Shown here one piece after another: positions 1 to 64,000 of a stretch of 64,000 bases of DNA; position 1 is the first letter of the stretch; each line of letters opens with the position of its first letter. The notes beneath the pieces are model-generated. The model saw only the letters and a list, made by a program, of their open reading frames with translations, made no database searches and was not told the DNA's origin. Made by a program: the position numbers and the translations under genes. Location of the stretch: the NCBI GenBank assembly GCA_019135865.1, contig JAGVVD010000043.1:8340-72339 (forward strand), written 5' to 3'. This DNA is from Elusimicrobiota bacterium (lineage in GTDB: Bacteria; Elusimicrobiota; Elusimicrobia; Elusimicrobiales; UBA9959).

Positions 1-10
1 GAAGAACATC

Positions 11-1645
11 ATGACCGGTGAGAAGACGCCGCTTAAGAGCCTGACCCAGTGGCAGGCCCTGGAGAAGCATTACGCCAAGATGAGCAAGGTCCACCTGCGG
101 GACCTCTTCGCCAACGATCCGAAGCGGGGGGAGAACCTCTCGCTCGAGGCCGCCGGCATCTATTTCGACTATTCCAAACACCGCGTCACCGTCGAGACCA
201 TAAAACTGCTCTCGGCGCTGGCCCGGGCCTCCGGCCTGCGCGACTCCATCGAGGCCATGTTCAACGGCGGCAAGATAAACGTCACCGAGGGCCGCGCGGT
301 GCTGCACACAGCCCTGCGCGCCCCCAAGGGCGCGGTCGTCGCCGTCGACGGCGAGAACGTGATCCCCCAGGTGCACGAGGTGCTGGAAAAGATGGAATCC
401 TTCGCGGCCAAGGTGCGCGGCGGCAAATGGAAGGGCCATACCGGCAGGAAGATAAAGAACATCGTGAACATCGGCATCGGCGGCTCCGACCTGGGCCCCG
501 TCATGGCCTACGAGGCGCTCAAGGACTATTCTCAGCGCGGCCTGACCTTCCGCTTCGTCTCCAACATAGACGGCACGGATTTCGCCGAGGCCGTCGTCGA
601 CCTCGACCCCGCCGAGACGCTCTTCATAGTGGCCTCCAAGACCTTCACCACGCAGGAGACCATGACCAACGCCGGGACGGCCCGGGACTGGGCGCTGGCC
701 AGACTCAAGGACAAGGCGGCCATCGCGAAGCACTTCGTCGCGGTCTCGACCAACGCCGCGAAGGTCAAAGAGTTCGGCATCGATACGAAGAACATGTTCG
801 GCTTCTGGGACTGGGTGGGCGGCCGCTATTCCATGTTCTCGGCCATAGGGTTGTCGACGATGATCGCGATAGGGCCGAAGCATTTCCGCGCGATGCTGGA
901 AGGCGCGCGCGAGATGGACGAACATTACCGCACCGAGCCTTTCGACCGCAATATGCCGGTGCTGATGGGGATGCTCGGCGTGTGGTACAACAACTTCTTC
1001 GGCGCGCAGAGCATAGCGGTGCTGCCCTATGAGCAGTATCTCAAGCGCTTCCCGGCTTACCTGCAGCAGCTGACCATGGAGAGCACCGGCAAGGGCGTCA
1101 CGCTCGACGGCCGCCCGGTGGACTACCAGACCGGCCAGATCTACTGGGGCGAGCCCGGCACCAACGGCCAACACTCCTTCTACCAGCTCATACACCAGGG
1201 CACCAAGCTGATACCCTGCGACTTCATCGCCTTCTCCAAGCCCGTCCACAAGCTAGGCCGCCACCACGACCTGCTGATGGCGAACGTCTTAGCGCAGGCG
1301 GAGGCGCTGGCCTTCGGCAAGACGGCGGAGGAGCTGAAGAAAGAGGGCGTTAAGGAATGGCTGATACCGCACAAGACTTTCGAAGGCAACCGCCCGTCGA
1401 CGACCATGCTGCTCGACGAACTGACGCCGGCCGCGTTGGGGAAGCTCGTGGCTCTCTACGAGCACTGCGTGTTCACGCAGGGCGCGATCTGGCAGGTGGG
1501 GCCTTTCGACCAGTGGGGGGTGGAGCTGGGCAAGGTGCTGGCGGGCCGCATAGCCCCGGAGCTCGAAGCCAAGACCGAGCCGGAGCTCGCCCACGACTCC
1601 TCCACCAACGCCCTCATCCGCCGCTACCGCGCCTCGAAGGGGTAA
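11..1645 (+). CDS. pgi: glucose-6-phosphate isomerase
   Basis: 544-aa ORF with the [11 protein letters not shown] motif and full-length PGI-like sequence ([27 protein letters not shown]). Confidence 0.95.
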
Positions 1646-1655
1646 TTAAGGAAAA

Positions 1656-1808
1656 CTATTCGGGGGCATGGCAGGGGGCCGGCACGCAAAACACGGGCTC
1701 TCGCGCATAGCGCTCGGCCCTCCTCACTCGGCCTCCGCGCTTACGATGCTCCGGCCTCCGTGAAGGTTTTGCCGCGCCGGCCCCCTGCCTCCCCCGGCTG
1801 TCTCCTTA
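1656..1808. repeat. Structured palindromic repeat, family A, copy A1
   Basis: Starts ctattcgggggcatggc and ends cccccggctgtctcctta. The 5' arm ggcagggggccggc pairs with the 3' arm gccggccccctgcc. It shares its ends and internal blocks with the copies at 24390 and 30408. Confidence 0.8.
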
Positions 1809-1899
1809 GCCGAACACAAAAATGCTAAAGTAAAGAATTCCAAAACACCATCTTAGTTGCGTGAGAGGGATTTGTTGCAGGCACAGGAGTATTAAACCC

Positions 1900-2079
1900 A
1901 TGAAAGCTGCCGATATTCCACTTTGGGTTGTAGGCGTATCTTTGAAGTACTTGTTTTACATTTTAGGCCTAATATCTGCGGGGGCCTTAATCCTGACATT
2001 CAATCAAGTCAATGGAGAAGTTCTAAAACTTGTTATTGCATTTCCTTATTGCTTGGCTAACCTTCTACTCGATGCTTAA
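1900..2079 (+). CDS. hypothetical small membrane protein (low-GC islet)
   Basis: ATG preceded by AGGAG about 10 nt upstream. Two hydrophobic helices (IPLWVVGVSLKYLFYILGLISAGALIL; VIAFPYCLANLLL). No recognisable family. The track ORF starts at a GTG at 1861. Confidence 0.3.
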   Translation: MKAADIPLWVVGVSLKYLFYILGLISAGALILTFNQVNGEVLKLVIAFPYCLANLLLDA

Positions 2080-2410
2080 AATCGCAAAGCATAACAGTCC
2101 AGGAATCGGGGCATTTTTTTTAGTATCGCTTGCGGCAATCTTCCGTTTTGTAAAACTACTAGCCAAGTAGGCATTAGGAGCCGAAAAACGCTCCGGGGTT
2201 TCATTTTCACACCACAAGATGAGAAGGGTTGTGGAACTCTTTTCCTCTTATCTAGTGTATCCACGCAAGAAAACCAACTACCGAGATATGATCAGTTGTT
2301 TTCTACTATTGAGGCCCATCGGGTCGACTTTCTTTCTCAACAAGGAGAGCTCTATCTACCCAACAAATGATAAACTGCATTTCGGGGCATAATTAGCCCG
2401 GAGGCGAGCA

Positions 2411-2794
2411 ATGTCTGAATCGCTACTAGGCGTCCTTATTGGAGCACTGATTTCCCTGTGCGGCATATGGTTTTCGAATTATCTTCAGTACAAGCAGGCC
2501 ATTGAAAAAGAAATACGAAAGAAGCGAGAAGATGCCTATAGAGAAGTAATACTTACCCTTAACTACTTCCGATTCGGAGTCGAATCAAAAGAAGTCACAG
2601 ATAGCGGGGGCATTAATAGTCTTGCACAGAAGAACAGTACAAATCTCGTCATGTATGGGTCCCCAGAAACCATCAAACTCTATAACGAGACAGTTCGTCA
2701 GATAAAGAACCTTTCAGTCAATCACACCCTCATAAATTTTGACGCTTTACATAATCAAATTAGACGAGAACTAGGAATCCAGGGAAAACTCTAG
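2411..2794 (+). CDS. hypothetical protein with N-terminal TM helix (low-GC islet)
   Basis: 127-aa ORF with a GGAGG-like RBS (ggaggcgagcaATG). N-terminal helix LLGVLIGALISLCGIWF followed by a charged coiled segment. No family recognised. Confidence 0.5.
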   Translation: MSESLLGVLIGALISLCGIWFSNYLQYKQAIEKEIRKKREDAYREVILTLNYFRFGVESKEVTDSGGINSLAQKNSTNLVMYGSPETIKLYNETVRQIKNLSVNHTLINFDALHNQIRRELGIQGKL

Positions 2795-2890
2795 CCAATA
2801 TCGCTGATATGCCGCGTTTCTAGTCTCAATAGCAAAACTTCTTTGATGAATCAGTAGCAACTAGGGGATGACGGGAGCGGTTAGCGGTAA

Positions 2891-3091
2891 GGCTTTCCGG
2901 GCGGGGATGCGGCGAGGAACATGCGGAGCTTTTTCCCGAGCGGAATGAGGGTACCGGCACTGCCGGACGACCAAGAATGTCTGAGGCCCGAGGCGCTATG
3001 CGCCCGGGCCGAGTTCTTGGTCGGCCGAATGAAGCGAAGGTGTATCCCGGAAAAAGCGAACCGTGACGAGCGCATCCCCGCCCGGGAAGCC
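2891..3091. repeat. Structured palindromic repeat, family B, copy B1
   Basis: The outer arm ggctttccgggcggggatgcg pairs with cgcatccccgcccgggaagcc. The conserved core accggcactgccggacgaccaagaatgtctgaggcccgaggcgctatgcgcccgggccgagttcttggtcggcc is shared with the copies at about 17.2 kb and 30.7 kb. Confidence 0.8.
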
Positions 3092-3114
3092 ACGTCTATC
3101 AAATAACCATCGCT

Positions 3115-3152
3115 AGAAAAAAGAGCCCGGGTCTCCCCCGGGCTCTTTTGTT
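3115..3152 (-). terminator. Rho-independent terminator downstream of the malic enzyme gene
   Basis: On the minus strand: hairpin agagcccggg-ggag-acccgggctct followed by a tttttt run, 16 nt after the stop codon. Confidence 0.7.
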
Positions 3153-3167
3153 CGGGAGGGGGGAAGG

Positions 3168-4514
3168 CTACGGCAGCTTGACGATGCCGGCCTTCTGGCG
3201 CACTTCCACGTCCTTCTGGGCGCGGTGAACGAAGAACTCGGCGCTGGCGCGCAGTTCCGCCTCGGTCAGAGGCTTGCGGGCGATGCCCTGCTCGATGGCC
3301 TTCAGGCCCACGGCGACGGCCTCGTCGATGAAGACCTCGGGCTCGTCCATGTGCGGCAGCAGGTAATCCTCGCTCATCTTGCCCTTCTTGACCACGTAGC
3401 CGGCCAGCGCCTCGGCGGCTGCCACGCACATCTCGTCGGTGATGGTCTTGGCCTGCACGTCCAGGGCGCCGCGGAAGATACCGGGGAAGCCCAGCGAGTT
3501 GTTGACCTGGTTGGGGAAGTCCGAGCGGCCGGTGCCGACCACCTTCGCTCCGGCCTCCTTGGCGTCCCAGGGCCACATCTCGGGGATCGGGTTGGCAGTC
3601 AGGAAGCAGATCGCGTCCTTGTTCATCGTCGCCACCCATTCCTTCTTTATGACGTCGGGGCCGGGGGTCGAGGCGGCGCTGAGCACGTCGGCGCCCTTGA
3701 GCGCGTCGTTTATTTTGCCGACGAGCTGACCGCCGTTGGTCACCTGGCACATATGCCATTTCTCGCGGTGATTCTGCAGGTCCGTGCGGCCCTTGTGCAG
3801 CGTGCCCTTGGAATCGACGTAGACGAGATTCTCGGGCTTGGCGCCATAATGCATATACAGCGTACCGATGCGGATATTGGCCGCGCCCGCGCCGAAAAGA
3901 ACTATCTTCACGTCCTTGATGTCCTTCTTGACTATCTTGAGGGCGTTTATCAGGCCGGCCAGGCAGACCGTGGCCGTGCCCTGCTGGTCGTCGTGCCAGA
4001 CCGGGATCTTCATGGTCGCGCGCAGTTCGTCTAGGATATCGAAGCACTTGGGCTGGGCTATATCCTCGAGGTTGATGCCGCCGAAGGAGGGGGCCAGCAG
4101 CTGCACGGTGCGGATTATCTCTTTTGGGTCCTTAGTGTCGAGGCAGATGGGGAAAGCGTCCACGCCGCCGAGGTACTTGAACAGCAGGCCCTTGCCCTCC
4201 ATGACCGGCAGGCCGGCCTCGGGGCCGATATCGCCCAGGCCCAGCACGCGGGTGCCGTCAGAGACCACGGCCACCATATTGCCCTTATTGGTGTGCTCGT
4301 AGACCTTCTCGGGGTTCTTGTGTATATCCTTGCACACCGCGGCCACGCCGGGGGTGTACCAGATGGCGAAATCGTCTATGTTCCGGACGCAGGACTTGGG
4401 CGTGACCTCCACCTTGCCCTTGTAGAAGGGATGGAGCTTCATCGATTCTTCGGCCGGCTTATTGGCCTTGGCCAGGAGCTCTTCCTTGGTAAGTTTCTTG
4501 GTTTCGTTAGCCAT
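3168..4514 (-). CDS. maeA: NAD(P)-dependent malic enzyme (short, non-PTA-fused type)
   Basis: 448-aa ORF with VVSDGTRVLGLGDIG and a FGAGAAN dinucleotide fold, typical of the prokaryotic small malic enzyme. Confidence 0.9.
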   Translation of the reverse strand: MANETKKLTKEELLAKANKPAEESMKLHPFYKGKVEVTPKSCVRNIDDFAIWYTPGVAAVCKDIHKNPEKVYEHTNKGNMVAVVSDGTRVLGLGDIGPEAGLPVMEGKGLLFKYLGGVDAFPICLDTKDPKEIIRTVQLLAPSFGGINLEDIAQPKCFDILDELRATMKIPVWHDDQQGTATVCLAGLINALKIVKKDIKDVKIVLFGAGAANIRIGTLYMHYGAKPENLVYVDSKGTLHKGRTDLQNHREKWHMCQVTNGGQLVGKINDALKGADVLSAASTPGPDVIKKEWVATMNKDAICFLTANPIPEMWPWDAKEAGAKVVGTGRSDFPNQVNNSLGFPGIFRGALDVQAKTITDEMCVAAAEALAGYVVKKGKMSEDYLLPHMDEPEVFIDEAVAVGLKAIEQGIARKPLTEAELRASAEFFVHRAQKDVEVRQKAGIVKLP

Positions 4515-4555
4515 TGTTAAACCCCTTTAAGGCTGTTCTTGAGACCCGTCACGGA

Positions 4556-4584
4556 ATTCTAATAAATAGGGCCGCGGTAGGCAA
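4556..4584 (-). promoter_or_regulatory. Putative sigma70 promoter of the malic enzyme gene
   Basis: Minus strand reads TTGCCT, 17 nt, TAGAAT, about 40 nt upstream of the ATG. Confidence 0.4.
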
Positions 4585-4620
4585 TAGCGGCGGCCTGGGC
4601 GGCGGCCTGGGGGCGTGAAA

Positions 4621-4650
4621 TTGTCAGCGAACCGGCCATTTTGCTATACT
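4621..4650 (+). promoter_or_regulatory. Putative sigma70 promoter upstream of tRNA-Met
   Basis: TTGTCA, 18 nt, TATACT. An 80-nt structured leader follows before the tRNA. Confidence 0.5.
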
Positions 4651-4736
4651 TTCCCCGTTCCACCCGAAGGCGACTTCCCGTCAGTACGGGGAAGCCGCCC
4701 CCGGTGGTGAAACCTGCCCGCCATTACGGATTTAGT

Positions 4737-4809
4737 GGCACCGTAGCTCAGGGGTTAGAGCGGGCGTTTCATAAGCGCTAGGTCAGTGGTTCGATTCCAC
4801 TCGGTGCCA
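4737..4809 (+). tRNA. tRNA-Met (anticodon CAT); elongator Met versus lysidine-modified Ile2 cannot be resolved by eye
   Basis: Hand-folded cloverleaf: acceptor GGCACCG/CGGTGCC, D-arm GCTC..GAGC, anticodon loop TTCATAA, T-arm AGTGG-TTCGATT-CCACT, discriminator A. No CCA is encoded. Confidence 0.9.
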
Positions 4810-4897
4810 CGATATTATTTCCCCGCTCGCCGTCCAGTGCCCGCGCCAGGCAGTACCGGCCGCACGGACCAGAGCGGGGAATTTTTCAGGGGGAGAG

Positions 4898-5368
4898 ATG
4901 TCGGACATTTACCTGTCAAAAGACGGCTACGAGAAACTGCGCGGGGAGATCGCGCGTCTCAACGCCGAGAAGAACGAACTTTCCAGGGAAATAGGCGAGA
5001 CCCGCGAGCAGGGCGATCTCAAGGAGAACGCCGGCTACATCTACGCCAAGGAGAAGCAGGCCCTGGTCCTGCAGCGCATAGCCGAACTCGAAGCCAGGCT
5101 GCGCAAGGCCAGGATCACCGACGACCTCGCCGTCAACAAGGACGAGGTCCGCATAGGCGCCACCGTAAAGGTGCGCGACGAGAAGTCGGGCGCGGAGAAG
5201 AGCTACACCCTGGCGGGCACCGACGAGGCCGACCCGGCCTCGGGCAAGATCTCGGTCGCCTCGCCGCTGGCGCAGGGCTTCCTCGGCTCCAAGGCGGGGG
5301 ACAGGCTCAGGGTCCGCCTCCCGTCCGGCGAGAAGGAATTCACCATCCTCGCGGTCGAATACAAGTGA
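4898..5368 (+). CDS. greA: transcription elongation factor GreA
   Basis: 156 aa with an N-terminal coiled coil carrying DLKENAGY and a C-terminal globular domain. Confidence 0.9.
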   Translation: MSDIYLSKDGYEKLRGEIARLNAEKNELSREIGETREQGDLKENAGYIYAKEKQALVLQRIAELEARLRKARITDDLAVNKDEVRIGATVKVRDEKSGAEKSYTLAGTDEADPASGKISVASPLAQGFLGSKAGDRLRVRLPSGEKEFTILAVEYK

Positions 5369-5430
5369 ACCGCTTTTAGTATAATTTGAAAAGTACTGGC
5401 GGGGACAAGAGCGGGTTATCGGAGGATACA

Positions 5431-6774
5431 ATGGCATTCTGGGGACAGAACAAGGATTCCGAAGGACAGCAGCCGACGGCCCAGCGGCCCGGCGCCGCGC
5501 CCTCCGGCACCCTGGAAGAGGGCTATAACGACCTCGTAAGATCGAAAGGGCGGGCCCCCGGCATAGACCTGGCCATCAAGCTCAGCGACCTGATACTGGA
5601 GCACGCGGTGGCCGAGCGCTCCAGCGACGTGCATATAGAGACGCAGGCGGCGAACCTGCGCGTCCGCTTCCGCGTGGACGGCATTCTGCAGGACATGCTC
5701 AGCGCCCCCAAGAACGCCGACATCCCGCTGACCCAGCGCATCCGCGTGCTCGCCGGCTTCGACCCGGAACCGCCGGCCTCTTTCCGCACCGAGGAGGGCC
5801 GCTTCCAGAAGATAATCGCCGGACGGCCCATACAGGTCCGCGTCTCCTCCTTTCCCACGGTCAACGGCGAGAAGCTGGTGCTGCGCATACTGGACCGCCA
5901 GCAGCTGGGCCTGGACCTGGAACAGACAGGCATGGACCAGGAGTCGCTGACGATCATAAAGAAGCTCATCCGCAACCCCTACGGCATCTTCTTCATCACC
6001 GGCTCCACCGGCTCCGGCAAGACGACCTCCCTCTACGCGATGCTCAAGAACATCAACACGCCGATGATAAACATCATCACGCTGGAGGACCCCGTCGAGT
6101 ACCGCCTCGAGGGGATCAACCAGGCCCAGATCAACAACAAGAGCGGCTTCACCTGGGCCGAGGGCCTGCGCACGGTACTGCGCCAGGACCCGGACGTCAT
6201 CATGGTCGGCGAGATACGCGACTACGAGACGGCGGAGATAAGCCTGCGCTCGGCGCTGACGGGCCACCTGCTCTTCACGACCATCCACACGATAAACGCC
6301 CCCAGCATCATCGAACGCCTCTTCGAGATGGGCGTGCCGCCGTTCCTGATCGCCTCCTCCATGCTGGGCGCGATGAGCCAGCGCCTGGTCCGCAAGGTCT
6401 GCCCCCAGTGCGCGCAGAAGGCCGCCCCGCCGTCGGAGTCCGTCGTCAACGAGTTCGTCAAGAACATGGACGAGCACGAGGGGAAGATAGTGAAGGAGCT
6501 CATACTCCGCCCGGACGCGGACTACAAGGTGGAGAAAGGCTGCCCGCACTGCCGCAATACCGGCTACCTGGGCCGCACCGGCATCTTCGAGCTCATGCTG
6601 ATGAGCGAGGAGGTGCGCAAACAGGTGCTCGACCACGCGCCGACGGACCTGATCAAGCGCACGGCCCTCCAGTCGGGCAAGATGCGCACGCTGCTGATGG
6701 ACGGCATCACCAAGGCCAGGGCCGGCGTGACCACGCTCTCGGAAGTCATACGCGTCACCGCCACGATGGTGTGA
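5431..6774 (+). CDS. GspE/PilB-family secretion/pilus ATPase (no partner genes nearby)
   Basis: Walker A GSTGSGKTT, Asp/His boxes, and a tetracysteine CPQC...CPHC. I chose the start at the ATG 4 nt after GGAGGA. The track ORF begins at 5386. Confidence 0.85.
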   Translation: MAFWGQNKDSEGQQPTAQRPGAAPSGTLEEGYNDLVRSKGRAPGIDLAIKLSDLILEHAVAERSSDVHIETQAANLRVRFRVDGILQDMLSAPKNADIPLTQRIRVLAGFDPEPPASFRTEEGRFQKIIAGRPIQVRVSSFPTVNGEKLVLRILDRQQLGLDLEQTGMDQESLTIIKKLIRNPYGIFFITGSTGSGKTTSLYAMLKNINTPMINIITLEDPVEYRLEGINQAQINNKSGFTWAEGLRTVLRQDPDVIMVGEIRDYETAEISLRSALTGHLLFTTIHTINAPSIIERLFEMGVPPFLIASSMLGAMSQRLVRKVCPQCAQKAAPPSESVVNEFVKNMDEHEGKIVKELILRPDADYKVEKGCPHCRNTGYLGRTGIFELMLMSEEVRKQVLDHAPTDLIKRTALQSGKMRTLLMDGITKARAGVTTLSEVIRVTATMV

Positions 6775-6808
6775 ACCCCGGCGCCCCGTTTCTCGCGCGA
6801 CGGAACCC

Positions 6809-7783
6809 ATGAGAACGATAGTGATGAAGTTCGGAGGGACCTCCCTGGCCGACGCGGGGAAGCTGCGCTTCGCGGCCGGGCGGATAAAGGCGGCCCGGAG
6901 AAAGGGCCGCGCGGTGGCCGCCGTGGTCTCGGCGCCGGGGGAGACCACCGACGAACTGCTGGCCCTGGCCGGGCGGGTCTCGCCGCGGCCGCCGGCCCGC
7001 GAGACCGACGCCCTCCTCTCCTGCGGCGAGCTCATCAGCGCGTCGCTGCTGGCCATGGCCCTCGACGCCCTCGGCGTGCCGGCCGTCTCCCTGACCGGGG
7101 CCCAGGCCGGCTTCCTCACGGATACCTCTTTCGGCGCCGCGGGAATAAAAGAACTGTCCCCGGCCCGGGTGATGAAAGAACTGCGCGCCGGCAGGGTGGC
7201 GGTGGTATGCGGCTTCCAGGGGGCCGACGGCAGGGGGGACCTGACCACGCTGGGCCGCGGCGGCTCGGACCTTACCGCGGTGGAGCTGGCCCACGCCCTG
7301 AAAGCCGGATGCTGCGAACTGCTCACCGACGTGAAAGGGGTGTATTCCGCCAACCCTTCGCTGGTCCCCGAGGCGCGCAAGGTCCCGGCCATGACCTACG
7401 GCGAACTCGAGACGCTGGCGCTTTTCGGCACCGAGGTGCGCCAACTGCGCGCGCTGCGCCGCGCCGCGGCGCTGGGCGTCAGGCTCCATCTGCGCTCGGC
7501 TTTCCATCCCGGAGAAGGCACGCTCATCTCCTCCCGCGCCCCCGGGCGCAGGGCTTTCCTTTCCCTGCACGAGGGGCCGGCCGGCGCGGAGGCCGCCGTC
7601 ATCGGCGGCCCGGAGCCGGCGGAGCTGGCGGAGGCCGGCCGCCGGGCCGGCGCCGCGGCCTTCCGCAGGGAAAAAGGGGCCGTTCTTTTCAGCCCCGGCG
7701 GACGCGGCGCCGCCGACCTGCTCAGGAAGCTCCACGCGGAGCTGTCGGCCGCGGGCTTCATGACCTGGAAGTCGCGCGATTGA
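6809..7783 (+). CDS. aspartate kinase-like amino-acid kinase with a degenerate C-terminal region
   Basis: VMKFGGTSL start, GRGGSDLTA, and TDVKGVYSANP. Only 324 aa. The last 80 aa or so are Ala/Gly/Arg-rich rather than clear tandem ACT domains. Confidence 0.75.
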   Translation: MRTIVMKFGGTSLADAGKLRFAAGRIKAARRKGRAVAAVVSAPGETTDELLALAGRVSPRPPARETDALLSCGELISASLLAMALDALGVPAVSLTGAQAGFLTDTSFGAAGIKELSPARVMKELRAGRVAVVCGFQGADGRGDLTTLGRGGSDLTAVELAHALKAGCCELLTDVKGVYSANPSLVPEARKVPAMTYGELETLALFGTEVRQLRALRRAAALGVRLHLRSAFHPGEGTLISSRAPGRRAFLSLHEGPAGAEAAVIGGPEPAELAEAGRRAGAAAFRREKGAVLFSPGGRGAADLLRKLHAELSAAGFMTWKSRD

Positions 7784-7814
7784 CACCGGGACCCAAATCT
7801 ATTAAATTTATCGT

Positions 7815-8018
7815 ATGAGAGGCGCGGCAAGGACCCTGTTCGGATTTTTCTGGGCCGTTTCCACCGCCTTCCTGGCCTACCTCGCTTATATCGTCATACA
7901 GGCCGAGCACGACCCGACGGTGATCTGGGGCTGGCTGACGCTCTGCGGTCTCACCTTCCTCGGGGCCACCCTGCTCGCCTCGACGGCCTTCCTGGCGGCC
8001 CCGCCGCGGAGAGAATAA
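7815..8018 (+). CDS. hypothetical small membrane protein
   Basis: 67 aa with two hydrophobic helices. Its stop TAA directly abuts the ATG of the next gene, which suggests translational coupling. Confidence 0.35.
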   Translation: MRGAARTLFGFFWAVSTAFLAYLAYIVIQAEHDPTVIWGWLTLCGLTFLGATLLASTAFLAAPPRRE

Positions 8019-9401
8019 ATGCAGCCCGCGCCGCTGCTGATACGCGGCGGTTCCGTCCTGCGCGGCGGCTCGGCCGCCCGCGCCGACATACTCTGCCGCG
8101 GCGGCAGGATAGCCGCGATCGGCCCCCGCCTGAAAGCGCCGGAGGGCGCGCGGGTCCTGGAGGCGGCGGGCCTCCTGGTGCTGCCCGGCGCGATCGACGC
8201 CCACGTCCACTACCGCCTTAAACTGGGCCCCCGCAGCTGGAACGACGATACTTTCTCCACTGGCTCCGCCGCGGCCCTCCTGGGCGGCGTCACTACCGTC
8301 ATAGATTATACGGGCCAGGGCCGCGGCGTCCCGCTGCGCAAGGGACTCGACGACCGGCTGGCCGAGGCGGAAGGACGCATGCACTGCGATTACGCCTTCC
8401 ATTGCGTGGTGCCGTCATGGAGCGCCCTCAGGGACCCGGCCGGACAGATCGCGCGGCTGGTGAAGGACGGCGCCCCGACCTTCAAGTTCTTCTCCGCCTA
8501 CGCCTCCCGCGGCCTTATGGCGGAGGGAGGGGAACTGCGCGAGGCCCTGGAGGCCTCCCGCCGCACCGGAGCGCTTATCTGTCTGCACGCGGAGAACGGC
8601 CCCGCCATAGACCTGCTCTCGGCGAGGCCGCCGCGCGCCGGGGCCCATGCCCTGGCCCTTACCAGGCCTCCGGCCACGGAATGGTCGGCCGCAGCGGCCG
8701 CGGCCGGCTGGGCCGCCCGGACGGGCGGGGAACTCTACCTAGTGCACGTCTCCCACGCTTTCACCGCCGCGATAGCGGCGCGCGCCCGCAGGGACGGGGC
8801 CAGGATATACGTCGAGACCTGCCCCCAGTACATGGCGCTCGACGAGAGCGCGCTGAAACGGCGCGACGGGCACCTGTATTCGTGCTGCCCCCCGCTGCGG
8901 GACAAAAAGTCCGCCGCCGGGCTGTGGAAGGCCGCCGCCGGGGGAGGAGTGGACGTCGTAGCGACCGACAGCTGCGCTTTCACCAGGGCCCGCAAGGACG
9001 CCTGGGGAGGGGACCTGCGGAAACTGCCCATGGGACTGCCCGGCACGGCCACCCTGCTGCCGCTGGTCTATACCCTGGGCGTAAAAGCGGGGAAGTTGTC
9101 GCTGGCCCGCATGGCGGAGCTTTTATGCGAAAATCCCGCCAGGATAGCCGGGCTCTACCCGCGCAAAGGCGTCATCCGCCCGGGCTCCGACGCCGACTTC
9201 GCCCTCATAGCGCCGGAACACCGCCGGACCGTCGACTGGCGGGACCTCGGCCACGCTTCGGACTATTCGCCCTACCAGGGCATGAAGTTATACGGTTTCC
9301 CGCGGCACACGGTGCTGCGCGGCAGGGTCGTCATGTCGGAGGGGGAACTCGCCGCGCCGGCCCGGCCGGGCGGCGAATACGTCGGACGGCGCAGGGGCTG
9401 A
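8019..9401 (+). CDS. cyclic amidohydrolase (dihydropyrimidinase / D-hydantoinase-like)
   Basis: 460 aa with the metal motif PGAIDAHVH. Length and domain order fit the dihydropyrimidinase/hydantoinase/allantoinase superfamily. Substrate cannot be assigned. Confidence 0.75.
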   Translation: MQPAPLLIRGGSVLRGGSAARADILCRGGRIAAIGPRLKAPEGARVLEAAGLLVLPGAIDAHVHYRLKLGPRSWNDDTFSTGSAAALLGGVTTVIDYTGQGRGVPLRKGLDDRLAEAEGRMHCDYAFHCVVPSWSALRDPAGQIARLVKDGAPTFKFFSAYASRGLMAEGGELREALEASRRTGALICLHAENGPAIDLLSARPPRAGAHALALTRPPATEWSAAAAAAGWAARTGGELYLVHVSHAFTAAIAARARRDGARIYVETCPQYMALDESALKRRDGHLYSCCPPLRDKKSAAGLWKAAAGGGVDVVATDSCAFTRARKDAWGGDLRKLPMGLPGTATLLPLVYTLGVKAGKLSLARMAELLCENPARIAGLYPRKGVIRPGSDADFALIAPEHRRTVDWRDLGHASDYSPYQGMKLYGFPRHTVLRGRVVMSEGELAAPARPGGEYVGRRRG

Positions 9402-9403
9402 GT

Positions 9404-10360
9404 TCAGGCCGCGGCGCGCCGGCGGCGGCCGAAATAGGAACGGGCGGCCGCTATGTCGCGGCCGATGGCGCGCACCAGTTCCTCTTTGGAGGGGAAACGC
9501 TCCTCGGCGCGCAGCCTCTTCAGGAATTCCACTTCCGCGGTCTCGCCGTATATCTGGCCCGAGAAATCGAGTATATGCGCTTCCAGCAGCATCCTGCCGC
9601 CCAGGGTGTTCACCGTAGGCCTGCGCCCGGAATTAGCCACGCAGGGGAACTCCCGGCCTTCCAGGCGGCAGAGGGCCGCGAAGATGCCGGGGGGGAGGAT
9701 CTTGAGCGGATCGGCCCCGATATTGGCCGTCGGGTACCCCAGCTTCGCGCCCAGTCCCGCGCCGCGTATTACCGGGCCCGATACCCTGTAATTGCGCCCC
9801 ATGCAGTCGGCGGCGGCCGTCACGCGCCCCTCCCAGAGCAGTTCCCTGACCAGCGTGGAGGAGATCTTCCTGCCTCCGCGCGAAACGAAGGGCACGGAGC
9901 GGAACAGCACTCCCTCGCGGCGGCAGGCCGCGCGCAGGAAAGCCGCGCCGCCGGAGCGGCCGCGGCCGAAGGCGAAGTCGGCGCCCACGCAGAGGCCGTC
10001 GGCGCGGAAGCGGCCGCGCACTATCTCGGCGAAGAAAGCCTCCGCGTCCATGGAGGCTATCTCGTCGGTGAAAGGCACGGGGGTGATGGAATCCAGTCCG
10101 AGCCCCCGGAGAGCCGCCTCCCTTTCGGAAGGCAGCGTTATCAGGCAGTTCTCGTGAACGCCGGAGAACACGAACTTGGGAGGCAGGGGGAAATAGACGA
10201 GCGAGTTCTTCCAGCCTCTCGAGCGGCCCTGGGCCACGACCGTCCTTATAAGCCGGGCGTGGCCCAGGTGCACCCCGTCGAAGGCGCCGATGGTCAGGCA
10301 CGTCGCATAGCTCCGCGCACCTGTGGCCGCAGTGCGGCTGTTCCGGCAGGAGCGTTTCAC
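9404..10360 (-). CDS. ribF: bifunctional riboflavin kinase / FMN adenylyltransferase
   Basis: GAFDGVHLGH motif and a C-terminal riboflavin kinase domain. The start is set to a GTG that overlaps the truB stop (GTGA). The track ORF extends spuriously to 10555 inside truB. Confidence 0.85.
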   Translation of the reverse strand: MKRSCRNSRTAATGARSYATCLTIGAFDGVHLGHARLIRTVVAQGRSRGWKNSLVYFPLPPKFVFSGVHENCLITLPSEREAALRGLGLDSITPVPFTDEIASMDAEAFFAEIVRGRFRADGLCVGADFAFGRGRSGGAAFLRAACRREGVLFRSVPFVSRGGRKISSTLVRELLWEGRVTAAADCMGRNYRVSGPVIRGAGLGAKLGYPTANIGADPLKILPPGIFAALCRLEGREFPCVANSGRRPTVNTLGGRMLLEAHILDFSGQIYGETAEVEFLKRLRAEERFPSKEELVRAIGRDIAAARSYFGRRRRAAA

Positions 10361-11055
10361 GCGGCGGTCTCCGCCGGCAGCAGGCGGGCCAGGACGGCCT
10401 CGCGCGGGGCCGAACGCAGGAAATCGGCCGTGACGGCGGCCTCCACCCTCCAGCCGGCCACGCGCGTCCTGCGCAGCGCGGCCAGGTGGCCGCCGCAGCC
10501 CAGCGCGGCGCCCAGCTCGTGCGCCACGGACCTGATATAGGTGCCGCCGGCGCATTCTATGACGAAATCCACGAAAGGCGGGAGCCAGTCCCAGGAGAGC
10601 CAGCGGAGCTCCACTTCCCGCTTCACCACGGGCGTCTCCTCTTTCCTGCGCGCCATCCTGTAAAGCTGCCGGCCTCCGACCTTCACGGCGGAATAAGGCG
10701 GGACCTGCTGTATTATCCTGCCCGTGAAGGCGGGGATGGCGGCGGCGACGGCCTCCCTCGTGACGCCGTCCGCGGCGGCGGAGGCCAGCACTTCGCCCGC
10801 GGCGTCCCAGGTGTCGGTGGTCTCGCCCAGCTTGATGCGCCCCGCATATGTCTTGGAACAGCCCTGCAGGCCGGCCTGCAGCCTGGTCGCGGCCCCCGAG
10901 AGCATAACGAGCAGCCCCGTCGCCATCGGGTCCAGCGTGCCGGTATGGCCTATCCGCCTGTGTCCCAGCGCGCGGCGCAGCAGGCCCACGGCGTCGTGCG
11001 AGGTTATGCCGGCGGGTTTGTCGAAGAGGAAGATGCCCGAGGGAATGGGCTGCAT
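10357..11055 (-). CDS. truB: tRNA pseudouridine(55) synthase
   Basis: GIFLFDKPAGITSHD and HTGTLDPMATG, which contains the catalytic Asp. Confidence 0.9.
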   Translation of the reverse strand: MQPIPSGIFLFDKPAGITSHDAVGLLRRALGHRRIGHTGTLDPMATGLLVMLSGAATRLQAGLQGCSKTYAGRIKLGETTDTWDAAGEVLASAAADGVTREAVAAAIPAFTGRIIQQVPPYSAVKVGGRQLYRMARRKEETPVVKREVELRWLSWDWLPPFVDFVIECAGGTYIRSVAHELGAALGCGGHLAALRRTRVAGWRVEAAVTADFLRSAPREAVLARLLPAETAA

Positions 11056-11064
11056 AAAGACGCT

Positions 11065-12063
11065 TCAGGAAGGCTTGAGCATGGGCAGGGCGGCTTCCAG
11101 CACCTTTTCCCTGGCCTCGGCCAGCGTGGCCTTCATACGGCAGCCGGCCGCGTTGCGGTGGCCGCCGCCGCCGAACTGGCGGGCGAGGTGGCTGACGTCG
11201 GCGTGGCCGCGCGAACGGAAAGTGATGTTGACCCGCTCAGGGTCCTCGCGGAACAGTATGGACATCCTGACCCCGGGGATCATGGTGCCGTAGTTGATGA
11301 CGTTCTCGCTGTGCTCGACCCGGGCGCCGAAGGCCTCGAAATCGGAGTGCTTCAGCGTCATGACCGCCAGACGCCCGCCGTTGAGCAGTTCGAGGCTCTC
11401 CAGGGCCCGGCCGAGTATCCTGAGCGACTCGAAGGCCTTGGTGGCGTAGAGCAGGTCGTTGATGCGCGAGAACTTGAAGCCGGTCTGCATCAGGCGCGCG
11501 GCCACGTCGAGGGTCCGGGGACTGGTGGCGGGGAAATGGAAACGGCCGGTGTCGGTGACTATGCCCGTGTAAAGCGCCGTCGCCTCGGTCTTATTGAGCT
11601 CCACCTTCATGTCGTAGAGCAGACGGTAGATGATCTCGGCCGTGGAGGAGGCGTGCATATCCAGGACGTTGACGCCGCCGTAGGCGACCGAGGTCTTGTG
11701 ATGGTCGATATTTACGACGGTCCCGACGCGCTTGAGCACGTCCTTGATGTCGCCGCCGCCCCGCTCGGGCGTGGAGCATTCCATCAGGATGGCCGCGTCG
11801 AAGGAGCCCTTGGGCGGGCGGGCTATCTTTATGGACTTGACGTGGCGCAGGAAGCCGAGATTGTCCGGCACCGGGTCGCGGGAATAGAGGTAGACCTTCT
11901 TGCCCAGGCGCTTGAGCACGGAGCCCAGCGCCAGCATGCAGCCGATCGTGTCGCCGTCGGGGTTGACGTGACCCGCGAGGAAGAAGGTCCGGCTCGCCTC
12001 TATGACCTTCTCGAGCTTGTTGAGCTCCTCCTCGAAGTTGAGCTCCGCCGGCTTTTTCCCCAT
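11065..12063 (-). CDS. nrnA: DHH/DHHA1 phosphoesterase (NrnA-like oligoribonuclease/pAp phosphatase)
   Basis: Motifs DGDTIGC, NIDHHKT and GGGHRNAAG. It sits in the conserved position between rbfA and truB. Confidence 0.8.
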   Translation of the reverse strand: MGKKPAELNFEEELNKLEKVIEASRTFFLAGHVNPDGDTIGCMLALGSVLKRLGKKVYLYSRDPVPDNLGFLRHVKSIKIARPPKGSFDAAILMECSTPERGGGDIKDVLKRVGTVVNIDHHKTSVAYGGVNVLDMHASSTAEIIYRLLYDMKVELNKTEATALYTGIVTDTGRFHFPATSPRTLDVAARLMQTGFKFSRINDLLYATKAFESLRILGRALESLELLNGGRLAVMTLKHSDFEAFGARVEHSENVINYGTMIPGVRMSILFREDPERVNITFRSRGHADVSHLARQFGGGGHRNAAGCRMKATLAEAREKVLEAALPMLKPS

Positions 12064-12068
12064 CGTCC

Positions 12069-12494
12069 TTATCCTCGCCCCGCGGGGGGGGCATCCCCGC
12101 CTTGCGGTGGCTTGTCCCCGTCCTGCGGGGGCTTGTCCTCGCCTTGCGGGGGCTTCTCCGAATCCAGCCTGCGGAAGAGTTTCTCCAGCTTGGCCGCTTC
12201 CGCCGGCGTGGAGTCGTAGCGGAACATGAGGTTCGGGATGTACTTCAGCCGCAGCCGCTTGCGCATGCTCTCGCGCACCTCGCGTATGGCGCCCTGCAGT
12301 ATGATCCCGGTCCGCTCCCGGTCCTGGGGGGAACCCAGGACCGAGTAGTAGACCGCCAGGTCCTTGCCGTCCGGCGAGATCTTAACGCCCGTTATCGTGA
12401 CCATCCCGCTGGAGTTGAGGCCGTTGACGTCCCTGAGCGCGAAGTTGACCTCCGCCAGGAACAGTTCGTTGAGCCTCTCCGAGCGCTTAAACAT
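12069..12494 (-). CDS. rbfA: ribosome-binding factor A with a repetitive C-terminal tail
   Basis: RbfA core (RSERLNELFLAEV..., LKYIPNLMFRYD) plus the tail KPPQGEDKPPQDGDKPPQGGDAPP. It overlaps the infB stop by 8 nt. Confidence 0.9.
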   Translation of the reverse strand: MFKRSERLNELFLAEVNFALRDVNGLNSSGMVTITGVKISPDGKDLAVYYSVLGSPQDRERTGIILQGAIREVRESMRKRLRLKYIPNLMFRYDSTPAEAAKLEKLFRRLDSEKPPQGEDKPPQDGDKPPQGGDAPPAGRG

Positions 12495-14958
12495 TGGGCG
12501 TTATGCGCCTCACGCGCTCTTCCTTGGTGATGGCCTCCAGGACGTCGCCGGCCTGGAAGTCCTTCACGCCCTCGAGCAGGATGCCGCACTCCAGGCCCTT
12601 GTCCACCTCGCGCACGTCGTCCTTGACGCGCTTGAGGCCGGAGATCTTGCCTGTGCCGATCACCTCTCCGCCGCGCACCACGCGCACGGCCTGGTTGCGG
12701 ACGACCTTGCCCTCCTTGACCTGCGAGCCGGCGACCCGGCCGGAACTCAGGTCGAAGATCTTGAGGATCTCCGCCCTGCCGGTCACGGTCTCGACGATCT
12801 CGGGCTCGAGCATGCCGCTCATGGCGGCCCTGATGTCCTCGAACAGGTCGTAGATGACCTTGTACGACCTGACCTCGACCCCGGCGAGTTTCGCGGCCTC
12901 CGACACCTTGGGGTCGGCGGAGGCGTTGAAGCCGAAGATGATCGCGTTCGAGGCCGTGGCCAGCTGGACATCCGACTCGGTCACGTTGCCCACGCCGGAG
13001 TGGAGTATGTGTATCGCCACCTCCTGCGTGCCCATCTTCTCGAGGGAGTCCTTTATGGCCTGCAGCGAGCCGAAGACGTCGGTCTTGAGGACCACGTTGA
13101 GCGTCTTGAGCAGTTTCTGCTCGACCTGGGACTTGAGCGAGAGCAGCGTGACGTGCTTCTGGTGTATCAGCGCGTCCTGCTTCTTGTGCATCTTGCGGGT
13201 CTCGGCCACGTGGCGGGCTTCCTTGTCCGATTCGTAGACGCGGAAGACGTCGCCCGCGGAGGGGACGTCGCCGGCTACGCCCAGGAGCTCTCCCGGCATG
13301 CCGGGCGTGAGCGTCTCGAGGCGGCGGCCCCGGTCGTCGACTATCGCCCGCACCTTGCCGCTGGCGGTCCCGACCACGAACGGCTGGCCGACCTTTATGG
13401 TGCCGCCGGTGCAGACGATGGTGCAGACTATGCCGCGCTTGGAGTGCAGGCTGGCCTCCACGACTATGGCCTGGCCGGCCTTGTCGGGGTTGGCCTTGAG
13501 CTCCATGAGCTCGGCCTGTATGCTGACCATCTCCATCAGCTTGTCGATGTTGGTCCGCTTGCGGGCGGAGATCTCCACCATCACGGTCTTGCCGCCCCAT
13601 TCCTCGGGGTTGAGGCCGTGGCCGGAGAGCTGCTGCTTGATGCTCTGCGGATTGGCCGTCGGGAGGTCCATCTTGTTGATGGCCACCACTATCGGCACGT
13701 TCGCCGCCTTGGCGTGGTTGATGGCCTCCAGCGTCTGCGGCATGACGCCGTCGACGGCGGAGACCACCAGCACCACCAGGTCGGTGACCTTCACGCCGTG
13801 CGCGCGCATGGCGGTGAAGGCCTCGTGACCGGGGGTGTCCAGCACCGTGATAAGGCCCTTGGAGGTCTTAACGGTGTAGGCGCCGATGTGCTGGGTTATC
13901 TGTCCGGCCTCGCTGTCGACCACGTTGGACTCGCGCAGCGCGTCGAGCAGCGTGGTCTTGCCGTGGTCGACGTGGCCCATGATCGTGATGATCGGGGGAC
14001 GGGGCTTGAGCGTGGCGGGGTCGTCCTTCTCGGCCTCCTCCGACGCCTTGGTCTCGTCCCCGTACATGGGCACGATGTCGATATTGAAGCCGTAGTCGGC
14101 CGCAACCAGCTCGGCCACGTCGGGTTCGAGGCGCTGGGTGATGGTGGCGAAAACGCCCATGCCCATCAGTTTCTTGATGAGGTCGACGGGCTTTATCTCC
14201 ATCTTCTCCGCCAGCTCGCGAACGGTTATCTGCGTCGAGACCTTGAGCGTCTTGAGCGTGTTGATCTCCACGTTCACCGGCGGTTCGGCCGGCTTGGGCG
14301 GCTCCGGCCTGGGCGGAGGAGGGGGCGTCGGCGCCGGCCTGGCCGCAGGGGCCTGGCGCGAGGGCGCGTAGCGCTGGTGCGGCCTGTGGGACGGCCCGGG
14401 GGGACGCGGCGCCTGGTAACCGGGGCCCGGCGTCCTGGGCAGCGTTATTTCCGACTTGAAGTTTATGGTCGGCATTTTGGGCCGCGGCGGCTCGGCCGGG
14501 ACGGCCGGCTGGGACGGCTTGGCCTGCGGCGCGGCGGCCGGCTTTTCCGCTTCCGGGGACGGAGGGGGCGGTACGGGCTTCTCGGGCTCGACGGCCGGCT
14601 TCTCGGGCTCCGGCGGGGGCGGAGGCGGCGGGGGCGGAGGAGGGGTCGGCCGCGGGCCGACGGTCCTCCTGGCGGAGGCCTGGCGTATGGGTTTCAGGGA
14701 GAAAGCCGAAATGGGACCGGGGCGGGGGGAGAGATCCTCCTCCTCTTCCTTGTCGTCCTTTTTGGCCTTGGGCTTAGCGGCCTTGGCCTTCCTGGGGGCG
14801 GCGGGAGCGTCGCCCTCTTTGGCCGTTTTCGTTTTCTTGACGGCCGGCTTTTTGGCCTTGGGCTCGCCCTTGGCCGCCGTTTTCTTGGTCTTGGGCCTGG
14901 ACTCTTCCGCGGCGGCGTCTTCCTTCAGTTCGTCACTCTTTGTTTTTTTCTGGGTCAT
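12487..14958 (-). CDS. infB: translation initiation factor IF-2
   Basis: G-domain [24 protein letters not shown]. The N-terminus is long and Pro/Lys/Ala-rich. The start is set at the ATG 6 nt after GGAGG. The track ORF starts 21 nt further upstream. Confidence 0.92.
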
Positions 14959-16408
14959 TCGACGCCTCCGTTGATCCATCGTTACCGGCGGGCTTCTCCG
15001 CCTGGGGCGCGGGCTGTTCCGCCGCGGGAGCCTCTTCGGCGGGCTTCTCCGCCGGGGCGGCCGGTCCGGCCGCGGGAGCGTCCCCGGCGGGCTTTTCCGC
15101 GGGGGCGGCGGCCGCTTCGGCCGGCTTGGACGTGCCGTCGTAGCCGGGGTTGTCTTCCAGGAACTTCTTCGCCCCGTCTATCATTTTCTGGGCCGTCTTG
15201 GGCCCTATGCCCTGGAAGGACGAAAGCTGGTCCGCCGTGAGGCCGGAAAGCTTCTGTATGCTGTCTATGCCCATCGCGATGAGCGTCTCGGCGACCTTGT
15301 TGCCGACGCCGTCGATCTTGAGCAGCTCGTTGGCGGCCAGCTCGGTGGTCTTGCGGGTCTCCTCGACCTTCTGGCCCTCGGACTTGACCTCGAGCTCCCA
15401 GCCGGTGAGGCGGGAAACGAGCCTGATGTTCTGGCCCTCGCGGCCGATGGCGATGGCGAGCTGGTCGTCGGGAACGATGACCAGCGCGCGGCGGTTCTCC
15501 TTGTCGAGCACCTTGACCGAGGTCGGGGTGGCGGGGGAGAAGGCCTTGGCGATGAAATACAGCGTCTCCTCGTTGTAGGGGATAAGGTCGATCTTCTCGC
15601 CGGCGAGCTCGCTCATGATGACGCGGATGCGGGAACCGCGGATGCCCACGCAGGCGCCGACCGGGTCGACCTTGGTCGAGTTGCTGCGCACCACGACCTT
15701 GGCGCGGAAGCCGGGCTCACGGGCGACGTTGACGATCTCGATGACCTTCTCGGCTATCTCGGGCACCTCCGCCTCGAACAGCGACTTGAGGAAGGAGTTG
15801 GAGGCGCGGGAGAGGACGATCTGCAGGCCCTTGTTCTCCTTGTCGACGCGGTGGATGATGGCGCGGATGCGCTGGTTGACCGTGTAGTGCTCGCGGCGGA
15901 TCTGCTCGGAGAACGGCAGGATGGCCTCGGTCTTGCCGAGGTCGACGAAAATGTCGCGGCCGGCGACGTGGTGGACCAGGCCGGTCACGACCTCGCCCTC
16001 GCGGGGCTTGAACTCCTCGAAGATCTTGACCTTCTCGATCTCGCGTATCTTCTGGACCAGCACCTGTTTGGCGGTCTGCGCCGCGATGCGGGAGAAGTCC
16101 TTGATATCGACGGGGATGCGCAGATCCTCGCCCATCTTGGCCTCGGGCGCGAACATCTGCGCCTCTTCGAGCGTGATCTCGATGTCGGGGGTGTAGACCT
16201 CCTCGACGACCTTCTTGATCAGGAAGCCGCGCATCTCGGCCGTGTCGGGATCTATCGTGGCCTCGAGCTGGGCGGTCTTGCCGAAATATTTACGCAGGGC
16301 GGAGACGAGCGAGTCGGTGATCGTCTTGAAGACGTCGTCCCGCTTTATGTTCTTTTCCCGTTCGAGCTGGTCCAGGACCAGCGCCAGTTCGGTCTTTTGT
16401 TTTTCCAT
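14933..16408 (-). CDS. nusA: transcription termination/antitermination factor NusA
   Basis: S1 and KH domains (GACVGIRGSRI), HhH repeats, and a C-terminal PAEKPA-type low-complexity tail. Confidence 0.92.
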   Translation of the reverse strand: MEKQKTELALVLDQLEREKNIKRDDVFKTITDSLVSALRKYFGKTAQLEATIDPDTAEMRGFLIKKVVEEVYTPDIEITLEEAQMFAPEAKMGEDLRIPVDIKDFSRIAAQTAKQVLVQKIREIEKVKIFEEFKPREGEVVTGLVHHVAGRDIFVDLGKTEAILPFSEQIRREHYTVNQRIRAIIHRVDKENKGLQIVLSRASNSFLKSLFEAEVPEIAEKVIEIVNVAREPGFRAKVVVRSNSTKVDPVGACVGIRGSRIRVIMSELAGEKIDLIPYNEETLYFIAKAFSPATPTSVKVLDKENRRALVIVPDDQLAIAIGREGQNIRLVSRLTGWELEVKSEGQKVEETRKTTELAANELLKIDGVGNKVAETLIAMGIDSIQKLSGLTADQLSSFQGIGPKTAQKMIDGAKKFLEDNPGYDGTSKPAEAAAAPAEKPAGDAPAAGPAAPAEKPAEEAPAAEQPAPQAEKPAGNDGSTEASNDPEKNKE

Positions 16409-16417
16409 TTTTTCCTC

Positions 16418-16888
16418 TTATTTATGCTTTTTGAGTATTTCGTCGTAATCGGGCTCTATCCTCGCCTCGTCTATGTCCTCGAGGGGAAAGGAGAGTCCGT
16501 CCGAAAGCAGGACCTTGCCGTCCGCGAAGCCCTTGAGCTCCGCGTGGAAGTTGCGGGAGTCGTTGACCGGGCGCTTCAGGCGCACGTGCACCCGGCTGCC
16601 AGCGAACCGCGTGAAATCCTTCTCCCGCCTGAGCGCGCGGTCGACGCCGGGGGAGGAGACCTCCAGTATGTAGCCGCCGGTCACTATCTCCGTCAGGTCC
16701 AGGTGTGCGCCGATCCTGTCGCTCCAGGCGCCGCAGTCGTCCAGCGTGACGCCGCCGGGGTCCTTGTCCATGAAGACCTGTATCAGCGGCTTGCCGCCGG
16801 GCTGGCGCAGCACCCTGAGGTCCGAAAGTTCCAGGCCCTCCGCCGAGAGAAGCGAGTCTATTTCCTGAAAAAGCCTATCCTTGTCCAT
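16418..16888 (-). CDS. rimP: ribosome maturation factor RimP
   Basis: MDKDRLFQEIDSLLSAEGLELSDLRV... It lies upstream of nusA. The start is set at the ATG preceded by AAAGGA. The track ORF's 5' extension is Arg-rich and was trimmed. Confidence 0.8.
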   Translation of the reverse strand: MDKDRLFQEIDSLLSAEGLELSDLRVLRQPGGKPLIQVFMDKDPGGVTLDDCGAWSDRIGAHLDLTEIVTGGYILEVSSPGVDRALRREKDFTRFAGSRVHVRLKRPVNDSRNFHAELKGFADGKVLLSDGLSFPLEDIDEARIEPDYDEILKKHK

Positions 16889-17004
16889 AATCCTTTCCAT
16901 CCACCGATGTCTTCCGGTTTGGCGGGGCCTGGCGGCCGCCGCGGGACTGCTGCGGGGAATTTGCAGGGTCCTATGAAAACGGCGGCCCCGAACATCAAGC
17001 CACC

Positions 17005-17030
17005 GCATAATTATAATAGCATTATAGGGG
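17005..17030 (-). promoter_or_regulatory. Candidate -10 elements for the rimP-nusA-infB operon
   Basis: Two TATAAT hexamers on the minus strand within an AT-rich patch (cccctataatgctattataattatg), about 120 nt upstream of rimP. No clean -35 at canonical spacing. Confidence 0.3.
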
Positions 17031-17086
17031 TTTCGGGGCAAGGGGCTCAGGCTCCCCGGGGCGCTTATGGAGAACCCTTCCGGGTG

Positions 17087-17357
17087 CTGGGGGCGGCTGT
17101 CCCCCTATGGGGACGCTTGATAGGCAGGGCTCCCTCGGCGGGCCTTCCGGAGCCACATGAGGAGCCGTCGCCCCGAGCGGAGCGCGGGCACCGGCACTGC
17201 CGGACGACCGAGAATGTCTGAGCCCGGAGCGCTATGCGCGATGGGCGAGTTCTCGGTCGGCCGCGCGCAGCAAAGGGTGGGTTCAGCGACGGCGAACCGT
17301 GGCGGAGCGAAGGCACGGCGAGGGAGCCCCTGCGGGTCCCCGGAATATTTCTCCTTA
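17087..17357. repeat. Family B repeat copy B2, preceded by a remnant of a family A 3' end
   Basis: gggggcggctgtccccctatggggacgcttgatagg mirrors the A-end/B-start junction at 30600-30635. It has the same core, accggcactgccggacgaccgagaatgtctgag...gagttctcggtcggcc. It ends in tctcctta, whose TAA on the minus strand is the stop codon of the DUF1116 gene. Confidence 0.75.
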
Positions 17358-18755
17358 CACCCCTTTTGCGAAGGCCTCGAAGGCCTTGCGGAAGGGCTCG
17401 GCGGGGGCGCTGAGCACGCCGGCGCCCACCTGTCCCACGCCGGGGTCCTTGTGCGCCACCCCGGTGTCGATGAAAGGCAGTATGCCCGTCTTCGCCACCT
17501 TGACGACGTCTATCCCCGTCGGGGTCCCGCGGAAGTTCAGGTAGGGGATTTTGTAGATATTGTTCTCTCCTGCGGTGATGCCGTACATCGCCATCGTGTA
17601 GTTGACCGCGTCGGCGGCGCTGCCCCCGACGAACTGCACTATCGCGGGCGCAGCCGCTATCGCGAAACCGCCGAGCCCGTTGGTCTCGGTTATCGCGGAA
17701 TCGCCGATGTCCGGGTTGGCGTCCGCCTTGGTATAGCCGGGGAAGTACAGCGCGTCCGGGACCTCGGCCGGGCCGGTGAACCACCGGCCGCCGGTGCCCG
17801 AGAGCTGCACGCCGAAATCCGTGCCGTTGCGCGCCATCACAACGACGACGCTGGAATCCTTCACGCCGCGCCCGGCGTCGAGCGAGGCCTTGGAGAGCGC
17901 CATCGAGAGATTGAGGAAGAAATGGTCGTTGCCGTTGACGAACTCCAGCACCTTCGCCGCGCGCTCCGGGTCCGGACAGGTCTTGATAACGGCCGGGGCG
18001 ATGGCGCGGTAGAGCAGCGAGGTGCCGGCGCGGTTGCGGTTGTGCACCTCGTCGCCCATGTGCAGCGCCTGCGCCACCATCGATTTGAGGTCCACCCGGC
18101 CCAGCGACTCTATCGCCGCCTTCAGCGTCGGATAGAGGACTTTCTCCATCCATTTAAGGCGTTCTATGACTTCCGGCGAATAGGCGCCGTAGCGCAGGAC
18201 CTTGCCCAGGCCCTCGTTCTGCGTGGCGTAGGCGCAGTTGGAGCCCGCCTCGTTCTTCACTATGAACACGGGCATGGAAGCGGAGATGATACCGGCCATC
18301 GGACCCACGGCGCCGTGCTCGTGGCAGGGCGCGTACCTTATCTTTCCCGACGCGGCCAGGCGCCCGGCCTCCTCAGGGGTTTTGGCCATGCCCTCGTACA
18401 TCAGGGCCGCCATGATGCCGCCGCGCATGGGCCCGCACATGCGTTCCCAGGTCACCGGCGGGCCGGCGTGGAGTATGAGGTCCCGCTTCATGCCTGGTAT
18501 CACGTCGATGGCGACGCCCATGCCGACCAGCGCCGGCTTGGCGTTGAGTATGCGCTCCAGCGCCTTGCGGTTGGCCTTGTCTATCCGGGCCGACGCTTTG
18601 GCGGCCTTCGTGAAAAGAGCGGTCTCCGTCGAGAGCGGCGGCTTGAACTGCGCCTGCACGCTCTTCACACCGGAGTCGGAGAGTCCCTGCCTGAAGGATT
18701 CCAGACCGATATTGACGACTTTGAGTTCGGAATCGAAAAGTCCCATTTCTCTCAC
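17355..18755 (-). CDS. DUF1116 protein (YlbE-like)
   Basis: 466 aa, translationally coupled to the FdrA-like gene by a 4-nt overlap. Sequence character and gene context match the E. coli fdrA-ylbE-ylbF trio. Confidence 0.65.
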   Translation of the reverse strand: MREMGLFDSELKVVNIGLESFRQGLSDSGVKSVQAQFKPPLSTETALFTKAAKASARIDKANRKALERILNAKPALVGMGVAIDVIPGMKRDLILHAGPPVTWERMCGPMRGGIMAALMYEGMAKTPEEAGRLAASGKIRYAPCHEHGAVGPMAGIISASMPVFIVKNEAGSNCAYATQNEGLGKVLRYGAYSPEVIERLKWMEKVLYPTLKAAIESLGRVDLKSMVAQALHMGDEVHNRNRAGTSLLYRAIAPAVIKTCPDPERAAKVLEFVNGNDHFFLNLSMALSKASLDAGRGVKDSSVVVVMARNGTDFGVQLSGTGGRWFTGPAEVPDALYFPGYTKADANPDIGDSAITETNGLGGFAIAAAPAIVQFVGGSAADAVNYTMAMYGITAGENNIYKIPYLNFRGTPTGIDVVKVAKTGILPFIDTGVAHKDPGVGQVGAGVLSAPAEPFRKAFEAFAKGV

Positions 18756-20308
18756 CTCTTGTTGGAAAGCCTGATTATCTCGCCGGCCAGCCGGCAGGCT
18801 CCGGCGTTGGACGGCATGACCAGCACTCCGGCCGCTTCGAGCGCGCGGACCACCTTCGAGCGCACCTGCGGATCGGCCTCGGTACCGGTGACGGAAGCGA
18901 CAATGGACAGTTCACGGTTGCCCCTGAAAGCCTCGGCCAGCGGGGGGAGAATGTCGTCGAGCGGTTTGAGGTTGGCGCCGTAGCCGAGCACCAGGTCCAG
19001 CAGCAGGACCGAGACCTCCGGCTTCTTCGCTTCCAAAACTATCATTTTGTTGCGCAGCGAAAAGTCTATCATCGGATGCGGGCGCCCCACGGTGAACTCG
19101 TCCTCGCCGAGATCTATCACCGCGTGGCCGCTGAGCTTCACGGAATCTTTCAGCTTGTATTTCCTGTCGAGCGGCGCGTTGGAGAGGACGGGACCGGTGA
19201 ACTCGGGCAGTACCACCTGCGCCTCTCCGACGAAGGTCCCGCCGGTGAAAAGCCCGCGCAGGAAGCGGCTCTTTTTCTTCCTCGCCGCTTCTTTTTTGGC
19301 CAGTTCCCCGACGCGGAGATTCGTGTCGTATATCAGTTCCCTCGCCTTCGCGGCCTTGAGCCCCTTGCCCAGGCAGGCGGCCTTGTAGGCGGCCTCCTCC
19401 AGAGTGCGCGCCGGATAAAAATCTTCCTTGACCTTTTCCCTTACCTCGCCGCCCAGCAGAACGGCCACGACCGGCTTCTTTATCCGCTTCACGGCCGCCG
19501 TTATCCTCTTCATCACCGACGGGTGCGGCGGCTTGGAGACCAGCAGTATCACCTGCGTGGCCTCGTCCTTCGCGAGCATGTCCAGGGCCTGCAGGAAAGT
19601 AAGACCGCCGACCTCCTCCTTCACGTCCCGTCCTCCCGTGCCTATGCACTGGGAGATGCCGGTTCCTTCGTTGGAGATCAGCGCGGTCACTTCCTGCGCG
19701 CCGGTCCCCGAGGCCGCGACCACGCCGATATTGCCGCGCCTGACCGAATTAGCGAAGGCGATGGGAGCGCCGTTTATGATGGCGGTGCCGCAGTCGGGAC
19801 CCATGACCAGCAGTCCTTTCTTCACCGCCTCTTTTTTCAGCGCGACCTCGGTCCCGACGGGGACATTGTCGGAGAAGAGCATGACGTTGAGTCCCTTGCC
19901 CAGGCAGTCCGCCGCCAGCGTCCCGGCGAAGCGGCCGGCCACGCTGATGACGGCCAGGTTGGCCCCGTCGAGCGCCGCCACGGCGTCGTCGAGTCCCGCG
20001 GCTTTGCGGTCCGCGCTCCCGGCGGCCGCGGCGGGCTTCCTGTTAAGGAGTTCCCCGGCGGCCTTGAAGGCGGCCTCGGCGGCTTCGGCGGTCCGCGCGC
20101 TTACGGCGATGGCGAGGTCGTTCTCTCCGGCCTTCTCCACTTCCGCGGTAAGGAGCCCGGAGGCCTTTATGAGGCTCTTGTTCTCTTTCGTGGCCATGAC
20201 GACGGCGGAATCGACGACGCCGGGCACGGAATTGAGCTTTTTCGCCACCTGCATCAGCGCCACGGAGTCGTAATAGGCGCCTTTCTTTATGGTCGTTTTT
20301 ATCGGCAT
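18752..20308 (-). CDS. fdrA: FdrA-family protein (acyl-CoA synthetase NDP-forming-like)
   Basis: N-terminus MPIKTTIKKGAYYDSVALMQV, CoA-ligase-like glycine-rich segments, 518 aa. Confidence 0.8.
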   Translation of the reverse strand: MPIKTTIKKGAYYDSVALMQVAKKLNSVPGVVDSAVVMATKENKSLIKASGLLTAEVEKAGENDLAIAVSARTAEAAEAAFKAAGELLNRKPAAAAGSADRKAAGLDDAVAALDGANLAVISVAGRFAGTLAADCLGKGLNVMLFSDNVPVGTEVALKKEAVKKGLLVMGPDCGTAIINGAPIAFANSVRRGNIGVVAASGTGAQEVTALISNEGTGISQCIGTGGRDVKEEVGGLTFLQALDMLAKDEATQVILLVSKPPHPSVMKRITAAVKRIKKPVVAVLLGGEVREKVKEDFYPARTLEEAAYKAACLGKGLKAAKARELIYDTNLRVGELAKKEAARKKKSRFLRGLFTGGTFVGEAQVVLPEFTGPVLSNAPLDRKYKLKDSVKLSGHAVIDLGEDEFTVGRPHPMIDFSLRNKMIVLEAKKPEVSVLLLDLVLGYGANLKPLDDILPPLAEAFRGNRELSIVASVTGTEADPQVRSKVVRALEAAGVLVMPSNAGACRLAGEIIRLSNKR

Positions 20309-20316
20309 ATGCTCTC

Positions 20317-21159
20317 CTAAATATTCATCACGCCGTAGAAACCGTAGAGGAAACCGGCCGCGATGTCGCCGCCCGAGGTATGGCCCACGGCCAGCAGTTC
20401 TTCGGCGGCTTTTTCGGTGGTGCGCCCGGAGGGGGAGAAAAGCGCCTTTATGACGGCGTTGACGCGCTCGTCGGCCCGGCCTTTGAAGGAAGCCGTCAGG
20501 AAGGCGTTTGAGACCAGGTTGGAACCGAGGGACGCCGTATATACCCGCTCCTTCACGAGCCCCAGGTTTTTGCCGGAGTACATCTCCGCCGCGTTTATGC
20601 CCAGCAGGTAGCCGCCCAGGAAATCGTCGCCCGACGGCGTCATGCCGAAACCCAGGCCTTTCATGCCGCCCGCGCCGGCCTCGTAGGCGCCCATGGCCAG
20701 GCTGACCGCGGCTTCTTTCATCCGGGAAACGAAGCGGCGTTCGAAACCGCTCTTGAAACGGCTTTCCCTCGCCGCGTCCAGCAGAAAGACCGCGCTCTTG
20801 GGCGGGGCCGAGGCGCAGATGAGCTTGCGCAGATGCTGCAGGTTGGCGGTGAGCCTGGCGGCCTGGATCTTCGCCACGGCGAGCCGGGAATCGTATTTCG
20901 CGCCGCGGGGCACCCCGACCTTGTCCCCGTTCACGCGGAGGACTTTGCCGTCGAAAGAGGCTTTGGAGATCTTTTCCGGCAATTCCTCCAGGACGACGTT
21001 GAAAGGCCCGGCGGGACGGCCGGCCGGGAGTATGGTCAGGAGCGCCTGGCCTTTGCGCAGGTTGACGGCGCGTTCGAAGCGGTAATGGAGCTTGTATTCG
21101 CCTTTCTCTATAAGGTCGCCGTACGAGAGCAGTTTCACGGGAGCGGATATACGGGGCAT
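20317..21159 (-). CDS. DUF2877 protein (YlbF-like)
   Basis: 280 aa, directly upstream of the fdrA-like gene, with a C-terminal GHTSGGD motif. The assignment rests mainly on context and size. Confidence 0.5.
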   Translation of the reverse strand: MPRISAPVKLLSYGDLIEKGEYKLHYRFERAVNLRKGQALLTILPAGRPAGPFNVVLEELPEKISKASFDGKVLRVNGDKVGVPRGAKYDSRLAVAKIQAARLTANLQHLRKLICASAPPKSAVFLLDAARESRFKSGFERRFVSRMKEAAVSLAMGAYEAGAGGMKGLGFGMTPSGDDFLGGYLLGINAAEMYSGKNLGLVKERVYTASLGSNLVSNAFLTASFKGRADERVNAVIKALFSPSGRTTEKAAEELLAVGHTSGGDIAAGFLYGFYGVMNI

Positions 21160-21933
21160 TTAGACTTTAGCCTCCTGCCAGGGGAAAGACTTGCGCTCCC
21201 CGATGAAAGGGAAGCGCTCCCTGGTCTTGACCACCAGACCCTTGTCCAGCGGGACCTCGGAAATGAAGATACCCTCGGCCGTGCCGGAATCGATCACGAC
21301 CTTGCCCAGCGGGTCGAAGCACATGGAATTGCCGGAATACTCCAGCTTGCCCTCCACGCCTATGCGGTCCACGCCGGCGCAGTAAGCCTGGTTCTCGACG
21401 GCGCGGGCGCGCAGCAGCGTCGTCCAGTGCTCGGCGCGGCGGGCCGGCCAGGCGGCTATCGCTATGTAGATGTCCACCTCGGGGGCCTTGTTCCAGAACA
21501 GGTAGGGGAAGCGCAGGTCGAAGCAGACGGCCGGCATCACGCGCAGCCCTTCGAGTTCGAAAACGACCTGTTTGTCTCCGGCCTTGTAATGCTTGTCCTC
21601 GCCGCCGAAGGCGTAGAGGTGTATCTTGGAATACTCGTTGACCCTGTCGCCGTGGCGGTTGAGGGTTATGAGCTTGTTATAGCCGCCCTCCACACCTCCG
21701 TAGGAGACATTGATATTGTTCCGCTGCGCCAGGTCCGTGAAGAACTGCCGGTCGGAGTCGTCCAGCTCGGCCGCCGCCGTGTTCATCGTGAACCCGGACA
21801 GGGTCATCTCCGAGAATATGATCCAGTCTATCTCCGATCTGCGCGGATGGTTCTCCAGCAGTTCCGCTATCCGATTCTTGTTCGCCGCTTTGTCTTCCCA
21901 TTTGATGTCGTACTGGCACAGGGCGAGTTTCAT
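21160..21933 (-). CDS. carbon-nitrogen hydrolase family amidase/nitrilase-like enzyme
   Basis: Candidate Glu-Lys-Cys triad contexts (IIFSEMTLSGF, KIHLYAF, AVCFDLRFP). 257 aa. It overlaps the upstream gene by 4 nt and directly abuts the downstream gene. Confidence 0.8.
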   Translation of the reverse strand: MKLALCQYDIKWEDKAANKNRIAELLENHPRRSEIDWIIFSEMTLSGFTMNTAAAELDDSDRQFFTDLAQRNNINVSYGGVEGGYNKLITLNRHGDRVNEYSKIHLYAFGGEDKHYKAGDKQVVFELEGLRVMPAVCFDLRFPYLFWNKAPEVDIYIAIAAWPARRAEHWTTLLRARAVENQAYCAGVDRIGVEGKLEYSGNSMCFDPLGKVVIDSGTAEGIFISEVPLDKGLVVKTRERFPFIGERKSFPWQEAKV

Positions 21934-24338
21934 TTACTTTTGCCTCCGGCGGCCGCGAGCGCGACCTTTTCCTTGGTGACTGGCATCGACTTGATGCGCA
22001 CGCCCAGTGCGTCCGCGACGGCGTTGGCTATCAGCGGCGCGCAGGGGATCATGGTGTGCTCGCCCACGCCGCGCGCGCCGAAAGGCCCGTCCGGCTGGGG
22101 GACTTCCACGATGATGGGGACTATCTGCTCCGGCATGTCCTTGGCCGTAGGCAGCTTGTAGTCCGAGAAGTTGGGATTGAGCAGCCGGCCCTTATCGTCG
22201 TAGCGCATGTCCTCGTAGAGCACGGTGGCGAAGCCCTGCAGCAGGCCGCCGACTATCTGACCTTTGACGAGGTCGGGGTTTATCGCCTTGCCGCAGTCCA
22301 CGGCCAGCGCGACCTTCTTGATCTTCATCTTGCCGGTCTCGCGGTCCACTTCCAGTATCACGCCGGCGGCGCCGGTGGTGTAGTGGACATTGGGATGGCC
22401 GCCCTGGCCGGTCTCGGGGTCGCTGATGGCCGAGGCGAACTCGGGCATGAAAACGCCGGAGCCCATGATGGGACCGCCCTTGAAGGTGTGGTCGTCGGCC
22501 TGTATGCCGTTTATGACGAAGTCCCTGTAGGGCAGGCGGAAATGCGGCTTGGTGCGGCAGCGCACGCACTCGTCCTCGAGGTAGAGCGTGCTCTTGTCGA
22601 GGCAGTGCACGCGCTGCACCAGGTCGAAGATGCGCTCCCGCGCCTCCATAGCCGCGCGCTTGACGGCGTTGCCGCAGCCCCAGGTCACGTGCGAGCCGAC
22701 GGTCTGCCACTCATAGGGGTTTCGGTCGGTGTCGGGAGTCTCGACGCGTATGCGGGTGACCGGCATCGCCAGCACTTCGCCGGCGACCTGCGCCATGACG
22801 GTCAGCAGGCCCTGGCCCATGTCCATGCCCGAGACCAGTATGTTGACGCTGCCGTCCTCGTTGAACTTGAGGAACGCGCTGGAACTGGCGTTGGGCGGCA
22901 TGGCGGGGGCTTTCCAGAAGCAGACCAGCGATTTGCCGACGGCCTTGCGCGGATCCTTCGACTTCTCCTTCACGCCCCACCGTATCTCTTTTTCGACCTT
23001 CTCTATGGCCTCGCGTATGCCGGTCGGGTTCATGTGCGCGCCGTAGGGCAGGGTCTCGCCCTCCTTGATGGCGTTGAGCTTGCGGAACTCGACGGGGTCG
23101 ACGCCCAGCTTCTCCGCCATGCGCGTGATATGCGATTCCAGTCCGAAGAGGAACTCGGAATAGCCGAAGCCGCGGTAGGCGCCGCCGGGGGGGAGGTTGG
23201 TGTAGGTGCAGACCGAGTCTATGCTGATATTGTCGACGCGGTAGGGGCCGCTGGCGGAGAGGCCGGCGGCGTTGACGACGTTGGCGCCGTATTCGACGTA
23301 GGCGCCGGCGTCCCAGTAAAGCCTGTAGTCGAGCGCGGTTATCTTGCCGTTCTTCGTCACGCCCAGCTTTATCTTCGTCGTGACGCCCAGGCGCTGGTAG
23401 GTGTTGTAGAACTCCTGCGCGCGGCTCCAGAGCAGCTTGACCGGGCGGCCGGGCACGGCCACGGCCAGCGCGGCGGCGATGATCTCCATCGTGACTCCGG
23501 CCTTCCCGCCGAAGCCGCCGCCGATATAGGTGCTCACCACGCGCACGTCCTTGTGCGCTATGCCGAAGGCCTTGAGGGTCTCGGCGAAGACGTGGCGCTG
23601 GGTGAACGGCGACTGGGACGAGGTCCACATGGTCAGGCGGCCCGAGGCGTCGTAGAGGCCGATGGCCGAGTGGTTCTCTATGGCGCAATGCGCGTAGCGG
23701 GGAACCGTGTAGGTATCCTCCATGACGAGGTCGGCCTGACGGAAGCCTTTCTCCGGGTCGCCCTTGCGTATCTTGCGCCAGTGCGCGATATTGGTGCCCG
23801 GCTTGGGAAAGAACCACGGGACATGGGTGTAGCTCTTGAGGTCGGGGTGGACGAGGGGGGCGCCCTTCTCGAGGGCTTTGACCGGGTCCAGGACGGCCGG
23901 CAGGTCCTCGTACTCGACTTTCACCAGCGCGGCGCCGCGCAGGGCGGTCTTGGCGTCGGTGGCGACGACGGCGGCGACCTGCTCGCCGACGAAACGGACG
24001 CGGTCGTTGGCGAAGATGTAGCGGTCGTTCATGTAGAGGCCGAACTTGTGGACGAAGTTGCGGCCGGTGACGACTTTCACGACGCCTCGCAGTTTCTCTG
24101 CGGCGGAGGTGTCTATGGACTTTATCCTGGCGTGGGCGCGGGGGCTTTCGACCAGCGCCGCGTAGAGGAGGCCGGGGCCGAACTCCAGGTCGTCGGTGTA
24201 CTTGGCGGCGCCGCGTATCTTCTCCCAGCCGTCTATACGCTGCACGCTCTTGCCGACGACCCGCAGTCCGTCGTCCTGCGTGCTCACCTTCGCCTTAACG
24301 CCCTTCTTCGGTTTGGAGATAATCTTGTCCATGTCCAT
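21930..24338 (-). CDS. xanthine dehydrogenase/aldehyde oxidase-family molybdopterin-binding large subunit
   Basis: About 800 aa with the typical a/b-hammerhead and MoCo-binding segments (GGGFGGK, GVGEHTMIP-like C-terminus). The start is set to the ATG after a GAGG RBS. The track uses a GTG 12 nt upstream. Confidence 0.9.
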   Translation of the reverse strand: MDMDKIISKPKKGVKAKVSTQDDGLRVVGKSVQRIDGWEKIRGAAKYTDDLEFGPGLLYAALVESPRAHARIKSIDTSAAEKLRGVVKVVTGRNFVHKFGLYMNDRYIFANDRVRFVGEQVAAVVATDAKTALRGAALVKVEYEDLPAVLDPVKALEKGAPLVHPDLKSYTHVPWFFPKPGTNIAHWRKIRKGDPEKGFRQADLVMEDTYTVPRYAHCAIENHSAIGLYDASGRLTMWTSSQSPFTQRHVFAETLKAFGIAHKDVRVVSTYIGGGFGGKAGVTMEIIAAALAVAVPGRPVKLLWSRAQEFYNTYQRLGVTTKIKLGVTKNGKITALDYRLYWDAGAYVEYGANVVNAAGLSASGPYRVDNISIDSVCTYTNLPPGGAYRGFGYSEFLFGLESHITRMAEKLGVDPVEFRKLNAIKEGETLPYGAHMNPTGIREAIEKVEKEIRWGVKEKSKDPRKAVGKSLVCFWKAPAMPPNASSSAFLKFNEDGSVNILVSGMDMGQGLLTVMAQVAGEVLAMPVTRIRVETPDTDRNPYEWQTVGSHVTWGCGNAVKRAAMEARERIFDLVQRVHCLDKSTLYLEDECVRCRTKPHFRLPYRDFVINGIQADDHTFKGGPIMGSGVFMPEFASAISDPETGQGGHPNVHYTTGAAGVILEVDRETGKMKIKKVALAVDCGKAINPDLVKGQIVGGLLQGFATVLYEDMRYDDKGRLLNPNFSDYKLPTAKDMPEQIVPIIVEVPQPDGPFGARGVGEHTMIPCAPLIANAVADALGVRIKSMPVTKEKVALAAAGGKSK

Positions 24339-24356
24339 ATTTCGCCTCACTCGCTT

Positions 24357-24386
24357 ACTTTAAATCGTCCCTGCCCGCGATGTCAA
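24357..24386 (-). promoter_or_regulatory. Putative promoter for the XDH large-subunit operon at the edge of repeat A2
   Basis: Minus strand reads TTGACA, 18 nt, TAAAGT. The -35 lies 3 nt from the ctattc end of repeat A2, and the predicted leader of about 12 nt contains GAGG. Confidence 0.4.
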
Positions 24387-24389
24387 GAA

Positions 24390-24592
24390 CTATTCGGGGC
24401 CAGCGGCGGTCGCCACGAAAAAACGCGCTCGACACACCGTGCTCGCGCTCCTTCCTCGGCCCTCGCGCTCGTATGCGCCTCCGCATCCTCGGGATGCGAT
24501 TCCACCGGCTAGCTTCGGCGCATACTCCGTAAGCTCAGGCCTTCGGACGGTTTTTCTTAGGCGACCCGCCGCCGCCCCCGACTGTCTCCTCC
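24390..24592. repeat. Structured palindromic repeat, family A, copy A2
   Basis: ctattcgggg...cccccgactgtctcctcc. The copy-specific stem gcggcggtcgcc pairs with ggcgacccgccgc. The internal blocks gattccaccggcta and ctccgtaagc are shared with A3. Confidence 0.8.
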
Positions 24593-24609
24593 GTATTACA
24601 AATCCAGCA

Positions 24610-25230
24610 CTACTCTATTCCCTCAAGGTTGAGCGGGATATTCTCTACTCTTGTTGGATGAATATCCACTAAAATCCCTTTGGCAATTGTCTGGACCCGA
24701 GGATTACGATATGAGTCGGAGGGGGTATAGGAAGCACTCACTTCCCTTACTCTGGCGAGAACCGCAATTTCTGAATTTACGGATTTCTCCATCACAACCC
24801 CGGATTCCTTAAGCAATTTACGAAGCTTTTCCTTTGGATATTGAAGCTCAAAATAAAACCTGTCAGAATAAATCTGACTGCGCCATTCTTTCGCATCGCC
24901 ACCGCGCAATACAACCAAGCAATGGGTTTCGCTGTGAATCGATATATCAGCGATTTTGCCAATTATCAGAATAGGGGACTCCGACAGCAACACCCTTTCC
25001 AGTTCAATGGTCGGGGGGGTCCGACCTAGTCCATCTAACCAGTTCAGCCTGGCACCTGCTCGTGAAGCCCAATCTATCACCAACTTCTGAGACAATTTTT
25101 CTATCTCCCTCGCCTCAAGTGCCGTTTGTTTGCCTTTCAGAGAAAGAACATACCACTCTCTCCCCAAAAAGGCCACAATTCCAAGAATAATGACCACCCA
25201 AATAACCTTACTTGCCTTCATTTGATACAT
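24610..25230 (-). CDS. hypothetical TM-anchored protein, third gene of the cyclase cassette
   Basis: 206 aa with an AAGGA RBS. One N-terminal helix (VIWVVIILGIVAFLG) and then a soluble region of about 170 aa with no motif I recognise. About 40% G+C. Confidence 0.6.
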   Translation of the reverse strand: MYQMKASKVIWVVIILGIVAFLGREWYVLSLKGKQTALEAREIEKLSQKLVIDWASRAGARLNWLDGLGRTPPTIELERVLLSESPILIIGKIADISIHSETHCLVVLRGGDAKEWRSQIYSDRFYFELQYPKEKLRKLLKESGVVMEKSVNSEIAVLARVREVSASYTPSDSYRNPRVQTIAKGILVDIHPTRVENIPLNLEGIE

Positions 25231-25247
25231 CCGTATTCCTTACCCAC

Positions 25248-25889
25248 TTATTCCATGAGCTCAATCTCTAAAAAAGGGATTTCTAGTCTCACACACTTAT
25301 AGTCGCGTCCACCATTTATATTCCGCAACGTATATTTTTCTCGTTTTGGGAGCCACTGTTTGGCATTTGCTTTGCAAAAAATCATCTCATACGCCGCACC
25401 TGACATTAGGACTTGATTCTGCGGGCGCGTTACGTTATGCTTAACCAGTTCCTGCAAACGACAGGCAATATTTATTGGTCTTCCCACAAACTCGACTCGC
25501 CCCATCATCACAATCTTACGGAGAAATCCAGAGTCAACACCACAGGTGATTCCTAGGACCGCTGGTTGACTTTCCAACGACGGAAGGACCTTAATTTTAA
25601 GGGTTTCATCAACAAATTCAGCAAGTTTTGGAATAAATCCCCTAAGCTCTGCGCCAGCATCCGCAGCAAATAGCAGGATCCACCCGTCTCCCAAAAACTT
25701 GTACGTCTCGAACCTATACCCCGCTGAAGACTCCAGCAGAAAGTTCTTAATCCGAATGAGAAAGTTATAGTATTGAGCCAACGAGTCGTTCAGCTTCATG
25801 CCCTCCAAAATATTAGAAGAGGAGCATATGTCAAATACCACGACTATCTTTCTCGCCACCTTTTGCTCTGGACGACGCTGGATTTTCAT
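25248..25889 (-). CDS. stand-alone class III nucleotidyl (adenylate/guanylate-type) cyclase domain protein
   Basis: 213 aa. VVFDICSSS carries the first metal Asp. YKFLGDGWILLF carries a Lys and the second metal Asp. GVDSGFL...VEFVGRPINIACRLQ carries the Asn/Arg transition-state pair. No sensor or regulatory domain. Confidence 0.75.
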   Translation of the reverse strand: MKIQRRPEQKVARKIVVVFDICSSSNILEGMKLNDSLAQYYNFLIRIKNFLLESSAGYRFETYKFLGDGWILLFAADAGAELRGFIPKLAEFVDETLKIKVLPSLESQPAVLGITCGVDSGFLRKIVMMGRVEFVGRPINIACRLQELVKHNVTRPQNQVLMSGAAYEMIFCKANAKQWLPKREKYTLRNINGGRDYKCVRLEIPFLEIELME

Positions 25890-25894
25890 AGAGA

Positions 25895-26218
25895 TTAAAC
25901 CTTACGCTTTAAGATTCCCTCATCTTCCAATCGCAGCTTAGCTACAACATGCTGCTTTAACAATTGCAGAACAAGTCCAACCCCAAGAAAGAGCAAAACC
26001 CCTCCAGTTAGGACGGCCCACAATATGAGTGGGGAGAATATCACCCATTCATTGCCTTTGGTTAACCGTTCAAACCAAGGCTTCTCTCCCAAGTACAGAA
26101 CAAGTGGAATCATTGGAACCATCTGCAAGAACGCAAAATGAGTTATAAAATCAACAACCTTCTCATGCCTTTTACCAAAAGCGTAATATTTATCTGCCAA
26201 TGTAACAATCAGTCGCAC
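25895..26218 (-). CDS. hypothetical small integral membrane protein, first gene of the cyclase cassette
   Basis: 107 aa with a GTG start 4 nt after AAGGGGA. Two to three hydrophobic helices (FITHFAFLQMVPMIPLVLYL; VIFSPLILWAVLTGGVLLFLGVGLVLQLL). A 5-nt gap separates it from the cyclase gene. Confidence 0.55.
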   Translation of the reverse strand: MRLIVTLADKYYAFGKRHEKVVDFITHFAFLQMVPMIPLVLYLGEKPWFERLTKGNEWVIFSPLILWAVLTGGVLLFLGVGLVLQLLKQHVVAKLRLEDEGILKRKV

Positions 26219-26260
26219 AATATCCCCTTAATACCCACCAGCCCCGCGATGCCATGACGC

Positions 26261-26288
26261 ATCGTATCGTCAGGATTAGAGATGCCAA
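26261..26288 (-). promoter_or_regulatory. Putative promoter of the cyclase cassette
   Basis: Minus strand reads TTGGCA, 16 nt, TACGAT, about 40 nt upstream of the GTG start at 26218. Confidence 0.4.
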
Positions 26289-26309
26289 TTCCACATCTCC
26301 ATTTGCCGC

Positions 26310-26603
26310 CTAGCCTTTCGCGTCGAGCAGGTAATTGTTGTTGCGGTTGGCGGCGACGAGTTCGCGGACCTCGTAGTCCTCGAAGCCGTCGGCGATGAAG
26401 GGGTCCTGCTTCGCCATGCCCTCTGCTTCTTCCTGCGACTGGGCGCGCAGGACCACCATGCCGCCTTTGCCGTCCTTGAAAGGGCCGCAGACCACCAGCC
26501 GGCCGTTATCATCGAGCGACCGCAGGTGCTCCACGTGCCGCTGTATCACCGACGGATCGAACTTTTTGCCTTCCTTCATCTTCATCGTTATCACGTATAC
26601 CAT
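26310..26603 (-). CDS. YciI-family protein
   Basis: 97 aa. The pattern HVEHLRSLDDNGRLVVCGPF...GGMVVLRAQSQEEAEGMAKQDPF is typical of the YciI-like fold. Confidence 0.7.
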   Translation of the reverse strand: MVYVITMKMKEGKKFDPSVIQRHVEHLRSLDDNGRLVVCGPFKDGKGGMVVLRAQSQEEAEGMAKQDPFIADGFEDYEVRELVAANRNNNYLLDAKG

Positions 26604-26622
26604 GTCCCCGTCCCCCTTGCGC

Positions 26623-27282
26623 TCAGTCTGCCGAAACTATCTTTTTAAAATCGCCGTTCTCATCGAGGTAATAGACAATAGCGGCTTTCCCCCAAATTAC
26701 CACCTCAAAACCGTCGTTCTTCAACTCGACTTCCTCCAGTTCCGACTCCTCGTTCGGGACCTGGAAACGGCCCTTTTTGCGCAATTGCAGATAAGACCAT
26801 GTACCGATACGCTTGGACTCCGCTTCGGATAACGGAATCCTGGAAAACACCCTGACAGCGTACGAAAGGCCGCGATTCTTGGGATCATAACTGGAAAGTA
26901 GAATGAGTGTCATCGAAAAGTTGCCGTCATCACCTATTAAAACGGAATCCGTCATCCCGTCCCCGTTAAAATCGCCAAATACGGCGGCAGGGGATTGATA
27001 TGTCGTGTAAGGATAATAGCGCCTGATCTCTTCCGGATAGTAAACGGCGGGACGCAATTCAAAATTCTTAGAGTAGGCATGGACAGCCTCATGCATCTTC
27101 GGAGACAGAAACACGGTATGGGTTGAAAATTCTATCCGGCTCCCTTTATCCGGATAAGGGTTTTTCTGAAGCGTTTCTCCGGCAACCGCCAGTGGGACAC
27201 AAAAAAACCACATTACCCCCGCAGCGAAGAACATGCTGTGCTGTTTGACAACGCACAATCTGACCATTCCCACTCGCATCAT
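26623..27282 (-). CDS. hypothetical exported protein with one FG-GAP/VCBS-like motif
   Basis: Signal-peptide-like N-terminus (FFAAGVMWFFCVPLAVAGE) and FGDFNGDGMTDSVLIGDD. The start is trimmed to MMRVG to avoid overlap with the upstream gene. Intermediate G+C. Confidence 0.5.
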   Translation of the reverse strand: MMRVGMVRLCVVKQHSMFFAAGVMWFFCVPLAVAGETLQKNPYPDKGSRIEFSTHTVFLSPKMHEAVHAYSKNFELRPAVYYPEEIRRYYPYTTYQSPAAVFGDFNGDGMTDSVLIGDDGNFSMTLILLSSYDPKNRGLSYAVRVFSRIPLSEAESKRIGTWSYLQLRKKGRFQVPNEESELEEVELKNDGFEVVIWGKAAIVYYLDENGDFKKIVSAD

Positions 27283-27320
27283 TTTCCTTTCACGGTTTCG
27301 ACAATGTCTTCCATTATAAC

Positions 27321-27818
27321 TCACAGTCCCTTCGGCGGCAGTAATTCGAATTCTTCCCGCAGGTCCAGCGCCGCGGCCCATTTACGCATATAGTCAAAAT
27401 CGAGTTTGTCGCCGCTCAGCACGATTATACCCCGGCAGTCGCGCAGTTGCCGCTCGGAGCCGCCCGCCGACTTCATCCAGCGGAGCTTGGAAAGGACGAG
27501 ATCCTCCGGGGCTATCACCCAGACCGGGCCACCGGCAAGCTCCAGCTTTCTGCGGCGGGAAAATTTTTCCTGTTCATATCGGTCTCCGGCATCCAGAACG
27601 GCAAAATCCACCTTAAAAGACGTGGCGTTAAAAATCACGTTGAACATACGTTTTCTGGATACGGCTTCGCGCACGTCATCCTCATCTATATGCGCCTCGT
27701 CCTTGAGAGAGGAAACGAGGCTCTGAATATCAGAGGGGGCTATCTGCACTACGACATCGATATCCGCCGTAGTACGTACCTCGCCCCAGAATGCCACGGC
27801 TGAACCGCCGGTCACCAT
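27321..27818 (-). CDS. putative minimal nucleotidyltransferase (Pol-beta superfamily fold)
   Basis: GGSAVAFWGEVRTTADIDVVV fits the G[SG]-x(9-13)-D-x-D pattern, with a downstream KVDFAV Asp. In-frame upstream codons (ETLSWITAKLERSGLPY) look coding but contain no ATG, GTG or TTG. Confidence 0.5.
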   Translation of the reverse strand: MVTGGSAVAFWGEVRTTADIDVVVQIAPSDIQSLVSSLKDEAHIDEDDVREAVSRKRMFNVIFNATSFKVDFAVLDAGDRYEQEKFSRRRKLELAGGPVWVIAPEDLVLSKLRWMKSAGGSERQLRDCRGIIVLSGDKLDFDYMRKWAAALDLREEFELLPPKGL

Positions 27819-27859
27819 GTACGGCAGCCCCGACCTTTCCAGCTTGGCGGTGATCCAGC

Positions 27860-28063
27860 TCAGTGTTTCAGCGAATAGCTTTTGCGTAACCTTTCCTTGA
27901 CCAGTTCATCCAGTTCCGCCTCGGTAGCGGCGGGGTTATAGTATTTTATGCCGGCGCGCATGGATTCGAACTGCGCGTCCATAAGGTCGGACATCATGGC
28001 GAAACGCTGCTCCGGGGTCTTTCCCCTGAGCAGTTCCAATTGTTTCGCCGAGGCCTTGTCCAT
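27860..28063 (-). CDS. hypothetical small helical protein upstream of the nucleotidyltransferase
   Basis: 67 aa (MDKASAKQLELLRGKTPEQRF...). The start is trimmed from the 141-aa track ORF, whose 5' part overlaps the 2Fe-2S subunit gene. Confidence 0.4.
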   Translation of the reverse strand: MDKASAKQLELLRGKTPEQRFAMMSDLMDAQFESMRAGIKYYNPAATEAELDELVKERLRKSYSLKH

Positions 28064-28068
28064 GACGA

Positions 28069-28539
28069 TTACTTCCCTTTTACCGTCTCTTCGATGGCTT
28101 CCACGATGGGCTCGTAACCTGTGCAGCGGCAGAGATTGCCGGCTATGGCTTCCTTGATCTCGTGCTTGCCCGCCTTCGGGTTCTTCTCGAGCAACTCGGT
28201 GGCCGAAAGTATGATGCCGGGCGCGCAGAAGCCGCACTGGAAGGCGTTCTTCCGGTGGAACTTCTCCTGGAGCTTCCGGGTCCACTTGCGGCTGGTATTG
28301 GCGCCCTCTAGCGTGACCAGTTCCGCGCCATCGGCCTCGACGGCCAGCGCCAGGCAGGAGCGCACGGTGCGGCCGTCCATGATGATGGTGCAGGTGCCGC
28401 AGTCGCCGCGGTCACAGCCGACCTTGGGGCTCTTGATGCCGAGCCGGTCGCGCAGCACGTCGATGAGGACGTCGCTGGGCTCCACCTCTATGGAGACCCG
28501 CTCGCCGTTGAGTTTGAAACTTATCGGGTGTTTTTTCAT
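28069..28539 (-). CDS. (2Fe-2S)-binding small subunit of an XDH/CO-dehydrogenase-family enzyme
   Basis: Cys clusters GCDRGDCGTCT, CGFCAPG and CRCTGY. 156 aa. Confidence 0.92.
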   Translation of the reverse strand: MKKHPISFKLNGERVSIEVEPSDVLIDVLRDRLGIKSPKVGCDRGDCGTCTIIMDGRTVRSCLALAVEADGAELVTLEGANTSRKWTRKLQEKFHRKNAFQCGFCAPGIILSATELLEKNPKAGKHEIKEAIAGNLCRCTGYEPIVEAIEETVKGK

Positions 28540-28546
28540 AAGGACC

Positions 28547-29440
28547 TCAGCAAATATTGCCTTCGCCGTACTTAGGGCCCCGGCCCGAGAGCCGCGAGAC
28601 CGCGGTCTCCAGCGCGCGGCCCAGCATGATCCGCGCCATGTGGGTGCGGTATTCCCTGGACGAGCGGATATCGGTGATGGGGGAGATCTCGCCGGCCAGC
28701 AGCTCGCCGGCCTGCTTAACGGTCTGTTCCGTCACCTTCTTGCCTTTCAGGTACGATTCGGTCTTGAGGGCGCGCGCCGGCACCGGGCCCAGCGCACAGA
28801 AAGCGACGCGGTAGTTGTGGTCGGTGAATACCGCCGCCTCCACGCCGCCCTGCGCCAGATCCTCGCCGTCGTAGCGGGAAAGTTTCATATAGCAGGCGCC
28901 GAACTTCTTCTCCGGCACGGCCATCTCCACCGAGACGACCAGTTCGTCCGGGCCCAGGGCGGTGCGCTTGGGGCCGGTGAACCACTCGTGTATCGAGACC
29001 AGGCGCTCGCCGGCCTGGGAGCGCAACCGCACCACGGCGTCGTGCGCCAGCAGCGGCGGGGCGGAATCCGCCGACGGGACGGCGGAGCAGATATTGCCGG
29101 CCAGCGTGGCGCGGTTGCGTACGCCGGTAGAGGCGACCGTACCGGCGGCCTCCCAGAGGTCGGGGAAGTTCTTCTTCACGGCCGCGGACTCGAGGAGCTC
29201 CGCGAAGGTGACCAGCGCGCCGACGCGCAGGACGCCGTTCTTCAGTGAAAGGCCGGAAAGCTCTTTCAGCGCCTTCACGTCCAGCACGATCTCGGGCTTG
29301 GCGAAGCCTTCCTTGAGATGCACTATCAGGTCGGTCCCGCCGGCCAGCGGCCTGGCCTTCTCCTTGTACATGGCCAGGACCTGCAGGGCCTCGTCCATGT
29401 CGGCCGGCTTCACGTATTCGAACTGCGTCGCTATCGGCAT
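28547..29440 (-). CDS. FAD-binding medium subunit of an XDH/CO-dehydrogenase-family enzyme
   Basis: 297 aa, CoxM-like (PLAGGTDLIVHLK, ATLAGNICSA), directly upstream of the 2Fe-2S subunit gene. Confidence 0.88.
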   Translation of the reverse strand: MPIATQFEYVKPADMDEALQVLAMYKEKARPLAGGTDLIVHLKEGFAKPEIVLDVKALKELSGLSLKNGVLRVGALVTFAELLESAAVKKNFPDLWEAAGTVASTGVRNRATLAGNICSAVPSADSAPPLLAHDAVVRLRSQAGERLVSIHEWFTGPKRTALGPDELVVSVEMAVPEKKFGACYMKLSRYDGEDLAQGGVEAAVFTDHNYRVAFCALGPVPARALKTESYLKGKKVTEQTVKQAGELLAGEISPITDIRSSREYRTHMARIMLGRALETAVSRLSGRGPKYGEGNIC

Positions 29441-29464
29441 ATCCGCTCCTTTATCCGGTACGGC

Positions 29465-30280
29465 TCAGGCGGTCCAGGCCACCACGCGGCCCATGGCCGA
29501 TTCCATCTCCAGCCCGTTGAGGGGGAAGAAGCCCAGCCAGCAGCGCTTGTTGGACAGCTTGTCTATCTCGCCGCCGAGGTTCTCGGCGTGGACCAGCTTC
29601 CTGGGGAAGAGCTTGAGGTGCATGACCTGGTAGAAGGTCTCCGGCGGGAACATCTCGTCCCATTTCTTGCCGTAGGTCTCGACCAGCTTGTTCTCGGCCT
29701 CTACGAAGAGCTTGGGATGCCAGTTGCGGATGATAGTGTTCATCGGGTGGTCGGCCGAGCCGCAGTCAACGCCTATCCACTTGAACTTCATGTCCAGCGC
29801 CCACTTGTGGAAGCGCGGCCCCGGGCCGGGGTGCTTGCAGAAGTAGCGCACCTCGTCGCAGGTCCCCTTCTCGTACCAGGCGTACTTATGGTAGCCGGTG
29901 TTGATGATCAGGATGTCGCCCTTGCGGATGTCGGCGCGCTTCAGAAGCAGCTCGGGCTCATAGAGGTCGTAGTCGCCCACATCCTTGGAGATGTCCACGA
30001 CCACGGCGTTGCCTATCCACTCGTTCATAGGAACTTCGCCGATGGTGCGGCCGGCGCTGTAGAAGTGTATCTCGCCGTCCATGTGGGTGCCGACGTGGCT
30101 GGAGGTGGTCATGATCTGGCCGTTGGCGCCCTGGCCCATGTGCGCGCCGGCGATGCGCTTGAAGTACTGGAGCTGCAGCGGCATGTAGCTGGGCCACGGG
30201 GGGGTGTGGACGCTCAGCGGCTGGGTAAGGTCGTACATCTTGGCTTTCTGCATGAGTTTCATGAAGTCTTTGTTGTTCAT
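29465..30280 (-). CDS. cyclase-family metal amidohydrolase (kynurenine formamidase / isatin hydrolase-like, PF04199-type)
   Basis: SHVGTHMDGEIHF fits the HxGTHxDxPxH-like metal motif. The start is set at MNNKDF, 5 nt after GGAGGA. The track ORF's extension was trimmed. Confidence 0.75.
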   Translation of the reverse strand: MNNKDFMKLMQKAKMYDLTQPLSVHTPPWPSYMPLQLQYFKRIAGAHMGQGANGQIMTTSSHVGTHMDGEIHFYSAGRTIGEVPMNEWIGNAVVVDISKDVGDYDLYEPELLLKRADIRKGDILIINTGYHKYAWYEKGTCDEVRYFCKHPGPGPRFHKWALDMKFKWIGVDCGSADHPMNTIIRNWHPKLFVEAENKLVETYGKKWDEMFPPETFYQVMHLKLFPRKLVHAENLGGEIDKLSNKRCWLGFFPLNGLEMESAMGRVVAWTA

Positions 30281-30407
30281 TTTATCCTCCGTAAAATCCG
30301 TCGCCCGGGAAGCCGTCCGGCCGCCCGCCATTGATATCTTATTAATAGAAATTCTAACAAATGACCGCACCTAAATAAAGCCGTTACAGGCCGTCAAGCA
30401 GGAATAA

Positions 30408-30618
30408 CTATTCCGGGGGCATGGCGTGCCCTCACCTCGCAAAAACAGGGTCGCGCACACCGTGCGCGCCCTTCCCGTTCTCGCCGCTCGCGCTCGTCCG
30501 CGTCTCCGGCCCCGCAGGATAGTGATTCCACCGGCTACCTCCGACGCGGACTCCGTAAGCGAGCGGCTCCGAAGGGTTTTGCTCCGGTGAGGGCACGCCT
30601 CCCCCGGTTGTCTCCTTA
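30408..30618. repeat. Structured palindromic repeat, family A, copy A3
   Basis: ctattccgggggcatggc...cccccggttgtctcctta. The copy-specific stem ggcgtgccctcacc pairs with ggtgagggcacgcc. Confidence 0.8.
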
Positions 30619-30851
30619 TGGGACGCTTAACGGGCAAGGCTTCATCGCCGGGCCTTCCGAAGCCACATCGGAGGCTTTCCCCAAGCGGAGCGAGGGAACC
30701 GGCACTGCCGGACGGGCATGAATGTCTGAGGCCCGAGGCGCTATGCGCCCGGGCCGAGTTCGGCCGAACCCGTGGCGGAGCGAAGGCCCGGCGAGGGAGC
30801 CTGAGGCGTTTTTTGTGTGAGCATCTGCCATGCCCCCGGCATAAGTATTCC
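30619..30851. repeat. Family B repeat copy B3, directly abutting A3
   Basis: Shared start tgggacgctt(a/g)a..ggc and core accggcactgccggacg...atgtctgaggcccgaggcgctatgcgcccgggccgagtt. The right end gccatgcccccggcataagtattcc is an inverted copy of the A3 left end. Confidence 0.8.
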
Positions 30852-30854
30852 GAT

Positions 30855-31439
30855 CTAGTCCGAGTTGGCGGGGTAGTGCTTTTTGAGGCAGTCGGGACAG
30901 AGGCCGTGCGAGAGCGGGGAGCCGGGGAGGCGGCTTTTGATGTAGGTCTCCACGGGCTCCCAGCCGCCCTGTTCGTTGCGTATCTTCTTGCACGACGAGC
31001 AGATCGGCACCACGGAACGCAGCTCCGCCAGCTCGGAGATGTCCTCCAGGACCACGAGCGCGTAGAGAACGCCGTCCATGCCGAACACCGAGGCGGAAAT
31101 GAGCGCCGGCAGGACCAGTTCGCGGCCCTTGGCCGAAACGCGCACCTCCGTCGGGGCGCGCAGGACGGCCTTCCCTGAAAACGCGCTGTTGACCGAACCG
31201 CGCAGCACGCAGTCCGCGCAATGCGGTCCGGTGCCGCAGCCGCCGGGCGCGTCGGCGCTGTGCATGCAGTGCATGACGTCGCCGGCGCGGCGGCTGTAGA
31301 TCTTCTCGCCTTTAAGGAGCTCCCTGGCGGCCTTGTTGCGGTAGAGGACCCTGACGTCCTCGTCCACGACCATGATTATCGAAGGCACCGCGTCCAGCGC
31401 ATGTCTCATGAAAGCGGCTTTCTCGAATATGGCGTCCAT
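30855..31439 (-). CDS. PAS-domain sensor protein with a C-terminal Cys4 module
   Basis: 194 aa with a PAS-like N-terminal region (LDAVPSIIMVVDEDVRVLYRNKAA). An internal Cys/His-rich loop (HCMHSADAPGGCGTGPHCADC). The C-terminus reads PICSSCKKIRNEQGGWEPVETYI...SHGLCPDC. Confidence 0.65.
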   Translation of the reverse strand: MDAIFEKAAFMRHALDAVPSIIMVVDEDVRVLYRNKAARELLKGEKIYSRRAGDVMHCMHSADAPGGCGTGPHCADCVLRGSVNSAFSGKAVLRAPTEVRVSAKGRELVLPALISASVFGMDGVLYALVVLEDISELAELRSVVPICSSCKKIRNEQGGWEPVETYIKSRLPGSPLSHGLCPDCLKKHYPANSD

Positions 31440-31451
31440 GTTCTCTCCCCG

Positions 31452-32261
31452 TTACCTGTAAGTCCTGAACCGCCAGCCGGCGGCGAAGCCGAAGCGCAGT
31501 TCGTCGAGTTCCCGGCCCATGTCGCGGGCCCTGCGCCCGCCCGAGAGGAACCAGAGGCGGGTATAGGTCAGATACAAGTCCAGCGTCAGTCCCGCGCCCG
31601 GCACCGCTCCGGGCGCCACGCCGGCGTAGAGGCCGGGCGCTATACCGATCCCGAAAGCTTCACCGTCCTCGCGGAGACGGCTCCCGTCGTCCAGGCCGGC
31701 GTCCAGGTCATAGGCGACCCGGGCCAGCGGGAGGCCAAGCATCGCTCCCAGCCTGAAATTGCGGCCCTCTTTGAAAGGCGCCGAGACCGACGGGACCAGC
31801 ATGACGGTGAGCGTATCGAACCGGTTTATCCGGTCGGTGGTATAGGTGGTGGAGGCGTCGGCCACCTGGTTGTACACCGTCGTGTAAACGCGCTTTACCG
31901 GCACGCCGAGCCCGCGGAGAAAGGCGTAGTCGTCGTCGGGATCGGGGATACCGGAGGCGTAGAGCAGCAGGCCCTTGTCCAGCGCCGCGCCGCCGCGCCA
32001 GAGCTCCAGCGCCGGCAGCGGGCCGGAGGCGTCGGAGAAAAAGACGAGCCCGGCCTTCCAGTCGTAGCCGCCGTAACCCCGGTCGAAGTCCGCCGTCCGC
32101 GGCGGGCGGAGGGGGTAAGGGAGGGGGGAGGGGATCTCCGCCGGAGGGGCGGCCGGGGAGGGTACTGGGGCACCATGCCGCATGGTGTCCCCCACTGATG
32201 CCGCCGCGAAAAGAAAGGCCGGCGCCGTCAGAAGGAGACAGGCGCCGGTCAGTTTACGCAT
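31452..32261 (-). CDS. hypothetical exported protein (possible outer-membrane beta-barrel)
   Basis: Signal peptide MRKLTGACLLLTAPAFLFAAA and alternating hydrophobic beta-strand-like segments in the C-terminal half. No family recognised. Confidence 0.45.
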   Translation of the reverse strand: MRKLTGACLLLTAPAFLFAAASVGDTMRHGAPVPSPAAPPAEIPSPLPYPLRPPRTADFDRGYGGYDWKAGLVFFSDASGPLPALELWRGGAALDKGLLLYASGIPDPDDDYAFLRGLGVPVKRVYTTVYNQVADASTTYTTDRINRFDTLTVMLVPSVSAPFKEGRNFRLGAMLGLPLARVAYDLDAGLDDGSRLREDGEAFGIGIAPGLYAGVAPGAVPGAGLTLDLYLTYTRLWFLSGGRRARDMGRELDELRFGFAAGWRFRTYR

Positions 32262-32286
32262 AAGGCATCCGCCGCGGGCCGCGCGG

Positions 32287-33843
32287 TCAGTAGGATTTGG
32301 ACATCAGGACGCGCAGCCTTGAAGGCTTGCCGGTCAGTATGCACTTGCCCTCGCCGCGGGCTTCCGCCGGTATCTGGTCCTCGAACGGGATGCAGCGCAC
32401 GCTGGTCTCGAAGCGTTTGGCCATCTCGTCCTCCTGCTCCGCCGTGCCCGCCCAGTGGACCCAGGCGAAGCCGCCGCCTTCCTCTTTGAAGAACTTCTCG
32501 TAGGCTTCCAGTGTGTCGATGACGCGGGTGCGCGAGGCGCGGAAGGCGCGGGCTTTTTCAAGCAGTTCTTTCTGCATGGCTTCGAGCGTCGGCTTTATCG
32601 AGGCGACAGCCTCGGCGCGCGGCAGGAAGGACTTGCGGCGCTTGCGCTGCTGCTCGGGAGTCTCGCCGGGGACGTCGGAGAGGAAGCGGCGCGCGATGCA
32701 GAGCGAACCTTTCTCCAGGTCCTTGGGGCCGACCTCTATGCGCAGCGGCACGCCTTTGCCCTCCCACTCGTAATACTTGGCTCCCGGCATTATGCCCTCG
32801 CGCTCGTCCACGCGCACGGCCACGCCCTGCGCTTTGAGCTCGGCGGCTACTTTGCGGGCCTCTTCGGTGGTCCTGGCCATTTCCTCGCCGGTCTTGTAGA
32901 TAGGCACGATTACGACCTGTATGGGGGCGAGCCTGGGAGGAAGGACCAGCCCGGCGTCGTCGGAATGGGTCATGATCAGCGCCCCGATCAGGCGCGTGCT
33001 GACGCCCCAGCTGGTGGCGTAGACGTACTCGAGCCGGCCTTCCTTGTTCTGGAACTTGACGTCGGCGCTCTTCGAGAAGTTCTGGCCCAGGTAATGGCTG
33101 GTACCCATCTGCAGCGCCTTGCCGTCCTGCATCATGCCCTCGATGCAGACGGTGTCCAGGGCGCCGGCGAAGCGCTCGCCCTCGGTCTTGGTCCCCTTGA
33201 CGACGGGCACGGCCATGACGTTCTCGGCGAAATCGGCGTAGACGTCGAGCATGCGCGAGACCTCCTCGCGGGCCTCCTTCTCGGTGGCGTGCGCGGTATG
33301 GCCCTCCTGCCAGAGGAATTCTGCGGTGCGCAGGAACAGGCGCGTGCGCATCTCCCAGCGCACTACGTTGGCCCACTGGTTTATCAGCAGCGGCAGGTCG
33401 CGGTAGCTCTGTATCCAGCCCTTGTACTGCGCCCAGATTATCGTCTCGCTGGTCGGGCGGACGACGAGCGGCTCCTCGAGCTTCGACTCGGGGTCCGGGA
33501 CGATCGCGCCGTCGATGGACTTCAGGCGGTGATGGGTGATGACGGCGCACTCCTTGGCGAAGCCGCTGGCGTGTTTCTCCTCCTGCGCCAGGTAGGAGAG
33601 CGGGATGAAGAGGGGGAAGTAGGCGTTCTCGTGCCCGGTGGCCTTGAACCTGTCGTCGAGCTCGCGCTGCATCTTCTCCCAGATGGCGTAGCCGTGCGGG
33701 CGGATGACCATGCAGCCGCGCACCGGGCTGTGCTCGGCCAGTTTCGCGCCGGCTATCACGTCGAGATACCACTGCGCGTAGTCCTGCGCGCGCGGGGTGA
33801 CCGCGGAGGGGCCTTTCTTCTGCTGATCGACGGGTTTGTTCAT
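32287..33843 (-). CDS. proS: proline--tRNA ligase (archaeal/eukaryote-like type lacking the bacterial INS domain)
   Basis: 518 aa. The N-terminus reads DYAQWYLDVIAGAKLAEHSPVRGCMVIRPHGYAIWE. Class II motifs are present, with the C-terminal extension typical of this ProRS type. Confidence 0.9.
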   Translation of the reverse strand: MNKPVDQQKKGPSAVTPRAQDYAQWYLDVIAGAKLAEHSPVRGCMVIRPHGYAIWEKMQRELDDRFKATGHENAYFPLFIPLSYLAQEEKHASGFAKECAVITHHRLKSIDGAIVPDPESKLEEPLVVRPTSETIIWAQYKGWIQSYRDLPLLINQWANVVRWEMRTRLFLRTAEFLWQEGHTAHATEKEAREEVSRMLDVYADFAENVMAVPVVKGTKTEGERFAGALDTVCIEGMMQDGKALQMGTSHYLGQNFSKSADVKFQNKEGRLEYVYATSWGVSTRLIGALIMTHSDDAGLVLPPRLAPIQVVIVPIYKTGEEMARTTEEARKVAAELKAQGVAVRVDEREGIMPGAKYYEWEGKGVPLRIEVGPKDLEKGSLCIARRFLSDVPGETPEQQRKRRKSFLPRAEAVASIKPTLEAMQKELLEKARAFRASRTRVIDTLEAYEKFFKEEGGGFAWVHWAGTAEQEDEMAKRFETSVRCIPFEDQIPAEARGEGKCILTGKPSRLRVLMSKSY

Positions 33844-33855
33844 AGTCGCTCCACC

Positions 33856-34955
<1,100 letters not shown>

Positions 34956-34956
<1 letters not shown>

Positions 34957-36032
34957 CAGGGTTCGACCTCTTCCTGCTGAACGGGCTGTTCGGCTTTCTT
35001 GGGGCCGCGCAGGCGCATTATGTCGTTGTAGGTGGCGAAAAGCAGTATGCCCAGCAGCATGGCTATGCCGACGCTGTTGACGGCTCGCAGCAGCCCGACG
35101 GTCAGCTTGCGGCGGGAGAGCCCTTCCCATACGTAGAGCACGGCGTGCCCGCCGTCGAGCAGCGGGATAGGGAGCAGGTTGAAGAAGCCGACCGCCACCG
35201 AGATGAGGCCGATGAGGAAGACGAAGTCGGCCATGCCCGTGTGGGCCGCCTTGCTGACTATGCCGACGATGCCTATCGGCCCGGCGAGGTCCGGCTTCTC
35301 GCGGCGGTAGATGTTCTGCGCCAGGGTCTTCACGGTGAAGGCGGTCCAGTACCAGCACTGCCCCAGGCCCATCTCCGCGGCCTTGAGCGCCGGGACCTTC
35401 CTGTAGCCGATGCCGGGGGCTATGCCGATGAGGCCTATCTTGCCGCTGGGGTCGCTCCGCGGGGTTATGCTCAGCTCTTTCTTCGCCCCTTCCCGCTCAT
35501 AGACCAGCGCCACGCCGCGCTCCGGGCTGGAGCGGATTATCGCCGCCATCTCCTGCCAGGTGGCTACGGGCTTGCCGTCGACCGATACGATCCTGTCGCC
35601 GGGCAGTATGCCCGCCCGCTCGGCCGGGTAGCCGGCGTTAAGTTCCGCTATCACCGGCTCGTCGGACGGCACGGGCTCGCCCACGACCAGGATGACGCCG
35701 GCGAAAAGGCAGAAGGCGAGGATATAGTTCATCGTAGGTCCGGCGAAGACCACGGCCAGCCGCGTGTACCAGGGCTTGGAGAAATACTCGTCGGGGTGGC
35801 CGGTGACCTCCTCGATGTTCTCGCCGGCCGGCTTTACGTAGCCGCCCAGGGGAATGGCGCGTATCGAGTAGCGGGTGGGCCCGCTGGTGCGGCCCCAGAG
35901 CTCGGGGCCGAAACCGAAGGAGAAGGCCTCCACCTTGATGCCCGCCGCGCGGCAGACCAGGAAGTGTCCCAGTTCGTGGAGGAATATCACCAGCCCGAAA
36001 GTGACGAGAACGGCTATTATCGAAGTTATCAT
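34956..36032 (-). CDS. rseP: RIP zinc metalloprotease RseP (site-2 protease)
   Basis: HELGHFLVCR, a PDZ region, and an NLLPIPLLDGGH motif. Confidence 0.9.
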
Positions 36033-36035
36033 GTT

Positions 36036-37229
36036 TTACCTCTTGACCTTTCCGGCGCGCCTGCCGGCGGCTATCTCCGCCGCCCTGGTACGCGCCCATT
36101 CGTCGGCCTCTATGACCTCCGAGAAATTAGGCGGATGGGGGGAAGGCCGCCACTTGCCGGCGGACAGCGCGCCCTCCACCACCCTGGGTATCGAAGTGAA
36201 GGGTATCGCCCCGGCGAGGAAACGCTCCACGGCCACCTCGTTGGCGGCGTTGAGCACCGCCGGGTAGAGCCCGCCCTTCTTCGCGGCTTCGAAGGCCAGC
36301 GCCAGACATTCGAAGCGCCTGAAATCCGGCTTGAAGAAATCGAGCTTGCTTATCTCGCAGAGGTCGAGCGGCTTCACCGGGCACTTGAGCCGGTCGGGCC
36401 AGGTCAGCGCGTACTGTATGGGCAGCTTCATGTCGGGCAGCGACATCTGCGCCAGCACCGAGCCGTCCTTGAGCTCCACGGCCGAATGGACTATTGACTG
36501 CGGGTGTATCAGCACCTCTATCGTCTTGAACGGCAGCGAGAAGAAGTTCTTTATCTCTATGGCCTCGAGGCCCTTGTTCATCAGCGTGGCCGAGTCCACC
36601 GTGATCTTGGGACCCATTTTCCAGCGCGGATGCCGCAGCGCCTGGGCGGGCTTCACGGAGGCGAGGCTGCCCTTCGTCTTATAGAAAGGCCCTCCGGAGG
36701 CCGTCAGGAAAACGCGTGAAATTACGGACGAGTAGTCCCTGGTCCTGAGGCCTTCCAGGCACTGGAAGATGGCCGAGGGTTCGGAATCCACGGGCAGCAG
36801 CCTGGCCTTCCAGCGCCAGACCTCGCGCATGATGGTCTCGCCGGCCATGACCATGGGTTCCTTGTTGGCCAGCGCGATATGCTTCGACGCGCGGATGGAA
36901 GCTATGAGCGGCGCGAAGCCGACCGAGCCCGACACCGCGTTGAGCACCACGTCGGCTTCGCCGAGGGAGGCCATCTCGGTCAGCCCCTCCACGCCGGGAG
37001 GGAGCAGTTTCACGCCGCGCGGCATGATGTCGCGCGCGGCCTTGTGGGCCTCGTGGGCGAAGATCGCGGCGTACCTGGGCCTGAAATCGTAGACCTGCTG
37101 CAGCAGTTCCTTGACGTTGGAATTGGCCGCCACCGCCACGACCTGGAATTCTTCCGGGTGGGCGCGCACGACGGCCAGGGCGTTGCGCCCTATGGAGCCG
37201 GTGGAGCCCAGGATCGCTACTCTTTTCAT
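36036..37229 (-). CDS. dxr: 1-deoxy-D-xylulose 5-phosphate reductoisomerase
   Basis: ILGSTGSIG NADPH-binding start and full-length Dxr pattern. Confidence 0.92.
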   Translation of the reverse strand: MKRVAILGSTGSIGRNALAVVRAHPEEFQVVAVAANSNVKELLQQVYDFRPRYAAIFAHEAHKAARDIMPRGVKLLPPGVEGLTEMASLGEADVVLNAVSGSVGFAPLIASIRASKHIALANKEPMVMAGETIMREVWRWKARLLPVDSEPSAIFQCLEGLRTRDYSSVISRVFLTASGGPFYKTKGSLASVKPAQALRHPRWKMGPKITVDSATLMNKGLEAIEIKNFFSLPFKTIEVLIHPQSIVHSAVELKDGSVLAQMSLPDMKLPIQYALTWPDRLKCPVKPLDLCEISKLDFFKPDFRRFECLALAFEAAKKGGLYPAVLNAANEVAVERFLAGAIPFTSIPRVVEGALSAGKWRPSPHPPNFSEVIEADEWARTRAAEIAAGRRAGKVKR

Positions 37230-37230
37230 C

Positions 37231-38040
37231 CTACCTCGCGATCACCACGATATAATAGATGAGCGGCGCCACGAAGATGTAGGAGTCGAACCTGTCGAGC
37301 ACCCCGCCGTGGCCGGGCAGCAGCGAGGAGGAATCCTTGGCGCCGACGGCGCGCTTGATCATGGACTCGGCCAGGTCCGAGAGCTGGCCGCCCACGCCGA
37401 TGGCCGCGGCCAGCCAGACGGCCGGCGTCACCGGCAGGGTGTCCTCCATGAAGGACCGTATCGCGAAGACGGCGATGAAGGCGCCGGCGAAACCGGCTAT
37501 GGCGCCTTCCCAGGTCTTCTTGGGGCTTATCGAGGAAAGCCGGCGCGTGCCGAAAGCGCGGCCGGCCGCGTAGGCGGCGGTGTCCATGAACCAGACCGTC
37601 AGCAGCATCAGGAAGGTCAGGCCCTTGCCGTCGGGCCGCAGCTCGCGCAGGGCGGCCATGTGCCAGAGCGGCCAGGCCAGGCCGTAGACGCCCATCAGCG
37701 TGAAAGCGATGCGTTCGAGGTACTTCTGTTTATAGAAGAACTCCGCGGTGAAGGCCGCCAGCGCCGGCAGGACCAGGAAAAGGCCCGCGTAATTGTCGCC
37801 GCCTTCGCGGTAGACGCCGAAATGGCCCAGCGACATGGCGGCCGGCAGCAGGAGCCCGAAGACCATCAGGACGGGGACCTGCACGGGGCGCGAACCCATG
37901 CGCAGCAGGGTCGCGTACTCGTAGAGCGAAAGCGCGATTATCGCCAGGATGAATATCGAATAAGGGATGCCTCCCAGGTTGACCAGGTAGACCACGAGGG
38001 GGATGCCTATGACGGCGGTGAGTATGCGGGGAAGCAGCAT
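37231..38040 (-). CDS. cdsA: phosphatidate cytidylyltransferase
   Basis: CTP-transferase 1 signature SMIKRAVGAKDSSSLLPGHGGVLDRFDS. Polytopic membrane protein. Confidence 0.9.
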   Translation of the reverse strand: MLLPRILTAVIGIPLVVYLVNLGGIPYSIFILAIIALSLYEYATLLRMGSRPVQVPVLMVFGLLLPAAMSLGHFGVYREGGDNYAGLFLVLPALAAFTAEFFYKQKYLERIAFTLMGVYGLAWPLWHMAALRELRPDGKGLTFLMLLTVWFMDTAAYAAGRAFGTRRLSSISPKKTWEGAIAGFAGAFIAVFAIRSFMEDTLPVTPAVWLAAAIGVGGQLSDLAESMIKRAVGAKDSSSLLPGHGGVLDRFDSYIFVAPLIYYIVVIAR

Positions 38041-38049
38041 CGCGACTCC

Positions 38050-38763
38050 TTAGGTTCCTTTCCTTCTGTCCCTGCGCTGGTAGTCCAGCAGGGCTTTGCG
38101 TAACTCCGGCCCCTTGAAATCGGGCCAGAGCGTGTCCGTGACGTAGAATTCCGAATAAGCGGTCTGCCAGAGCAGGAAATTGGAGATGCGCATCTCGCCG
38201 GAGGTGCGTATCAGCAGGTCCGGGTCCGGCAGCGGCCAGGTGTAGAGCCGGCTGGAGATATCCCGCTCGGTCACCGGCCCTTTCTTATCGGCGGACAGGG
38301 CGTTCACGGCGTCCACTATCTCCCGGCGGCCGCCGTAGTTGAGGGCGATATTGAGCGTGATGTCGCGTCCGCCCTCGAGCAGGCGCATGGTCTCCTCCGC
38401 CTGCTTCCTGACGGCGGCGGGCATCTCGTCGAGCCGCCCGCTGAACATCAGGCGCACGCCCTTCTCCTTCATCTCTTTGGCGTACTCGCGCAGGGCGCGG
38501 CAGAGCAGCGTCATGATGGCGCGCACCTCGAACTTGGGCCGGGCCCAGTTCTCGGTGGAGAAGGCGTAGACGGTAAGGACCTTCACGCCCGCGTCGCGCG
38601 CCGCGGCGACGACGGCCTTGAGCGAACGCGCGCCCTCGGCGTGGCCCGCGGCGGCGGGCAGACCTTTAGCCCGGGCCCAGCGCCTGTTGCCGTCCATGAT
38701 GACGGCCACATGCGCGGGGGCCCGGGCTGGGTCCAGTTCTTCCTTTTCGCGGGCTTTGGACAT
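38050..38763 (-). CDS. uppS: isoprenyl transferase (undecaprenyl diphosphate synthase)
   Basis: HVAVIMDGNRRWA and ENWARP motifs. Confidence 0.92.
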   Translation of the reverse strand: MSKAREKEELDPARAPAHVAVIMDGNRRWARAKGLPAAAGHAEGARSLKAVVAAARDAGVKVLTVYAFSTENWARPKFEVRAIMTLLCRALREYAKEMKEKGVRLMFSGRLDEMPAAVRKQAEETMRLLEGGRDITLNIALNYGGRREIVDAVNALSADKKGPVTERDISSRLYTWPLPDPDLLIRTSGEMRISNFLLWQTAYSEFYVTDTLWPDFKGPELRKALLDYQRRDRRKGT

Positions 38764-38768
38764 CCGGT

Positions 38769-39332
38769 TCAGACGGTCAGCAGTTCCTTTTCCTTGGAGC
38801 CCGCCACGTCGTCTATCATCTTCACGTAGGAGTCGGTCAGCTTCTGCACGGTCTGCTCGTGACGCTTGGTATCGTCCTCGGAGATCTCCTTGGCCTTTTC
38901 GGCCTTCTTGATCTTCTCCATCGCGTCGCGGCGTTCGTTGCGGATCGCGACGCGGGCGTCCTCGCCCATGGAGTGGACGACCTTGACCATCTTCCTGCGC
39001 TGGTCCTCGGTCATCGGGGGGAGATTGATGCGGATGACGTCGCCCTGGCGGGCGGGGGAGGTGCCGAGGTCCATCTTGCGCAGTTCGGACTCGACGGCGT
39101 CCACGGCGCCCTTGTCCCAGACGCGCACTTCCAGCGTGCGGGCTTCGGGGATGGAAACGGCCGCGACCTGCTTGAGCGGCACGCGGGACCCGTAATACTC
39201 GACGTAGAGCGAGTCGAGGAGCTGGGGATTGGCGCGCCCCGTGCGCAGCGAGGTCAGTTCGCGCTTGAACTTGTCCACCTTCTCCTTCATGGCCCCTTCG
39301 GCCGCCGCAATAACGGAATTAACCCCTTCCAT
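38769..39332 (-). CDS. frr: ribosome recycling factor
   Basis: LTSLRTGRANPQLLD and NLPPMTEDQRRKMVK. The start is set at the ATG 7 nt after AAGGAG. Confidence 0.92.
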   Translation of the reverse strand: MEGVNSVIAAAEGAMKEKVDKFKRELTSLRTGRANPQLLDSLYVEYYGSRVPLKQVAAVSIPEARTLEVRVWDKGAVDAVESELRKMDLGTSPARQGDVIRINLPPMTEDQRRKMVKVVHSMGEDARVAIRNERRDAMEKIKKAEKAKEISEDDTKRHEQTVQKLTDSYVKMIDDVAGSKEKELLTV

Positions 39333-39431
39333 ATGCACGCTCCTTGAGAACGGGAATGCGGCGCGGCCAGGGCCGCGCCTTGATATCAATTATATTAAAA
39401 ATGGGGGGGCAGGTCTTTACTTTCGACCCCG

Positions 39432-39998
39432 TCAGAGGGTCTCTTCCACCAGCGCGCAGAAACAGTGCATGGCCAGGCCGTGCATCTCCTGCACGCGGGG
39501 AGTGTCCTTGGAGGGGACGGAGAGAGCGAGATCGCAGAGGGGCGCCAGCTTGCCGCCGCCGCAGCCGAGGAAGCCCAGGACTTTCATCCCCCGGGCTCTC
39601 GCCTTGACGGCGGCCTTTATGACGTTGGCGCTGTTGCCGGAGGTCGAAATACCCAGCAGGACGTCGCCGGGCCGGCCGTAGGCCTCCACCTGGCGCTCGA
39701 AGACGGTGTCGAAACCGTAGTCGTTGCCCAGGCAGGTGAGGATGGAAGTGTCCGAGCTCAGCGCGATGGCGGCCGCGGCGCGGCGTTCGCGCTTGAAGCG
39801 GCCGACGAACTCGCCGGCTATATGCTGGCTGTCCGCGGCGCTGCCGCCGTTGCCGCAGATGAGCAGCCTGCCGCCGCCCGCGAAGGCGGCGGAGACCGCG
39901 GCGGCCATCTCGGCCAGGAGGGGAGCGGAACCTTCGAACCAGCCGAGCAGTTCCCGGTGGTCCTTCACGGCGGCGAGGATCTTTTCCTTCTCAGTCAT
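39432..39998 (-). CDS. gmhA: SIS-domain D-sedoheptulose-7-phosphate isomerase (GmhA/DiaA-like)
   Basis: [27 protein letters not shown] and the QExH-like VQEMH motif. 188 aa. Confidence 0.8.
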
Positions 39999-40704
39999 TG
40001 ACGATGAGTGTGCCGACGCGCTCCCCGCCCACGGCCCGCTTGATATTGCCGGGCTTGTGGAGGTCGAAGACCAGGATCGGGATATTGTTCTCCATGCAGA
40101 GGCTCAGCGCGCTGGTGTCCATGAAACGCAGCCTGCGCTCTATGGCCTGCATGTAGGTTATGTCCTTTATCAGTTTCGCCTTCGGGTCCTTCTTGGGGTC
40201 GCCGGTGTAGACGCCGTCCACCTGCGTGGCCTTGAAGATGACGTCGGCGCCGATCTCGGCGGCGCGCAGCGCGGCGGCCGAGTCGGTGGTGAAATAGGGG
40301 TTGCCGGTGCCGCCGGCGAAGATGACGACGCGGCCCTTCTCGAGGTGGCGTATGGCGCGGCGGCGTATGAAGGGCTCGGCGAGGCGCGATATCTCAATGG
40401 CGGTCTGCACGCGCGTGGCGACGCCGCGGTGCTCGAGCGCGGACTGCAGCGCCATCGCGTTTATGACGGTGGCGAGCATACCCATATTGTCGGAGGTGAC
40501 GCGGTCTATCATGCCCAGGCCGTCCTTGGCGCCGCGCCAGATATTGCCGCCGCCTATCACGATGGCCAGCTGCAGGTCCCTGCGCACCGCCTTGGCTATC
40601 TCGCCGGCGATGAAGGTGAGGGACTCGGGGGAAACGGAGTGGCCCCCGCCCCTGAGGGCGAGGGCTTCCCCGGACAGCTTGAGGAGTATCCTCCTGTACT
40701 TCAT
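39991..40704 (-). CDS. pyrH: UMP kinase
   Basis: [35 protein letters not shown]. The start overlaps the tsf stop (ATGA). The track ORF's 5' extension was trimmed. Confidence 0.92.
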
Positions 40705-41606
40705 TCGACTCCCACGAGGTAGCAGTCGAAGCGCTTCACCGTGATGGCGCCGCCGAGGGTCCCCTCGGAGTCCTTGACGAACTGCGTCACCGTCTTCTTG
40801 GAGTCGCGTATCGAAACCTGCTCGAGGAGGCAGATCTCCTGGTAGAACTTGTTGACGCGGCCCTCCAGCATTTTCTCCAGGGCTTCCGGCGGCTTGGGCC
40901 TGTAAGGCTTGCCGGTCTCGGCGGCCCGCGCCTTGGCTGCCTCTTCGTCCTGGACGGTCTTGGCCTTGTAGATCTCCCGCTCCTTCGCCACCACCTCGGC
41001 CGGAACGTCCTCGCGGCGCAGGTACTTCGGGCTCATGGCCACGGCCTGCATCGCCACTTCCTTGGCGAGCGCGGCCAGCCCCTCGCGGGCCTTGGCCAGG
41101 TCGCCGGCGAAGCCGAGTTCGACCAGGCATGCCTTGCGGGAATCGGAGTGCAGATAATAATTGGCGACGGTCCCGGCGGAGCCGTAGACGACGCCGCGGC
41201 GTATCGCCATGTTCTCGCCGGACTTCATCGCGACGGCCTGGAGGCGCTCCCTGGCGTCGGCGTTATCGGCGGGGTTGCCGTAGTCCGGCTTCTCCAGCAT
41301 CGCGGAGCAGAGACCGTCCGCCAGAGCGAGCACGTCCTGGTTCTTGGCGACGAAGTCGGTCTCGCAGTTGATCTCGACCATCGCGATCCTGGCGCCGTCG
41401 GCGGAGGTCTTGACGGCGACGAGGCCTTCCTTCATCTGGCGGCCGGCGCGCTTGGCCAGGCCGGCGAGGCCTTTCTTGCGGAGCAGCTCTACGGCCTTCT
41501 CCAGGTCGCCCTGCGCCTCGTTAAGCGCGGACTTGCAGTCCATGATGCCCGCTCCGGTCCTGGAACGAAGGGTCATGACCTGCTCGCTCTTGATAACAAC
41601 GCTCAT
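40701..41606 (-). CDS. tsf: translation elongation factor Ts
   Basis: The UBA-like N-terminus LRSRTGAGIMDCKSAL plus the dimerisation core. Confidence 0.92.
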   Translation of the reverse strand: MSVVIKSEQVMTLRSRTGAGIMDCKSALNEAQGDLEKAVELLRKKGLAGLAKRAGRQMKEGLVAVKTSADGARIAMVEINCETDFVAKNQDVLALADGLCSAMLEKPDYGNPADNADARERLQAVAMKSGENMAIRRGVVYGSAGTVANYYLHSDSRKACLVELGFAGDLAKAREGLAALAKEVAMQAVAMSPKYLRREDVPAEVVAKEREIYKAKTVQDEEAAKARAAETGKPYRPKPPEALEKMLEGRVNKFYQEICLLEQVSIRDSKKTVTQFVKDSEGTLGGAITVKRFDCYLVGVE

Positions 41607-41683
41607 GATGTTCTCTCCTTAGATAGATCTACTGCGCGTCCCCCGCGCGCGCCGGGCGCGCGGCGGGAGAGGGGGAAGGGCGG

Positions 41684-42523
41684 TCACTCTTCGGTGCGGA
41701 CCGGTTCCTCGGCGGGCAGCTCGACGGCGGCGTCGGCCGGCTGGGTATAGGCCTGGTCGACCTGCTGCTGCATCTGCTCGGCCTCGGTCTGGGCGGCCCG
41801 CTCCTGCGCCTGCTGATGGGCTATCAGCCTGGCCTCTTCGGCCTCCTTGCGGCCCTCGATGATGGCGTCGGCTATAGCGCCGCAGAAAAGACGGATCGAG
41901 CGGGCGGCGTCGTCGTTGCCGGGCACGGCCCAGTCTATCAGGTCGGGATCGCAGTTGGTATCGCAGACCGCGACTATCGGGATCTTGAGTTTGCGGGCCT
42001 CGCGTATCGCGCCCATCTCCTCGACGGGATCGATCACGAACATGTAGTCGGGCAGGGCCTTCATGTCGCGGATGCCGGAGAGCAGTTTGACCAGGCGCTC
42101 CTTCTCCTTGCTCAGGCGGGAGACCTCTTTCTTGGACATGACCTTGAAGAGACCGTCGTTCTCGAGCTTCTCGAGCTCCTCGAGACGCTTGATCGAACGC
42201 TTGATCGTGTCGAAGTTGGTGAGCGTGCCGCCCAGCCATTTCTCGTAGACGCAGGCGACTTCGGCGCGCTGGGCCTCCTCGCGGATAATGTCCTTGGCCT
42301 GCTTCTTGGTGCCCACGAAAAGGAACCTGGCCCCGGCTTTGGCGGCGTCCTTCACGTTGCCGTAGGTCTTCTTGAGTTCCTTGACCGTCTTCTGAAGGTC
42401 GAGGATATGGATCCCGTTGCGCTCGCCGAATATGTAGCGGGCCATTTTGGGGTTCCACCTGTAGGTCTGGTGGCCGAAATGAACGCCGGCCTCCAGCATG
42501 GTCTTCATCGAGATGTTGAGCAT
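41684..42523 (-). CDS. rpsB: 30S ribosomal protein S2
   Basis: [19 protein letters not shown] and an acidic/Gln-rich C-terminal tail. Confidence 0.95.
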
Positions 42524-42592
42524 CGAACTTCCTCCTGGGTATGCGCTTCTAAATCGCGTTTTTGAACTATTAGGACAAAAAGGCGTCGGGAA

Positions 42593-42622
42593 ATATTAGC
42601 ATATGTTTCCGTTATTTTTCAA
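42593..42622 (-). promoter_or_regulatory. Putative sigma70 promoter of rpsB-tsf
   Basis: Minus strand reads TTGAAA, 18 nt, TAATAT. An AGGAGG RBS precedes the rpsB ATG. Confidence 0.5.
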
Positions 42623-42675
42623 CCGCTCCGAAAAAAAAGTTTGACCTGCGTCAACCTCCGCGCGCGGGCGCGTTT

Positions 42676-42704
42676 TTGTGCCGGGGGGCCTCTTTTCCTA
42701 TAAT
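42676..42704 (+). promoter_or_regulatory. Putative promoter of nadE, abutting the start codon
   Basis: TTGTGC, 17 nt, TATAAT. The -10 ends 7 nt before the nadE ATG at 42712. Confidence 0.4.
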
Positions 42705-42711
42705 AAGGGCC

Positions 42712-44361
42712 ATGAGAACGGCCGTGGCGCAGATGAACCCGGTGGTGGGGGACGTAAAAGGCAACGTTTCCATGGCGCTGGATTTCCTGAGCCGGGCCGA
42801 GACCGCCGGGGCCGACCTGGTCCTGTTCCCGGAACTGGCCCTGACCGGCTACCCGCCGCTGGACCTGCTGGAGCGCGACGAGTTCGTCAAGGAGAACCTG
42901 CTGGCGCTTTCGGCGCTCGCGGGCCGCACGCGGCGCGCGGCCTGCCTGATAGGTTACGCCGATTTCAATCCCTCGGCCCGCGGGCGGAGGCTGCGCAACG
43001 GCGCCGCGCTGCTGCACGGTGGGAAGATAGCGGCCCGGCGCTTCAAGTCGCTGCTGCCCACTTACGACATCTTCGACGAGTCGCGCTATTTCGAGCCGGC
43101 CGCCTCCAACGACCCGGTCGTCTTCCGGGGCCGCCGGCTGGGCGTCACCGTCTGCGAGGACATCTGGGCGGGGACCAGCCTGCTGCCCAGGCGGGAACTT
43201 TACGGCTCCAGCCCGCTGGCAGCCCTGAAGAAGAAAGGCGCGGACCTTTACCTCAACCTATCCGCCTCTCCTTATTATTGCGGCAAGCCGGCCGAGCGGC
43301 TCCCGGTACTCGCGAAGGTCGCCCGCGGCCTCGGCAGGCCGCTGGTCTACGCCAACCAGTGCGGCGCCAACGACGAACTGATATTCGACGGCAACAGCCT
43401 GGCGTTCGACGGCGCGGGCCGGGTCGCCGCCGCCGCCAGGCCTTTCGCCGAGGACCTGATCCTTTTCGACGCCGACAGGCCCGCCCCGGGCGCGCGCCCC
43501 TCCATGCCGGGGGAGGCCGCGGAGCTGCGCGCGGCCCTGAAACTGGGCATCTCCGATTATTTCCGCAAGACCGGCTTCTCCCGGGCGGTGCTGGGCCTGA
43601 GCGGCGGCATAGACTCGGCGCTGGTCGCCTGCCTGGCGGCCGACGCGCTGGGCCCCGGCAACGTCACGGCCCTGCTGATGCCCTCCCGGTTCACGGAAAA
43701 ACGCAGCGTCGACGACGCGCTGAGGCTGGCCCGCGCGCTGGGGCTGCGTCACGAGACGATAGCCATAGATCCCGTCTACAGGGCGCTCGCCGCCGCGCTG
43801 GGCAGGCGCGACCCTTATTCCGGGATCGACCTGACGCTGCAGAACCTGCAGTCGCGGGCGCGCGGGACCATACTGATGGCGCGCGCCAACGAGAACGGCG
43901 CGCTGGCGCTGGCCACCGGCAACAAGTCCGAGATAGCGATGGGCTACTGCACTCTCTACGGCGACACCGCCGGGGCGCTGGCCCCGCTGGCCGACCTGGT
44001 GAAAAGCCGCGTCTACGCCATCGCGGCGCTGTACCCGGAGATCCCGCCCTCCATAATGACGAGACCCCCTACCGCGGAGCTCAAGCCCGGGCAGAAGGAC
44101 CAGGACGACCTGCCTCCTTACGACAAGCTGGACCGTCTGGTATCGCTGCTCGTGGAGAAAGGCCTGCCGCCGGAGAAAGCGGCGCGGCGCGCCAGCCTGC
44201 CGGCCGGGGAAGCGGCGCGCCTGGCCGGGAAGATGGCCGCCAGCGAATACAAGCGCCGCCAGCTTGCCATAGGGCTCAAGGTGACGCGCAAGGCTTTCGG
44301 CCAGGGCCGAAAGATGCCCGTCGCCAAGCGCCTTTCCGCGGGGCCGGGACCCGGATGCTGA
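42712..44361 (+). CDS. nadE: glutamine-dependent NAD+ synthetase
   Basis: An N-terminal C-N hydrolase domain (FPELALTGYP) and a C-terminal synthetase with the GLSGGIDS PP-loop. The start is trimmed to MRTAVAQ. Confidence 0.9.
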   Translation: MRTAVAQMNPVVGDVKGNVSMALDFLSRAETAGADLVLFPELALTGYPPLDLLERDEFVKENLLALSALAGRTRRAACLIGYADFNPSARGRRLRNGAALLHGGKIAARRFKSLLPTYDIFDESRYFEPAASNDPVVFRGRRLGVTVCEDIWAGTSLLPRRELYGSSPLAALKKKGADLYLNLSASPYYCGKPAERLPVLAKVARGLGRPLVYANQCGANDELIFDGNSLAFDGAGRVAAAARPFAEDLILFDADRPAPGARPSMPGEAAELRAALKLGISDYFRKTGFSRAVLGLSGGIDSALVACLAADALGPGNVTALLMPSRFTEKRSVDDALRLARALGLRHETIAIDPVYRALAAALGRRDPYSGIDLTLQNLQSRARGTILMARANENGALALATGNKSEIAMGYCTLYGDTAGALAPLADLVKSRVYAIAALYPEIPPSIMTRPPTAELKPGQKDQDDLPPYDKLDRLVSLLVEKGLPPEKAARRASLPAGEAARLAGKMAASEYKRRQLAIGLKVTRKAFGQGRKMPVAKRLSAGPGPGC

Positions 44362-45698
44362 AAAGGGCCGTCCTTTTCGCCGCCTCTTTCCTGCTGGCGG
44401 CCGCGGCCTGGGCGCAGCCCGGTCCGCGCAGCGGCCGCCAGCGCCCGCTCGACAAACCGCCGCCTCCTCCCTCCAGGACGGAGATCGTGAAACCGCTCAA
44501 AGAGCCGGCCACGGGCTACGCTCCGGACCTCTTCAACCGCGTGCTCGACGCCCTGGTCATAGACCTGGAGAAAGGGCCGATACTGCCGCTCCCCATAGCC
44601 GAGGCTAGCAAGGACCTGGGGCTCAACGTCGGCGTGATGCCGGTCTGGGCGGTCTGGAACGCGCAGCGCACCGGCGTGGACTACGTCATGGCCCCGTCGG
44701 TGAGCTATAACGAGAACCTCGGCGCCACCTTCGGCTACAAACAGTATTTCTTCCCCGACGAGAAGAGCATAATCATGTTCCGGGGTTCGGTCTCCCGCCG
44801 CGTGGAGAACGAGGCTTACTTTTATTTCTACAGGCCCGGGGTCCTGGGCACGGACGCGCGCTTCAGCCTGGACGTGGTGCACCGCGTCACCGGCAAGCCT
44901 TCGTTCTACGGCTACGGCAACGGCTCTTTCGAGGCGGACAAGGCCAATTACGCCATCCTCAAGGAAGGCGAGGAGTTCACGGCCTCGCTGCCCGTGATAA
45001 AGCATCTCTTCGTGGAACTCAACCACTCGCTCTACAGGCAGCAGGCGCAGGAAGGGCCGGTGCTCGGCGTGCCGCAGGTCAGCGCGCTCTACCCGGCCGA
45101 CTACGCCGCGGCCGAAAAGGCGCGCCTCTTCCACGCCAACCGCCTCTCCATCCTCTACGACGACACGGACCATCCGTTCCTGCCCAAGATAGGTACGATG
45201 GCCTCGTTCTCCATACTCTACTCGGCCAAGGCCTTCGGTTCGGACTACAATTACCGGACCTACAACGCCGAGCTCAAGCATTACTACAACTACAAGGGGG
45301 AGGGGCGCTTCGTCACCGCGCTGCGCTACCAGCTGCAGTTCCAGCGGGGCGACGAACTGCCTTTCTACGCGCAGGTGCAGCTGGGGGAGACCTCCGGCCT
45401 GCGCATGGCCGGCGACGGCAGGTTCACCGACCGGGGGAAAGTCGTCATAAATCTGGAGGAGAGGATAACGCTCTCGCGCGTCCCCTACCTGAAATTCCTG
45501 AGGGAGGTGGAACTCGCGCCCTTCCTGGACGCGGGGGCCGTCTTCTCCGATCCTTCGCAATTCTCCACCGGGCACCTCCGCTACGGCCCGGGGCTTTCGC
45601 TGCGGCTGCTGCTGCGGCCCCAGGTGGTGGCGACGGCCGACCTGGCCTTCGGCTCCGAAGGCACCAACACCATACTGCGCGTCGGCTACCCTTTCTGA
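44355..45698 (+). CDS. outer-membrane beta-barrel protein (Omp85/surface-antigen-like barrel without obvious POTRA repeats)
   Basis: Signal peptide MLKRAVLFAASFLLAAAAWAQ, Tyr/Gly-rich strand pattern, and a C-terminal ...ILRVGYPF ending in Phe. This is the 3' part of the 1006-aa track ORF. It overlaps the nadE stop by 7 nt. Confidence 0.55.
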   Translation: MLKRAVLFAASFLLAAAAWAQPGPRSGRQRPLDKPPPPPSRTEIVKPLKEPATGYAPDLFNRVLDALVIDLEKGPILPLPIAEASKDLGLNVGVMPVWAVWNAQRTGVDYVMAPSVSYNENLGATFGYKQYFFPDEKSIIMFRGSVSRRVENEAYFYFYRPGVLGTDARFSLDVVHRVTGKPSFYGYGNGSFEADKANYAILKEGEEFTASLPVIKHLFVELNHSLYRQQAQEGPVLGVPQVSALYPADYAAAEKARLFHANRLSILYDDTDHPFLPKIGTMASFSILYSAKAFGSDYNYRTYNAELKHYYNYKGEGRFVTALRYQLQFQRGDELPFYAQVQLGETSGLRMAGDGRFTDRGKVVINLEERITLSRVPYLKFLREVELAPFLDAGAVFSDPSQFSTGHLRYGPGLSLRLLLRPQVVATADLAFGSEGTNTILRVGYPF

Positions 45699-45699
45699 G

Positions 45700-46167
45700 A
45701 TGATAACTCGCGACAAAAAAGTCCGTCTCTCGGCCAAGGCCCTCGTCGTACGGGACGGCCGCCTGCTGCTGATGCGCGCCAGGGACCGCTGGGGCACCTA
45801 CTACCTCCTGCCCGGCGGGGGGCAGAGGAACGGCGAGACGCTCGCCGACGCGCTGAAGCGGGAATGCCTGGAAGAGACTGGGGTACTGGCCGAACCGCTG
45901 CGGCCGCGCTACATCCGCGACTATATCGGGGCCAGGCACGAGTTCTCGAAATGGGACAAGGGCTTCCACCAGGTCGAGATAATGTTCGTCTGCCGCTACG
46001 AGGGGAAAAAGCGGACCGCCCGCGTGCCGGACCTCCGGCAGACCGGGGCGGTCTGGATGCCGCTGGCGCGGCTGGAAAAGATACGGCTCTATCCTTCGGT
46101 CCTCAAGTCGCTCGTCCTTCCCACCGGGCGCTTCCGCGGCCCCGTATACCTGGGGGACGTCAACTGA
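45700..46167 (+). CDS. NUDIX hydrolase
   Basis: Nudix box GGGQRNGETLADALKRECLEETG. Confidence 0.85.
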   Translation: MITRDKKVRLSAKALVVRDGRLLLMRARDRWGTYYLLPGGGQRNGETLADALKRECLEETGVLAEPLRPRYIRDYIGARHEFSKWDKGFHQVEIMFVCRYEGKKRTARVPDLRQTGAVWMPLARLEKIRLYPSVLKSLVLPTGRFRGPVYLGDVN

Positions 46168-46192
46168 GAAGGTCCCCGGACATGACCGGCAA

Positions 46193-48070
46193 ATGAGCAG
46201 ATACATACTGGGAATATCCGCTTTCTATCACGACTCGGCGGCGGCCCTCCTGAAGGACGGGAAGGTCGTCTTTGCCGCCCAGGAAGAGCGTTTTAACAGG
46301 GTAAAGAACTTCCCGGGATTCCCGGCCCGAGCCGTAAGGGCGGCCCTGGACTGGGCGGAGAAGCGTGAAGGCAAGGGCCCGGGACTGGCCGGCGTCGAAG
46401 CCGTCGCTTTTTACGACAAGCCTCTCCTTAAGTTCGAGCGCCTGATAGAGACTTACTACGCTTATGCGCCGCGCGGGTTCGCGCAGTTCCTCTCCGCCGC
46501 CCCGGTCTGGGTCGGGGAGAAGATGCTGCTCAAGAGAACGTTGAGGAAAGAACTGGCGAAGATCGACCCCTCCGCCGCCGGAATAAAACTCCTTTTCCCG
46601 GAGCATCACCTCTCTCACGCCGCCAGCGCTTTCTATCCCTCCCCGTTCGGGGAGGCGGCGGTCCTTACCGTGGACGGGGTCGGCGAATGGGCCACGGCGT
46701 CGATATGCGCCGGCCGCGGGAAGGACCTGACGATATTGAAAGAACTCCGTTTCCCTCACTCGCTCGGGCTGCTCTACTCGGCCTTCACGGCCTATACCGG
46801 CTTCAAGGTCAACTCCGGGGAGTACAAGCTGATGGGCCTGGCCCCTTACGGGGACCCCGCCTCCTCCAGGACCGCGGCCTTCATCCGCAAGATAAAGGAC
46901 GTCCTTGCCGACCTGAAGGACGACGGCTCCGTCCGGCTCGACCAGGACTACTTCGATTACACGACGGGGCTCAAGATGACGAAGGACGACAGGTGGGAGG
47001 CGCTTTTCGGGCTGCCTCCCCGCCGGCCCGGGTCCGCCCTCAAGCAGGAATACTGCGACATGGCCCTGGCGGCCCAGGAGTTCACCGGGGAGGCGCTCTG
47101 CAGGATTGCCGCCCATGCCGTCGCGCTGACGGGCAGCAGGGACCTGTGCCTGGCCGGCGGAGTCGCCCTGAACTGCGTGGCCAACGGAAGGATACTGAAG
47201 GCCGGCATCTGCGACCGAATCTGGATACAGCCGGCGGCGGGCGACGCGGGGGGAGCGCTCGGGGCGGCGCTGGCCGCCTGGCATATATATTCGGGGGAAC
47301 CCCGCGTCCCGGAGGTCCCGGACGGCATGGGCGGAGCCCTCCTCGGACCGGACTATACCGGGGAGGAAGCGGAGACCTTCGCCCGCTCCGCGGGCGCGGT
47401 CTACGAAAAGCTCGGGTACGGGGAACTCTGCGCCAGGACCGCGAAGCTGCTGGCTTCGGGAGCGGTGGTCGGCTGGTTCCAGGGCCGCATGGAATGGGGC
47501 CCCAGGGCCCTGGGCAACAGGAGCATCCTGGCGGACGCGAGGGACCCGGAGATGCGCAAGAAGCTCAACCTCAAGATAAAGCACCGGGAGGGATTCAGGC
47601 CCTTCGCCCCGTCCGTCAGGGAAGAGGACGCGGGGGAATTCTTCGAGGACGGCTTCGCCAGCCCGTACATGCTGCTCATAGACCATGTAAGCCGGCCGAG
47701 GCGTATCCCGGGGCCGGCGCACGGCGCCGCGCCGGACCTGGAGGAGAAGTTGTCCCGCCCGAACTCCGACATCCCCGCCGTGACCCATCTGGACCACTCT
47801 TCCCGGGTACAGACGGTGAGCGGGAGGACCAATCCGCGATATCACGCGCTGCTGACCGCCTTTAAAGAACTCACCGGCTGCGGACTGCTGGTGAACACCA
47901 GTTTCAACGTGCGGGAGGAGCCGATAGTGTGTTCGCCGGCCGACGCCTACGCGTGCTTCATGCGGACGGACCTCGACCACCTCGTGATGGGGGATCTTCT
48001 TTTCGACAAAGCCCGGCAGCCGCGAAGAACTGCCGCGGAGGACGGAGGAGGCGACTATGCGGACGATTGA
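46193..48070 (+). CDS. NodU/CmcH-family carbamoyltransferase
   Basis: ILGISAFYHDSAAALLKDGKVVFAAQEERFNR and a C-terminal YrdC-like/Kae1-like architecture. 625 aa. Confidence 0.88.
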   Translation: MSRYILGISAFYHDSAAALLKDGKVVFAAQEERFNRVKNFPGFPARAVRAALDWAEKREGKGPGLAGVEAVAFYDKPLLKFERLIETYYAYAPRGFAQFLSAAPVWVGEKMLLKRTLRKELAKIDPSAAGIKLLFPEHHLSHAASAFYPSPFGEAAVLTVDGVGEWATASICAGRGKDLTILKELRFPHSLGLLYSAFTAYTGFKVNSGEYKLMGLAPYGDPASSRTAAFIRKIKDVLADLKDDGSVRLDQDYFDYTTGLKMTKDDRWEALFGLPPRRPGSALKQEYCDMALAAQEFTGEALCRIAAHAVALTGSRDLCLAGGVALNCVANGRILKAGICDRIWIQPAAGDAGGALGAALAAWHIYSGEPRVPEVPDGMGGALLGPDYTGEEAETFARSAGAVYEKLGYGELCARTAKLLASGAVVGWFQGRMEWGPRALGNRSILADARDPEMRKKLNLKIKHREGFRPFAPSVREEDAGEFFEDGFASPYMLLIDHVSRPRRIPGPAHGAAPDLEEKLSRPNSDIPAVTHLDHSSRVQTVSGRTNPRYHALLTAFKELTGCGLLVNTSFNVREEPIVCSPADAYACFMRTDLDHLVMGDLLFDKARQPRRTAAEDGGGDYADD

Positions 48071-48109
48071 CGGCGCCGGGCGGACGGCCGCGGCGGGGTG
48101 CGGGAAGAC

Positions 48110-48262
48110 ATGTTAGAATTCCTCGGGGACTTCTGGAAATTCCTGAAAGCCCGCCGGAAATGGTGGCTGGTCCCGGTCGTCCTGGCGCTCCTGCTCTTCG
48201 GGGCCCTCTTCCTGCTTTCAGGCGGCAGCGCGGTATCGCCTTTCATCTACACCCTGTTCTGA
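48110..48262 (+). CDS. small membrane protein (DUF5989-like) following the carbamoyltransferase
   Basis: Hand-translated 50-aa ORF, below the track cutoff: MLEFLGDFWKFLKARRKWWLVPVVLALLLFGALFLLSGGSAVSPFIYTLF. This matches the small-protein type I recall downstream of such carbamoyltransferases. Confidence 0.55.
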   Translation: MLEFLGDFWKFLKARRKWWLVPVVLALLLFGALFLLSGGSAVSPFIYTLF

Positions 48263-48636
48263 TGAACGACGCGGAAAGGAAAAAAGAACTGGGAACGGTA
48301 TGCCTGCTCGCCGCCGCGGCGGCGGCTCCGGGCTTTTTCTTCAAGATCGCCGGGCTTCAATGGCTGGCGCTGATACTTCTGACCGTGGGGCTGTGCTGGA
48401 AAAGCGCGGCCGCGGGGATATCCCGGGCCTGGCTCGCTTTCGCCGGGGTCCTGGGGCGCATAAATTCCGGGATACTTCTTTCGGTAATATTCTTTCTGGT
48501 CATAACCCCGGCCGCTTTCCTGTTCAGGCTTTTCAACAAGGACCACCTGGGACTGCGAAAGCGTCCGGGAGCGCCCTCCTATTTCCGGGACAGGGCGCAT
48601 CTTTTCTCCAGGGAAGACCTGGAAAACCCCTGGTGA
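48262..48636 (+). CDS. SxtJ-like small membrane protein
   Basis: 124 aa starting MNDAERKKELG, with hydrophobic helices. The ATG overlaps the previous stop (TGATG). This is the 3' part of track ORF 47929..48636. Confidence 0.5.
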   Translation: MNDAERKKELGTVCLLAAAAAAPGFFFKIAGLQWLALILLTVGLCWKSAAAGISRAWLAFAGVLGRINSGILLSVIFFLVITPAAFLFRLFNKDHLGLRKRPGAPSYFRDRAHLFSREDLENPW

Positions 48637-48671
48637 CCGCGGCCGGGCGCCGCCCGGCTAAAAAAGCCGCG

Positions 48672-50768
48672 TCACTGCAGCTGCGACAGATCGGCGACGC
48701 CCTCGACCAGGCTGACCAGCGACTTTATCAGGTTGAGCCTGTTGTCGCGCACCTTCGGGTCCTCGGCCATGACCATGACCTTGTCGAAGAAGTTGTCCAG
48801 GCTGGGTTTTATGGCCAGCAGCTCGGACAGCCCCTTCGCGTAATCGCGCGCCGCGACGTGCTCCCTCAGCCTGCCGCCCATCGCCTTGATATCCCCGTGG
48901 AGAGCCCTCTCCTCGTCCTTCTCGAAAGCGCCCTCGTCGGGCGAGCCGCTCAGGGGGGACTTCGACTGCTTCAGTATGTTCTTGGCGCGCTTGAAGGCCG
49001 CCGCGATGCCCGAGAAATCCGGGTTGGAACGCAGCGAGTTTATGTCCTTCACGCGGGCGCGGCAGTCGAGCAGGTCGCCGCCGTCCATGAAGAACTCGCG
49101 CACGGCCTTTATCTCGTCGAAGCGCAGGCCCTGCTCGGAGAAGACCGCCTCGGCGCGCTGCCAGACGAAATCCAGCAGGGCCTCGCGGCGCGCCGGCAGG
49201 TCCTTGCGCGCGTCCGGCAGCATACCGGCGAAAGGCTCCAGCGCCGCGTCCAGCGCGTCGCAGAGGTTCAGCCTGAGCTCTTTCTCCAGCACGATGCGCA
49301 CCGCGCCCAGCGCCTGGCGGCGCAGGCCGTGGGGGTCCGCGCTGCCAGTGGGGATCTGGCCGGTATAGAAATCGGCGGCCAGCGTGTCGAGCTTGCCCGC
49401 CAGCGACACGACGGCCCCCTCGACGGAGGCCGGTATCGGCGAGGCGGCCGACGCGGGCCAGTAGAATTCCCCGACGGCCCGCGCCGCGTTCTCCCTCAGG
49501 CCGGCGTTGGCGGCGTAATAGCCGCCCATCGTGCCCTGCAGTTCGGGGAACTCGCCGACGAGCCCGCTGACCAGGTCGGAATAGACGTACTTGGAAGCCG
49601 CGGCGATGTCCTCCGCGCAGGCCTCTTTGGAGGCCCCGCAGAGGCGGGCGGCCAGCGCTTCCACCCGGGCGGCCTTGTCGGCCATCGTGCCCAGCTTCGC
49701 CTGGAAAGTGACGCTGGCGAGCTTTTTGTTGAAATCGGCCAGCGGCACGGCGAGGTCGCGGGTATAGAAGAAGATGGCGTCGCGGAAGCGGGCCTCGAGC
49801 ACGTTGCGGAAGCCCTCCTCCACGTTGCGCTGCCCGCGCGAGACGCCGTCGCGTATGCCGACGAACCAGGGCTGCAGGCGCCCCTTGGCGTCCGCGACCG
49901 TGAAGAACTTCAGCTGCTTCTTCATGACCAGGTGGACCAGCTCGGGGGGGAGCTTGAGGAAATCCTGCGAATACGACGAGACCACGCAGACCGGGTACTC
50001 CACGAGATAGAGGTTCTCGGTCAACAGCTCCTCGTCTATCTCGACCTCCAGTTTCATGCGTTTGCACACGGCGGCCAGCTCGCGGCGCAGCGCCGCCAGC
50101 CTGTCGGCGTCCTTCACCACCACGCCGGCGTGCTCGAGGGTCTTGAAGTATTTCTCGGCCGAGGCGATCTTGAGAGGTCTGGAACCCTTGGCGCTGATAC
50201 CGGCGGTGACCCGGCCGGACTTTATCCCGGCGACGGAGAAAACCACGGGTTTATCGCCGTGCAGGGCCAGCAGGCTGCGTATGGGCCGCGCGAAGCGGAA
50301 CCGGGTCTTCTCCCAGACCATGTTCTTGGGGAACTGCAGCTTCGCTATGACGGCGGGGAAGAGCTCGGCCAGCGCCTTGGACGCGGCGCGGCCGGGGACG
50401 CGGGTCTCGAAGACCAGCACTTCGCCTTTGTTGGGCACGGTCTCCACGCCCAGCTTGTCCGGCGTGGTGCCGCGCGAGCGGGCGAAACCGGCCGCCTGCG
50501 GCGTAAAATTACCGTCGGGGCCGCGCAGCAGCTTCGCCGAGGGGCCGTAATGCTTCTGGACCTTCTCCTCGGTCTTGGCCGGCACGCCCGCCAGGTGCAG
50601 GACCAGGCGCTTGTAGGTGCCGTAAGCGGCGATGGAATCGTAAGGCAGGCTGGCCTCTTTGAGCGCCTCGGAGGCGTACCTGACCAGCTGTTCCCCGGCG
50701 GAGGTGACGAAGCGCGCCGGGATGTTCTCCATGCGTATCTCGAGGACCACTTCCCTCTTAGCGGACAT
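48672..50768 (-). CDS. glyS: glycine--tRNA ligase beta subunit
   Basis: 698 aa, full-length GlyS-like, overlapping the glyQ stop by 11 nt. Confidence 0.9.
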   Translation of the reverse strand: MSAKREVVLEIRMENIPARFVTSAGEQLVRYASEALKEASLPYDSIAAYGTYKRLVLHLAGVPAKTEEKVQKHYGPSAKLLRGPDGNFTPQAAGFARSRGTTPDKLGVETVPNKGEVLVFETRVPGRAASKALAELFPAVIAKLQFPKNMVWEKTRFRFARPIRSLLALHGDKPVVFSVAGIKSGRVTAGISAKGSRPLKIASAEKYFKTLEHAGVVVKDADRLAALRRELAAVCKRMKLEVEIDEELLTENLYLVEYPVCVVSSYSQDFLKLPPELVHLVMKKQLKFFTVADAKGRLQPWFVGIRDGVSRGQRNVEEGFRNVLEARFRDAIFFYTRDLAVPLADFNKKLASVTFQAKLGTMADKAARVEALAARLCGASKEACAEDIAAASKYVYSDLVSGLVGEFPELQGTMGGYYAANAGLRENAARAVGEFYWPASAASPIPASVEGAVVSLAGKLDTLAADFYTGQIPTGSADPHGLRRQALGAVRIVLEKELRLNLCDALDAALEPFAGMLPDARKDLPARREALLDFVWQRAEAVFSEQGLRFDEIKAVREFFMDGGDLLDCRARVKDINSLRSNPDFSGIAAAFKRAKNILKQSKSPLSGSPDEGAFEKDEERALHGDIKAMGGRLREHVAARDYAKGLSELLAIKPSLDNFFDKVMVMAEDPKVRDNRLNLIKSLVSLVEGVADLSQLQ

Positions 50769-51654
50769 CGGCGGCCTCCTTTTTATCCCCGCCTTGCGGG
50801 GACTTCGGCGAAGGCTCGTTGGCCTCCACGTGGGCGACCGCGCAGGCCTTGGCGATGTCGCGTATGCGCTTTATCATCACGGCGCGCTCGGAGACCGAGA
50901 TGGCCCCGCGCGCGTCGAGCAGGTTGAAGTTCTGCGAGCATTTCATGACCAGGTCGAAGGCCGGCAGGTAGTAGCCTTTCGCCGCCAGGCGGGGAACTTC
51001 CTGCTCCCATTTCCCGAAGTTGAACCGCAGGTTCTCCGTGTCCGCCTCCTCGAAGTTGTAATGCGAGAACTGCTCCTCCTGCCCCTTGTGCACCTCGCCG
51101 TAGGTCAGCCGGTCGGTCCACATGATGTCGAAGATGCTCTTCTTCTTCTGGGCGAACATGGCCAGGCGCTCCAGGCCGTAGGTGATCTCCACGGTTATCG
51201 GGTCGAGCTCGTACGAGGCCATCTGCTGGAAATAGGTGAACTGCGTGATCTCCATCCCGTCCAGCCAGACCTCCCAGCCCACGCCCGAGGCGCCCAGCGT
51301 CGGCGATTCCCAGTCGTCCTCGATCCAGCGGATATCGTGCTCGGAATGGTCCACGCCGATGGCCTTGAGCGAGGCCAGGTAGACCTGCTGAATATCGGCC
51401 ATCGGCGGCTTGATGATGACCTGGTACTGGTAGTACTTGCCCAGGCGGTTGGGATTGGCGCCGAAGCGGCCGTCGCCGGGGCGGCGGCAGGGCTCGACGT
51501 AGGCCACGCTGTTGGGCTTCGAGGTGAGCGAGCCGAAGAAAGTGGCCGGGTTGAAAGTGCCCGCGCCCTTCTCCAGGTCGTAGGGCTGTATTATCGCGCA
51601 GCCCTGCCTGGCCCAGTACTGGTCGAGCCTGAGTATGATCTCCTGGAAGTTCAT
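50758..51654 (-). CDS. glyQ: glycine--tRNA ligase alpha subunit
   Basis: [26 protein letters not shown]... is highly conserved GlyQ sequence. The track ORF's 5' extension (to 52326) was trimmed. Confidence 0.95.
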
Positions 51655-51668
51655 ATTGTCTCCTAAGT

Positions 51669-52310
51669 TCAGACGAAAGCGGCGGTCTTGAAGGTCAGCC
51701 CGAGATTGCCGGCGAAACATTTTTCGAGGGTGGTGTCCACGCGCCGGAGCAGGTCGTCGTCGGCCGGCGCGGCGTCCACGCCGTCCCAGCTGCCCGAGTG
51801 AAGGGTCTCCCAGAGGCCGTGGTCCAGCCCCACGCTGGTCTCCGCGAAACCCACGCCGACCAGCTCGGCCAGGCGCAGCGAGAAGGCCCGGCGGGTCCAA
51901 GGGGTGAAACCCCTGGAGTCGAGGCGCTCCAGCGCCGAGAGCAGCAGGTCGTACTTCTCCGGGTTGGGGTGCGCGTACGGCGTCAGGGCCATCACCAGTT
52001 CGCAGAAATGCGAGGCCAGGAAGAGCCGCTCGGCGGCGGCCCTTATCCCGGGAAAGGCGCGCAGCGAAGTCCCGCCGGTGCAGACGGGAAAATTGGAACC
52101 GGGCCGCTGGTGGAGGCGGTAATCCCCGACGGTGAGCGGCTCGCTGAGCGCCTTGAGCTTGCCGGCCGCCCGCGCCACGCCCTTGAAGTTGACCTCCAGC
52201 TTGCCGTATTCCCGGGTATAGAGGGTGACGATGCGGCCGTTCTCCTGGAGCGGCCGCCGCCGCAGCACTATCGCCCTGTCGCAGAAATTCATGGGGGAAT
52301 ATTTTATCAA
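51669..52310 (-). CDS. recO: DNA repair protein RecO
   Basis: An OB-fold N-terminus ([26 protein letters not shown]) and a helical C-terminal domain. The start may be the internal MNFCDR. Confidence 0.75.
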
Positions 52311-52358
52311 AGAACAGGTCCGGCAACTATACCGGCGCCAGCGCTGACTACCGCAGTT

Positions 52359-52387
52359 TTGCGTAAGGGCGCCGAATTATTTATAAT
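52359..52387 (+). promoter_or_regulatory. Putative sigma70 promoter of rpmH-rnpA, abutting the start codon
   Basis: TTGCGT, 17 nt, TATAAT. The -10 ends 10 nt before the rpmH ATG and no SD lies between them. Confidence 0.5.
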
Positions 52388-52397
52388 ATACGCACAT

Positions 52398-52535
52398 ATG
52401 CTCCCTACATACAGACCTAACAAAAGACGCAGAAAGAAATCCATCGGTTTCCGCGCGCGCATGAAGACCAAGGGCGGCCGCAAAGTGCTGTCCGCCAGGC
52501 GCCGGAAGGGCCGCTGGAGCATCATCCCCGAATAA
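52398..52535 (+). CDS. rpmH: 50S ribosomal protein L34
   Basis: Hand-delimited 45-aa ORF: [45 protein letters not shown]. Confidence 0.92.
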
Positions 52536-52579
52536 GGGGAGCGCCCCTCCGCTCCGGCGGCAGGGGCGATCTGGATTCA

Positions 52580-52984
52580 GTGAAGAAATTCCCTCTTTCC
52601 CGCGCCATGAGGCTCAAGGGCCGCAAGAACTTCTCCCGCGTCTTCGAGACGGGGGGGAAGGCGGCGACGAAAAGCCTGGTGATGTGGAACGCGGCGCCCC
52701 CGGAAGGAAATGTTCTCCCGGCGGACCGGCGCATGGGCCTGGCGGTGAGCCGCAAGGCCGGCGGCGCGGTGAGGCGCAACAGGATAAAGAGGATATTGAG
52801 AGAAGCTTACAGGCTCAACAGGTTTCGACTGAAGGATGGGGCCTGGTTCATAGTTTACCCGAAGGCCGGCTGCGGGCTCGACTCGCTGGCCGGGGCGAAA
52901 AAGGAGCTGCTGCAGGCCTGGGAACGGGCCGGGCTGCTCGCGGACCCCGGGGCGGAGCCCGGCCGGAACGGAAGAAAGGCATGA
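52580..52984 (+). CDS. rnpA: ribonuclease P protein component
   Basis: GTG start. LKGRKNFSRVF and an RNRIKRILREAYR (RNR-motif) segment. Follows rpmH. Confidence 0.88.
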   Translation: MKKFPLSRAMRLKGRKNFSRVFETGGKAATKSLVMWNAAPPEGNVLPADRRMGLAVSRKAGGAVRRNRIKRILREAYRLNRFRLKDGAWFIVYPKAGCGLDSLAGAKKELLQAWERAGLLADPGAEPGRNGRKA

Positions 52985-53181
52985 CGGCTTTCATAAAGGC
53001 ATTCTACGCCTCGCTGCGGCCCATACTGGGTCCGCGCGCCTGCCGCTTCCACCCGACATGCTCGGCATACGCCTTCGAGGCGCTGAAAAAGCACGGCCCG
53101 GTGAAAGGGCTCGCGCTCGGCGCACGCCGTATATTGAACTGCCATCCTTTCAACCCGGGCGGCTACGACCCGGTGCCCTGA
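52981..53181 (+). CDS. yidD: membrane protein insertion efficiency factor YidD
   Basis: 66 aa with CRFHPTCSAYA. It overlaps the rnpA stop by 4 nt. Confidence 0.9.
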   Translation: MTAFIKAFYASLRPILGPRACRFHPTCSAYAFEALKKHGPVKGLALGARRILNCHPFNPGGYDPVP

Positions 53182-53212
53182 AACCTGCGCGGCCGGCCTT
53201 CAGGAGGCCACG

Positions 53213-54757
53213 ATGCAGAAGAATCTGGTATTAGCGGTAGTCCTTTCCGCGGTAGTGTATATCGGCTGGTATTCCATGGTGGCGCCCCCGCCGCCCCGCC
53301 AGGTCCCCGTCCAAGGGGAACAGAAGGCCGGAGTCACTACCGCCGCCGCCGTATCCGCGGCGGCCGCCGGCGCGGACGCCAGGCCCCTCAAGTTCTCCGA
53401 AGAAGCCTCGGCGCGCTCCTACGAACCCGTAAAGATAAAGGTCGCCAAAGCCGAGTACCGGCTGGACCCGCTCACCGCCTCGCTCACCGGCGCGGCCTAT
53501 GACGGCCCGGTCGAGCAGGTGGAACTGGTCCCCGAGGGCTCGGCCTATTTCTCGGCTTTCGAAGGCCTGCGCTTCTCGCCCGCCGGTTCCCGCCGCTATT
53601 CCGCCTCTTTCGAGGCCAGGCCCGAGCGCGGGATACTGATCTCCAAGACCTTCGATTTCGACCCGGACAACCGCATCAACACCCTCACGATAAAAGTGTC
53701 CAACCAGGGCCCCGCCGCGAGGCAGCTGCAGCCCTGGTCGCTCAAGATCGGCCCCGGCATCTCCACCGTAAAGAGCGAACTGAAGGAGAACCCGAAGATC
53801 TGGCGCGCGCTTTACACCGTGCAGCAGAAAGGGAAGAAGAACCCGACGCCGGTCGAACTGGAGAAGGACTCGGGCGAGAAGGACTGGCTCTGGGCCGGGG
53901 TGGACAACCGGTATTTCCTGGCCGCCGTGATCGGCGAGGGACTGGACAGGACGGGCCTGAAGTTCGCCGAGGAGAAATCGGGAGAGGAAAAGGAAGCGCC
54001 GTCGCTGCTGATACCTTTCGCCGCCGAGGTGCTGGCTCCCGGCGCCTCGAAGACCTGGAAGATGGATTTTTACCTCGGCCCCAAGCACCTGCCTCTTCTG
54101 AAACAGCTCGGGCACGGACTGGACCGCTCGGTGGACTTCGGCTTCTTCTCGCCGCTGGCCAAACTGGCCGAAAAGGCCCTCGGCTTCTTCCACGACATGA
54201 CCGGCAACTACGGGGCCGCCATACTCATGCTCAGCGTCGTGCTGCAGATCTTCGTGATGCCGCTGAGCTTCAAGTCCTATAAGGCGATGACGCTGATGAA
54301 GAAGCTCCAGCCCGAGATGCAGCGCATCCAGGCCAAATACAAGGACAACCCGCAGCGCATGAACCAGGAGATCATGGACATGTACAAAAAGCACGGCGCC
54401 AACCCGCTGGGCGGCTGCCTGCCGATGCTGCTGCAGATACCCATCTTCTTCGCGCTGTTCACGGCGCTGCGCAATTCCTGGAGCCTCCACGGCGCGCCCT
54501 TCGCGCTCTGGATCACCGACCTGTCGTCGAAGGACCCGTACTACGTGCTCCCGCTGACGATGGGCGCGGTCATGGTGCTGCAGCAGCACTTCAGCCCGCA
54601 GGCCGGCGACCCGGCGCAGGTCAAGATCATGAAGTGGATGCCCGTCATCTTCACCTTCATGTTCCTGACCTTCCCGGCGGGCCTGGTGATGTACTGGCTG
54701 GTCAACAGCCTGTTCGGCTTCGCGCAGAGCATGTACATGCAGAAGAAGTTCGCGTGA
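53213..54757 (+). CDS. yidC: membrane protein insertase YidC
   Basis: An N-terminal TM helix, a periplasmic domain, and the conserved 60-kDa IMP core (MQRIQAKYKDNPQRMNQEIMDMYKKHGANPLGGCLPMLLQIPIFFAL). Confidence 0.92.
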   Translation: MQKNLVLAVVLSAVVYIGWYSMVAPPPPRQVPVQGEQKAGVTTAAAVSAAAAGADARPLKFSEEASARSYEPVKIKVAKAEYRLDPLTASLTGAAYDGPVEQVELVPEGSAYFSAFEGLRFSPAGSRRYSASFEARPERGILISKTFDFDPDNRINTLTIKVSNQGPAARQLQPWSLKIGPGISTVKSELKENPKIWRALYTVQQKGKKNPTPVELEKDSGEKDWLWAGVDNRYFLAAVIGEGLDRTGLKFAEEKSGEEKEAPSLLIPFAAEVLAPGASKTWKMDFYLGPKHLPLLKQLGHGLDRSVDFGFFSPLAKLAEKALGFFHDMTGNYGAAILMLSVVLQIFVMPLSFKSYKAMTLMKKLQPEMQRIQAKYKDNPQRMNQEIMDMYKKHGANPLGGCLPMLLQIPIFFALFTALRNSWSLHGAPFALWITDLSSKDPYYVLPLTMGAVMVLQQHFSPQAGDPAQVKIMKWMPVIFTFMFLTFPAGLVMYWLVNSLFGFAQSMYMQKKFA

Positions 54758-54802
54758 TATTTTTACGGGGAGCCCCAGGGCTTCCCGCGGAGGTAAAGCA
54801 AG

Positions 54803-55903
54803 ATGAAAGAGCTGAAAATTGAGGCCAAGACCATCCAGGACGCGGTGGAAAAAGGCCTCGGAGAAATGTCCCTGAGAAGGGACCAGGTGGAGGTCGTGGT
54901 GGTATCCGAGGGCAAGAAAGGCCTTTTCGGGTTAGGCGCCAGACCCGCCTGCGTGGTGCTGCGCGAGAAGCGCTGGGGCGGTGCCGACGAGGACCGCGGC
55001 CGCGGGCGCGGGCGCGGCGACAGGCATGAACGGGGGGAGGAGCGGGGACGCGGCGGCGAGCGCGGCGAACGCGGCGGCAGAGGCCGCCGGGACCGCGGCG
55101 ACCGCGGCGGCGAGCGCGGCGACAGAGGGGACCGCGGCGGCAGGGGCGACAGGCCCCGGCGCGACAGGTCCGAAGGCCGCCCGCCCAGGCAGGAGATACG
55201 CAGGCCCGAAGGCCCGCCGCCGGAGCTGGAACCCGCGGCGATGGAGATAGCCAGGCCGGAGGACACCGCCGAGCACGCGAAACAGGCGGTCTCCAAGATA
55301 ATGGAGTACATGGGCCTGCCCTGCGAGATACAGGAAGTGAAGACCCTCGAAGACGGCAAGATACTGGTGAAGTTCGAATCCGCCGAGAGCGCCATGCTGC
55401 TCGAGGATAACGCCAGGCCGATGCAGGCCATGCAGTACCTGGTGAGCTCGATAGTCAACAAGGGCCGCTCCGGCAAGCTGGCGGTGCAGCTCGACACGGG
55501 CGGGTACTGGGAGCGCAAGGAGAAAGAACTGGACCGCAAGGTGGAGTTCGCCGTGAAGACGGTGAAGGCCACCGGCAGGCTGTTCCGCCTGGAGGCCATG
55601 CCGGCCCCGATGCGCAAGTACGTGCACAACCTGGTCAAGACCTCCTATCCCGAAGTCGAGACCGTCTCGGAAGGCGAAGGGAAATGGCGCAAGGTAGTGC
55701 TGCGCCCCGCCGCCGGCAGGCCCGCCGAGGCGCCGGCCGCCAGGCCCGAAGCCAGGACCGAGGCCCCGGCCCCGGCCGTAACGACCCCGGCTCCGCAGCC
55801 GGAAGTTCAGGCCCCGGCCGCTCCGGAGCCCGAGGCCAAGTCCCCGGAAGCGGAGACCGGCAACGAGGCCGCCCCCGTCAACGGGGAGAACGAGAGCCGC
55901 TGA
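54803..55903 (+). CDS. jag: Jag/KhpB-type RNA-binding protein (Jag_N, KH, R3H) with an inserted Arg-Gly-rich segment
   Basis: MKELKIEAKTIQDAVEKGL...GLFGLG is the Jag N-domain. The KH-like core follows, then an R3H-like MRKYVHNLV. An (E/D)RG(D/G)RGG repeat block of about 70 aa lies between the N-domain and KH. Confidence 0.8.
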   Translation: MKELKIEAKTIQDAVEKGLGEMSLRRDQVEVVVVSEGKKGLFGLGARPACVVLREKRWGGADEDRGRGRGRGDRHERGEERGRGGERGERGGRGRRDRGDRGGERGDRGDRGGRGDRPRRDRSEGRPPRQEIRRPEGPPPELEPAAMEIARPEDTAEHAKQAVSKIMEYMGLPCEIQEVKTLEDGKILVKFESAESAMLLEDNARPMQAMQYLVSSIVNKGRSGKLAVQLDTGGYWERKEKELDRKVEFAVKTVKATGRLFRLEAMPAPMRKYVHNLVKTSYPEVETVSEGEGKWRKVVLRPAAGRPAEAPAARPEARTEAPAPAVTTPAPQPEVQAPAAPEPEAKSPEAETGNEAAPVNGENESR

Positions 55904-55982
55904 TCCCCTTCGGGTTCGGCGGACGAAGACCGGGCGGGCGCCTTTCAGAAAGGCCCCGCCCGCGTCCATAAGAGGAGAAGGA

Positions 55983-57353
55983 ATGCGGGCTCCCGACACG
56001 ACCGACACGATAGTGGCGCCTTCCACGGCGCCGGGCGGCGCGGCCATAGCCGTGCTGCGCGTGTCGGGCCCGCGCGCCTTCGCCGTCTGCTCTAATTTTC
56101 TGCACCCCAACAAGGCGCTCGCCGACCCGAAACCGCGCCTGACCCACCTGCTCAGGATAAAGGACGGCGAAGAGGTGGTGGACCGCGCCGTCGCCGTCTT
56201 CTACCGCGCGCCGGCCAGCTATACCGGCGACGACACGGTGGAGCTTTTCTGCCATGGCTCTCCCTATATACTGCGCTCCGCGCTCACGCTGGCCATACGC
56301 CACGGCGCCCGCGAGGCGGAGCCCGGCGAGTTCACGCTGCGCGCCTTCCTCAACGGCAAGCTGGACCTGGCGGAGGCCGAGGCCGTCGGCGACCTCATCG
56401 CCTCCTCCACCCGGGCCGAGCACGCCGCCGCCATGCGCCAGGTCGAAGGGGAGCTCTCGGAGAGGATAAAGGGATTCAAGGCCCCGCTGGTGTCGGCGCT
56501 GGCCGAGCTGGAGGCGCGGCTCGACGACGCCGATTCGGAGATACCGCCGGAGGACGCCGCGGCCCTGTCGGGAGAAACGCTCTCCGCGCGGGCGAAGATA
56601 GCCGAAGCCGCGGAAAGTTTCAGGCGCGGGCGCTTCGTGCGCGAGGGCATAAAGGTGGCGATAGCCGGCGCCCCCAATTCGGGGAAGTCCTCGCTGCTCA
56701 ACGCGCTCTCCGGCGCCTCCCGCGCCATAGTCTCGCGCGAGCCGGGCACCACCCGCGACTGCGTGGAGACGCCCGTCGAACTGGGCGGCCACCGGGTCGT
56801 CTTCACGGACACGGCCGGTTTCAACCCGGCGCCCGGCGGGGAAATAGAGGCGGAGGGTCTCAGGCGGGCGGCCGCGGCCGTCGCCTCCGCCGACCTCGTC
56901 CTTCTGGTGGCGGACGGCTCCGCGGCGGAGTCGGAAGGCGACCGCCTGGCGGCGGGCACCGTAGCCGACCGGCTGTCCCCGGGCGCGCGCGTCATCAAGG
57001 TCCTCAACAAATCCGACCTGCCGCCGGCGCGCGAGGACTCCGGCGCCGTGAAGGTCTCCGCCCTCACGGGCGCGGGGCTGGACCGGCTGCGCGCCGCGCT
57101 GCTCGAGGGGGAGACGGCCGCCATAGAGGAAGGCGGCCTCGGCGGAGCCGTGACCTCGGCGCGCCATTTCCAGGCGCTCTCCCGCGCCGCGGAGGAACTC
57201 GTCCCCGCGGCCGAAAGGATAAAGGCCGGGGAACCCGAGCTGGCGGCCGAACACCTGCGCGCGGCGCTTTCCTCGCTGGGGGAGATCCTCGGGGAAACCA
57301 CGCCCGAAGACATACTCTCGGAAATATTCGGGAAATTCTGCGTCGGTAAATAA
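55983..57353 (+). CDS. mnmE: tRNA modification GTPase MnmE
   Basis: GAPNSGKSSLLNAL, DTAG, and a C-terminal CVGK tetrapeptide. Confidence 0.92.
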   Translation: MRAPDTTDTIVAPSTAPGGAAIAVLRVSGPRAFAVCSNFLHPNKALADPKPRLTHLLRIKDGEEVVDRAVAVFYRAPASYTGDDTVELFCHGSPYILRSALTLAIRHGAREAEPGEFTLRAFLNGKLDLAEAEAVGDLIASSTRAEHAAAMRQVEGELSERIKGFKAPLVSALAELEARLDDADSEIPPEDAAALSGETLSARAKIAEAAESFRRGRFVREGIKVAIAGAPNSGKSSLLNALSGASRAIVSREPGTTRDCVETPVELGGHRVVFTDTAGFNPAPGGEIEAEGLRRAAAAVASADLVLLVADGSAAESEGDRLAAGTVADRLSPGARVIKVLNKSDLPPAREDSGAVKVSALTGAGLDRLRAALLEGETAAIEEGGLGGAVTSARHFQALSRAAEELVPAAERIKAGEPELAAEHLRAALSSLGEILGETTPEDILSEIFGKFCVGK

Positions 57354-57366
57354 AGAGGGGACGACG

Positions 57367-58110
57367 ATGTTAAAGAGAACGGCTCTGCTTTTCACGGACC
57401 TGGTAGCGAGACCGGGGCCGGCCATCGCGGCCCTCCTCGCCGGGGACGCGCGGTTCGGGCCTGTCCTTCTGCTCTTCGCCGCCTACGCGGCCGTCTCCGC
57501 CCTGGTCTCCTGGCTTATGCCGGCGGGGTTCGTACCCGAACTGCCTCCGGAAACTTTCGGCCGCCCGTACGCGCTCTATCTCTCCGTCTCCCTTTCCGCG
57601 GGGCTGCTGCTGAACGTTCTGGCGGCGGCGGCCCTTCCCTGGGCCTCCTCCTTCTTCTCCGCCGGCCGGATCGGCCCGCGGGTCCTGTTCTCCATAGCGG
57701 GGCTCGGCGTTTATTTCCTTTCTTTCGCGGCGGCGGCCGGCAGACCCGCGGCGGCCGCGCTCCTGGCGGCGGCCCCGGCGGCCGTCTTCCTGGCCCTGCT
57801 CGTCCGAAGGCCCGGATTTCCGGCCTGCTTCAGGATCACGCTGGCTCTTTCCGCGCCGGGGCTGGCGCTGGCCCCCGTCGAGTTCCTGGGCATAGCCGCC
57901 GGCGTAAGGCCGGTCTACGAGGCGGCCATGCTGGCTTCCTCTCTCTGGTCGCTGTGGCTGCTGGCGCGGGCGCTCAAGGCGCGCGGCTCCCCCGGCACCG
58001 CCCGCGCGGCGGCGGCGGCGGTCTCGGTGATACTGCTTTTCGGCGGGATGTTCTACGGGCTTTCCCTGCTGCTGCCGGCCGGTATCGGCCCGCTGCTGAT
58101 GCTGGTCTGA
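57367..58110 (+). CDS. hypothetical polytopic membrane protein
   Basis: 247 aa with five or six Ala/Leu-rich hydrophobic segments, between mnmE and mnmG. No family recognised. Confidence 0.5.
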
Positions 58111-58126
58111 GGAAAACGAAGGAAAA

Positions 58127-59896
58127 ATGTTCGAGTACCCGCGGGATTTCGACGTGATAGTGATAGGCGGCGGCCACGCCGGCTGCGAGGCCGCGCTGGC
58201 CCCGGCGCGCATGGGCCTGCGCGTCCTGCTGCTGACGCAGGACCTCGACGCCGTCGCGCAGATGTCGTGCAACCCGTCGATAGGCGGCGTGGCCAAGGGG
58301 CAGGTCGTGCGCGAGATAGACGCGCTGGGCGGAGAGATGGGCCGCAACGCCGACCGCGCGGCGCTGTCCTACCAGCAGCTCAACGCCTCGCGCGGGGCGG
58401 CGGTGCGTTCGCCCCGGGCGCAATGCGACAAGAAGCTCTACCAGTTCTCCATGAAGCGCGTCCTCGAGGGACAGGCGGGGCTGGAGCTCATGCAGGACGA
58501 GGCCGCCCGGCTGGCCTTCGAGGGCTCGCGGCTCTCCGGCGTGATCACCGCGCGCGGCACGCTTTACAGGGGCAGAACGGTGATCCTCTCGGCGGGGACC
58601 TTCCTCAAAGGGCTCATCCACGTCGGCGCGCATACGGCGCGGGGGGGGAGGCTCAACCATTTCCCCAGCGACGCGCTGTCCGACGACCTGCGCGCCCTTG
58701 GCTTCCGGCTGGGCCGGCTCAAGACCGGCACGCCCATGCGCCTCAACGGTCGGACCATCGACTTCTCCGCCTGCGAGGAGCAGAAGCCGGACGACCCGCC
58801 GCGGACCTTCTCCCATTTCGGCGCGCCGCCCTCCCGTCCGTGGCTGTCCTGCTGGATAACCCGCACCGGCCCGGAGCTGCTGAAGGTCGTAAACGCCAAC
58901 CTCCACCGCTCGCCCCTCTACTCCGGCCGCATCAGCGGCACCGGGCCGCGCTACTGCCCGTCGATAGAGGACAAGGCCGTCAAGTTCCCGCACCGGGAGT
59001 CCCACCAGGTCTTCCTGGAGCCGGAGGGCTACGACACGCTGGAATACTACGCCAACGGCCTCTCGACCAGCCTGCCCGAGGACGTGCAGAGGGACATGCT
59101 GCGCACGGTGCCGGGCCTGGAGAAAGCGGAACTGGTAAGGCCCGGCTACGCGATAGAATACGATTACTCCAGCCCGCTCCAGCTCAAGCCGACGCTGGAG
59201 ACCAAGTCCGTGCCGGGCCTCTACTTCGCGGGCCAGGTGAACGGCACCACGGGCTACGAGGAGGCCGCCGCGCAGGGGCTGGTCGCCGGCGTCAATGCGG
59301 CCTGCGCGCTGAAAGGCATGGAGCCGCTGATACTCTCCCGCGACCGCTCCTATATCGGCGTGATGATCGACGACCTAACCGCCAAAGACGTGGACGAACC
59401 GTACAGGCTTTTCACCTCGCGCGCGGAATACCGGCTGCTGCTGCGCCAGGACAACGCCGACATGCGGCTGATAGAGGAAGGCTTCCGCCTCGGCCTGGTG
59501 GACGCCGCGCACAGGCCGGCCTGGGAGCGCTACCGGGCGGCGGTGGCGAAATTCTCGGCCGACCCCGCCGCCGGGCCCGCCGGCGGCGGCCCGCTGCTCC
59601 CCTGGTCCGAAGCGCGCGCCGCCGAGCACGCCGGCATCGAGCGCCGCTACGCCGGCTACATAGCCCGCAACCTGCGCGAGGCGGAGAAGATGCGGCGGCT
59701 GGAGGGCTTCCCGCTGCCGCAGGATCTGGACTACGCCGGCCTGCGGGGCCTGCTGACGGAATCCCGGCAGAAACTCTCCGCCGTGCGCCCGCTCACGCTG
59801 GGCCAGGCCTCCCGCATACCGGGCGTCACCCCGTCCGACGTGCAGCTGCTCTGGGCCGCCGCGGAAAAGCTCAGGAGGTCCGCGCATGGCCGCTGA
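58127..59896 (+). CDS. mnmG: tRNA uridine 5-carboxymethylaminomethyl modification enzyme MnmG
   Basis: [19 protein letters not shown] fold and full-length GidA pattern. Confidence 0.95.
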
Positions 59897-60536
59897 ATTC
59901 CCGGCGCCGCCGCCCGAATGGGGACTGCGCCTCTCCCCGGAGCAGCTGGAAAAACTGGCTCTCTACGCCGCCGGCCTGCGCGAGATGAGCGGCAGGCTCA
60001 ACCTGGTCTCGCCCGCCGACCTGGCCGTCATCGAGACGCGCCACATAACCGATTCGCTGGCCGGCGCCGTCCCGCTGCGCCGCCTCCTTCCCGGCGGGGG
60101 AACGGTGCTGGACGCCGGCTCGGGCGCGGGCTTCCCGGGCGTGCCGCTCGCCATCGCCCTGCCGGAGCTGGAGTTCACCTTCTGCGATTCCAGCCTGCGC
60201 CGTTTCCAGTTCCTGACCTGGATAACTTCCCGGCTGGGCCTGCGCAACGCGCGGGCCCTTCACGCGCGACTCGGCCAATGGAAAGGGCCTCTTTATTCCG
60301 CCGTGGTGCAGCGGGCGATGGGCCAACTTGAAAACATACTGCCTCAATGCTTAAATATAGCGGCGCGGGGAGGGTATTTCCTCGCCTGGCAGACGGCGGC
60401 CCAGGTCGCGGCGGACCGGCCCGCGGCGGCCGCGGCGCTGGCGGCCGCCGGCGGCGAACTGAAGGAGGACCTCGGTTATCCGCTGCCGGGGGAGAAAGAG
60501 GAGCGTCACATTTTGGTCTTCGCCAGAAAAGGATAA
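59886..60536 (+). CDS. rsmG: 16S rRNA (guanine527-N7)-methyltransferase RsmG
   Basis: The SAM motif [15 protein letters not shown]. Follows mnmG with an 11-nt overlap. Confidence 0.88.
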
Positions 60537-60546
60537 GTTCCCTATT

Positions 60547-61107
60547 ATGCACATACTGAATCATTTCTTCATCCCGTTCGCGCTGATACTCATCGGCTTC
60601 GCGATCTACTTCTCCGAACCGGAAACGGCCGTCACCCGCCTCTCTTTCGCCGTCCTGCTGGCCGCCTTCGCCCTCAACGTCCTGATAAACCGCAACACCT
60701 ACCGCTTCATGCGCTGGATACGCGCGCTGCGCGTCGGCCTCGTCTGGCTCAACCTGCTCACCGCGGCGGTACTGTTCTACCTGCTCGGCGGCTACTGGGC
60801 GCCCATGTGGCTGCTCTTCACCATGCCTTCCGCGGCCGGCGCTATGTTCATGGGCAGGGCCGGGGCCGGACTCACCGCGGCCGCGGCCGCCGCGCTCATG
60901 ATGGCCATCTACCTTTTCCGCGGCGCGCGCTTCGCCCTGATAGCGGACCCCGGGATAACCACCTACGCCGAAGCGCTGCGCCAGGTGCTGGCCACGGGCC
61001 AGGTCTGGGGCCAGGCGGCCATACACGCTCTCTTCATAGTGGTTTTCGCCCTGTTCGTGCAGGCGATGTCGGAGATGGTGGTTAAGATGCGCGACTCGAT
61101 GCGGTGA
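60547..61107 (+). CDS. hypothetical polytopic membrane protein
   Basis: 186 aa with five or so hydrophobic helices. No family recognised. Confidence 0.5.
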   Translation: MHILNHFFIPFALILIGFAIYFSEPETAVTRLSFAVLLAAFALNVLINRNTYRFMRWIRALRVGLVWLNLLTAAVLFYLLGGYWAPMWLLFTMPSAAGAMFMGRAGAGLTAAAAAALMMAIYLFRGARFALIADPGITTYAEALRQVLATGQVWGQAAIHALFIVVFALFVQAMSEMVVKMRDSMR

Positions 61108-61138
61108 TCGTCCCGGCCGGAAGGCGGGAACGCGACAA

Positions 61139-62242
61139 ATGGACATATTAGCGCGGTTAAGACTCCTCTTCTGGTCGCTGGTGCTCGTCATCTGGGGCCT
61201 GTTCATGTACCAGTACATGAACGAGGACATCTCGGCCCTGCCGCAGATGCGCTTCTCCAAGAACCCTTTCAGCAAGCCCGCCGCGCCCTACAAGATAGCC
61301 CGTCACACCTCCAGGCCGGGCGTGTACGTTCCGCCCGCCGCGCCGGCCATGAACACCGTCGGGCGCTCCACCCGGACCGCCGCCGGCACCCACTCGCTGG
61401 TCGTGGGGAACCTCCCGGCCGCGCCGGACCTGATACCCGGCCACGCCCAGGAGGAGAAGGTCTCCATCCACCAGGCCATAGAGGACGCCGAAAAAGCCTC
61501 CTACCCGCCGCTGCCGGACGGCTTCGCGGCTGCGGAGACCCGGCATTTCCTGGTCTACGAGGAGGGGGCTTCGGTCTCGGAGGAACTGACCGCGCAGCTG
61601 GAGAACCTGCACGGCAATATAATGCTCGACCTGGTCGCCTTCTCGCCCTGGACGCGCGAGAAGAAGGTTTTCATCTATTACTGCCACAACCAGCAGACCT
61701 ACCAGCGTCTCACGGGCAGACCGGCCTGGTCCGGCGGCGCGGCCAGCCTGAGCGAGCGCAAGATCTACCTCTACCACAGCTCCGAGGCCTTCGGCATACT
61801 CGCCCATGAGCTGACGCACATCTATTTCGACAGTTTCTTCACCGCCGAAAATCCGAGCCCGCTCTGGCTCAGCGAAGGCGTCGCGACGTTCATTCAGTCC
61901 GAACGCGGCCTCTCCACGCCGCTCTGGCTCACGCAGAACCTGCGCATACTCTCCGGAGGGGGAGGATTCAAGCTCGAGGACCTGGTGCGCATCGACGACA
62001 TGGCCGACGCCGAGGAGGACAGCGTGCGGCTCTGGTACGCCCAGTCCTACAGCGTGACGCGTTTCCTGATGCGCGCCAAGACCGGCGACGCTTTCTACAT
62101 GTTCTGCCGCAACCTGCGCGACGGGCACCCCGTGGCGCAGGCCATGTACCGGGCCTACGGCATGCCCTACAACAGGATGTCCTCGCTGGAATACGCCTGG
62201 CGTTACGACCTCAAGACCGGCAAGATCTCGGGCATACAGTAG
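61139..62242 (+). CDS. membrane-anchored putative zinc metallopeptidase (HExxH)
   Basis: An N-terminal TM helix (LLFWSLVLVIWGLFMY) and ILAHELTHIYF followed by WLSEGVATF, a possible third ligand Glu. No closer family recognised. Confidence 0.5.
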   Translation: MDILARLRLLFWSLVLVIWGLFMYQYMNEDISALPQMRFSKNPFSKPAAPYKIARHTSRPGVYVPPAAPAMNTVGRSTRTAAGTHSLVVGNLPAAPDLIPGHAQEEKVSIHQAIEDAEKASYPPLPDGFAAAETRHFLVYEEGASVSEELTAQLENLHGNIMLDLVAFSPWTREKKVFIYYCHNQQTYQRLTGRPAWSGGAASLSERKIYLYHSSEAFGILAHELTHIYFDSFFTAENPSPLWLSEGVATFIQSERGLSTPLWLTQNLRILSGGGGFKLEDLVRIDDMADAEEDSVRLWYAQSYSVTRFLMRAKTGDAFYMFCRNLRDGHPVAQAMYRAYGMPYNRMSSLEYAWRYDLKTGKISGIQ

Positions 62243-62336
62243 GGGACGCTGATTCCTAAATGCCTAATTACGACGATTCCCTCCAAGTCCGTTTCCAGCT
62301 ATTTTTTAAATTAGGCATTTAGGAATCAGCGTCCCC
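62242..62336. repeat. 28-bp perfect inverted repeat with a 39-nt loop
   Basis: ggggacgctgattcctaaatgcctaatt (62242-62269) and its exact reverse complement (62309-62336). The left arm starts within the stop codon of the preceding gene. The arms are AT-rich relative to the genome. Confidence 0.85.
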
Positions 62337-62347
62337 TTCCTTATATA

Positions 62348-62387
62348 AGGCCGCTGTTGATATGTATCAATCGCGGCCTGTTTTTTT
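62348..62387 (+). terminator. Rho-independent terminator
   Basis: Hairpin aggccgc-tgttgata-tg-tatcaa-tc-gcggcct followed by g and ttttttt. Confidence 0.7.
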
Positions 62388-62443
62388 GACATCCCTAAAA
62401 CAATAAAAAATACTTGTAAATCAAGACTTTTTACATGTCCCTA

Positions 62444-62472
62444 TTGACAATAATAGGTTCATTGTCTATACT
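62444..62472 (+). promoter_or_regulatory. Consensus sigma70 promoter of the dcw cluster (mraZ)
   Basis: TTGACA, 17 nt, TATACT, about 77 nt upstream of the mraZ ATG. Confidence 0.7.
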
Positions 62473-62481
62473 TTGGTTCCG

Positions 62482-62518
62482 GTGGTGGAAAGTGGTGTGA
62501 AGTGTTTTAAGAGTGGGT
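62482..62518 (+). promoter_or_regulatory. Putative MraZ operator (phased GTG(G/T) repeats)
   Basis: gtggtggaa-agtggtgtga-agtgttttaa-gagtgggt. (A)GTGG/GTGT/GTGGG motifs recur at intervals of about 10 bp between the promoter and mraZ. Confidence 0.45.
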
Positions 62519-62548
62519 TAAAAGGGTTCACAGTAGAGCACAACTAAA

Positions 62549-62998
62549 ATGGGCGCCCTGTACGGAGAATACGACCACGTAATAGATCCGAAAAGCCGGA
62601 TCTTCATTCCGTCCCGTTTCCGCCAGGAACTGCAGAAGGAAGACAAGTCCCATTTCATGCTCACCGTCGGTTTCGACCGCTCGCTCAGCCTCTTCCTGCC
62701 CTCGAAGTGGGACGAACTGATCTCCAACAACATGGAGATCTTCAAGTACGAGAACAAGGAAGAGGAACGCGCTTTCAAGCGGTACTTCTTCGGCAACGCG
62801 GTGGACGCGGCGCTGGACGAGCAGGGCAGGATCCTGCTGCCGGCCAAGCTCAAGGCTTTCGCGGGACTCAAAAAAGAGATAGTGATACGCGGCGTAGGCA
62901 ACAAGGCGGAAATATGGGATGCGCAGTGCTGGCTGGAATACAAAAAACTGAAAGTCGACCCCTCGCTGGAAAAATTCAGCAAGATCTTCGACTTATGA
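62549..62998 (+). CDS. mraZ: transcriptional regulator MraZ
   Basis: 149 aa with two SpoVT/AbrB-like halves (DPKSRIFIPSRFR and DEQGRILLPAKLK). Confidence 0.92.
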   Translation: MGALYGEYDHVIDPKSRIFIPSRFRQELQKEDKSHFMLTVGFDRSLSLFLPSKWDELISNNMEIFKYENKEEERAFKRYFFGNAVDAALDEQGRILLPAKLKAFAGLKKEIVIRGVGNKAEIWDAQCWLEYKKLKVDPSLEKFSKIFDL

Positions 62999-63894
62999 GC
63001 GAGTGCTACGGGCACGAGCCCGTCATGGCCGTCCAGGTGGCCGACCTCATGGTCACCGACAGGGAGGGGGTATACCTCGACGCCACCCTCGGCATGGGCG
63101 GGCACGCCCGCGCCGTGCTGGAGCGCCTCGGCCCCAAGGGCCGCCTGGTCGGCCTGGACTGGGACCCCGAGATGGCCGCGCACGCGCGCCGCAACCTGGC
63201 CGACTTCGGCTCCCGCGTCACCGTCATAGAGTCCAATTTCGCCAACCTCGACGAGGCCCTGCGCCGCGAGGGGATAGAGTCGGTCTCCGGCGCGCTCTTC
63301 GACCTGGGCGTCTCCTCGCTGCATTTCGACAAGCCCTCGCGCGGCTTCAGCATCCGCCACGACGGTCCCCTCGACATGCGCATCAACCCGTCCAATCCCC
63401 TGACGGCCGCGGCCATAATCAACCAGTGGCCCTACGAGCAGATAGAGCACCTGATACGCGTGGTCGGCGAACGCTGGTCCACCCGGATCAGCCGCGCCAT
63501 CGTGCAGAAGCGGGAAAAGAAGCCGATAGAGACCACCGGCGAGCTGGCCCGCATCATCGAGAACGCCGTGCCCGTGCGCGGTCTCAAGACCCACCCGGCT
63601 ACCAGGACCTTCCTGGCCGTGCGCGTCGCCGTGAACTACGAGTTCGACAACCTGACCCGCGGCATGCAGAAGGTCTCCTCCTTCATCAGGCCCGGGGGCA
63701 GGATGGGCGTCATCACTTTCCACTCCCTTGAAGACCGCATCGTCAAAGAGACCTTCCGGCTGAAGATAAAGCTGGGGGACTGGAACCCGGTGACGCGCAA
63801 GCCGGCCGTGCCCTCCGACGAGGAGACCGCGGCCAACAGGCGCGCCCGGAGCGCGAAGCTGAGAGTGATAGAAAAAGTAGAGGAGGGAAAATGA
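62995..63894 (+). CDS. rsmH: 16S rRNA (cytosine1402-N4)-methyltransferase RsmH
   Basis: HEPVM, DATLGMGGH, GLDWDP, and SFHSLEDR-like ITFHSLEDR. The ATG overlaps the mraZ stop (ATGA). Confidence 0.92.
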   Translation: MSECYGHEPVMAVQVADLMVTDREGVYLDATLGMGGHARAVLERLGPKGRLVGLDWDPEMAAHARRNLADFGSRVTVIESNFANLDEALRREGIESVSGALFDLGVSSLHFDKPSRGFSIRHDGPLDMRINPSNPLTAAAIINQWPYEQIEHLIRVVGERWSTRISRAIVQKREKKPIETTGELARIIENAVPVRGLKTHPATRTFLAVRVAVNYEFDNLTRGMQKVSSFIRPGGRMGVITFHSLEDRIVKETFRLKIKLGDWNPVTRKPAVPSDEETAANRRARSAKLRVIEKVEEGK

Positions 63895-64000
63895 ACCCCA
63901 AGAACATGTTCAGGGCCGGAAGGAAACTCAACCGCCTGCTGACGGGCAAGGGCCGCGGTCCCGCGCTGCCCGAGCTGGGCCAGCTGGAGCCGACCAGGAT
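63891..64000 (+). CDS. partial ORF at the FtsL position of the dcw cluster
   Basis: ATG overlapping the rsmH stop. Only 36 codons are visible (MNPKNMFRAGRKLNRLL...), and no TM helix has appeared by the window end. The call is positional only. Confidence 0.3.
   Translation, partial: MNPKNMFRAGRKLNRLLTGKGRGPALPELGQLEPTR

Follow-up and report, generated by a model that had tools for sequence, protein, structure and literature searches.

How did a kilobase of low-GC DNA come to lie between two housekeeping genes of a high-GC Elusimicrobia genome, and what are the folded repeats on either side of it? In the window, the whole 64,000-nt stretch of DNA analysed here, pgi (glucose-6-phosphate isomerase; 11-1645, plus strand, a 544-aa ORF) forms the conserved left flank of the locus, and the NADP-dependent malic enzyme gene (3168-4514, minus strand, 448 aa, with Elusimicrobia homologues 92-85% identical) forms the conserved right flank. 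Two nucleotides past the pgi stop codon starts A1 (1647-1808, plus strand), a member of the A subfamily of 155-165 nt hairpin repeats (nhmmer E=1e-29), whose profile match covers 1654-1808 and extends to 1647 once the TAAGGA terminus is included. Its termini are TAAGGAAAAC... and ...CTGTCTCCTTA, its closing stem shows covariation across copies, and its 3′ end at 1808 reads ...CCCCCGGCTGTCTCCTTA, in agreement with the original prediction of an end in tgtctcctta at that position. The islet follows (1809-2867), 1059 bp at 41.8% G+C compared with 63.5% for pgi, 64.0% for B1 and 64.1% for the whole window; the forecast had been about 1.07 kb of low-GC DNA with small membrane-protein ORFs, and the three plus-strand ORFs found all contain a 19-residue segment with a mean Kyte-Doolittle hydropathy of at least 1.8. 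Two are short and hydrophobic, one of 59 aa (1900-2079; 72 aa if opened at GTG 1861 in the same frame) and one of 46 aa (2030-2170) that overlaps it in another frame and is of uncertain coding status; Pfam and PADLOC searches with both gave no match. The third (2411-2794, 127 aa) has an N-terminal membrane anchor and a charged coil. A word-indexed search of 5.8 billion protein clusters returned this protein itself as the sole match, an exhaustive phmmer search of 1.8 billion representatives returned nothing beyond weak relatives of about its own length (E 1e-7 to 1e-3), and a single weak match to AbiN (E=0.005) came with no assigned Pfam or PADLOC family, so that to judge by these searches it is effectively an orphan. 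The islet DNA had no match in phage and plasmid collections. Beyond it lies B1 (2868-3095, plus strand; nhmmer E=1.5e-63), a copy of the approximately 200-nt multi-helix B element, with a profile match at 2881-3095, a diverged leader from about 2868 and a closing helix of GGCTTTCCGGGCGGGGATGCG and CGCATCCCCGCCCGGGAAGCC; it had been placed at 2891-3091. As was also anticipated, B1 has no right-hand tail or right-end inverted repeat of the kind present in B3. An AT-rich remainder of 23 nt (3096-3118) and a bidirectional intrinsic terminator common to both genes (3119-3150, a stem-loop with a T run) complete the interval.

On sequence evidence, A and B each represent a previously undescribed family of structured repeats in Elusimicrobia, hosted by a group of high-GC genomes that is represented in our comparison by fragments of draft metagenome-assembled genomes (MAGs). 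A is a REP/MITE-like hairpin element of 40-215 nt with termini TAAGGAR... and ...YTCCTTA, a basal stem of CCGGGGG/CCCCCGG and an interior of variable length in which pairing is kept through compensatory changes. It usually starts a few nucleotides past the stop codon of a same-strand gene, and the upstream gene lies on the same strand in 20 of 25 cases. B is a separate element of about 200 nt closed by a 20-bp helix. Compensatory changes are seen in 27 of the 53 pairs of the B consensus structure, and in 20 of 54 and 17 of 46 pairs of the long and short A subfamilies, and G-U pairs on the plus strand far outnumber A-C pairs (79:14, 26:7 and 14:3). This covariation is strong enough to indicate selection on the folded strand, and A and B are thus probably selected structures whose folding is strand-specific. 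Shuffled sequences give an expectation of zero chance matches for the B core and the A start. Searches of the window and of L012, L017 and L054 against Rfam 15, at gathering and E-value thresholds, gave chance-level matches and none to A or B. Viral contigs searched with the B core and the A end gave 0 matches each, and hence no sign of a phage attachment site. Metatranscriptome contigs that span A and B are low-depth and unstranded only.

The two families are joined to each other, and to A fragments, end to end at exact termini. Most common is A-B-tail, closed by inverted repeats of 25-50 bp; solo A, solo B, A plus tail (L050), A facing an inverted A (L058) and A adjoining an inverted B (L038/L052) also occur. 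Seven MAGs together carry the canonical junction CTCCTTA/TGGGACGC at 12 or more loci. Of 30 B-anchored loci, 12 have A meeting B at one common junction, and so do 6 additional loci from metagenomes. A complete canonical composite lies at 30400-30850 of the window (plus strand; A3 30400-30618, B3 30619-30817, tail 30818-30850), where a 13-bp perfect terminal inverted repeat closes the unit, B3 carries a 38-nt internal deletion, and A3 and B3 touch at 30618/30619 as had been described. L029 has an orthologous copy that points the same way, whereas the orthologue in L010 is inverted. The proposal that this composite is the empty counterpart of the islet site did not hold, since A3 and B3 belong to other subfamilies than A1 and B1 and the true empty state is given by a relative, L050.

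In L050 the same A is followed by a 63-nt A-family fragment and then the terminator, so the empty state is A plus tail and not A joined to B. A related strain in runs X1, X2 and X4 has the same empty form, and the expectation of an islet-free state in relatives was therefore correct. Between the window and L050, identity is 94.1% over the last 627 nt of pgi and 93.0% over the malic enzyme gene (nucleotides), and from the pgi 3′ end to the A terminus the 209 aligned columns contain 3 mismatches. Divergence begins exactly at 1808/1809 and ends at about 3119, where alignment restarts only at AAAAGAGCCCGGG; it follows that the variable block (1809-3118) comprises the islet, B1 and the 23-nt remainder. 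This block stands in place of 72 nt of the empty allele, and its right breakpoint falls at the terminator, outside any repeat, the terminator being kept in L050, L031 and the X1 strain. As the alignment reads, B1 travels with the islet and is no fixed right bracket. The predicted bracket of A and B survives in one respect, since a second independent unit of A, cargo and B was found in L054, and fails in another, as B1 lies inside the variable block. L054 (also L053 and L045) is the same pgi/malic-enzyme locus, in which A is followed by a different low-GC islet of 1.25 kb and then B; the unit has the opposite orientation and another B subtype, and its cargo, with ORFs on both strands, is unrelated to the window islet. 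Runs X44 and X5 carry the L054 islet. Runs X17 and X9, characterised by comparison with L054, have flanks about 99% identical and a different stretch between A and pgi, of up to approximately 1.5 kb as estimated from the extent of the assembled contig. None of the indexed runs contains the strain of the window itself; the best run has 0.17 of the sampled words in common with it. Other gene contents are also seen at this locus, where the pgi orthologues of L031 and L035 carry PF00342 (PGI): L031 has an S41 peptidase gene in the position between A and pgi, and its interval also encodes a 234-aa protein and an Rce1-like protein, and L035 has a C11 peptidase and neither A nor B.

Other A copies adjoin foreign-looking DNA in the same manner. 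A2 (24382-24592, plus strand; nhmmer E=7e-57), of the long subfamily, lies 30 nt from the start of a Mo-subunit gene on the other strand. Its 3′ end, ...CTGTCTCCTCC at 24592, is followed, as foreseen, directly by low-GC DNA, here 1.7 kb at 44.6% G+C including a class III cyclase homologue. Starting at the A2 end, a mosaic island (24593-28066, minus strand) splits a xanthine-dehydrogenase-type operon and contains, in order, a TM protein, the cyclase and a second TM protein (these at 44.6% G+C), a YciI-like protein, a 252-aa protein, and a DUF6036/AbiEii-like nucleotidyltransferase with an Rv0078B-like antitoxin; its far end has no B and no repeat of any kind. At the same locus in L010 the cyclase is only 56% identical, versus 91-92% DNA identity of the flanks. 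Downstream of an ABC-F ATPase gene in L048/L055, cargo lies between two inverted A copies. At the orthologous site, L044 carries an A of another subfamily, and its low-GC DNA is different and begins exactly at an A-type terminus, that of a second, partial A arm. The DNA at the A 3′ terminus is the part that varies: it may be B, a further fragment of A, or a 1-3.5 kb stretch of low-GC genes that includes no mobility gene. The predicted enrichment of A ends beside foreign DNA was borne out on tabulation: low-GC DNA adjoins 5 of 33 distinct A 3′ ends versus 0 of 31 A 5′ flanks (background windows, 4.4%), with P=2e-4 for A ends not joined to B and P=0.014 without the window's two cases, the counts being small and three of the five junctions stemming from two loci. 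No solo B copy has low-GC DNA upstream. Every comparison made puts the breakpoint precisely at the A terminus; in no case does a direct repeat of the core sequence occur at the far end of the cargo, cargo ends have no common motif, and some cases are one-sided (the A2 island, the L031 S41 gene and the X17 allele). These comparisons support the A end as a recurrent, sharp boundary with compositionally foreign, cargo-like DNA. A preferred site or element boundary had been proposed at the A/B junction; the boundary is indeed recurrent and sharp, and its landmark is instead the A 3′ terminus, as the other side of the cargo may have an inverted A (L048) or no repeat (the A2 island).

The explanation that we favor, at a probability of roughly 0.45, treats the locus as an occupied slot for accessory genes, with dispersed structured repeats as its boundaries and as portable flanks. 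Foreign DNA that has come to lie between A and B, or between two A copies, would be placed at, or swapped between, A-marked sites. It could be moved by the same trans-acting agent as the repeats, as with MITE-flanked cassettes, or be exchanged through homologous recombination in the repeats and neighboring core genes, which would spread the alleles among strains. The anatomy, the exact breakpoints, their recurrence and the allelic variation among close strains are observations; repeat mobility, the direction and number of events and a responsible enzyme are what we infer. Against this reading count the right breakpoint of the window block, which lies at the terminator, the repeat-free far end of the A2 island, the missing right-hand terminal inverted repeat of both A-cargo-B copies and the small numbers of junctions. 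Since no cognate transposase or autonomous element with TAAGGAATAACTATKCCGGGGG ends was found in the window, the 59 loci or the viral contigs, the case for mobility of A and B is built on the number of copies, the termini and the nesting of units. Each of the 53 window ORFs either is a housekeeping gene or lacks a Pfam match, and neither these ORFs nor the selected cargo ORFs match an integrase or transposase Pfam family, in line with the original prediction that the window holds no integrase. Likewise there was no recombinase in the window, the cargo or the 59 loci (about 480 kb), no Y1 transposase in the loci examined, and no multi-copy protein, taken as a transposase proxy, across the loci of 11 source assemblies and the window.

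MITEs and mobile insertion cassettes are recognized by terminal inverted repeats, target-site duplication and a cognate autonomous IS with the same ends. Terminal inverted repeats are present at both ends of canonical A-B-tail units and of L048. The right one is missing from both the A1-islet-B1 unit and L054, and neither is therefore a complete transposon-like unit now. The MITE model predicts a TA target duplication; flanking TA (TAAGGA... and ...TCCTTA) is seen at no more than roughly half of the ends, where it frequently overlaps stop codons, and the left flank of A is usually (A/T)TAA. Palindrome-associated transposable elements (PATEs), which derive from IS200/IS605, have subterminal hairpins without terminal inverted repeats, insert 3′ of a fixed tetra- or pentanucleotide and rely on a Y1 (HUH) transposase in the genome; the composites described here do carry long terminal inverted repeats, a feature atypical for them. 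Known mobile insertion cassettes include MIC231 of Bacillus cereus and the qnrS2 cassette of Aeromonas plasmids (PMC5444012). Our elements resemble MITEs and such cassettes in being non-autonomous and, in the canonical and L048 forms, bounded by inverted repeats, some with passenger genes and no transposase, and the L048 cargo between two inverted A copies resembles a MITE composite. They differ in that the cargo-bearing A-to-B form has no right terminal repeat and no known parent IS, the cargo is always at one fixed internal junction, the A 3′ terminus, and the ends are large, evolutionarily conserved folded structures.

The repeats might instead be targets and not vehicles. The A 3′ foot (...CCCCCGGYTGTCTCCT/TA) would then be the attachment site for a site- or structure-specific enzyme encoded in trans, of an IS110/IS1111, IS200/IS605, tyrosine-recombinase or RNA-guided type, that inserts cargo, B modules and A fragments. 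This is unlikely, though the strongest of the competing explanations. It fits the exact breakpoint at the A terminus in every comparison, including the L044 cargo that starts at the end of a partial A arm, as well as the motif-free cargo ends, the one-sided cases and the strand-specific folding. It also fits an IS-like end (...AAACCTGGTTATACA) that breaks B at one fixed position in three contigs, showing that some element in these genomes targets these repeats. Precedent is found in the REP hairpins of Enterobacteria and Pseudomonas, which are insertion targets for particular IS elements (PMC1525189, PMC3333891, PMC12288879). Among these, the IS110/IS1111-family element ISPpu9 is inserted in REPs and has a separable RNA module, Ssr9 (PMC12288879); the repeat hairpin as landing site, and a structured RNA module also present as solo copies, are points of likeness, but no IS110-type recombinase was found here and B has no demonstrated guide loops, so we claim resemblance only. 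Against the targeting of A stand the failure to see a recombinase in the window, the cargo or the roughly 480 kb of loci, the lack of a direct repeat of the core at the far end of any cargo, and the window event itself, which replaced 72 nt and was no clean insertion. Moreover, the terminus would be exact by definition if A itself had moved.

A rather improbable alternative is that nothing specific happens at A. Accessory genes would turn over, through homologous recombination in the flanks and illegitimate events, at ordinary variable hotspots such as the intergenic regions of the pgi/malic-enzyme, ABC-F and coxS/coxL loci; A and B would be conserved, functional 3′-UTR modules, only insertions that spare them would survive, and the bracket would have no mechanistic meaning. 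The wide variation of pgi/malic-enzyme gene content among relatives (L031 and L035) is as expected from such turnover, as is the conservation of A above neighboring coding DNA (3 mismatches in 209 columns versus 94% identity at the pgi 3′ end), and the intergenic space is packed, with A beginning at the stop codon and B or a tail at the A end. A selection filter does not readily explain, however, why the left breakpoint is the first base after A when a 63-nt, apparently dispensable tail was available, nor the same exactness at independent loci including a partial A arm, the asymmetry between 3′ and 5′ flanks, or the closing of cargo by a second, inverted A.

A bolder and quite doubtful idea is that Elusimicrobia have an undescribed system for capturing cassettes, with A and B as its cis elements and a function comparable to that of integrons or pdif modules. 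In it the folded A hairpin would serve as acceptor, B would be a conserved structured RNA or single-stranded DNA module accompanying the cassettes, possibly a guide or bridge-type RNA, and small defence-like or membrane-protein cassettes would be docked behind housekeeping genes, exactly at the foot of the hairpin, by a recombinase encoded elsewhere.

Integrons proper consist of IntI next to attI, and CALINs are clusters of at least two attC sites; attC sites have the form R''-L''...L'-R' with RYYYAAC and GTTRRRY cores and measure 57-141 bp, and integron cassettes are mostly single promoterless ORFs, co-oriented, each followed by its own attC. That A or B, or both, are attC-type sites and the islets cassettes of an integron integrase encoded elsewhere, as raised in the original prediction, is highly improbable and was already disfavored: conserved ends, a variable paired interior and strand-specific folding are attC-like in A, and the cargo is small, recombinase-free and varies between close strains, but no scanned ORF has an IntI-like or other recombinase Pfam match, the RYYYAAC/GTTRRRY core sites are absent from A and B, A reaches 215 nt and ends in TAAGGAR... 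and ...CCCCCGGYTGTCTCCTTA, B is a branched 200-nt fold, cargo can comprise several ORFs on both strands (L054), and each site holds a single block, in no tandem array, with flanking repeats that may be inverted (L048). A group II intron remnant, a retron ncRNA and a riboswitch were rejected, there being no reverse transcriptase and no consistent downstream gene.

REP sequences and their BIME mosaics, where accompanied by a RAYT (REP-associated tyrosine transposase), are palindromes of 20-40 nt in more than 100 copies per genome, with the RAYT gene itself flanked by REPs. A and B share with them intergenic hairpins just past stop codons, mosaics in either orientation and strand-specific structure. 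They differ in that A, with its TIR-like termini and labile interior, is up to 215 nt long, REPs have nothing that corresponds to B, a 200-nt multi-helix domain, and transposase-free gene cassettes of 1-3.5 kb occur at the A hairpin end, with no RAYT or other enzyme identified in the draft-genome fragments compared.

These results define two structured repeat families in a poorly studied phylum and link them to accessory genes that turn over between strains in positions behind core genes, among them a cyclase cassette that interrupts a metabolic operon. If they serve as portable flanks or as an attachment site, the repeats would account for the shuffling of small defence-like cassettes in uncultured, transposase-poor genomes, and would provide a searchable marker for such islets in metagenomes. 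Should a dedicated enzyme exist, the system would represent a new site-specific DNA insertion system with an easily recognized target. With respect to defence, Pycsar-type systems pair a pyrimidine cyclase with an adjacent TM or TIR effector and match known defence models; the 213-aa cyclase homologue of the A2 cargo has TM proteins on either side and homologues named class 3 adenylate cyclase by their sources, and gave no PADLOC or Pfam match. The remaining copy in the window is a minimal A of about 40 nt joined to B2 and a short tail (17069-17357, plus strand), which has an orthologous copy in L014 and whose terminal TTA is the stop codon of a convergent allG-like gene.

Repeat A1 (1647–1808, + strand) starts two bases past pgi (11–1645, +), its left flank, and closes with the 3′ end ...CCCCCGGCTGTCTCCTTA. 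It is followed by a low-GC islet (1809–2867), in which G+C falls to 41.8% against 64.1% over the whole window, which is Elusimicrobia DNA, and then by B1 (2868–3095, +, 64% G+C), 23 AT-rich bases, a bidirectional terminator (3119–3150) and the malic-enzyme gene (3168–4514, −), convergent with pgi. The islet encodes ORFs of 59, 46 and 127 aa, all on the + strand and each with a strongly hydrophobic segment; homologue searches of protein databases left the 127-aa protein an orphan, and the islet DNA had zero matches in phage or plasmid collections. On recheck, the original prediction had described A1, the islet, B1, the A3|B3 contact and the A2 copy with its cyclase DNA correctly throughout, and had rightly seen no integrase in the window (0 of 53 called ORFs match an integrase or transposase family).

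The islet-free state sought in relatives at this locus is present in a metagenome contig (L050), whose pgi and malic-enzyme gene are ~93–94% identical to those of the window, and in a related activated-sludge strain, detected in three runs, with an L050-like short form. The A copy of L050 lies at the same place as A1, and the 209 aligned columns that end at the A terminus contain 3 mismatches; the match breaks off exactly at 1808/1809 and restarts at AAAAGAGCCCGGG, ~3119. The gap in L050 holds 72 nt, made up of a 63-nt 3′-arm fragment of another A subfamily, ending ...CCCGGAATAGTTCTCC, and a few bases. In the window the variable block thus spans 1809–3118, comprising the islet, B1 and 23 nt; this block, B1 included, replaces the 72 nt and is not a clean insertion. 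A1–islet–B1 is a filled site, but the empty state is A plus tail (a short A-derived piece) and not the A|B junction originally proposed. The leader usually found against the A end is present in B1 in diverged form, and so an earlier A1|B1 stage may have existed here.

A second filled pgi/malic-enzyme locus occurs in another close relative, represented in three metagenomes (L054, also L053 and L045). Its order is malic enzyme, Rce1-like gene, 221-aa gene, A, 1.25 kb of ~41% G+C, B and the pgi stop; relative to the window the ORFs are unrelated, the B subtype is different and the unit is reversed with respect to pgi. The L054 islet is present at the depth of its flanks in runs X44 and X5, and in runs X17 and X9 the flanks are ~99% identical while islet and B are absent; a 1701-nt contig of the latter allele passes from A to the pgi end via a different stretch, up to ~1.5 kb by contig-based estimate. 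At L031/L033 an S41 peptidase gene comes after the A found in the L054 locus, and the stop codon of this gene overlaps the end of A; the Rce1-like gene is abutted by a minimal A. The 221-aa/Rce1-like pair sits in the pgi/malic-enzyme interval of some relatives, and in L054 the pair has a 2′-dG-II purine riboswitch (RF03165, 81.5 bits; 4832–4902, −) upstream. At an ABC-F locus (L048/L055), A(+) and an inverted A point their 3′ ends at 1.0 kb of intervening cargo (48% G+C), which carries a DUF2188 gene and a 110-aa ORF with no Pfam match and, by eye only, a possible SNase-type motif. The orthologous ABC-F site in L044 has another A subfamily, a partial A arm and different low-GC DNA from exactly the terminus of that arm. 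A termini are exact boundaries, contents differ at orthologous A ends, and bracketing occurs by A plus B or by two A copies. Cargo elsewhere is equally anonymous (DUF2188, small unknown proteins); no recombinase family was matched among the cargo ORFs scanned, and no multi-copy protein was found in ~480 kb of loci.

The 3′ end of A2, at 24592, likewise adjoins low-GC DNA with a class III cyclase homologue. This island (24593–28066) is a low-GC mosaic that splits a xanthine-dehydrogenase-type operon between the Mo-subunit gene (21930–24350) and the 2Fe-2S subunit gene (28069–28539). At the corresponding locus of L010 the flanks are 91–92% identical, whereas identity is only 56% for the cyclase beside the A side; the nearest cyclase homologue in the databases (54%) comes from a 38% G+C contig. 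The cyclase has TM proteins on both sides, a layout that is Pycsar-like although a PADLOC match is absent, and the island also encodes a DUF6036/AbiEii-like nucleotidyltransferase and an Rv0078B-like antitoxin. The parts that differ from L010 are the cyclase/TM cassette and the nucleotidyltransferase–antitoxin pair, against 91% conservation of the YciI-like and 252-aa genes.

The enrichment of A ends next to foreign DNA that the original prediction implied was found when 33 distinct A 3′ ends were tabulated, counting as low-GC any end whose following 300 nt had <50% G+C. B adjoins 19 of the 33 and low-GC DNA 5, compared with 0/31 at A 5′ flanks and 4.4% of background windows. Among the 14 A ends without B the enrichment has P = 2e-4, and P = 0.014 once the window's own two cases are removed. 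No solo B copy has low-GC DNA upstream. Neither of the outcomes named as refuting the original prediction was thus seen.

Exact searches recovered the B core at 30 loci in seven Elusimicrobia MAGs and the A end at 21 metagenome loci; profile searches gave as the commonest layout A joined straight to B at CTCCTTA|TGGGACGC. The tail that often follows A|B repeats the A 5′ arm in inverted form, and the composite therefore has 25–50 bp terminal inverted repeats. The parts are separable, occurring as solo B (no A, no tail), solo A, a minimal A of ~40 nt, A plus tail with B absent (L050), two A copies abutting by their 3′ ends (L058) and inverted B adjoining A (L038/L052). A and B are both conserved folds: the B consensus has 53 pairs, 27 with compensatory double changes, and G-U exceeds A-C 79 to 14 on the + strand, while the two A subfamilies have compensatory pairs at 20/54 and 17/46 and G-U:A-C ratios of 26:7 and 14:3. 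The A termini are 7-nt inverted (TAAGGAR... and ...YTCCTTA); the 5′ TAA often doubles as the stop codon for the gene upstream, and the terminal TTA of A or tail is repeatedly the TAA stop of the convergent neighbour (window 17355–17357; L031 7441–7443 and 9405–9407). The upstream gene is on the same strand as A in 20 of 25 cases and the downstream gene convergent to B in 25 of 32, so most repeats sit in the sense direction within the 3′ untranslated regions that separate convergent genes. Weak evidence of transcription comes from metatranscriptome contigs, of low depth, that cross A|B. Neither repeat matches an Rfam family, and both are absent from viral contigs.

We favor, at a probability of roughly 45%, a reading in which A and B act as portable flanks of the REP/MITE kind for cargo exchange. 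DNA bracketed by the repeats would be placed at, or swapped between, A-marked sites by a trans mover of the repeats and/or by homologous recombination within the repeats and core flanks. This would account for low-GC cargo attached to repeats of host type, the lack of mobility genes, the occurrence of units in both orientations, changes of subfamily, and replacement instead of clean insertion; it leaves the first loading of cargo unexplained, and no transposase is known. A somewhat unlikely alternative is that a site- or structure-specific enzyme supplied in trans uses the hairpin foot of A as its attachment site, as the one-sided cargo cases, the breakpoint located at a partial arm of A and the IS-like end that in three contigs breaks B at one and the same position would suggest; established targets of IS elements include REP hairpins (PMC1525189, PMC3333891, PMC12288879). 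That these are ordinary hotspots, with A and B kept intact by selection, is unlikely given that the window breakpoint is exact despite a dispensable 63-nt tail and that low-GC DNA is asymmetric between the 3′ and 5′ sides of A. The integron- or CALIN-like behavior raised originally is very improbable, every defining feature tested having failed. The system looks like REP/BIME mosaics and MITE-flanked cassettes (PMC5444012) combined and resembles integron cassettes in outline only, a likeness and not an assignment to any of the three. Both families, and the recurrent use of a hairpin terminus as the point where cassettes join behind Elusimicrobia core genes, appear new to the literature searched.

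All three A and three B copies in the window are on the + strand. A3 meets B3 at 30618/30619 and forms with a short tail a 450-nt unit closed at both ends by inverted repeats, which folds much more stably than shuffled sequence (z = −8.5). B3 lacks 38 nt at 30761–30762 (GTGCCCGGCCGAGCG...AAAGCC) present in all other full B copies, a loss that takes away one side of a conserved helix. Orthologs of the A|B|tail unit at window 30400–30850 are found in L029, with full A and the window orientation, and at L010 2130–2440, inverted relative to the flanking genes and with A cut to its ~40-nt minimal form. Elsewhere in the window, rnpA, yidC, jag, mnmE, an unidentified 247-aa ORF, mnmG and rsmG lie in order at 52580–60536, a run typical of a replication-origin neighborhood, and G+C dips to 0.52 at 61500–63000, around the gap between peptidase-MA (61139–62242) and mraW-like (62707–63894) genes, where there are no A or B copies.

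A and B themselves contain other elements. A third small repeat of ~105 nt with three hairpins (GTGAGGACCTGCGGTGCAGGTCC...GCGGGTTATGCGTGCC) is embedded in B, at the same fixed point, in three loci (L013 88–190, L004 ~4630–4720, L015 ~1840–1920) and within A in opposite orientation in two (L028 ~305–410, L046 ~1950–2045); in L001 a shorter relative interrupts B. An IS-like terminus (...GTGAGTATAATAAAACCTGGTTATACA) adjoins B at an identical internal position (|AGCTTTTTCCCC) at L013 13–39, L016 3–29 and L019 79–105, and loose ends occur also at window 2930 in run X2. All three contigs begin at this terminus, as expected of a multi-copy element that targets B.

Follow-up and report, generated by a model that had tools for sequence, protein, structure and literature searches.

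A dispersed family of hairpin repeats, probably non-coding and non-autonomous, in uncultured Elusimicrobiales

Results

Three copies of the repeat lie in the window

The window, i.e. the whole stretch of 64,000 nucleotides that was analysed (C25:8340-72339), belongs to a source genome (G000) of 2.95 Mb in 59 contigs with 64% G+C. It contains exactly three copies of the repeat described here (family A), which we call A1, A2 and A3, each on the + strand (Table 1). A1 starts 2 nt after the stop codon of pgi and has low-GC DNA on its 3' side, while A2 stands between a 40-nt leader, upstream of a molybdopterin-oxidoreductase gene, and a 1.7-kb low-GC cassette. A promoter-like sequence on the minus strand (TTGACA-18-TAAAGT, 24357..24386; 10/12 in a consensus scan and a consensus match only) faces the molybdopterin-oxidoreductase gene and straddles the leader and the variant 5' boundary of A2.

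The preliminary description of this DNA had reported three same-strand copies with shared ends, shared internal blocks, and long stems that differ between copies but pair within each of them. All three copies were recovered, with slightly wider bounds that come from the whole-family alignment, and the copy-specific stems are present and pair as quoted, that of A2 with one bulge. The shared ends also held up, but a pattern search for the internal blocks GATTCCACCGGCTA and CTCCGTAAGC matched A2 and A3 and not A1. Within the window the 3' end motif CCCCCGRYTGTCTCCT is present at positions 1791, 24575 and 30601 and nowhere else, against 0.01 occurrences expected by chance. A3 carries the consensus ends AGGAATAACTATTCCGGGGG and CCCCCGGTTGTCTCCTTAT; in A2 the 5' end is the variant TGTCAAGAACTATTCGGGG and the 3' end is CCCCCGACTGTCTCCTCC.

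Table 1. Positions and parts of family A and of the features next to it (window positions unless a contig is named).
Feature	Position	Strand	Basis or remark
A1, short form	1647..1809	+	sequence, fold, core covariance model match
A1, core model match	1683-1775		core covariance model
A2, long form, the flagged ~200-bp copy	~24381..24593	+	sequence, nhmmer match C25:32725-32933, alignment with 45 other copies
A2 closing stem P2, 5' arm GCGGCGGTCGCC	24403..24414	+	fold pairing with 24560-24572; homologous columns covary (helix 2)
A2 conserved core (P3 A-tract, P4 hairpin, P5 hairpin, P3 T-tract)	24413..24560	+	covariance model R1, 56.7 bits, E 4e-13
A2 P5 hairpin extension, ~58 nt, contains GATTCCACCGGCTA	24472..24529	+	alignment columns 101-158, pattern search
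A2 closing stem P2, 3' arm GGCGACCCGCCGC, one bulged base	24560..24572	+	fold, covariation
Low-GC cassette (~0.43) adjoining A2 3' end	24594..26309	-	missing with A2 from the same site in four congeners
A3, long form	30400..30619	+	sequence, fold, core covariance model match
A3, core model match	30435-30586		core covariance model
B3, family B copy, tail-to-tail with A3	30620..30851	-	weak R1 match on minus strand, 30653-30767
Family B in the window	2924-3100, 17161-17253, 30620-30851		
Truncated family A copies	C52:20832, C48:107592, C57:8244, C9:55815, C31:229510, C6:16615		
P1, G/C clamp CCGGGGG/CCCCCGG			single-copy folds, consensus fold of 46 copies
P2, closing stem of 10-19 bp; sequence differs by subfamily, always paired			folds, 46-copy consensus
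P3, GCAAAA(A)/(U)UUUUGC			folds, 46-copy consensus
P4 and P5, two hairpins at a three-way junction (Y-shaped core)			folds, 46-copy consensus

Anatomy, census and placement

The unit ends in short inverted words, ATAAGGA(A/G)...TCCTTAT, which, whichever way they are read, supply a stop codon together with a Shine-Dalgarno-like word; together with the G/C clamp P1 they give single units the terminal inverted repeats expected of a MITE. The long forms A2 and A3 have a P5 extension of about 58 nt that the short form A1 lacks, and one and the same P2 stem was seen both with and without this extension, i.e. the modules recombine. Some copies contain AAGGA-N7-ATG followed by an open frame, but a coding reading was dropped because the indels are not multiples of three and the stem variation is compensatory.

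Counting copies over the 2.95-Mb genome by BLASTN and nhmmer, as the preliminary description had proposed, gave about 56 loci on both strands, 48 of them full-length, in two size classes of ~160 and ~215 nt (up to ~220). Genes were called with a crude GC3-based caller (2087 ORFs, 81% of the genome), and against these calls every copy is intergenic. Of 54 copies, most lie in gaps between co-directional genes (24 sense and 20 antisense) and between convergent genes (9); a single copy lies between divergent genes, although divergent gaps make up ~20% of the gaps in the genome (P ~1e-4). This scarcity between divergent genes, together with the 24 versus 20 split, indicates that the copies lie downstream of genes without a preferred orientation. 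Family A copies occupy transcribed gaps 3' of genes, in either orientation, and the upstream stop codon is often only 3-8 nt before the start of the copy. With copies on C46 and C31, which lie at unrelated loci, A1 shares 98% and 96% identity; since orthologous genes of congeners are only 89-93% identical, this points to recent spread.

Covariation and the folded strand

The preliminary description had taken the stems as a sign of constraint on structure rather than on sequence, a claim that covariation strongly supports. Across 46 copies from the genome 97.4% of cells are paired, versus ~45% with slid partners, and double-sided changes occur in 21 of the 33 pairs, a count that none of 500 shuffles matched. 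A second alignment, of 52 distinct copies from many MAGs, gave 92.6% paired cells and double changes in 19 of 24 pairs, although it was fitted to the covariance model and so leans towards structure. The z-scores of single-copy folds range from -3 to -9. Most of the double changes exchange GC for CG or the reverse, and the consensus helices contain few G-U pairs; in sense-strand folds these account for 2.7% of the pairs. Such GC<->CG double changes could come from arm-to-arm correction of a DNA hairpin without any selection on an RNA fold.

Folded as RNA, the complement strand is the more stable in 45 of the 46 copies (mean -99.9 versus -87.0 kcal/mol). The strand on which the copies were first described is C-rich, and relative to dinucleotide shuffles the advantage of the complement persists less strongly (z -6.1 versus -4.8 for the written strand), so the difference is partly one of composition and does not decide the matter. 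A search for RNA sequencing data retrieved no run of this organism. In relatives, A- and B-like pieces with 90-97% identity are present in short metatranscriptome contigs, which give no transcript ends; these pieces may reflect read-through transcription or DNA carry-over. The earlier statement that the copies match no known RNA family agrees with Rfam: at gathering thresholds a tRNA is the sole match in the whole window, and a permissive scan of the A3/B3 region gave chance-level matches only (E above 2).

Distribution, gain and loss

The core covariance model, which spans 95 positions, was run on 300 genomes of the class and was positive in 31. These belong almost exclusively to one Elusimicrobiales family, in which four genera have at least 14 core matches per genome. 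An exact 34-base core pattern was found at 31 loci, all in MAGs, of which 28 are titled Elusimicrobia, Elusimicrobiales or Elusimicrobiaceae and three only 'bacterium'. BLAST found 15-22 matches in each of the five congeners. In other genera only the core matches: it is kept there, the closing stem is again different yet paired, and the terminal words differ. Family A is specific to a clade of uncultured Elusimicrobiales.

Comparison of orthologous sites revealed presence/absence polymorphism of the kind seen with MITEs. In four congeners (G001, G002, G003 and G005) the A2 site has neither a family A copy nor low-GC DNA, and the stop codon of the upstream gene is followed after ~16 nt by the start of the molybdopterin-oxidoreductase gene. 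The fifth congener, G004, has a related leader, a 31-nt remnant, ATTATTCCGGTGCCGGCGGCTGTCTCCTCAC, and a 1.8-kb low-GC cassette unrelated to that of the window, between the same boundaries. The remnant consists of two family A ends joined at the base of the hairpin (G004:C55 L016, reverse strand, ~1430-1460), and this collapsed copy is the product expected from a deletion across a DNA hairpin. Hairpin-type deletion is likewise seen in the short and long forms that occur within one subfamily. In addition, the small gene upstream of the cassette slot ends in different codons in filled genomes and in empty ones.

A composite flank query found further clean empty sites, each in one to three congeners, for the copies at C52:20832, C46:160507 and C6:4988; one of the empty sites is a translationally coupled junction (ATAATG). 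At C54:131619 the copy is missing from G005, where ~19 unrelated bases are present instead, so this site is not cleanly empty. Four filled-versus-empty comparisons showed no target-site duplication beyond an AT/TA dinucleotide, apart from a possible CATC at C6:4988, and since AT is palindromic the AT/TA flanks are indistinguishable from inverted ends.

Doublets and family B

Neighbouring 5' modules are arranged tail-to-tail in 10 cases, in tandem in two and head-to-head in none, and the doublets carry inverted 5' modules of roughly 25-45 nt. A second hairpin repeat, family B, has ~30 copies in the genome, of which several lie where a contig ends. Family B frequently begins precisely where a family A copy has its 3' end; on its own strand it opens with an A-like 5' module and diverges from family A thereafter. 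In the window B3 starts on the minus strand with such a module, GGAATACTTATGCCGGGGGCATGG, which is identical to the A 5' end at 21 of 24 positions, so that A3 and B3 together make up a doublet of 452 bp whose ends are inverted, resembling BIME/REPIN-style mosaics.

Search for a mobilising enzyme

A RAYT/TnpA(REP)-type enzyme had been suggested as a possible mobiliser. A Y1_Tnp search found two RAYT-like Y1 proteins (encoded at C41:3850-4821 and C44:11136-11846), but both genes are flanked by other hairpins, and neither contig carries a family A copy. The C41 enzyme serves a repeat family of its own, and RAYT was rejected as the mobiliser of family A. All six genomes of the genus were without a match to the TnpB domain PF07282. 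An IS630/Tc1-type parent, which the TA flanks had suggested, was rejected as well, since DDE_3 is lacking from G000 and four of the five congeners and G002 has a single short fragment (93 aa, 31 bits). The sole kb-scale pair of inward-facing ends, 2.1 kb apart on C9, was considered as an autonomous copy and rejected because it holds PduL and BMC-shell (microcompartment) genes. Searches with these three profiles thus found no autonomous parent or mobilising enzyme; draft MAGs lose IS copies.

A terminator-like core

Judged by its anatomy, the core appears to resemble a two-way transcription stop signal. On the sense strand P5 followed by UUUU(U) would stop transcription, and on the antisense strand the complement of P4 followed by UUUUU would do the same. 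We regard it as possible, though with somewhat less than an even chance, that the core would act in the host as back-to-back intrinsic terminators, a role that would explain why the core is kept across genera while the outer stems drift. In every copy that keeps the A-U pairs of P3 the A belongs to the 5' arm and the U to the 3' arm, and none is flipped to U-A, whereas the other helices flip GC/CG freely. The ordinary terminators of this organism have the same A-tract/stem/T-tract form (window 3120-3150). Of seven truncated copies, six are without the half predicted to stop transcription running in the local direction, which is suggestive (P ~0.06). On the other side, the T-runs of the core are only 4-6 long, two copies have the A/T tract replaced by G/C pairs, and a simple terminator scan called only one of six expected hairpin-plus-T sites, the antisense site of A3. 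Some intact copies have genes 5-13 nt away on each side, and these genes show translational coupling where the copy is missing; efficient termination at such a position would have polar effects, which counts against it.

As a yardstick, the window contains a canonical two-way intrinsic terminator at 3118-3152, AAAAAGAGCCCGGG-TCTCC-CCCGGGCTCTTTTGTT, 3' of a malic-enzyme gene.

Discussion

The preliminary description had left open whether the copies are REPIN/MITE-like elements or structured non-coding RNAs. The copy number, the intergenic scatter in both orientations and the insertion polymorphism between congeners decide this alternative in favour of a repeat element, although the link to a RAYT did not stand. 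We conclude that family A is probably a non-coding, non-autonomous, dispersed hairpin repeat of the same kind as ERIC, REP/REPIN/BIME, Correia and MITE-like elements.

If the copies were instead a multi-copy family of genes for a structured small RNA acting in trans or in cis, selection for the folded RNA would account for both the strong covariation and the three-way junction of the core. The preservation of a 95-nt core across genera while the flanking stems vary, the unequal folding of the two strands, and the family pieces in the metatranscriptome contigs of relatives (90-97% identity) would also suit such genes. We nevertheless think this reading unlikely, because orientation relative to neighbouring genes is even (24 versus 20), consensus and terminator scans showed no promoter or discrete ends for the window copies, and copies are gained, lost, truncated and collapsed among congeners. 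G-U pairs are also rare and the double changes mostly GC<->CG, Rfam gave no match, and the RNA signal comes from short assembly contigs that read-through or DNA carry-over may have produced. The equal orientation, the scarce wobble and the hairpin-type deletions mean that a constraint on a DNA hairpin (or on both transcripts) fits better than an RNA gene on one strand. Mobilisation of inverted doublets by a RAYT (a Y1 HUH transposase), i.e. a REPIN-type element, would agree with a hairpin unit that carries compensatory changes, which are common in REPIN hairpins (PMC3116915), with the over-representation of the inverted doublet (10 tail-to-tail versus 0 head-to-head) and with the presence of two RAYT-like proteins. 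This origin is improbable all the same: the C41 gene is flanked by a different repeat, GGGGACGCTGATTAC..., which has inverted doublets of its own (~95 bp, including window 62242-62336), the RAYT contigs are free of family A, the congener G001 has the family but no Y1_Tnp match at 97% completeness, and many genera with Y1_Tnp are without the family. Descent from IS200/IS605 (a PATE), or service as a stand-alone guide-RNA scaffold (omega/reRNA) of TnpB or IscB, could draw on the asymmetric ends with subterminal hairpins, on the lack of a clear target duplication and on a structured length of 160-220 nt. Such a reading is exceedingly improbable and already largely refuted: the genus lacks TnpB (and the TnpB/omega-RNA candidate was discarded on that ground), the Y1 genes are RAYT-like with flanks other than family A, and Rfam gave no match of the HEARO or omega-RNA type.

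The low-GC DNA raises a further alternative, in which the unit would be a folded recombination site, comparable to an integron attC, at whose 3' end foreign low-GC cassettes are inserted or exchanged. Integron attC sites occur one per cassette in tandem arrays and have R''/R' boxes of the form RYYYAAC / GTTRRRY. As in attC, the structure of family A is conserved and its sequence varies, and a small number of copies have a foreign cassette next to them, on a single side: in A1, A2 and C59:20188 low-GC DNA begins directly at the 3' end or no more than ~80 nt from it, and no 5' end has such DNA beside it. The unrelated cassettes of G000 and G004 (~1.7-1.8 kb; G004:C55:15000-19700, L075) occupy the same slot between the same A2-site boundaries, and G003 provides one more case (L045). 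Against this, low-GC neighbours were found for only 3 of 56 copies in the genome and about 1 of 45 sampled in congeners, in a genome of which ~6% is low-GC anyway (128 islets), and a genome-wide link of the family to such islets was rejected as weak. The copies are dispersed singly and form no cassette arrays, most have no cassette, their ends GGAATAAC and GGYTGTCTCC depart from the attC boxes, the far boundary of the cassette has no repeat, and homologous recombination between the conserved flanking genes would suffice for the cassette swap. We therefore consider an attC-like site very unlikely. Similarly very unlikely is the more elaborate proposal of a mobile, clade-wide 'insulator' whose folded DNA would serve as a 3' landing site for low-GC cassettes through a hairpin-recognising recombinase; if true, it would amount to a dispersed integron-like capture system without arrays.

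Family A is new, and by sequence is not a member of the ERIC, REPIN/BIME, Correia or SPRITE-type repeats. ERIC (or IRU), the enterobacterial repetitive intergenic consensus, is ~127 bp long, and to our knowledge it has no transposase. ERIC elements have TA flanks and are co-transcribed (PMC3184786), and family A is like them in being an imperfect long palindrome that lies in transcribed intergenic regions in either orientation, has short and longer forms and TA-type end dinucleotides, and varies in presence among related genomes (PMC3184786 and general knowledge). It differs from ERIC in its unrelated sequence and host phylum, its larger size (160-220 nt), its Y-shaped core of two hairpins rather than a single hairpin, its variable and covarying closing stem and the conserved A-tract and T-tract around the core. 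The hairpin, the conserved ends and the compensating stem recall REP/REPIN/BIME elements (PMC3116915), as do the over-represented inverted doublets, the mosaics with family B and the persistence across a bacterial family, but the RAYT of this genome serves another repeat and family A units are five to eight times the length of a REP. SPRITE is a terminator-like repeat (PMC3184786), and family A is likewise a dispersed repeat with a fold resembling an intrinsic terminator, although it has two opposed hairpin-plus-T modules within a long outer stem. With Correia and other bacterial MITEs it shares inverted ends, intergenic position, co-transcription and insertion polymorphism between strains; unlike with them, the site comparisons and profile searches above revealed no clear target duplication or parent IS, and its interior is conserved across genera. 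Classic MITEs conserve their termini, whereas across genera family A keeps its interior core and varies in its outer stems and ends. Conservation of the interior rather than the termini means that a functional RNA or DNA module fits at least as well as a MITE. The less usual trait of the family, kept across several genera, is this combination: the Y-shaped, terminator-like interior is conserved while the outer stems covary freely.

As a dispersed hairpin repeat, family A may need its long hairpin for propagation, with folded single-stranded DNA or a cruciform being recognised by a trans-acting enzyme. Alternatively or additionally, arm-to-arm correction may keep the hairpin complementary. Either process would explain the copy-specific compensatory stems.

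Family A opens no new category. It adds an abundant and well-defined repeat family, which reaches dozens of copies in a genome and spans at least four genera, to a phylum for which MAGs are nearly the sole source of knowledge. Families A and B break assemblies, mark variable sites and are usable as strain markers. Because family A combines a conserved terminator-like interior with freely covarying outer stems, it is a good test case for two questions, i.e. whether such repeats persist because their hosts use them as transcription stops or insulators, and whether selection or arm-to-arm repair maintains the complementarity of the hairpin.

Three other repeats were observed in the window. At 62242-62336 lies a REPIN-like doublet made of GGGGACGCTGATTCCTAAATGCCTAATT, ~38 nt and an inverted copy; its motif also flanks the C41 RAYT-like gene and forms about six doublets in the genome. 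Together, the C41 RAYT and this motif have the appearance of a true REPIN-RAYT system, here in a MAG of the Elusimicrobia. The remaining two are tandem repeats, both probably within coding sequence: one with a 21-nt period, TTGTCCCCGTCCTGCGGGGGC, repeated three times at 12091-12164, and one with a G+C-rich 9-nt period repeated six or more times at 55044-55165.

Follow-up and report, generated by a model that had tools for sequence, protein, structure and literature searches.

Cyclic-nucleotide enzymes encoded in defence islands have repeatedly proved to be immune signalling systems, as in CBASS, Pycsar, Pucsar and Panoptes. The window analysed here, a stretch of 64,000 nucleotides from an Elusimicrobiota bacterium, carries a low-G+C cassette of three genes (encoding proteins of 107, 213 and 206 aa), in which an earlier note had seen a minimal class III nucleotide cyclase set between two membrane proteins in a Pycsar-like layout. 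The question raised by this locus is whether the trio constitutes a conserved cyclase-effector system and, if not, what kind of element it is. The analysis inclines, with somewhat more confidence than doubt, towards a competent, sensor-less class III cyclase of a divergent and uncharacterised family, accompanied by two co-transcribed cargo genes that do not form a conserved three-part system with it.

Gene layout and origin of the cassette

ORF coordinates and start contexts confirmed that the three genes are co-directional, that they are separated by 5 nt (107-aa/213-aa) and 17 nt (213-aa/206-aa) and that each is preceded by an AAGG-type Shine-Dalgarno motif (Table 1). All three are genuine genes, with homologues for the 213-aa protein (n=69), the 206-aa protein (n=30) and the 107-aa protein (n=1, in a sister genome). 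Their short spacing and common low G+C content suggest that they are expressed together. Joint expression of the trio could reflect function. The promoter attributed to the cassette is present as a pair of hexamers, TTGGCA-16-TACGAT, but is not above chance, since the region holds 3 promoter-like sites for 2.9 expected from shuffles.

Table 1. Coordinates of the cassette genes and associated features in the window.
Feature	Coordinates	Strand	Basis and remarks
107-aa gene	26218..25895	minus	ORF call, GTG start, Shine-Dalgarno upstream
213-aa gene	25889..25248	minus	ORF call; predicted class III nucleotidyl cyclase domain, stand-alone
206-aa gene	25230..24610	minus	ORF call; predicted membrane-anchored OB-fold protein
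Promoter-like hexamers TTGGCA-16-TACGAT	26288..26261	minus	Upstream of the 107-aa gene; consensus match at 9/12 positions
Variable slot	24374..26305		blastn, window versus sister locus L001

The compositional contrast described in the earlier note holds, although its figure of 37-40% G+C does not: the block at 24593-26309 has 44.7% G+C (trio genes: 42.0, 44.5 and 45.4%) against 64.1% for the window, and GC3 is 0.43-0.48 for the trio versus 0.85-0.89 for the flanking host genes. The low-G+C block is foreign and was horizontally acquired, within an island that interrupts a molybdenum-hydroxylase operon. This origin, already proposed on first reading, is supported both by composition and by the variable slot, which shares zero nucleotide similarity with the sister genome L001 while both flanks are 89-92% identical (blastn). 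In L001, the slot is occupied by a diverged low-G+C cassette encoding a 103-aa TM protein, an 89-aa protein and a 210-aa cyclase, and the two cyclase alleles share 56% amino-acid identity for a nucleotide identity of about 90% in the flanks. The cyclase reached the window genome in a low-G+C cassette, at a recombination hot-spot inside the molybdenum-hydroxylase operon. An AbiEii-like/Rv0078B-like toxin-antitoxin pair adjoins the cassette, and the repeat next to it has no Rfam match (no riboswitch or known RNA).

Assignment of the 213-aa protein to the class III cyclases

Single-sequence searches with the 213-aa protein returned nothing in Pfam, PADLOC or NCBIfam, PF00211 gave no match even at E 10, phmmer against the PDB yielded only noise, and comparison of the trio proteins with PHROGs gave nothing usable. 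As PF00211 failed to recognise the protein, its class III homology is carried instead by the family profile and by structure. The profile search that had been advocated as a check thus gave a divided answer, negative for the single-sequence PF00211 and PADLOC models and positive for the family profile, built from 39 homologues (of 69 found), against CyaB (3r5g, E 3.7e-6). The same profile matched bPAC and OaPAC (2.5e-4 to 1e-3), but reached no better than E 0.04 with 8jsz, a uridylate cyclase of Pycsar. Furthermore, weak PF00211 matches were obtained in 7/39 relatives (best 1.6e-4, 21.8 bits for a cut-off of 21.9), and some family members carry the JGI label 'class 3 adenylate cyclase'.

The AlphaFold2 model of the protein (pLDDT 94, pTM 0.90) was compared with the PDB by Foldseek, and each of the 50 best matches is an adenylate or guanylate cyclase of class III, the first being CyaC 1wc1 (E 2.6e-11, TM 0.68/0.73), with CyaB, bPAC and RhGC also among the matches (E about 1e-11; TM 0.65-0.74). 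The predicted fold is that of a cyclase homology domain with a beta-alpha-beta-beta-alpha-beta palm-type core. The catalytic set first recognised by eye was borne out in a real profile alignment, where the motifs FDI, KFLGDG and VGRPINIACRLQ fall on canonical class III positions and D20, K64, D68, E133, N140 and R144 line up with the canonical residues of bPAC, OaPAC and CyaB. Indeed, D20, D68, N140 and R144 are invariant or found in at least 90% of the 39 homologues. The same alignment upheld the retention of the Lys and the presence of Glu in place of Asp: the K64/E133 pair is invariant or nearly so across the family, and the column of E133, which is T in bPAC, corresponds to the second specificity residue. 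Family-specific features include C22-S-S-S25, W70, R137 and a C-terminal L188-R-N190 motif. The family alignment and the model also agree with the reported lack of a sensory domain. Taken together, profile and model identify the 213-aa protein as a very divergent class III nucleotidyl cyclase, and one that is probably catalytically active.

By analogy of these positions, the enzyme would work as a head-to-tail homodimer, in which two Mg/Mn ions would be held by D20 and D68, the phosphates by the C22-S25 loop and the base by K64 and E133, while N140 and R144 would stabilise the transition state leading to a 3',5'-cNMP and pyrophosphate. Adenine, giving cAMP, is a first guess for the base specificity because Glu occupies the position of Asp or Thr in adenylate cyclases. 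As no sensor domain is present, either expression or a protein partner would determine the output. The only candidate for such a partner would be the 107-aa membrane protein, acting as a membrane tether or regulator, and it is possible that the two proteins together amount to a split membrane cyclase.

The two accompanying proteins

The 107-aa protein begins with an amphipathic segment, which is followed by two or three hydrophobic helices, as had been predicted (hydrophobic segments begin at residues 21 and 57), and a charged tail. No homologue was found in a large sequence database, and a family search gave nothing beyond a sub-threshold DUF7544 match. Its one clear homologue is the 103-aa protein of L001 (27% identity, E 9e-12), which shares an operon with the cyclase, the 89-aa ORF lying in between; a two-sequence HMM found L001 only, plus a marginal match to the TM protein of locus L081. 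The latter is a four-TM protein of 153 aa encoded downstream of a cyclase, with weak N-terminal similarity to the 107-aa protein. A small multi-TM protein lies beside the cyclase in 3/3 members of the closest subclade (window, L001 and L081). A homologue of the 107-aa protein accompanies the cyclase in just one sister genome, and there too at the hot-spot described above. The 107-aa protein is a candidate partner because it is the sole neighbour that recurs with the cyclase.

In its AlphaFold2 model (pLDDT 86), the 206-aa protein starts with a hydrophobic helix, in line with the single N-terminal TM helix noted before, and continues with a long helix rich in charged residues and a barrel of five strands, a further helix being placed between strands 3 and 4. 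The earlier note had suggested searching this protein by AlphaFold and Foldseek for a cryptic cNMP-binding barrel; this candidate was rejected, as the modelled barrel has the topology of an OB fold rather than that of a CAP-type jelly roll. Every top Foldseek match is an OB fold (AspRS/AsnRS N-terminal domains, SSB, MCM), with a probability of up to 1.00 but a best E of only 2.4e-3, and a viral structure library gave SSB and tRNA_anti-like matches. PF12869 (tRNA_anti-like) matched weakly, below the cut-off, in 4/31 family members (best 0.0062). A word-indexed search had found only the protein itself, but its status as an ORFan was dismissed when an exhaustive HMMER search gave 30 distant relatives of about 200 aa. 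A cyclase was encoded at 0/50 loci of this family, for which the metagenome scan used a tightened alignment. On the strength of the model and of these loci, the 206-aa protein is assigned to an independent family of membrane-anchored proteins with a predicted OB fold, a family that is unlinked to cyclases.

Distribution and neighbourhoods of the cyclase family

The members of the cyclase family are about 205 aa long, are scattered in a patchy manner over about 14 phyla of uncultivated bacteria and are largely missed by Pfam and by NCBI annotation. Neighbourhoods were sampled at 80 cyclase loci from about 14 phyla, all in metagenome-assembled genomes, using a crude ORF picker at BLAST/Pfam-level sensitivity, from which fast-evolving small partners could escape. 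Within 4 kb of the cyclase, BLAST clusters of the ORFs consisted only of cyclase-overlapping frames and of synteny groups of at most 9 loci. Among 90 adjacent same-strand neighbours, every Pfam family was seen at most 2 times. A small TM partner conserved family-wide was rejected, an adjacent small protein with at least 2 TM helices being present at 5/80 loci versus a background of 3.5%. Relatives of the 206-aa protein were found at 0/80 cyclase loci, and a relative of the 107-aa protein at 1/80.

At individual loci, family homologues lie beside CBASS, beside Cas1, near AAA_13/HNH/transposase genes, near genes for SLFN_AlbA_2 (Schlafen/AlbA_2-domain) and DUF6602 proteins, and beside a methyltransferase with IS110; methyltransferases, transposases and a mobile element also occur in family contexts. 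Adjacent neighbours gave single PADLOC matches to each of AbiU, ThsB-like, PDC-S47, PDC-S66 and LmuA. Viral contigs, plasmids and phages contained no cyclase homologue, and a phage or plasmid source of the cyclase was rejected on this basis. The cyclase family is a lone-gene traveller, often found in variable, defence-rich or mobile regions and having no conserved neighbour; judged from these contexts, the family may plausibly take part in host-parasite conflict.

The three-gene Pycsar-like module put forward in the earlier note is not supported by this survey. With 206-aa relatives at 0/80 loci, a 107-aa relative at 1/80 and a cyclase at 0/50 loci of the 206-aa family, no cyclase-effector pairing is conserved across these genomes, and the three-gene system fails because the three genes were found together nowhere else. 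PADLOC-DB v2, which includes Pycsar models, gave no match to the three proteins at a cut-off of E 1. Pfam detected no cNMP-binding domain and no TIR domain in the two partners, in agreement with what had been noticed from the letters, and the 206-aa barrel models as an OB fold. Pycsar membership of the cassette was rejected on these three counts.

Possible roles of the cyclase

One reading of the cassette is a novel kind of anti-phage module that pairs a cyclase with an effector, in which a cNMP would be made upon infection and the 107-aa and/or 206-aa protein would serve as a non-canonical effector or receptor, following Pycsar-like logic. This is unlikely: the variable hot-spot beside the toxin-antitoxin pair, the defence-related and mobile genes next to family homologues, the single PADLOC neighbours and the small TM neighbour in 3/3 of the closest subclade speak for such a module, but PADLOC recognised none of the three proteins, the 80 loci lack a conserved effector, the family of the predicted OB-fold protein adjoins a cyclase at none of its 50 loci, and cNMP-binding and TIR domains are absent. 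Moreover, 107 aa is too short for the cNMP-binding domain and three TM helices of which Pycsar and Pucsar TM effectors are made (10.64898/2026.08.12.744502). The multi-TM neighbour in 3/3 of the closest subclade makes a narrower, two-gene conflict module conceivable there, composed of the cyclase and a multi-TM protein of about 100-150 aa. In such a pair, a cNMP would gate the membrane protein in spite of its lacking any canonical cNMP-binding domain, or else the membrane protein would tether and regulate the cyclase; the membrane-anchored protein with the predicted OB fold would be an optional extra. The chances of such a module, and more broadly of a solo cyclase acting as a single-gene immune or guard factor, are put low.

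As such a single-gene conflict factor (in defence, counter-defence or as a guard/decoy), the cyclase would act on its own, for instance through resident host cNMP receptors or through a change in nucleotide pools, the membrane genes being unrelated cargo. The solo gene without a conserved partner, its patchy spread across phyla, its recurrent defence-island and mobile-element contexts and the strong divergence of the hot-spot alleles relative to their flanks argue for this role, the lack of a homologue on viral contigs, plasmids and phages argues against it, and on balance it is considered improbable. A minimal housekeeping cyclase, located in the island by chance and serving ordinary physiological cAMP or cGMP signalling, would account for profile scores that favour the physiological adenylate cyclases CyaB and bPAC over Pycsar 8jsz, and for the JGI labels. 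It is very doubtful in view of the foreign composition of the cassette, the exchange of the allele at this site in the sister genome, the sporadic occurrence of the family and the lack of a sensory domain for physiological control. The reading of a competent cyclase travelling with co-transcribed cargo is therefore the one retained here, as a leaning.

The compact cyclase family is newly defined by its wide scatter across bacterial phyla, its unusual Lys/Glu base-reading pair and its lack of both a sensor and a fixed partner. An immune role, if true, would follow a logic unlike that of known cyclase-effector pairs; if there is none, the family would simply offer a minimal cyclase whose compact size makes it useful as an enzyme scaffold. 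For annotation, the label 'Pycsar-like' is unfit for the trio, in which tight gene spacing was not by itself a predictor of a conserved system.

Comparison with known systems

Pycsar and Pucsar are defined by an adjacent effector in which a cNMP-binding domain is fused to TM helices or to TIR (10.64898/2026.08.12.744502; PMC11224242). The cassette resembles them in having a stand-alone cyclase of about 200 aa, a membrane protein encoded alongside and a foreign, defence-flavoured region, but differs in that its neighbours have neither a cNMP-binding domain nor TIR and that the partner is not conserved; CyaB is also a much stronger match to the family profile than the uridylate cyclase 8jsz is. 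Panoptes likewise has a minimal nucleotide-synthesising palm-type enzyme (mCpol) adjoining a small membrane protein. It differs in that Cas10 and other polymerase-palm structures are absent from the Foldseek top 50 of the 213-aa model, which consists of class III cyclases throughout; its products are reported to be cyclic di- and tri-nucleotides, to which Panoptes effectors bind. The 206-aa family resembles PF12869 proteins in that its N-terminal membrane anchor would precede an OB barrel, but all its matches lie under the family thresholds.

With the class III cyclases CyaB of P. aeruginosa (3r5g), CyaC of Spirulina (1wc1) and bPAC (5mbg), the 213-aa protein shares the predicted fold (TM 0.65-0.74), the two metal-binding Asp residues, a phosphate loop following the first of them, K-x-x-G-D and the helix-4 Asn/Arg pair. 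It differs from known class III enzymes in its sequence identity of only 12-18%, in lacking any sensor, TM or regulatory domain, and in the invariant Glu of its family at the second specificity position, which is Asp, Thr or Cys in the others. The cyclase belongs to an orphan clade that has diverged within a known kind of enzyme, and it is not a Pycsar cyclase.

Identity of the 213-aa protein

The cassette consists of three co-directional genes which, as the earlier note had described, are separated by 5 and 17 nt and each preceded by a ribosome-binding site (of AAGG type); they code for a membrane protein, a cyclase and an OB-fold protein (see table). The profile HMM checks proposed for the 213-aa product of the middle gene found nothing: single-sequence searches of Pfam (to E 10), NCBIfam, PADLOC, PHROGs and PDB gave no match. 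A large protein database holds 69 homologues, mostly of 202-230 aa; a few are named 'class 3 adenylate cyclase' by JGI and one member is a hypothetical protein at NCBI. In an alignment of 39 homologues, G67, D68, G69, E133, G136, R137, N140 and R144 are invariant, and D20, C22-S25 and K64 occur in at least 90% of sequences. The family profile built from this alignment, searched against PDB, matched CyaB of Pseudomonas aeruginosa (E 3.7e-6) and two photoactivated cyclases, bPAC and OaPAC (2.5e-4 to 1e-3), and the Pycsar uridylate cyclase 8jsz with E 0.04 only. In the profile alignments, the two metal aspartates are matched by D20 and D68, the specificity positions by K64 (the first, a lysine) and E133 (the second, T in bPAC), and the transition-state pair by N140 and R144. 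Furthermore, the best 50 PDB structural matches of a confident AlphaFold2 model (pLDDT 94, pTM 0.90) are all class III adenylate/guanylate cyclases, with CyaC at the top (E 2.6e-11, TM 0.68/0.73). By sequence and model, the class III cyclase fold and catalytic set recognised in the earlier note are shown, with the catalytic residues on canonical positions; cyclase activity and base specificity are presumptive.

The protein is best placed as a divergent class III cyclase clade with a Lys/Glu specificity pair. PfPucC reportedly reads guanine with a Glu/Lys pair in these positions; as the order is reversed here, the pair of the 213-aa protein might, at a guess, be adenine-compatible.

Longer variants also occur. 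Cyclase ORFs of 403-458 aa, in ten loci from Acidobacteriota and relatives (L049, L052, L057, L059, L064, L067, L068, L072, L074, L076), contain a Pro/Ala-rich linker and end in a domain of ~170 aa without a Pfam match, and a second group of ~280 aa has a C-terminal extension weakly similar to PF11875 (DnaJ-like_C11_C). Such fusions might hint at the partner function of the family.

Composition and genomic setting of the cassette

Most of the earlier observation (genes and cyclase call) stood, but its G+C figure of 37-40% had to be corrected: the block 24593-26309 has 44.7%, versus 64.1% in the whole window. With GC3 of 0.43-0.48 in its three genes versus 0.85-0.89 in flanking host genes, the block is clearly foreign by composition. 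The hexamers taken for a candidate promoter are present, but promoter-like sites in the cassette region are not in excess (3 seen versus 2.9 expected from shuffles).

Features of the island, the repeat family and the neighbourhoods of cyclase homologues (P numbers; L numbers are loci, others lie in the window)
Feature	Location	Strand	Remarks
Membrane protein gene	26218..25895	minus	107 aa, GTG start
Cyclase gene	25889..25248	minus	213 aa
OB-fold protein gene	25230..24610	minus	206 aa
TTGGCA-16-TACGAT hexamers	26288..26261	minus	promoter-like
252-aa ORF	26623-27381	minus	weak FG-GAP-like matches only
DUF6036/AbiEii-like nucleotidyltransferase and Rv0078B-like antitoxin	27321-27818 and about 27860-28070	minus
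Molybdenum hydroxylase, large molybdopterin-binding subunit	21930-24350
Molybdenum hydroxylase, 2Fe-2S subunit	28069-28539
Molybdenum hydroxylase, FAD subunit	28547-29440
GC-rich repeat copies, window	24385-24590, 30403-30616, 30605-30762, 17094-17252, 2919-3016
GC-rich repeat copies, L001	767-936, 6660-6795
Cyclase-family gene with SAVED and CD-NTase (CBASS) pair	L085 562-3827, L086 837-4102	pair and cyclase on same strand	cyclase 40 nt downstream of pair
Cas1 gene	L085, L086		few kb from CBASS-adjoining cyclase
P0021 neighbours			SAVED and CD-NTase (CBASS) pair 40 nt upstream, Cas1 nearby
P0027 neighbours			AAA_13, HNH, DDE transposase
P0034 neighbours			DUF6602, SLFN_AlbA_2, HNH genes
P0050			within element with primase and DNA polymerase A
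P0017			adjoins N6/N4 methyltransferase cluster and IS110

The cassette sits in a ~3.7 kb island (24374-28072) that splits the genes of a molybdenum hydroxylase, with the FAD and 2Fe-2S subunits on one side and the large subunit on the other, and that also encodes a YCII-domain gene, the 252-aa ORF and the nucleotidyltransferase and antitoxin genes, a probable toxin-antitoxin pair. The 252-aa ORF shares 61 nt with the nucleotidyltransferase gene; its real start is probably internal, because its 211-aa counterpart in the sister genome L001, an Elusimicrobiaceae MAG, begins near its hydrophobic N-terminal stretch. Nucleotide identity to L001 is 89-92% in the hydroxylase, YCII and 252-aa genes, versus no similarity across the cassette slot. 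There, L001 holds a different low-GC cassette: a 103-aa membrane protein (E 9e-12 and 27% identity to the 107-aa one), an unrelated ORF of 89 aa and a 210-aa cyclase (56% identity), whereas the 206-aa gene has no counterpart in it. A second variable slot is that of the toxin-antitoxin pair, with a different ORF in L001 (3158-4411, listed 417-aa reading seemingly over-extended at the 5' end). Since both slots differ, the site, judged from these sequences, acts as a cargo-exchange hot-spot.

Immediately 5' of the large-subunit gene, a promoter-like TTGACA-18-TAAAGT (24357-24386, minus strand, 10/12 matches) could restore expression of this gene, severed from its operon by the island. Copies of a dispersed GC-rich intergenic repeat, 72-89% identical to one another and without an Rfam match, border the cassette on its downstream side in both genomes and also lie upstream of the hydroxylase operon. 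A 21-nt inverted repeat is found at 30637-30657/30782-30802. The dispersed repeat could be a REP/MITE-like element aiding cargo exchange.

Conservation of the gene trio

Among 80 loci with cyclase-family members (all MAGs, about 14 phyla), phmmer recovered a relative of the 107-aa protein in L001 only and, like the 206-aa family profile, none of the 206-aa protein, so that the neighbourhood survey did not bear out a conserved trio. No all-vs-all cluster of ORFs within 4 kb of the cyclase was common to more than 9 loci, cyclase-overlapping frames apart, and no Pfam family occurred more than twice among 90 adjacent same-strand neighbours. PADLOC matches in adjacent neighbours were singletons (AbiU, ThsB-like, PDC-S47, PDC-S66, LmuA, methyltransferases), and viral contigs, plasmids and phages yielded no cyclase relatives. 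The homologue contexts leave the impression of what may be a conflict-related accessory gene.

The 206-aa protein found only itself in a word-indexed search and 30 relatives of about 200 aa (23-39% identity) in an exhaustive one, which have in common a hydrophobic helix at the N-terminus, a charged helix and a globular part that is conserved. Its model (pLDDT 86) predicts a long N-terminal helix and then a barrel of five strands, with a helix inserted between the third and fourth. Foldseek against PDB and a viral library returned OB folds only, weakly (E 2e-3 or worse): tRNA-synthetase anticodon-binding domains, SSB, MCM and tRNA_anti-like lipoproteins; sub-threshold tRNA_anti-like Pfam matches occur in 4/31 family members. 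The cryptic cNMP-binding barrel sought here was not found: the modelled barrel is of OB rather than CAP type. Because none of 50 family loci (48 from a metagenome scan, L087 and L088) has a cyclase-family gene or a recurrent neighbour, the 206-aa gene is independent cargo. In L088 (345-2010), the gene of a relative lies behind those of two small proteins with membrane anchors (212 and 102 aa) and shares 4 nt with the second one; together they may form a small operon of membrane-anchored proteins.

As for the membrane protein, small neighbours with at least two TM helices occur in 5/80 cyclase loci versus a 3.5% background. The cyclases of the window, L001 and L081 (54% identity) are nearest to one another and each lies beside a small multi-TM protein, which precedes the cyclase in the window and in L001 and follows it in L081; the sequence similarity is marginal. 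These are two independent observations at most, suggestive but not proof of a possible two-gene pairing in one subclade.

Relation to known systems

Pycsar and Pucsar combine a stand-alone cyclase with an effector, in which a cNMP-binding domain is fused to TIR or three TM helices (10.64898/2026.08.12.744502; PMC11224242). The cassette resembles them in its cyclase-only architecture but has neither such an effector, nor a match to their models, nor a conserved pairing, and its reading as a Pycsar-like module of three genes finds no support. Its interest now lies in a minimal cyclase family that is uncharacterised, has no partner and occupies variable genome regions, possibly with a subclade paired with a small membrane protein. 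A minimal synthase beside a small TM protein is the only likeness to Panoptes, from which the enzyme differs in that its top structural matches are all class III cyclases.
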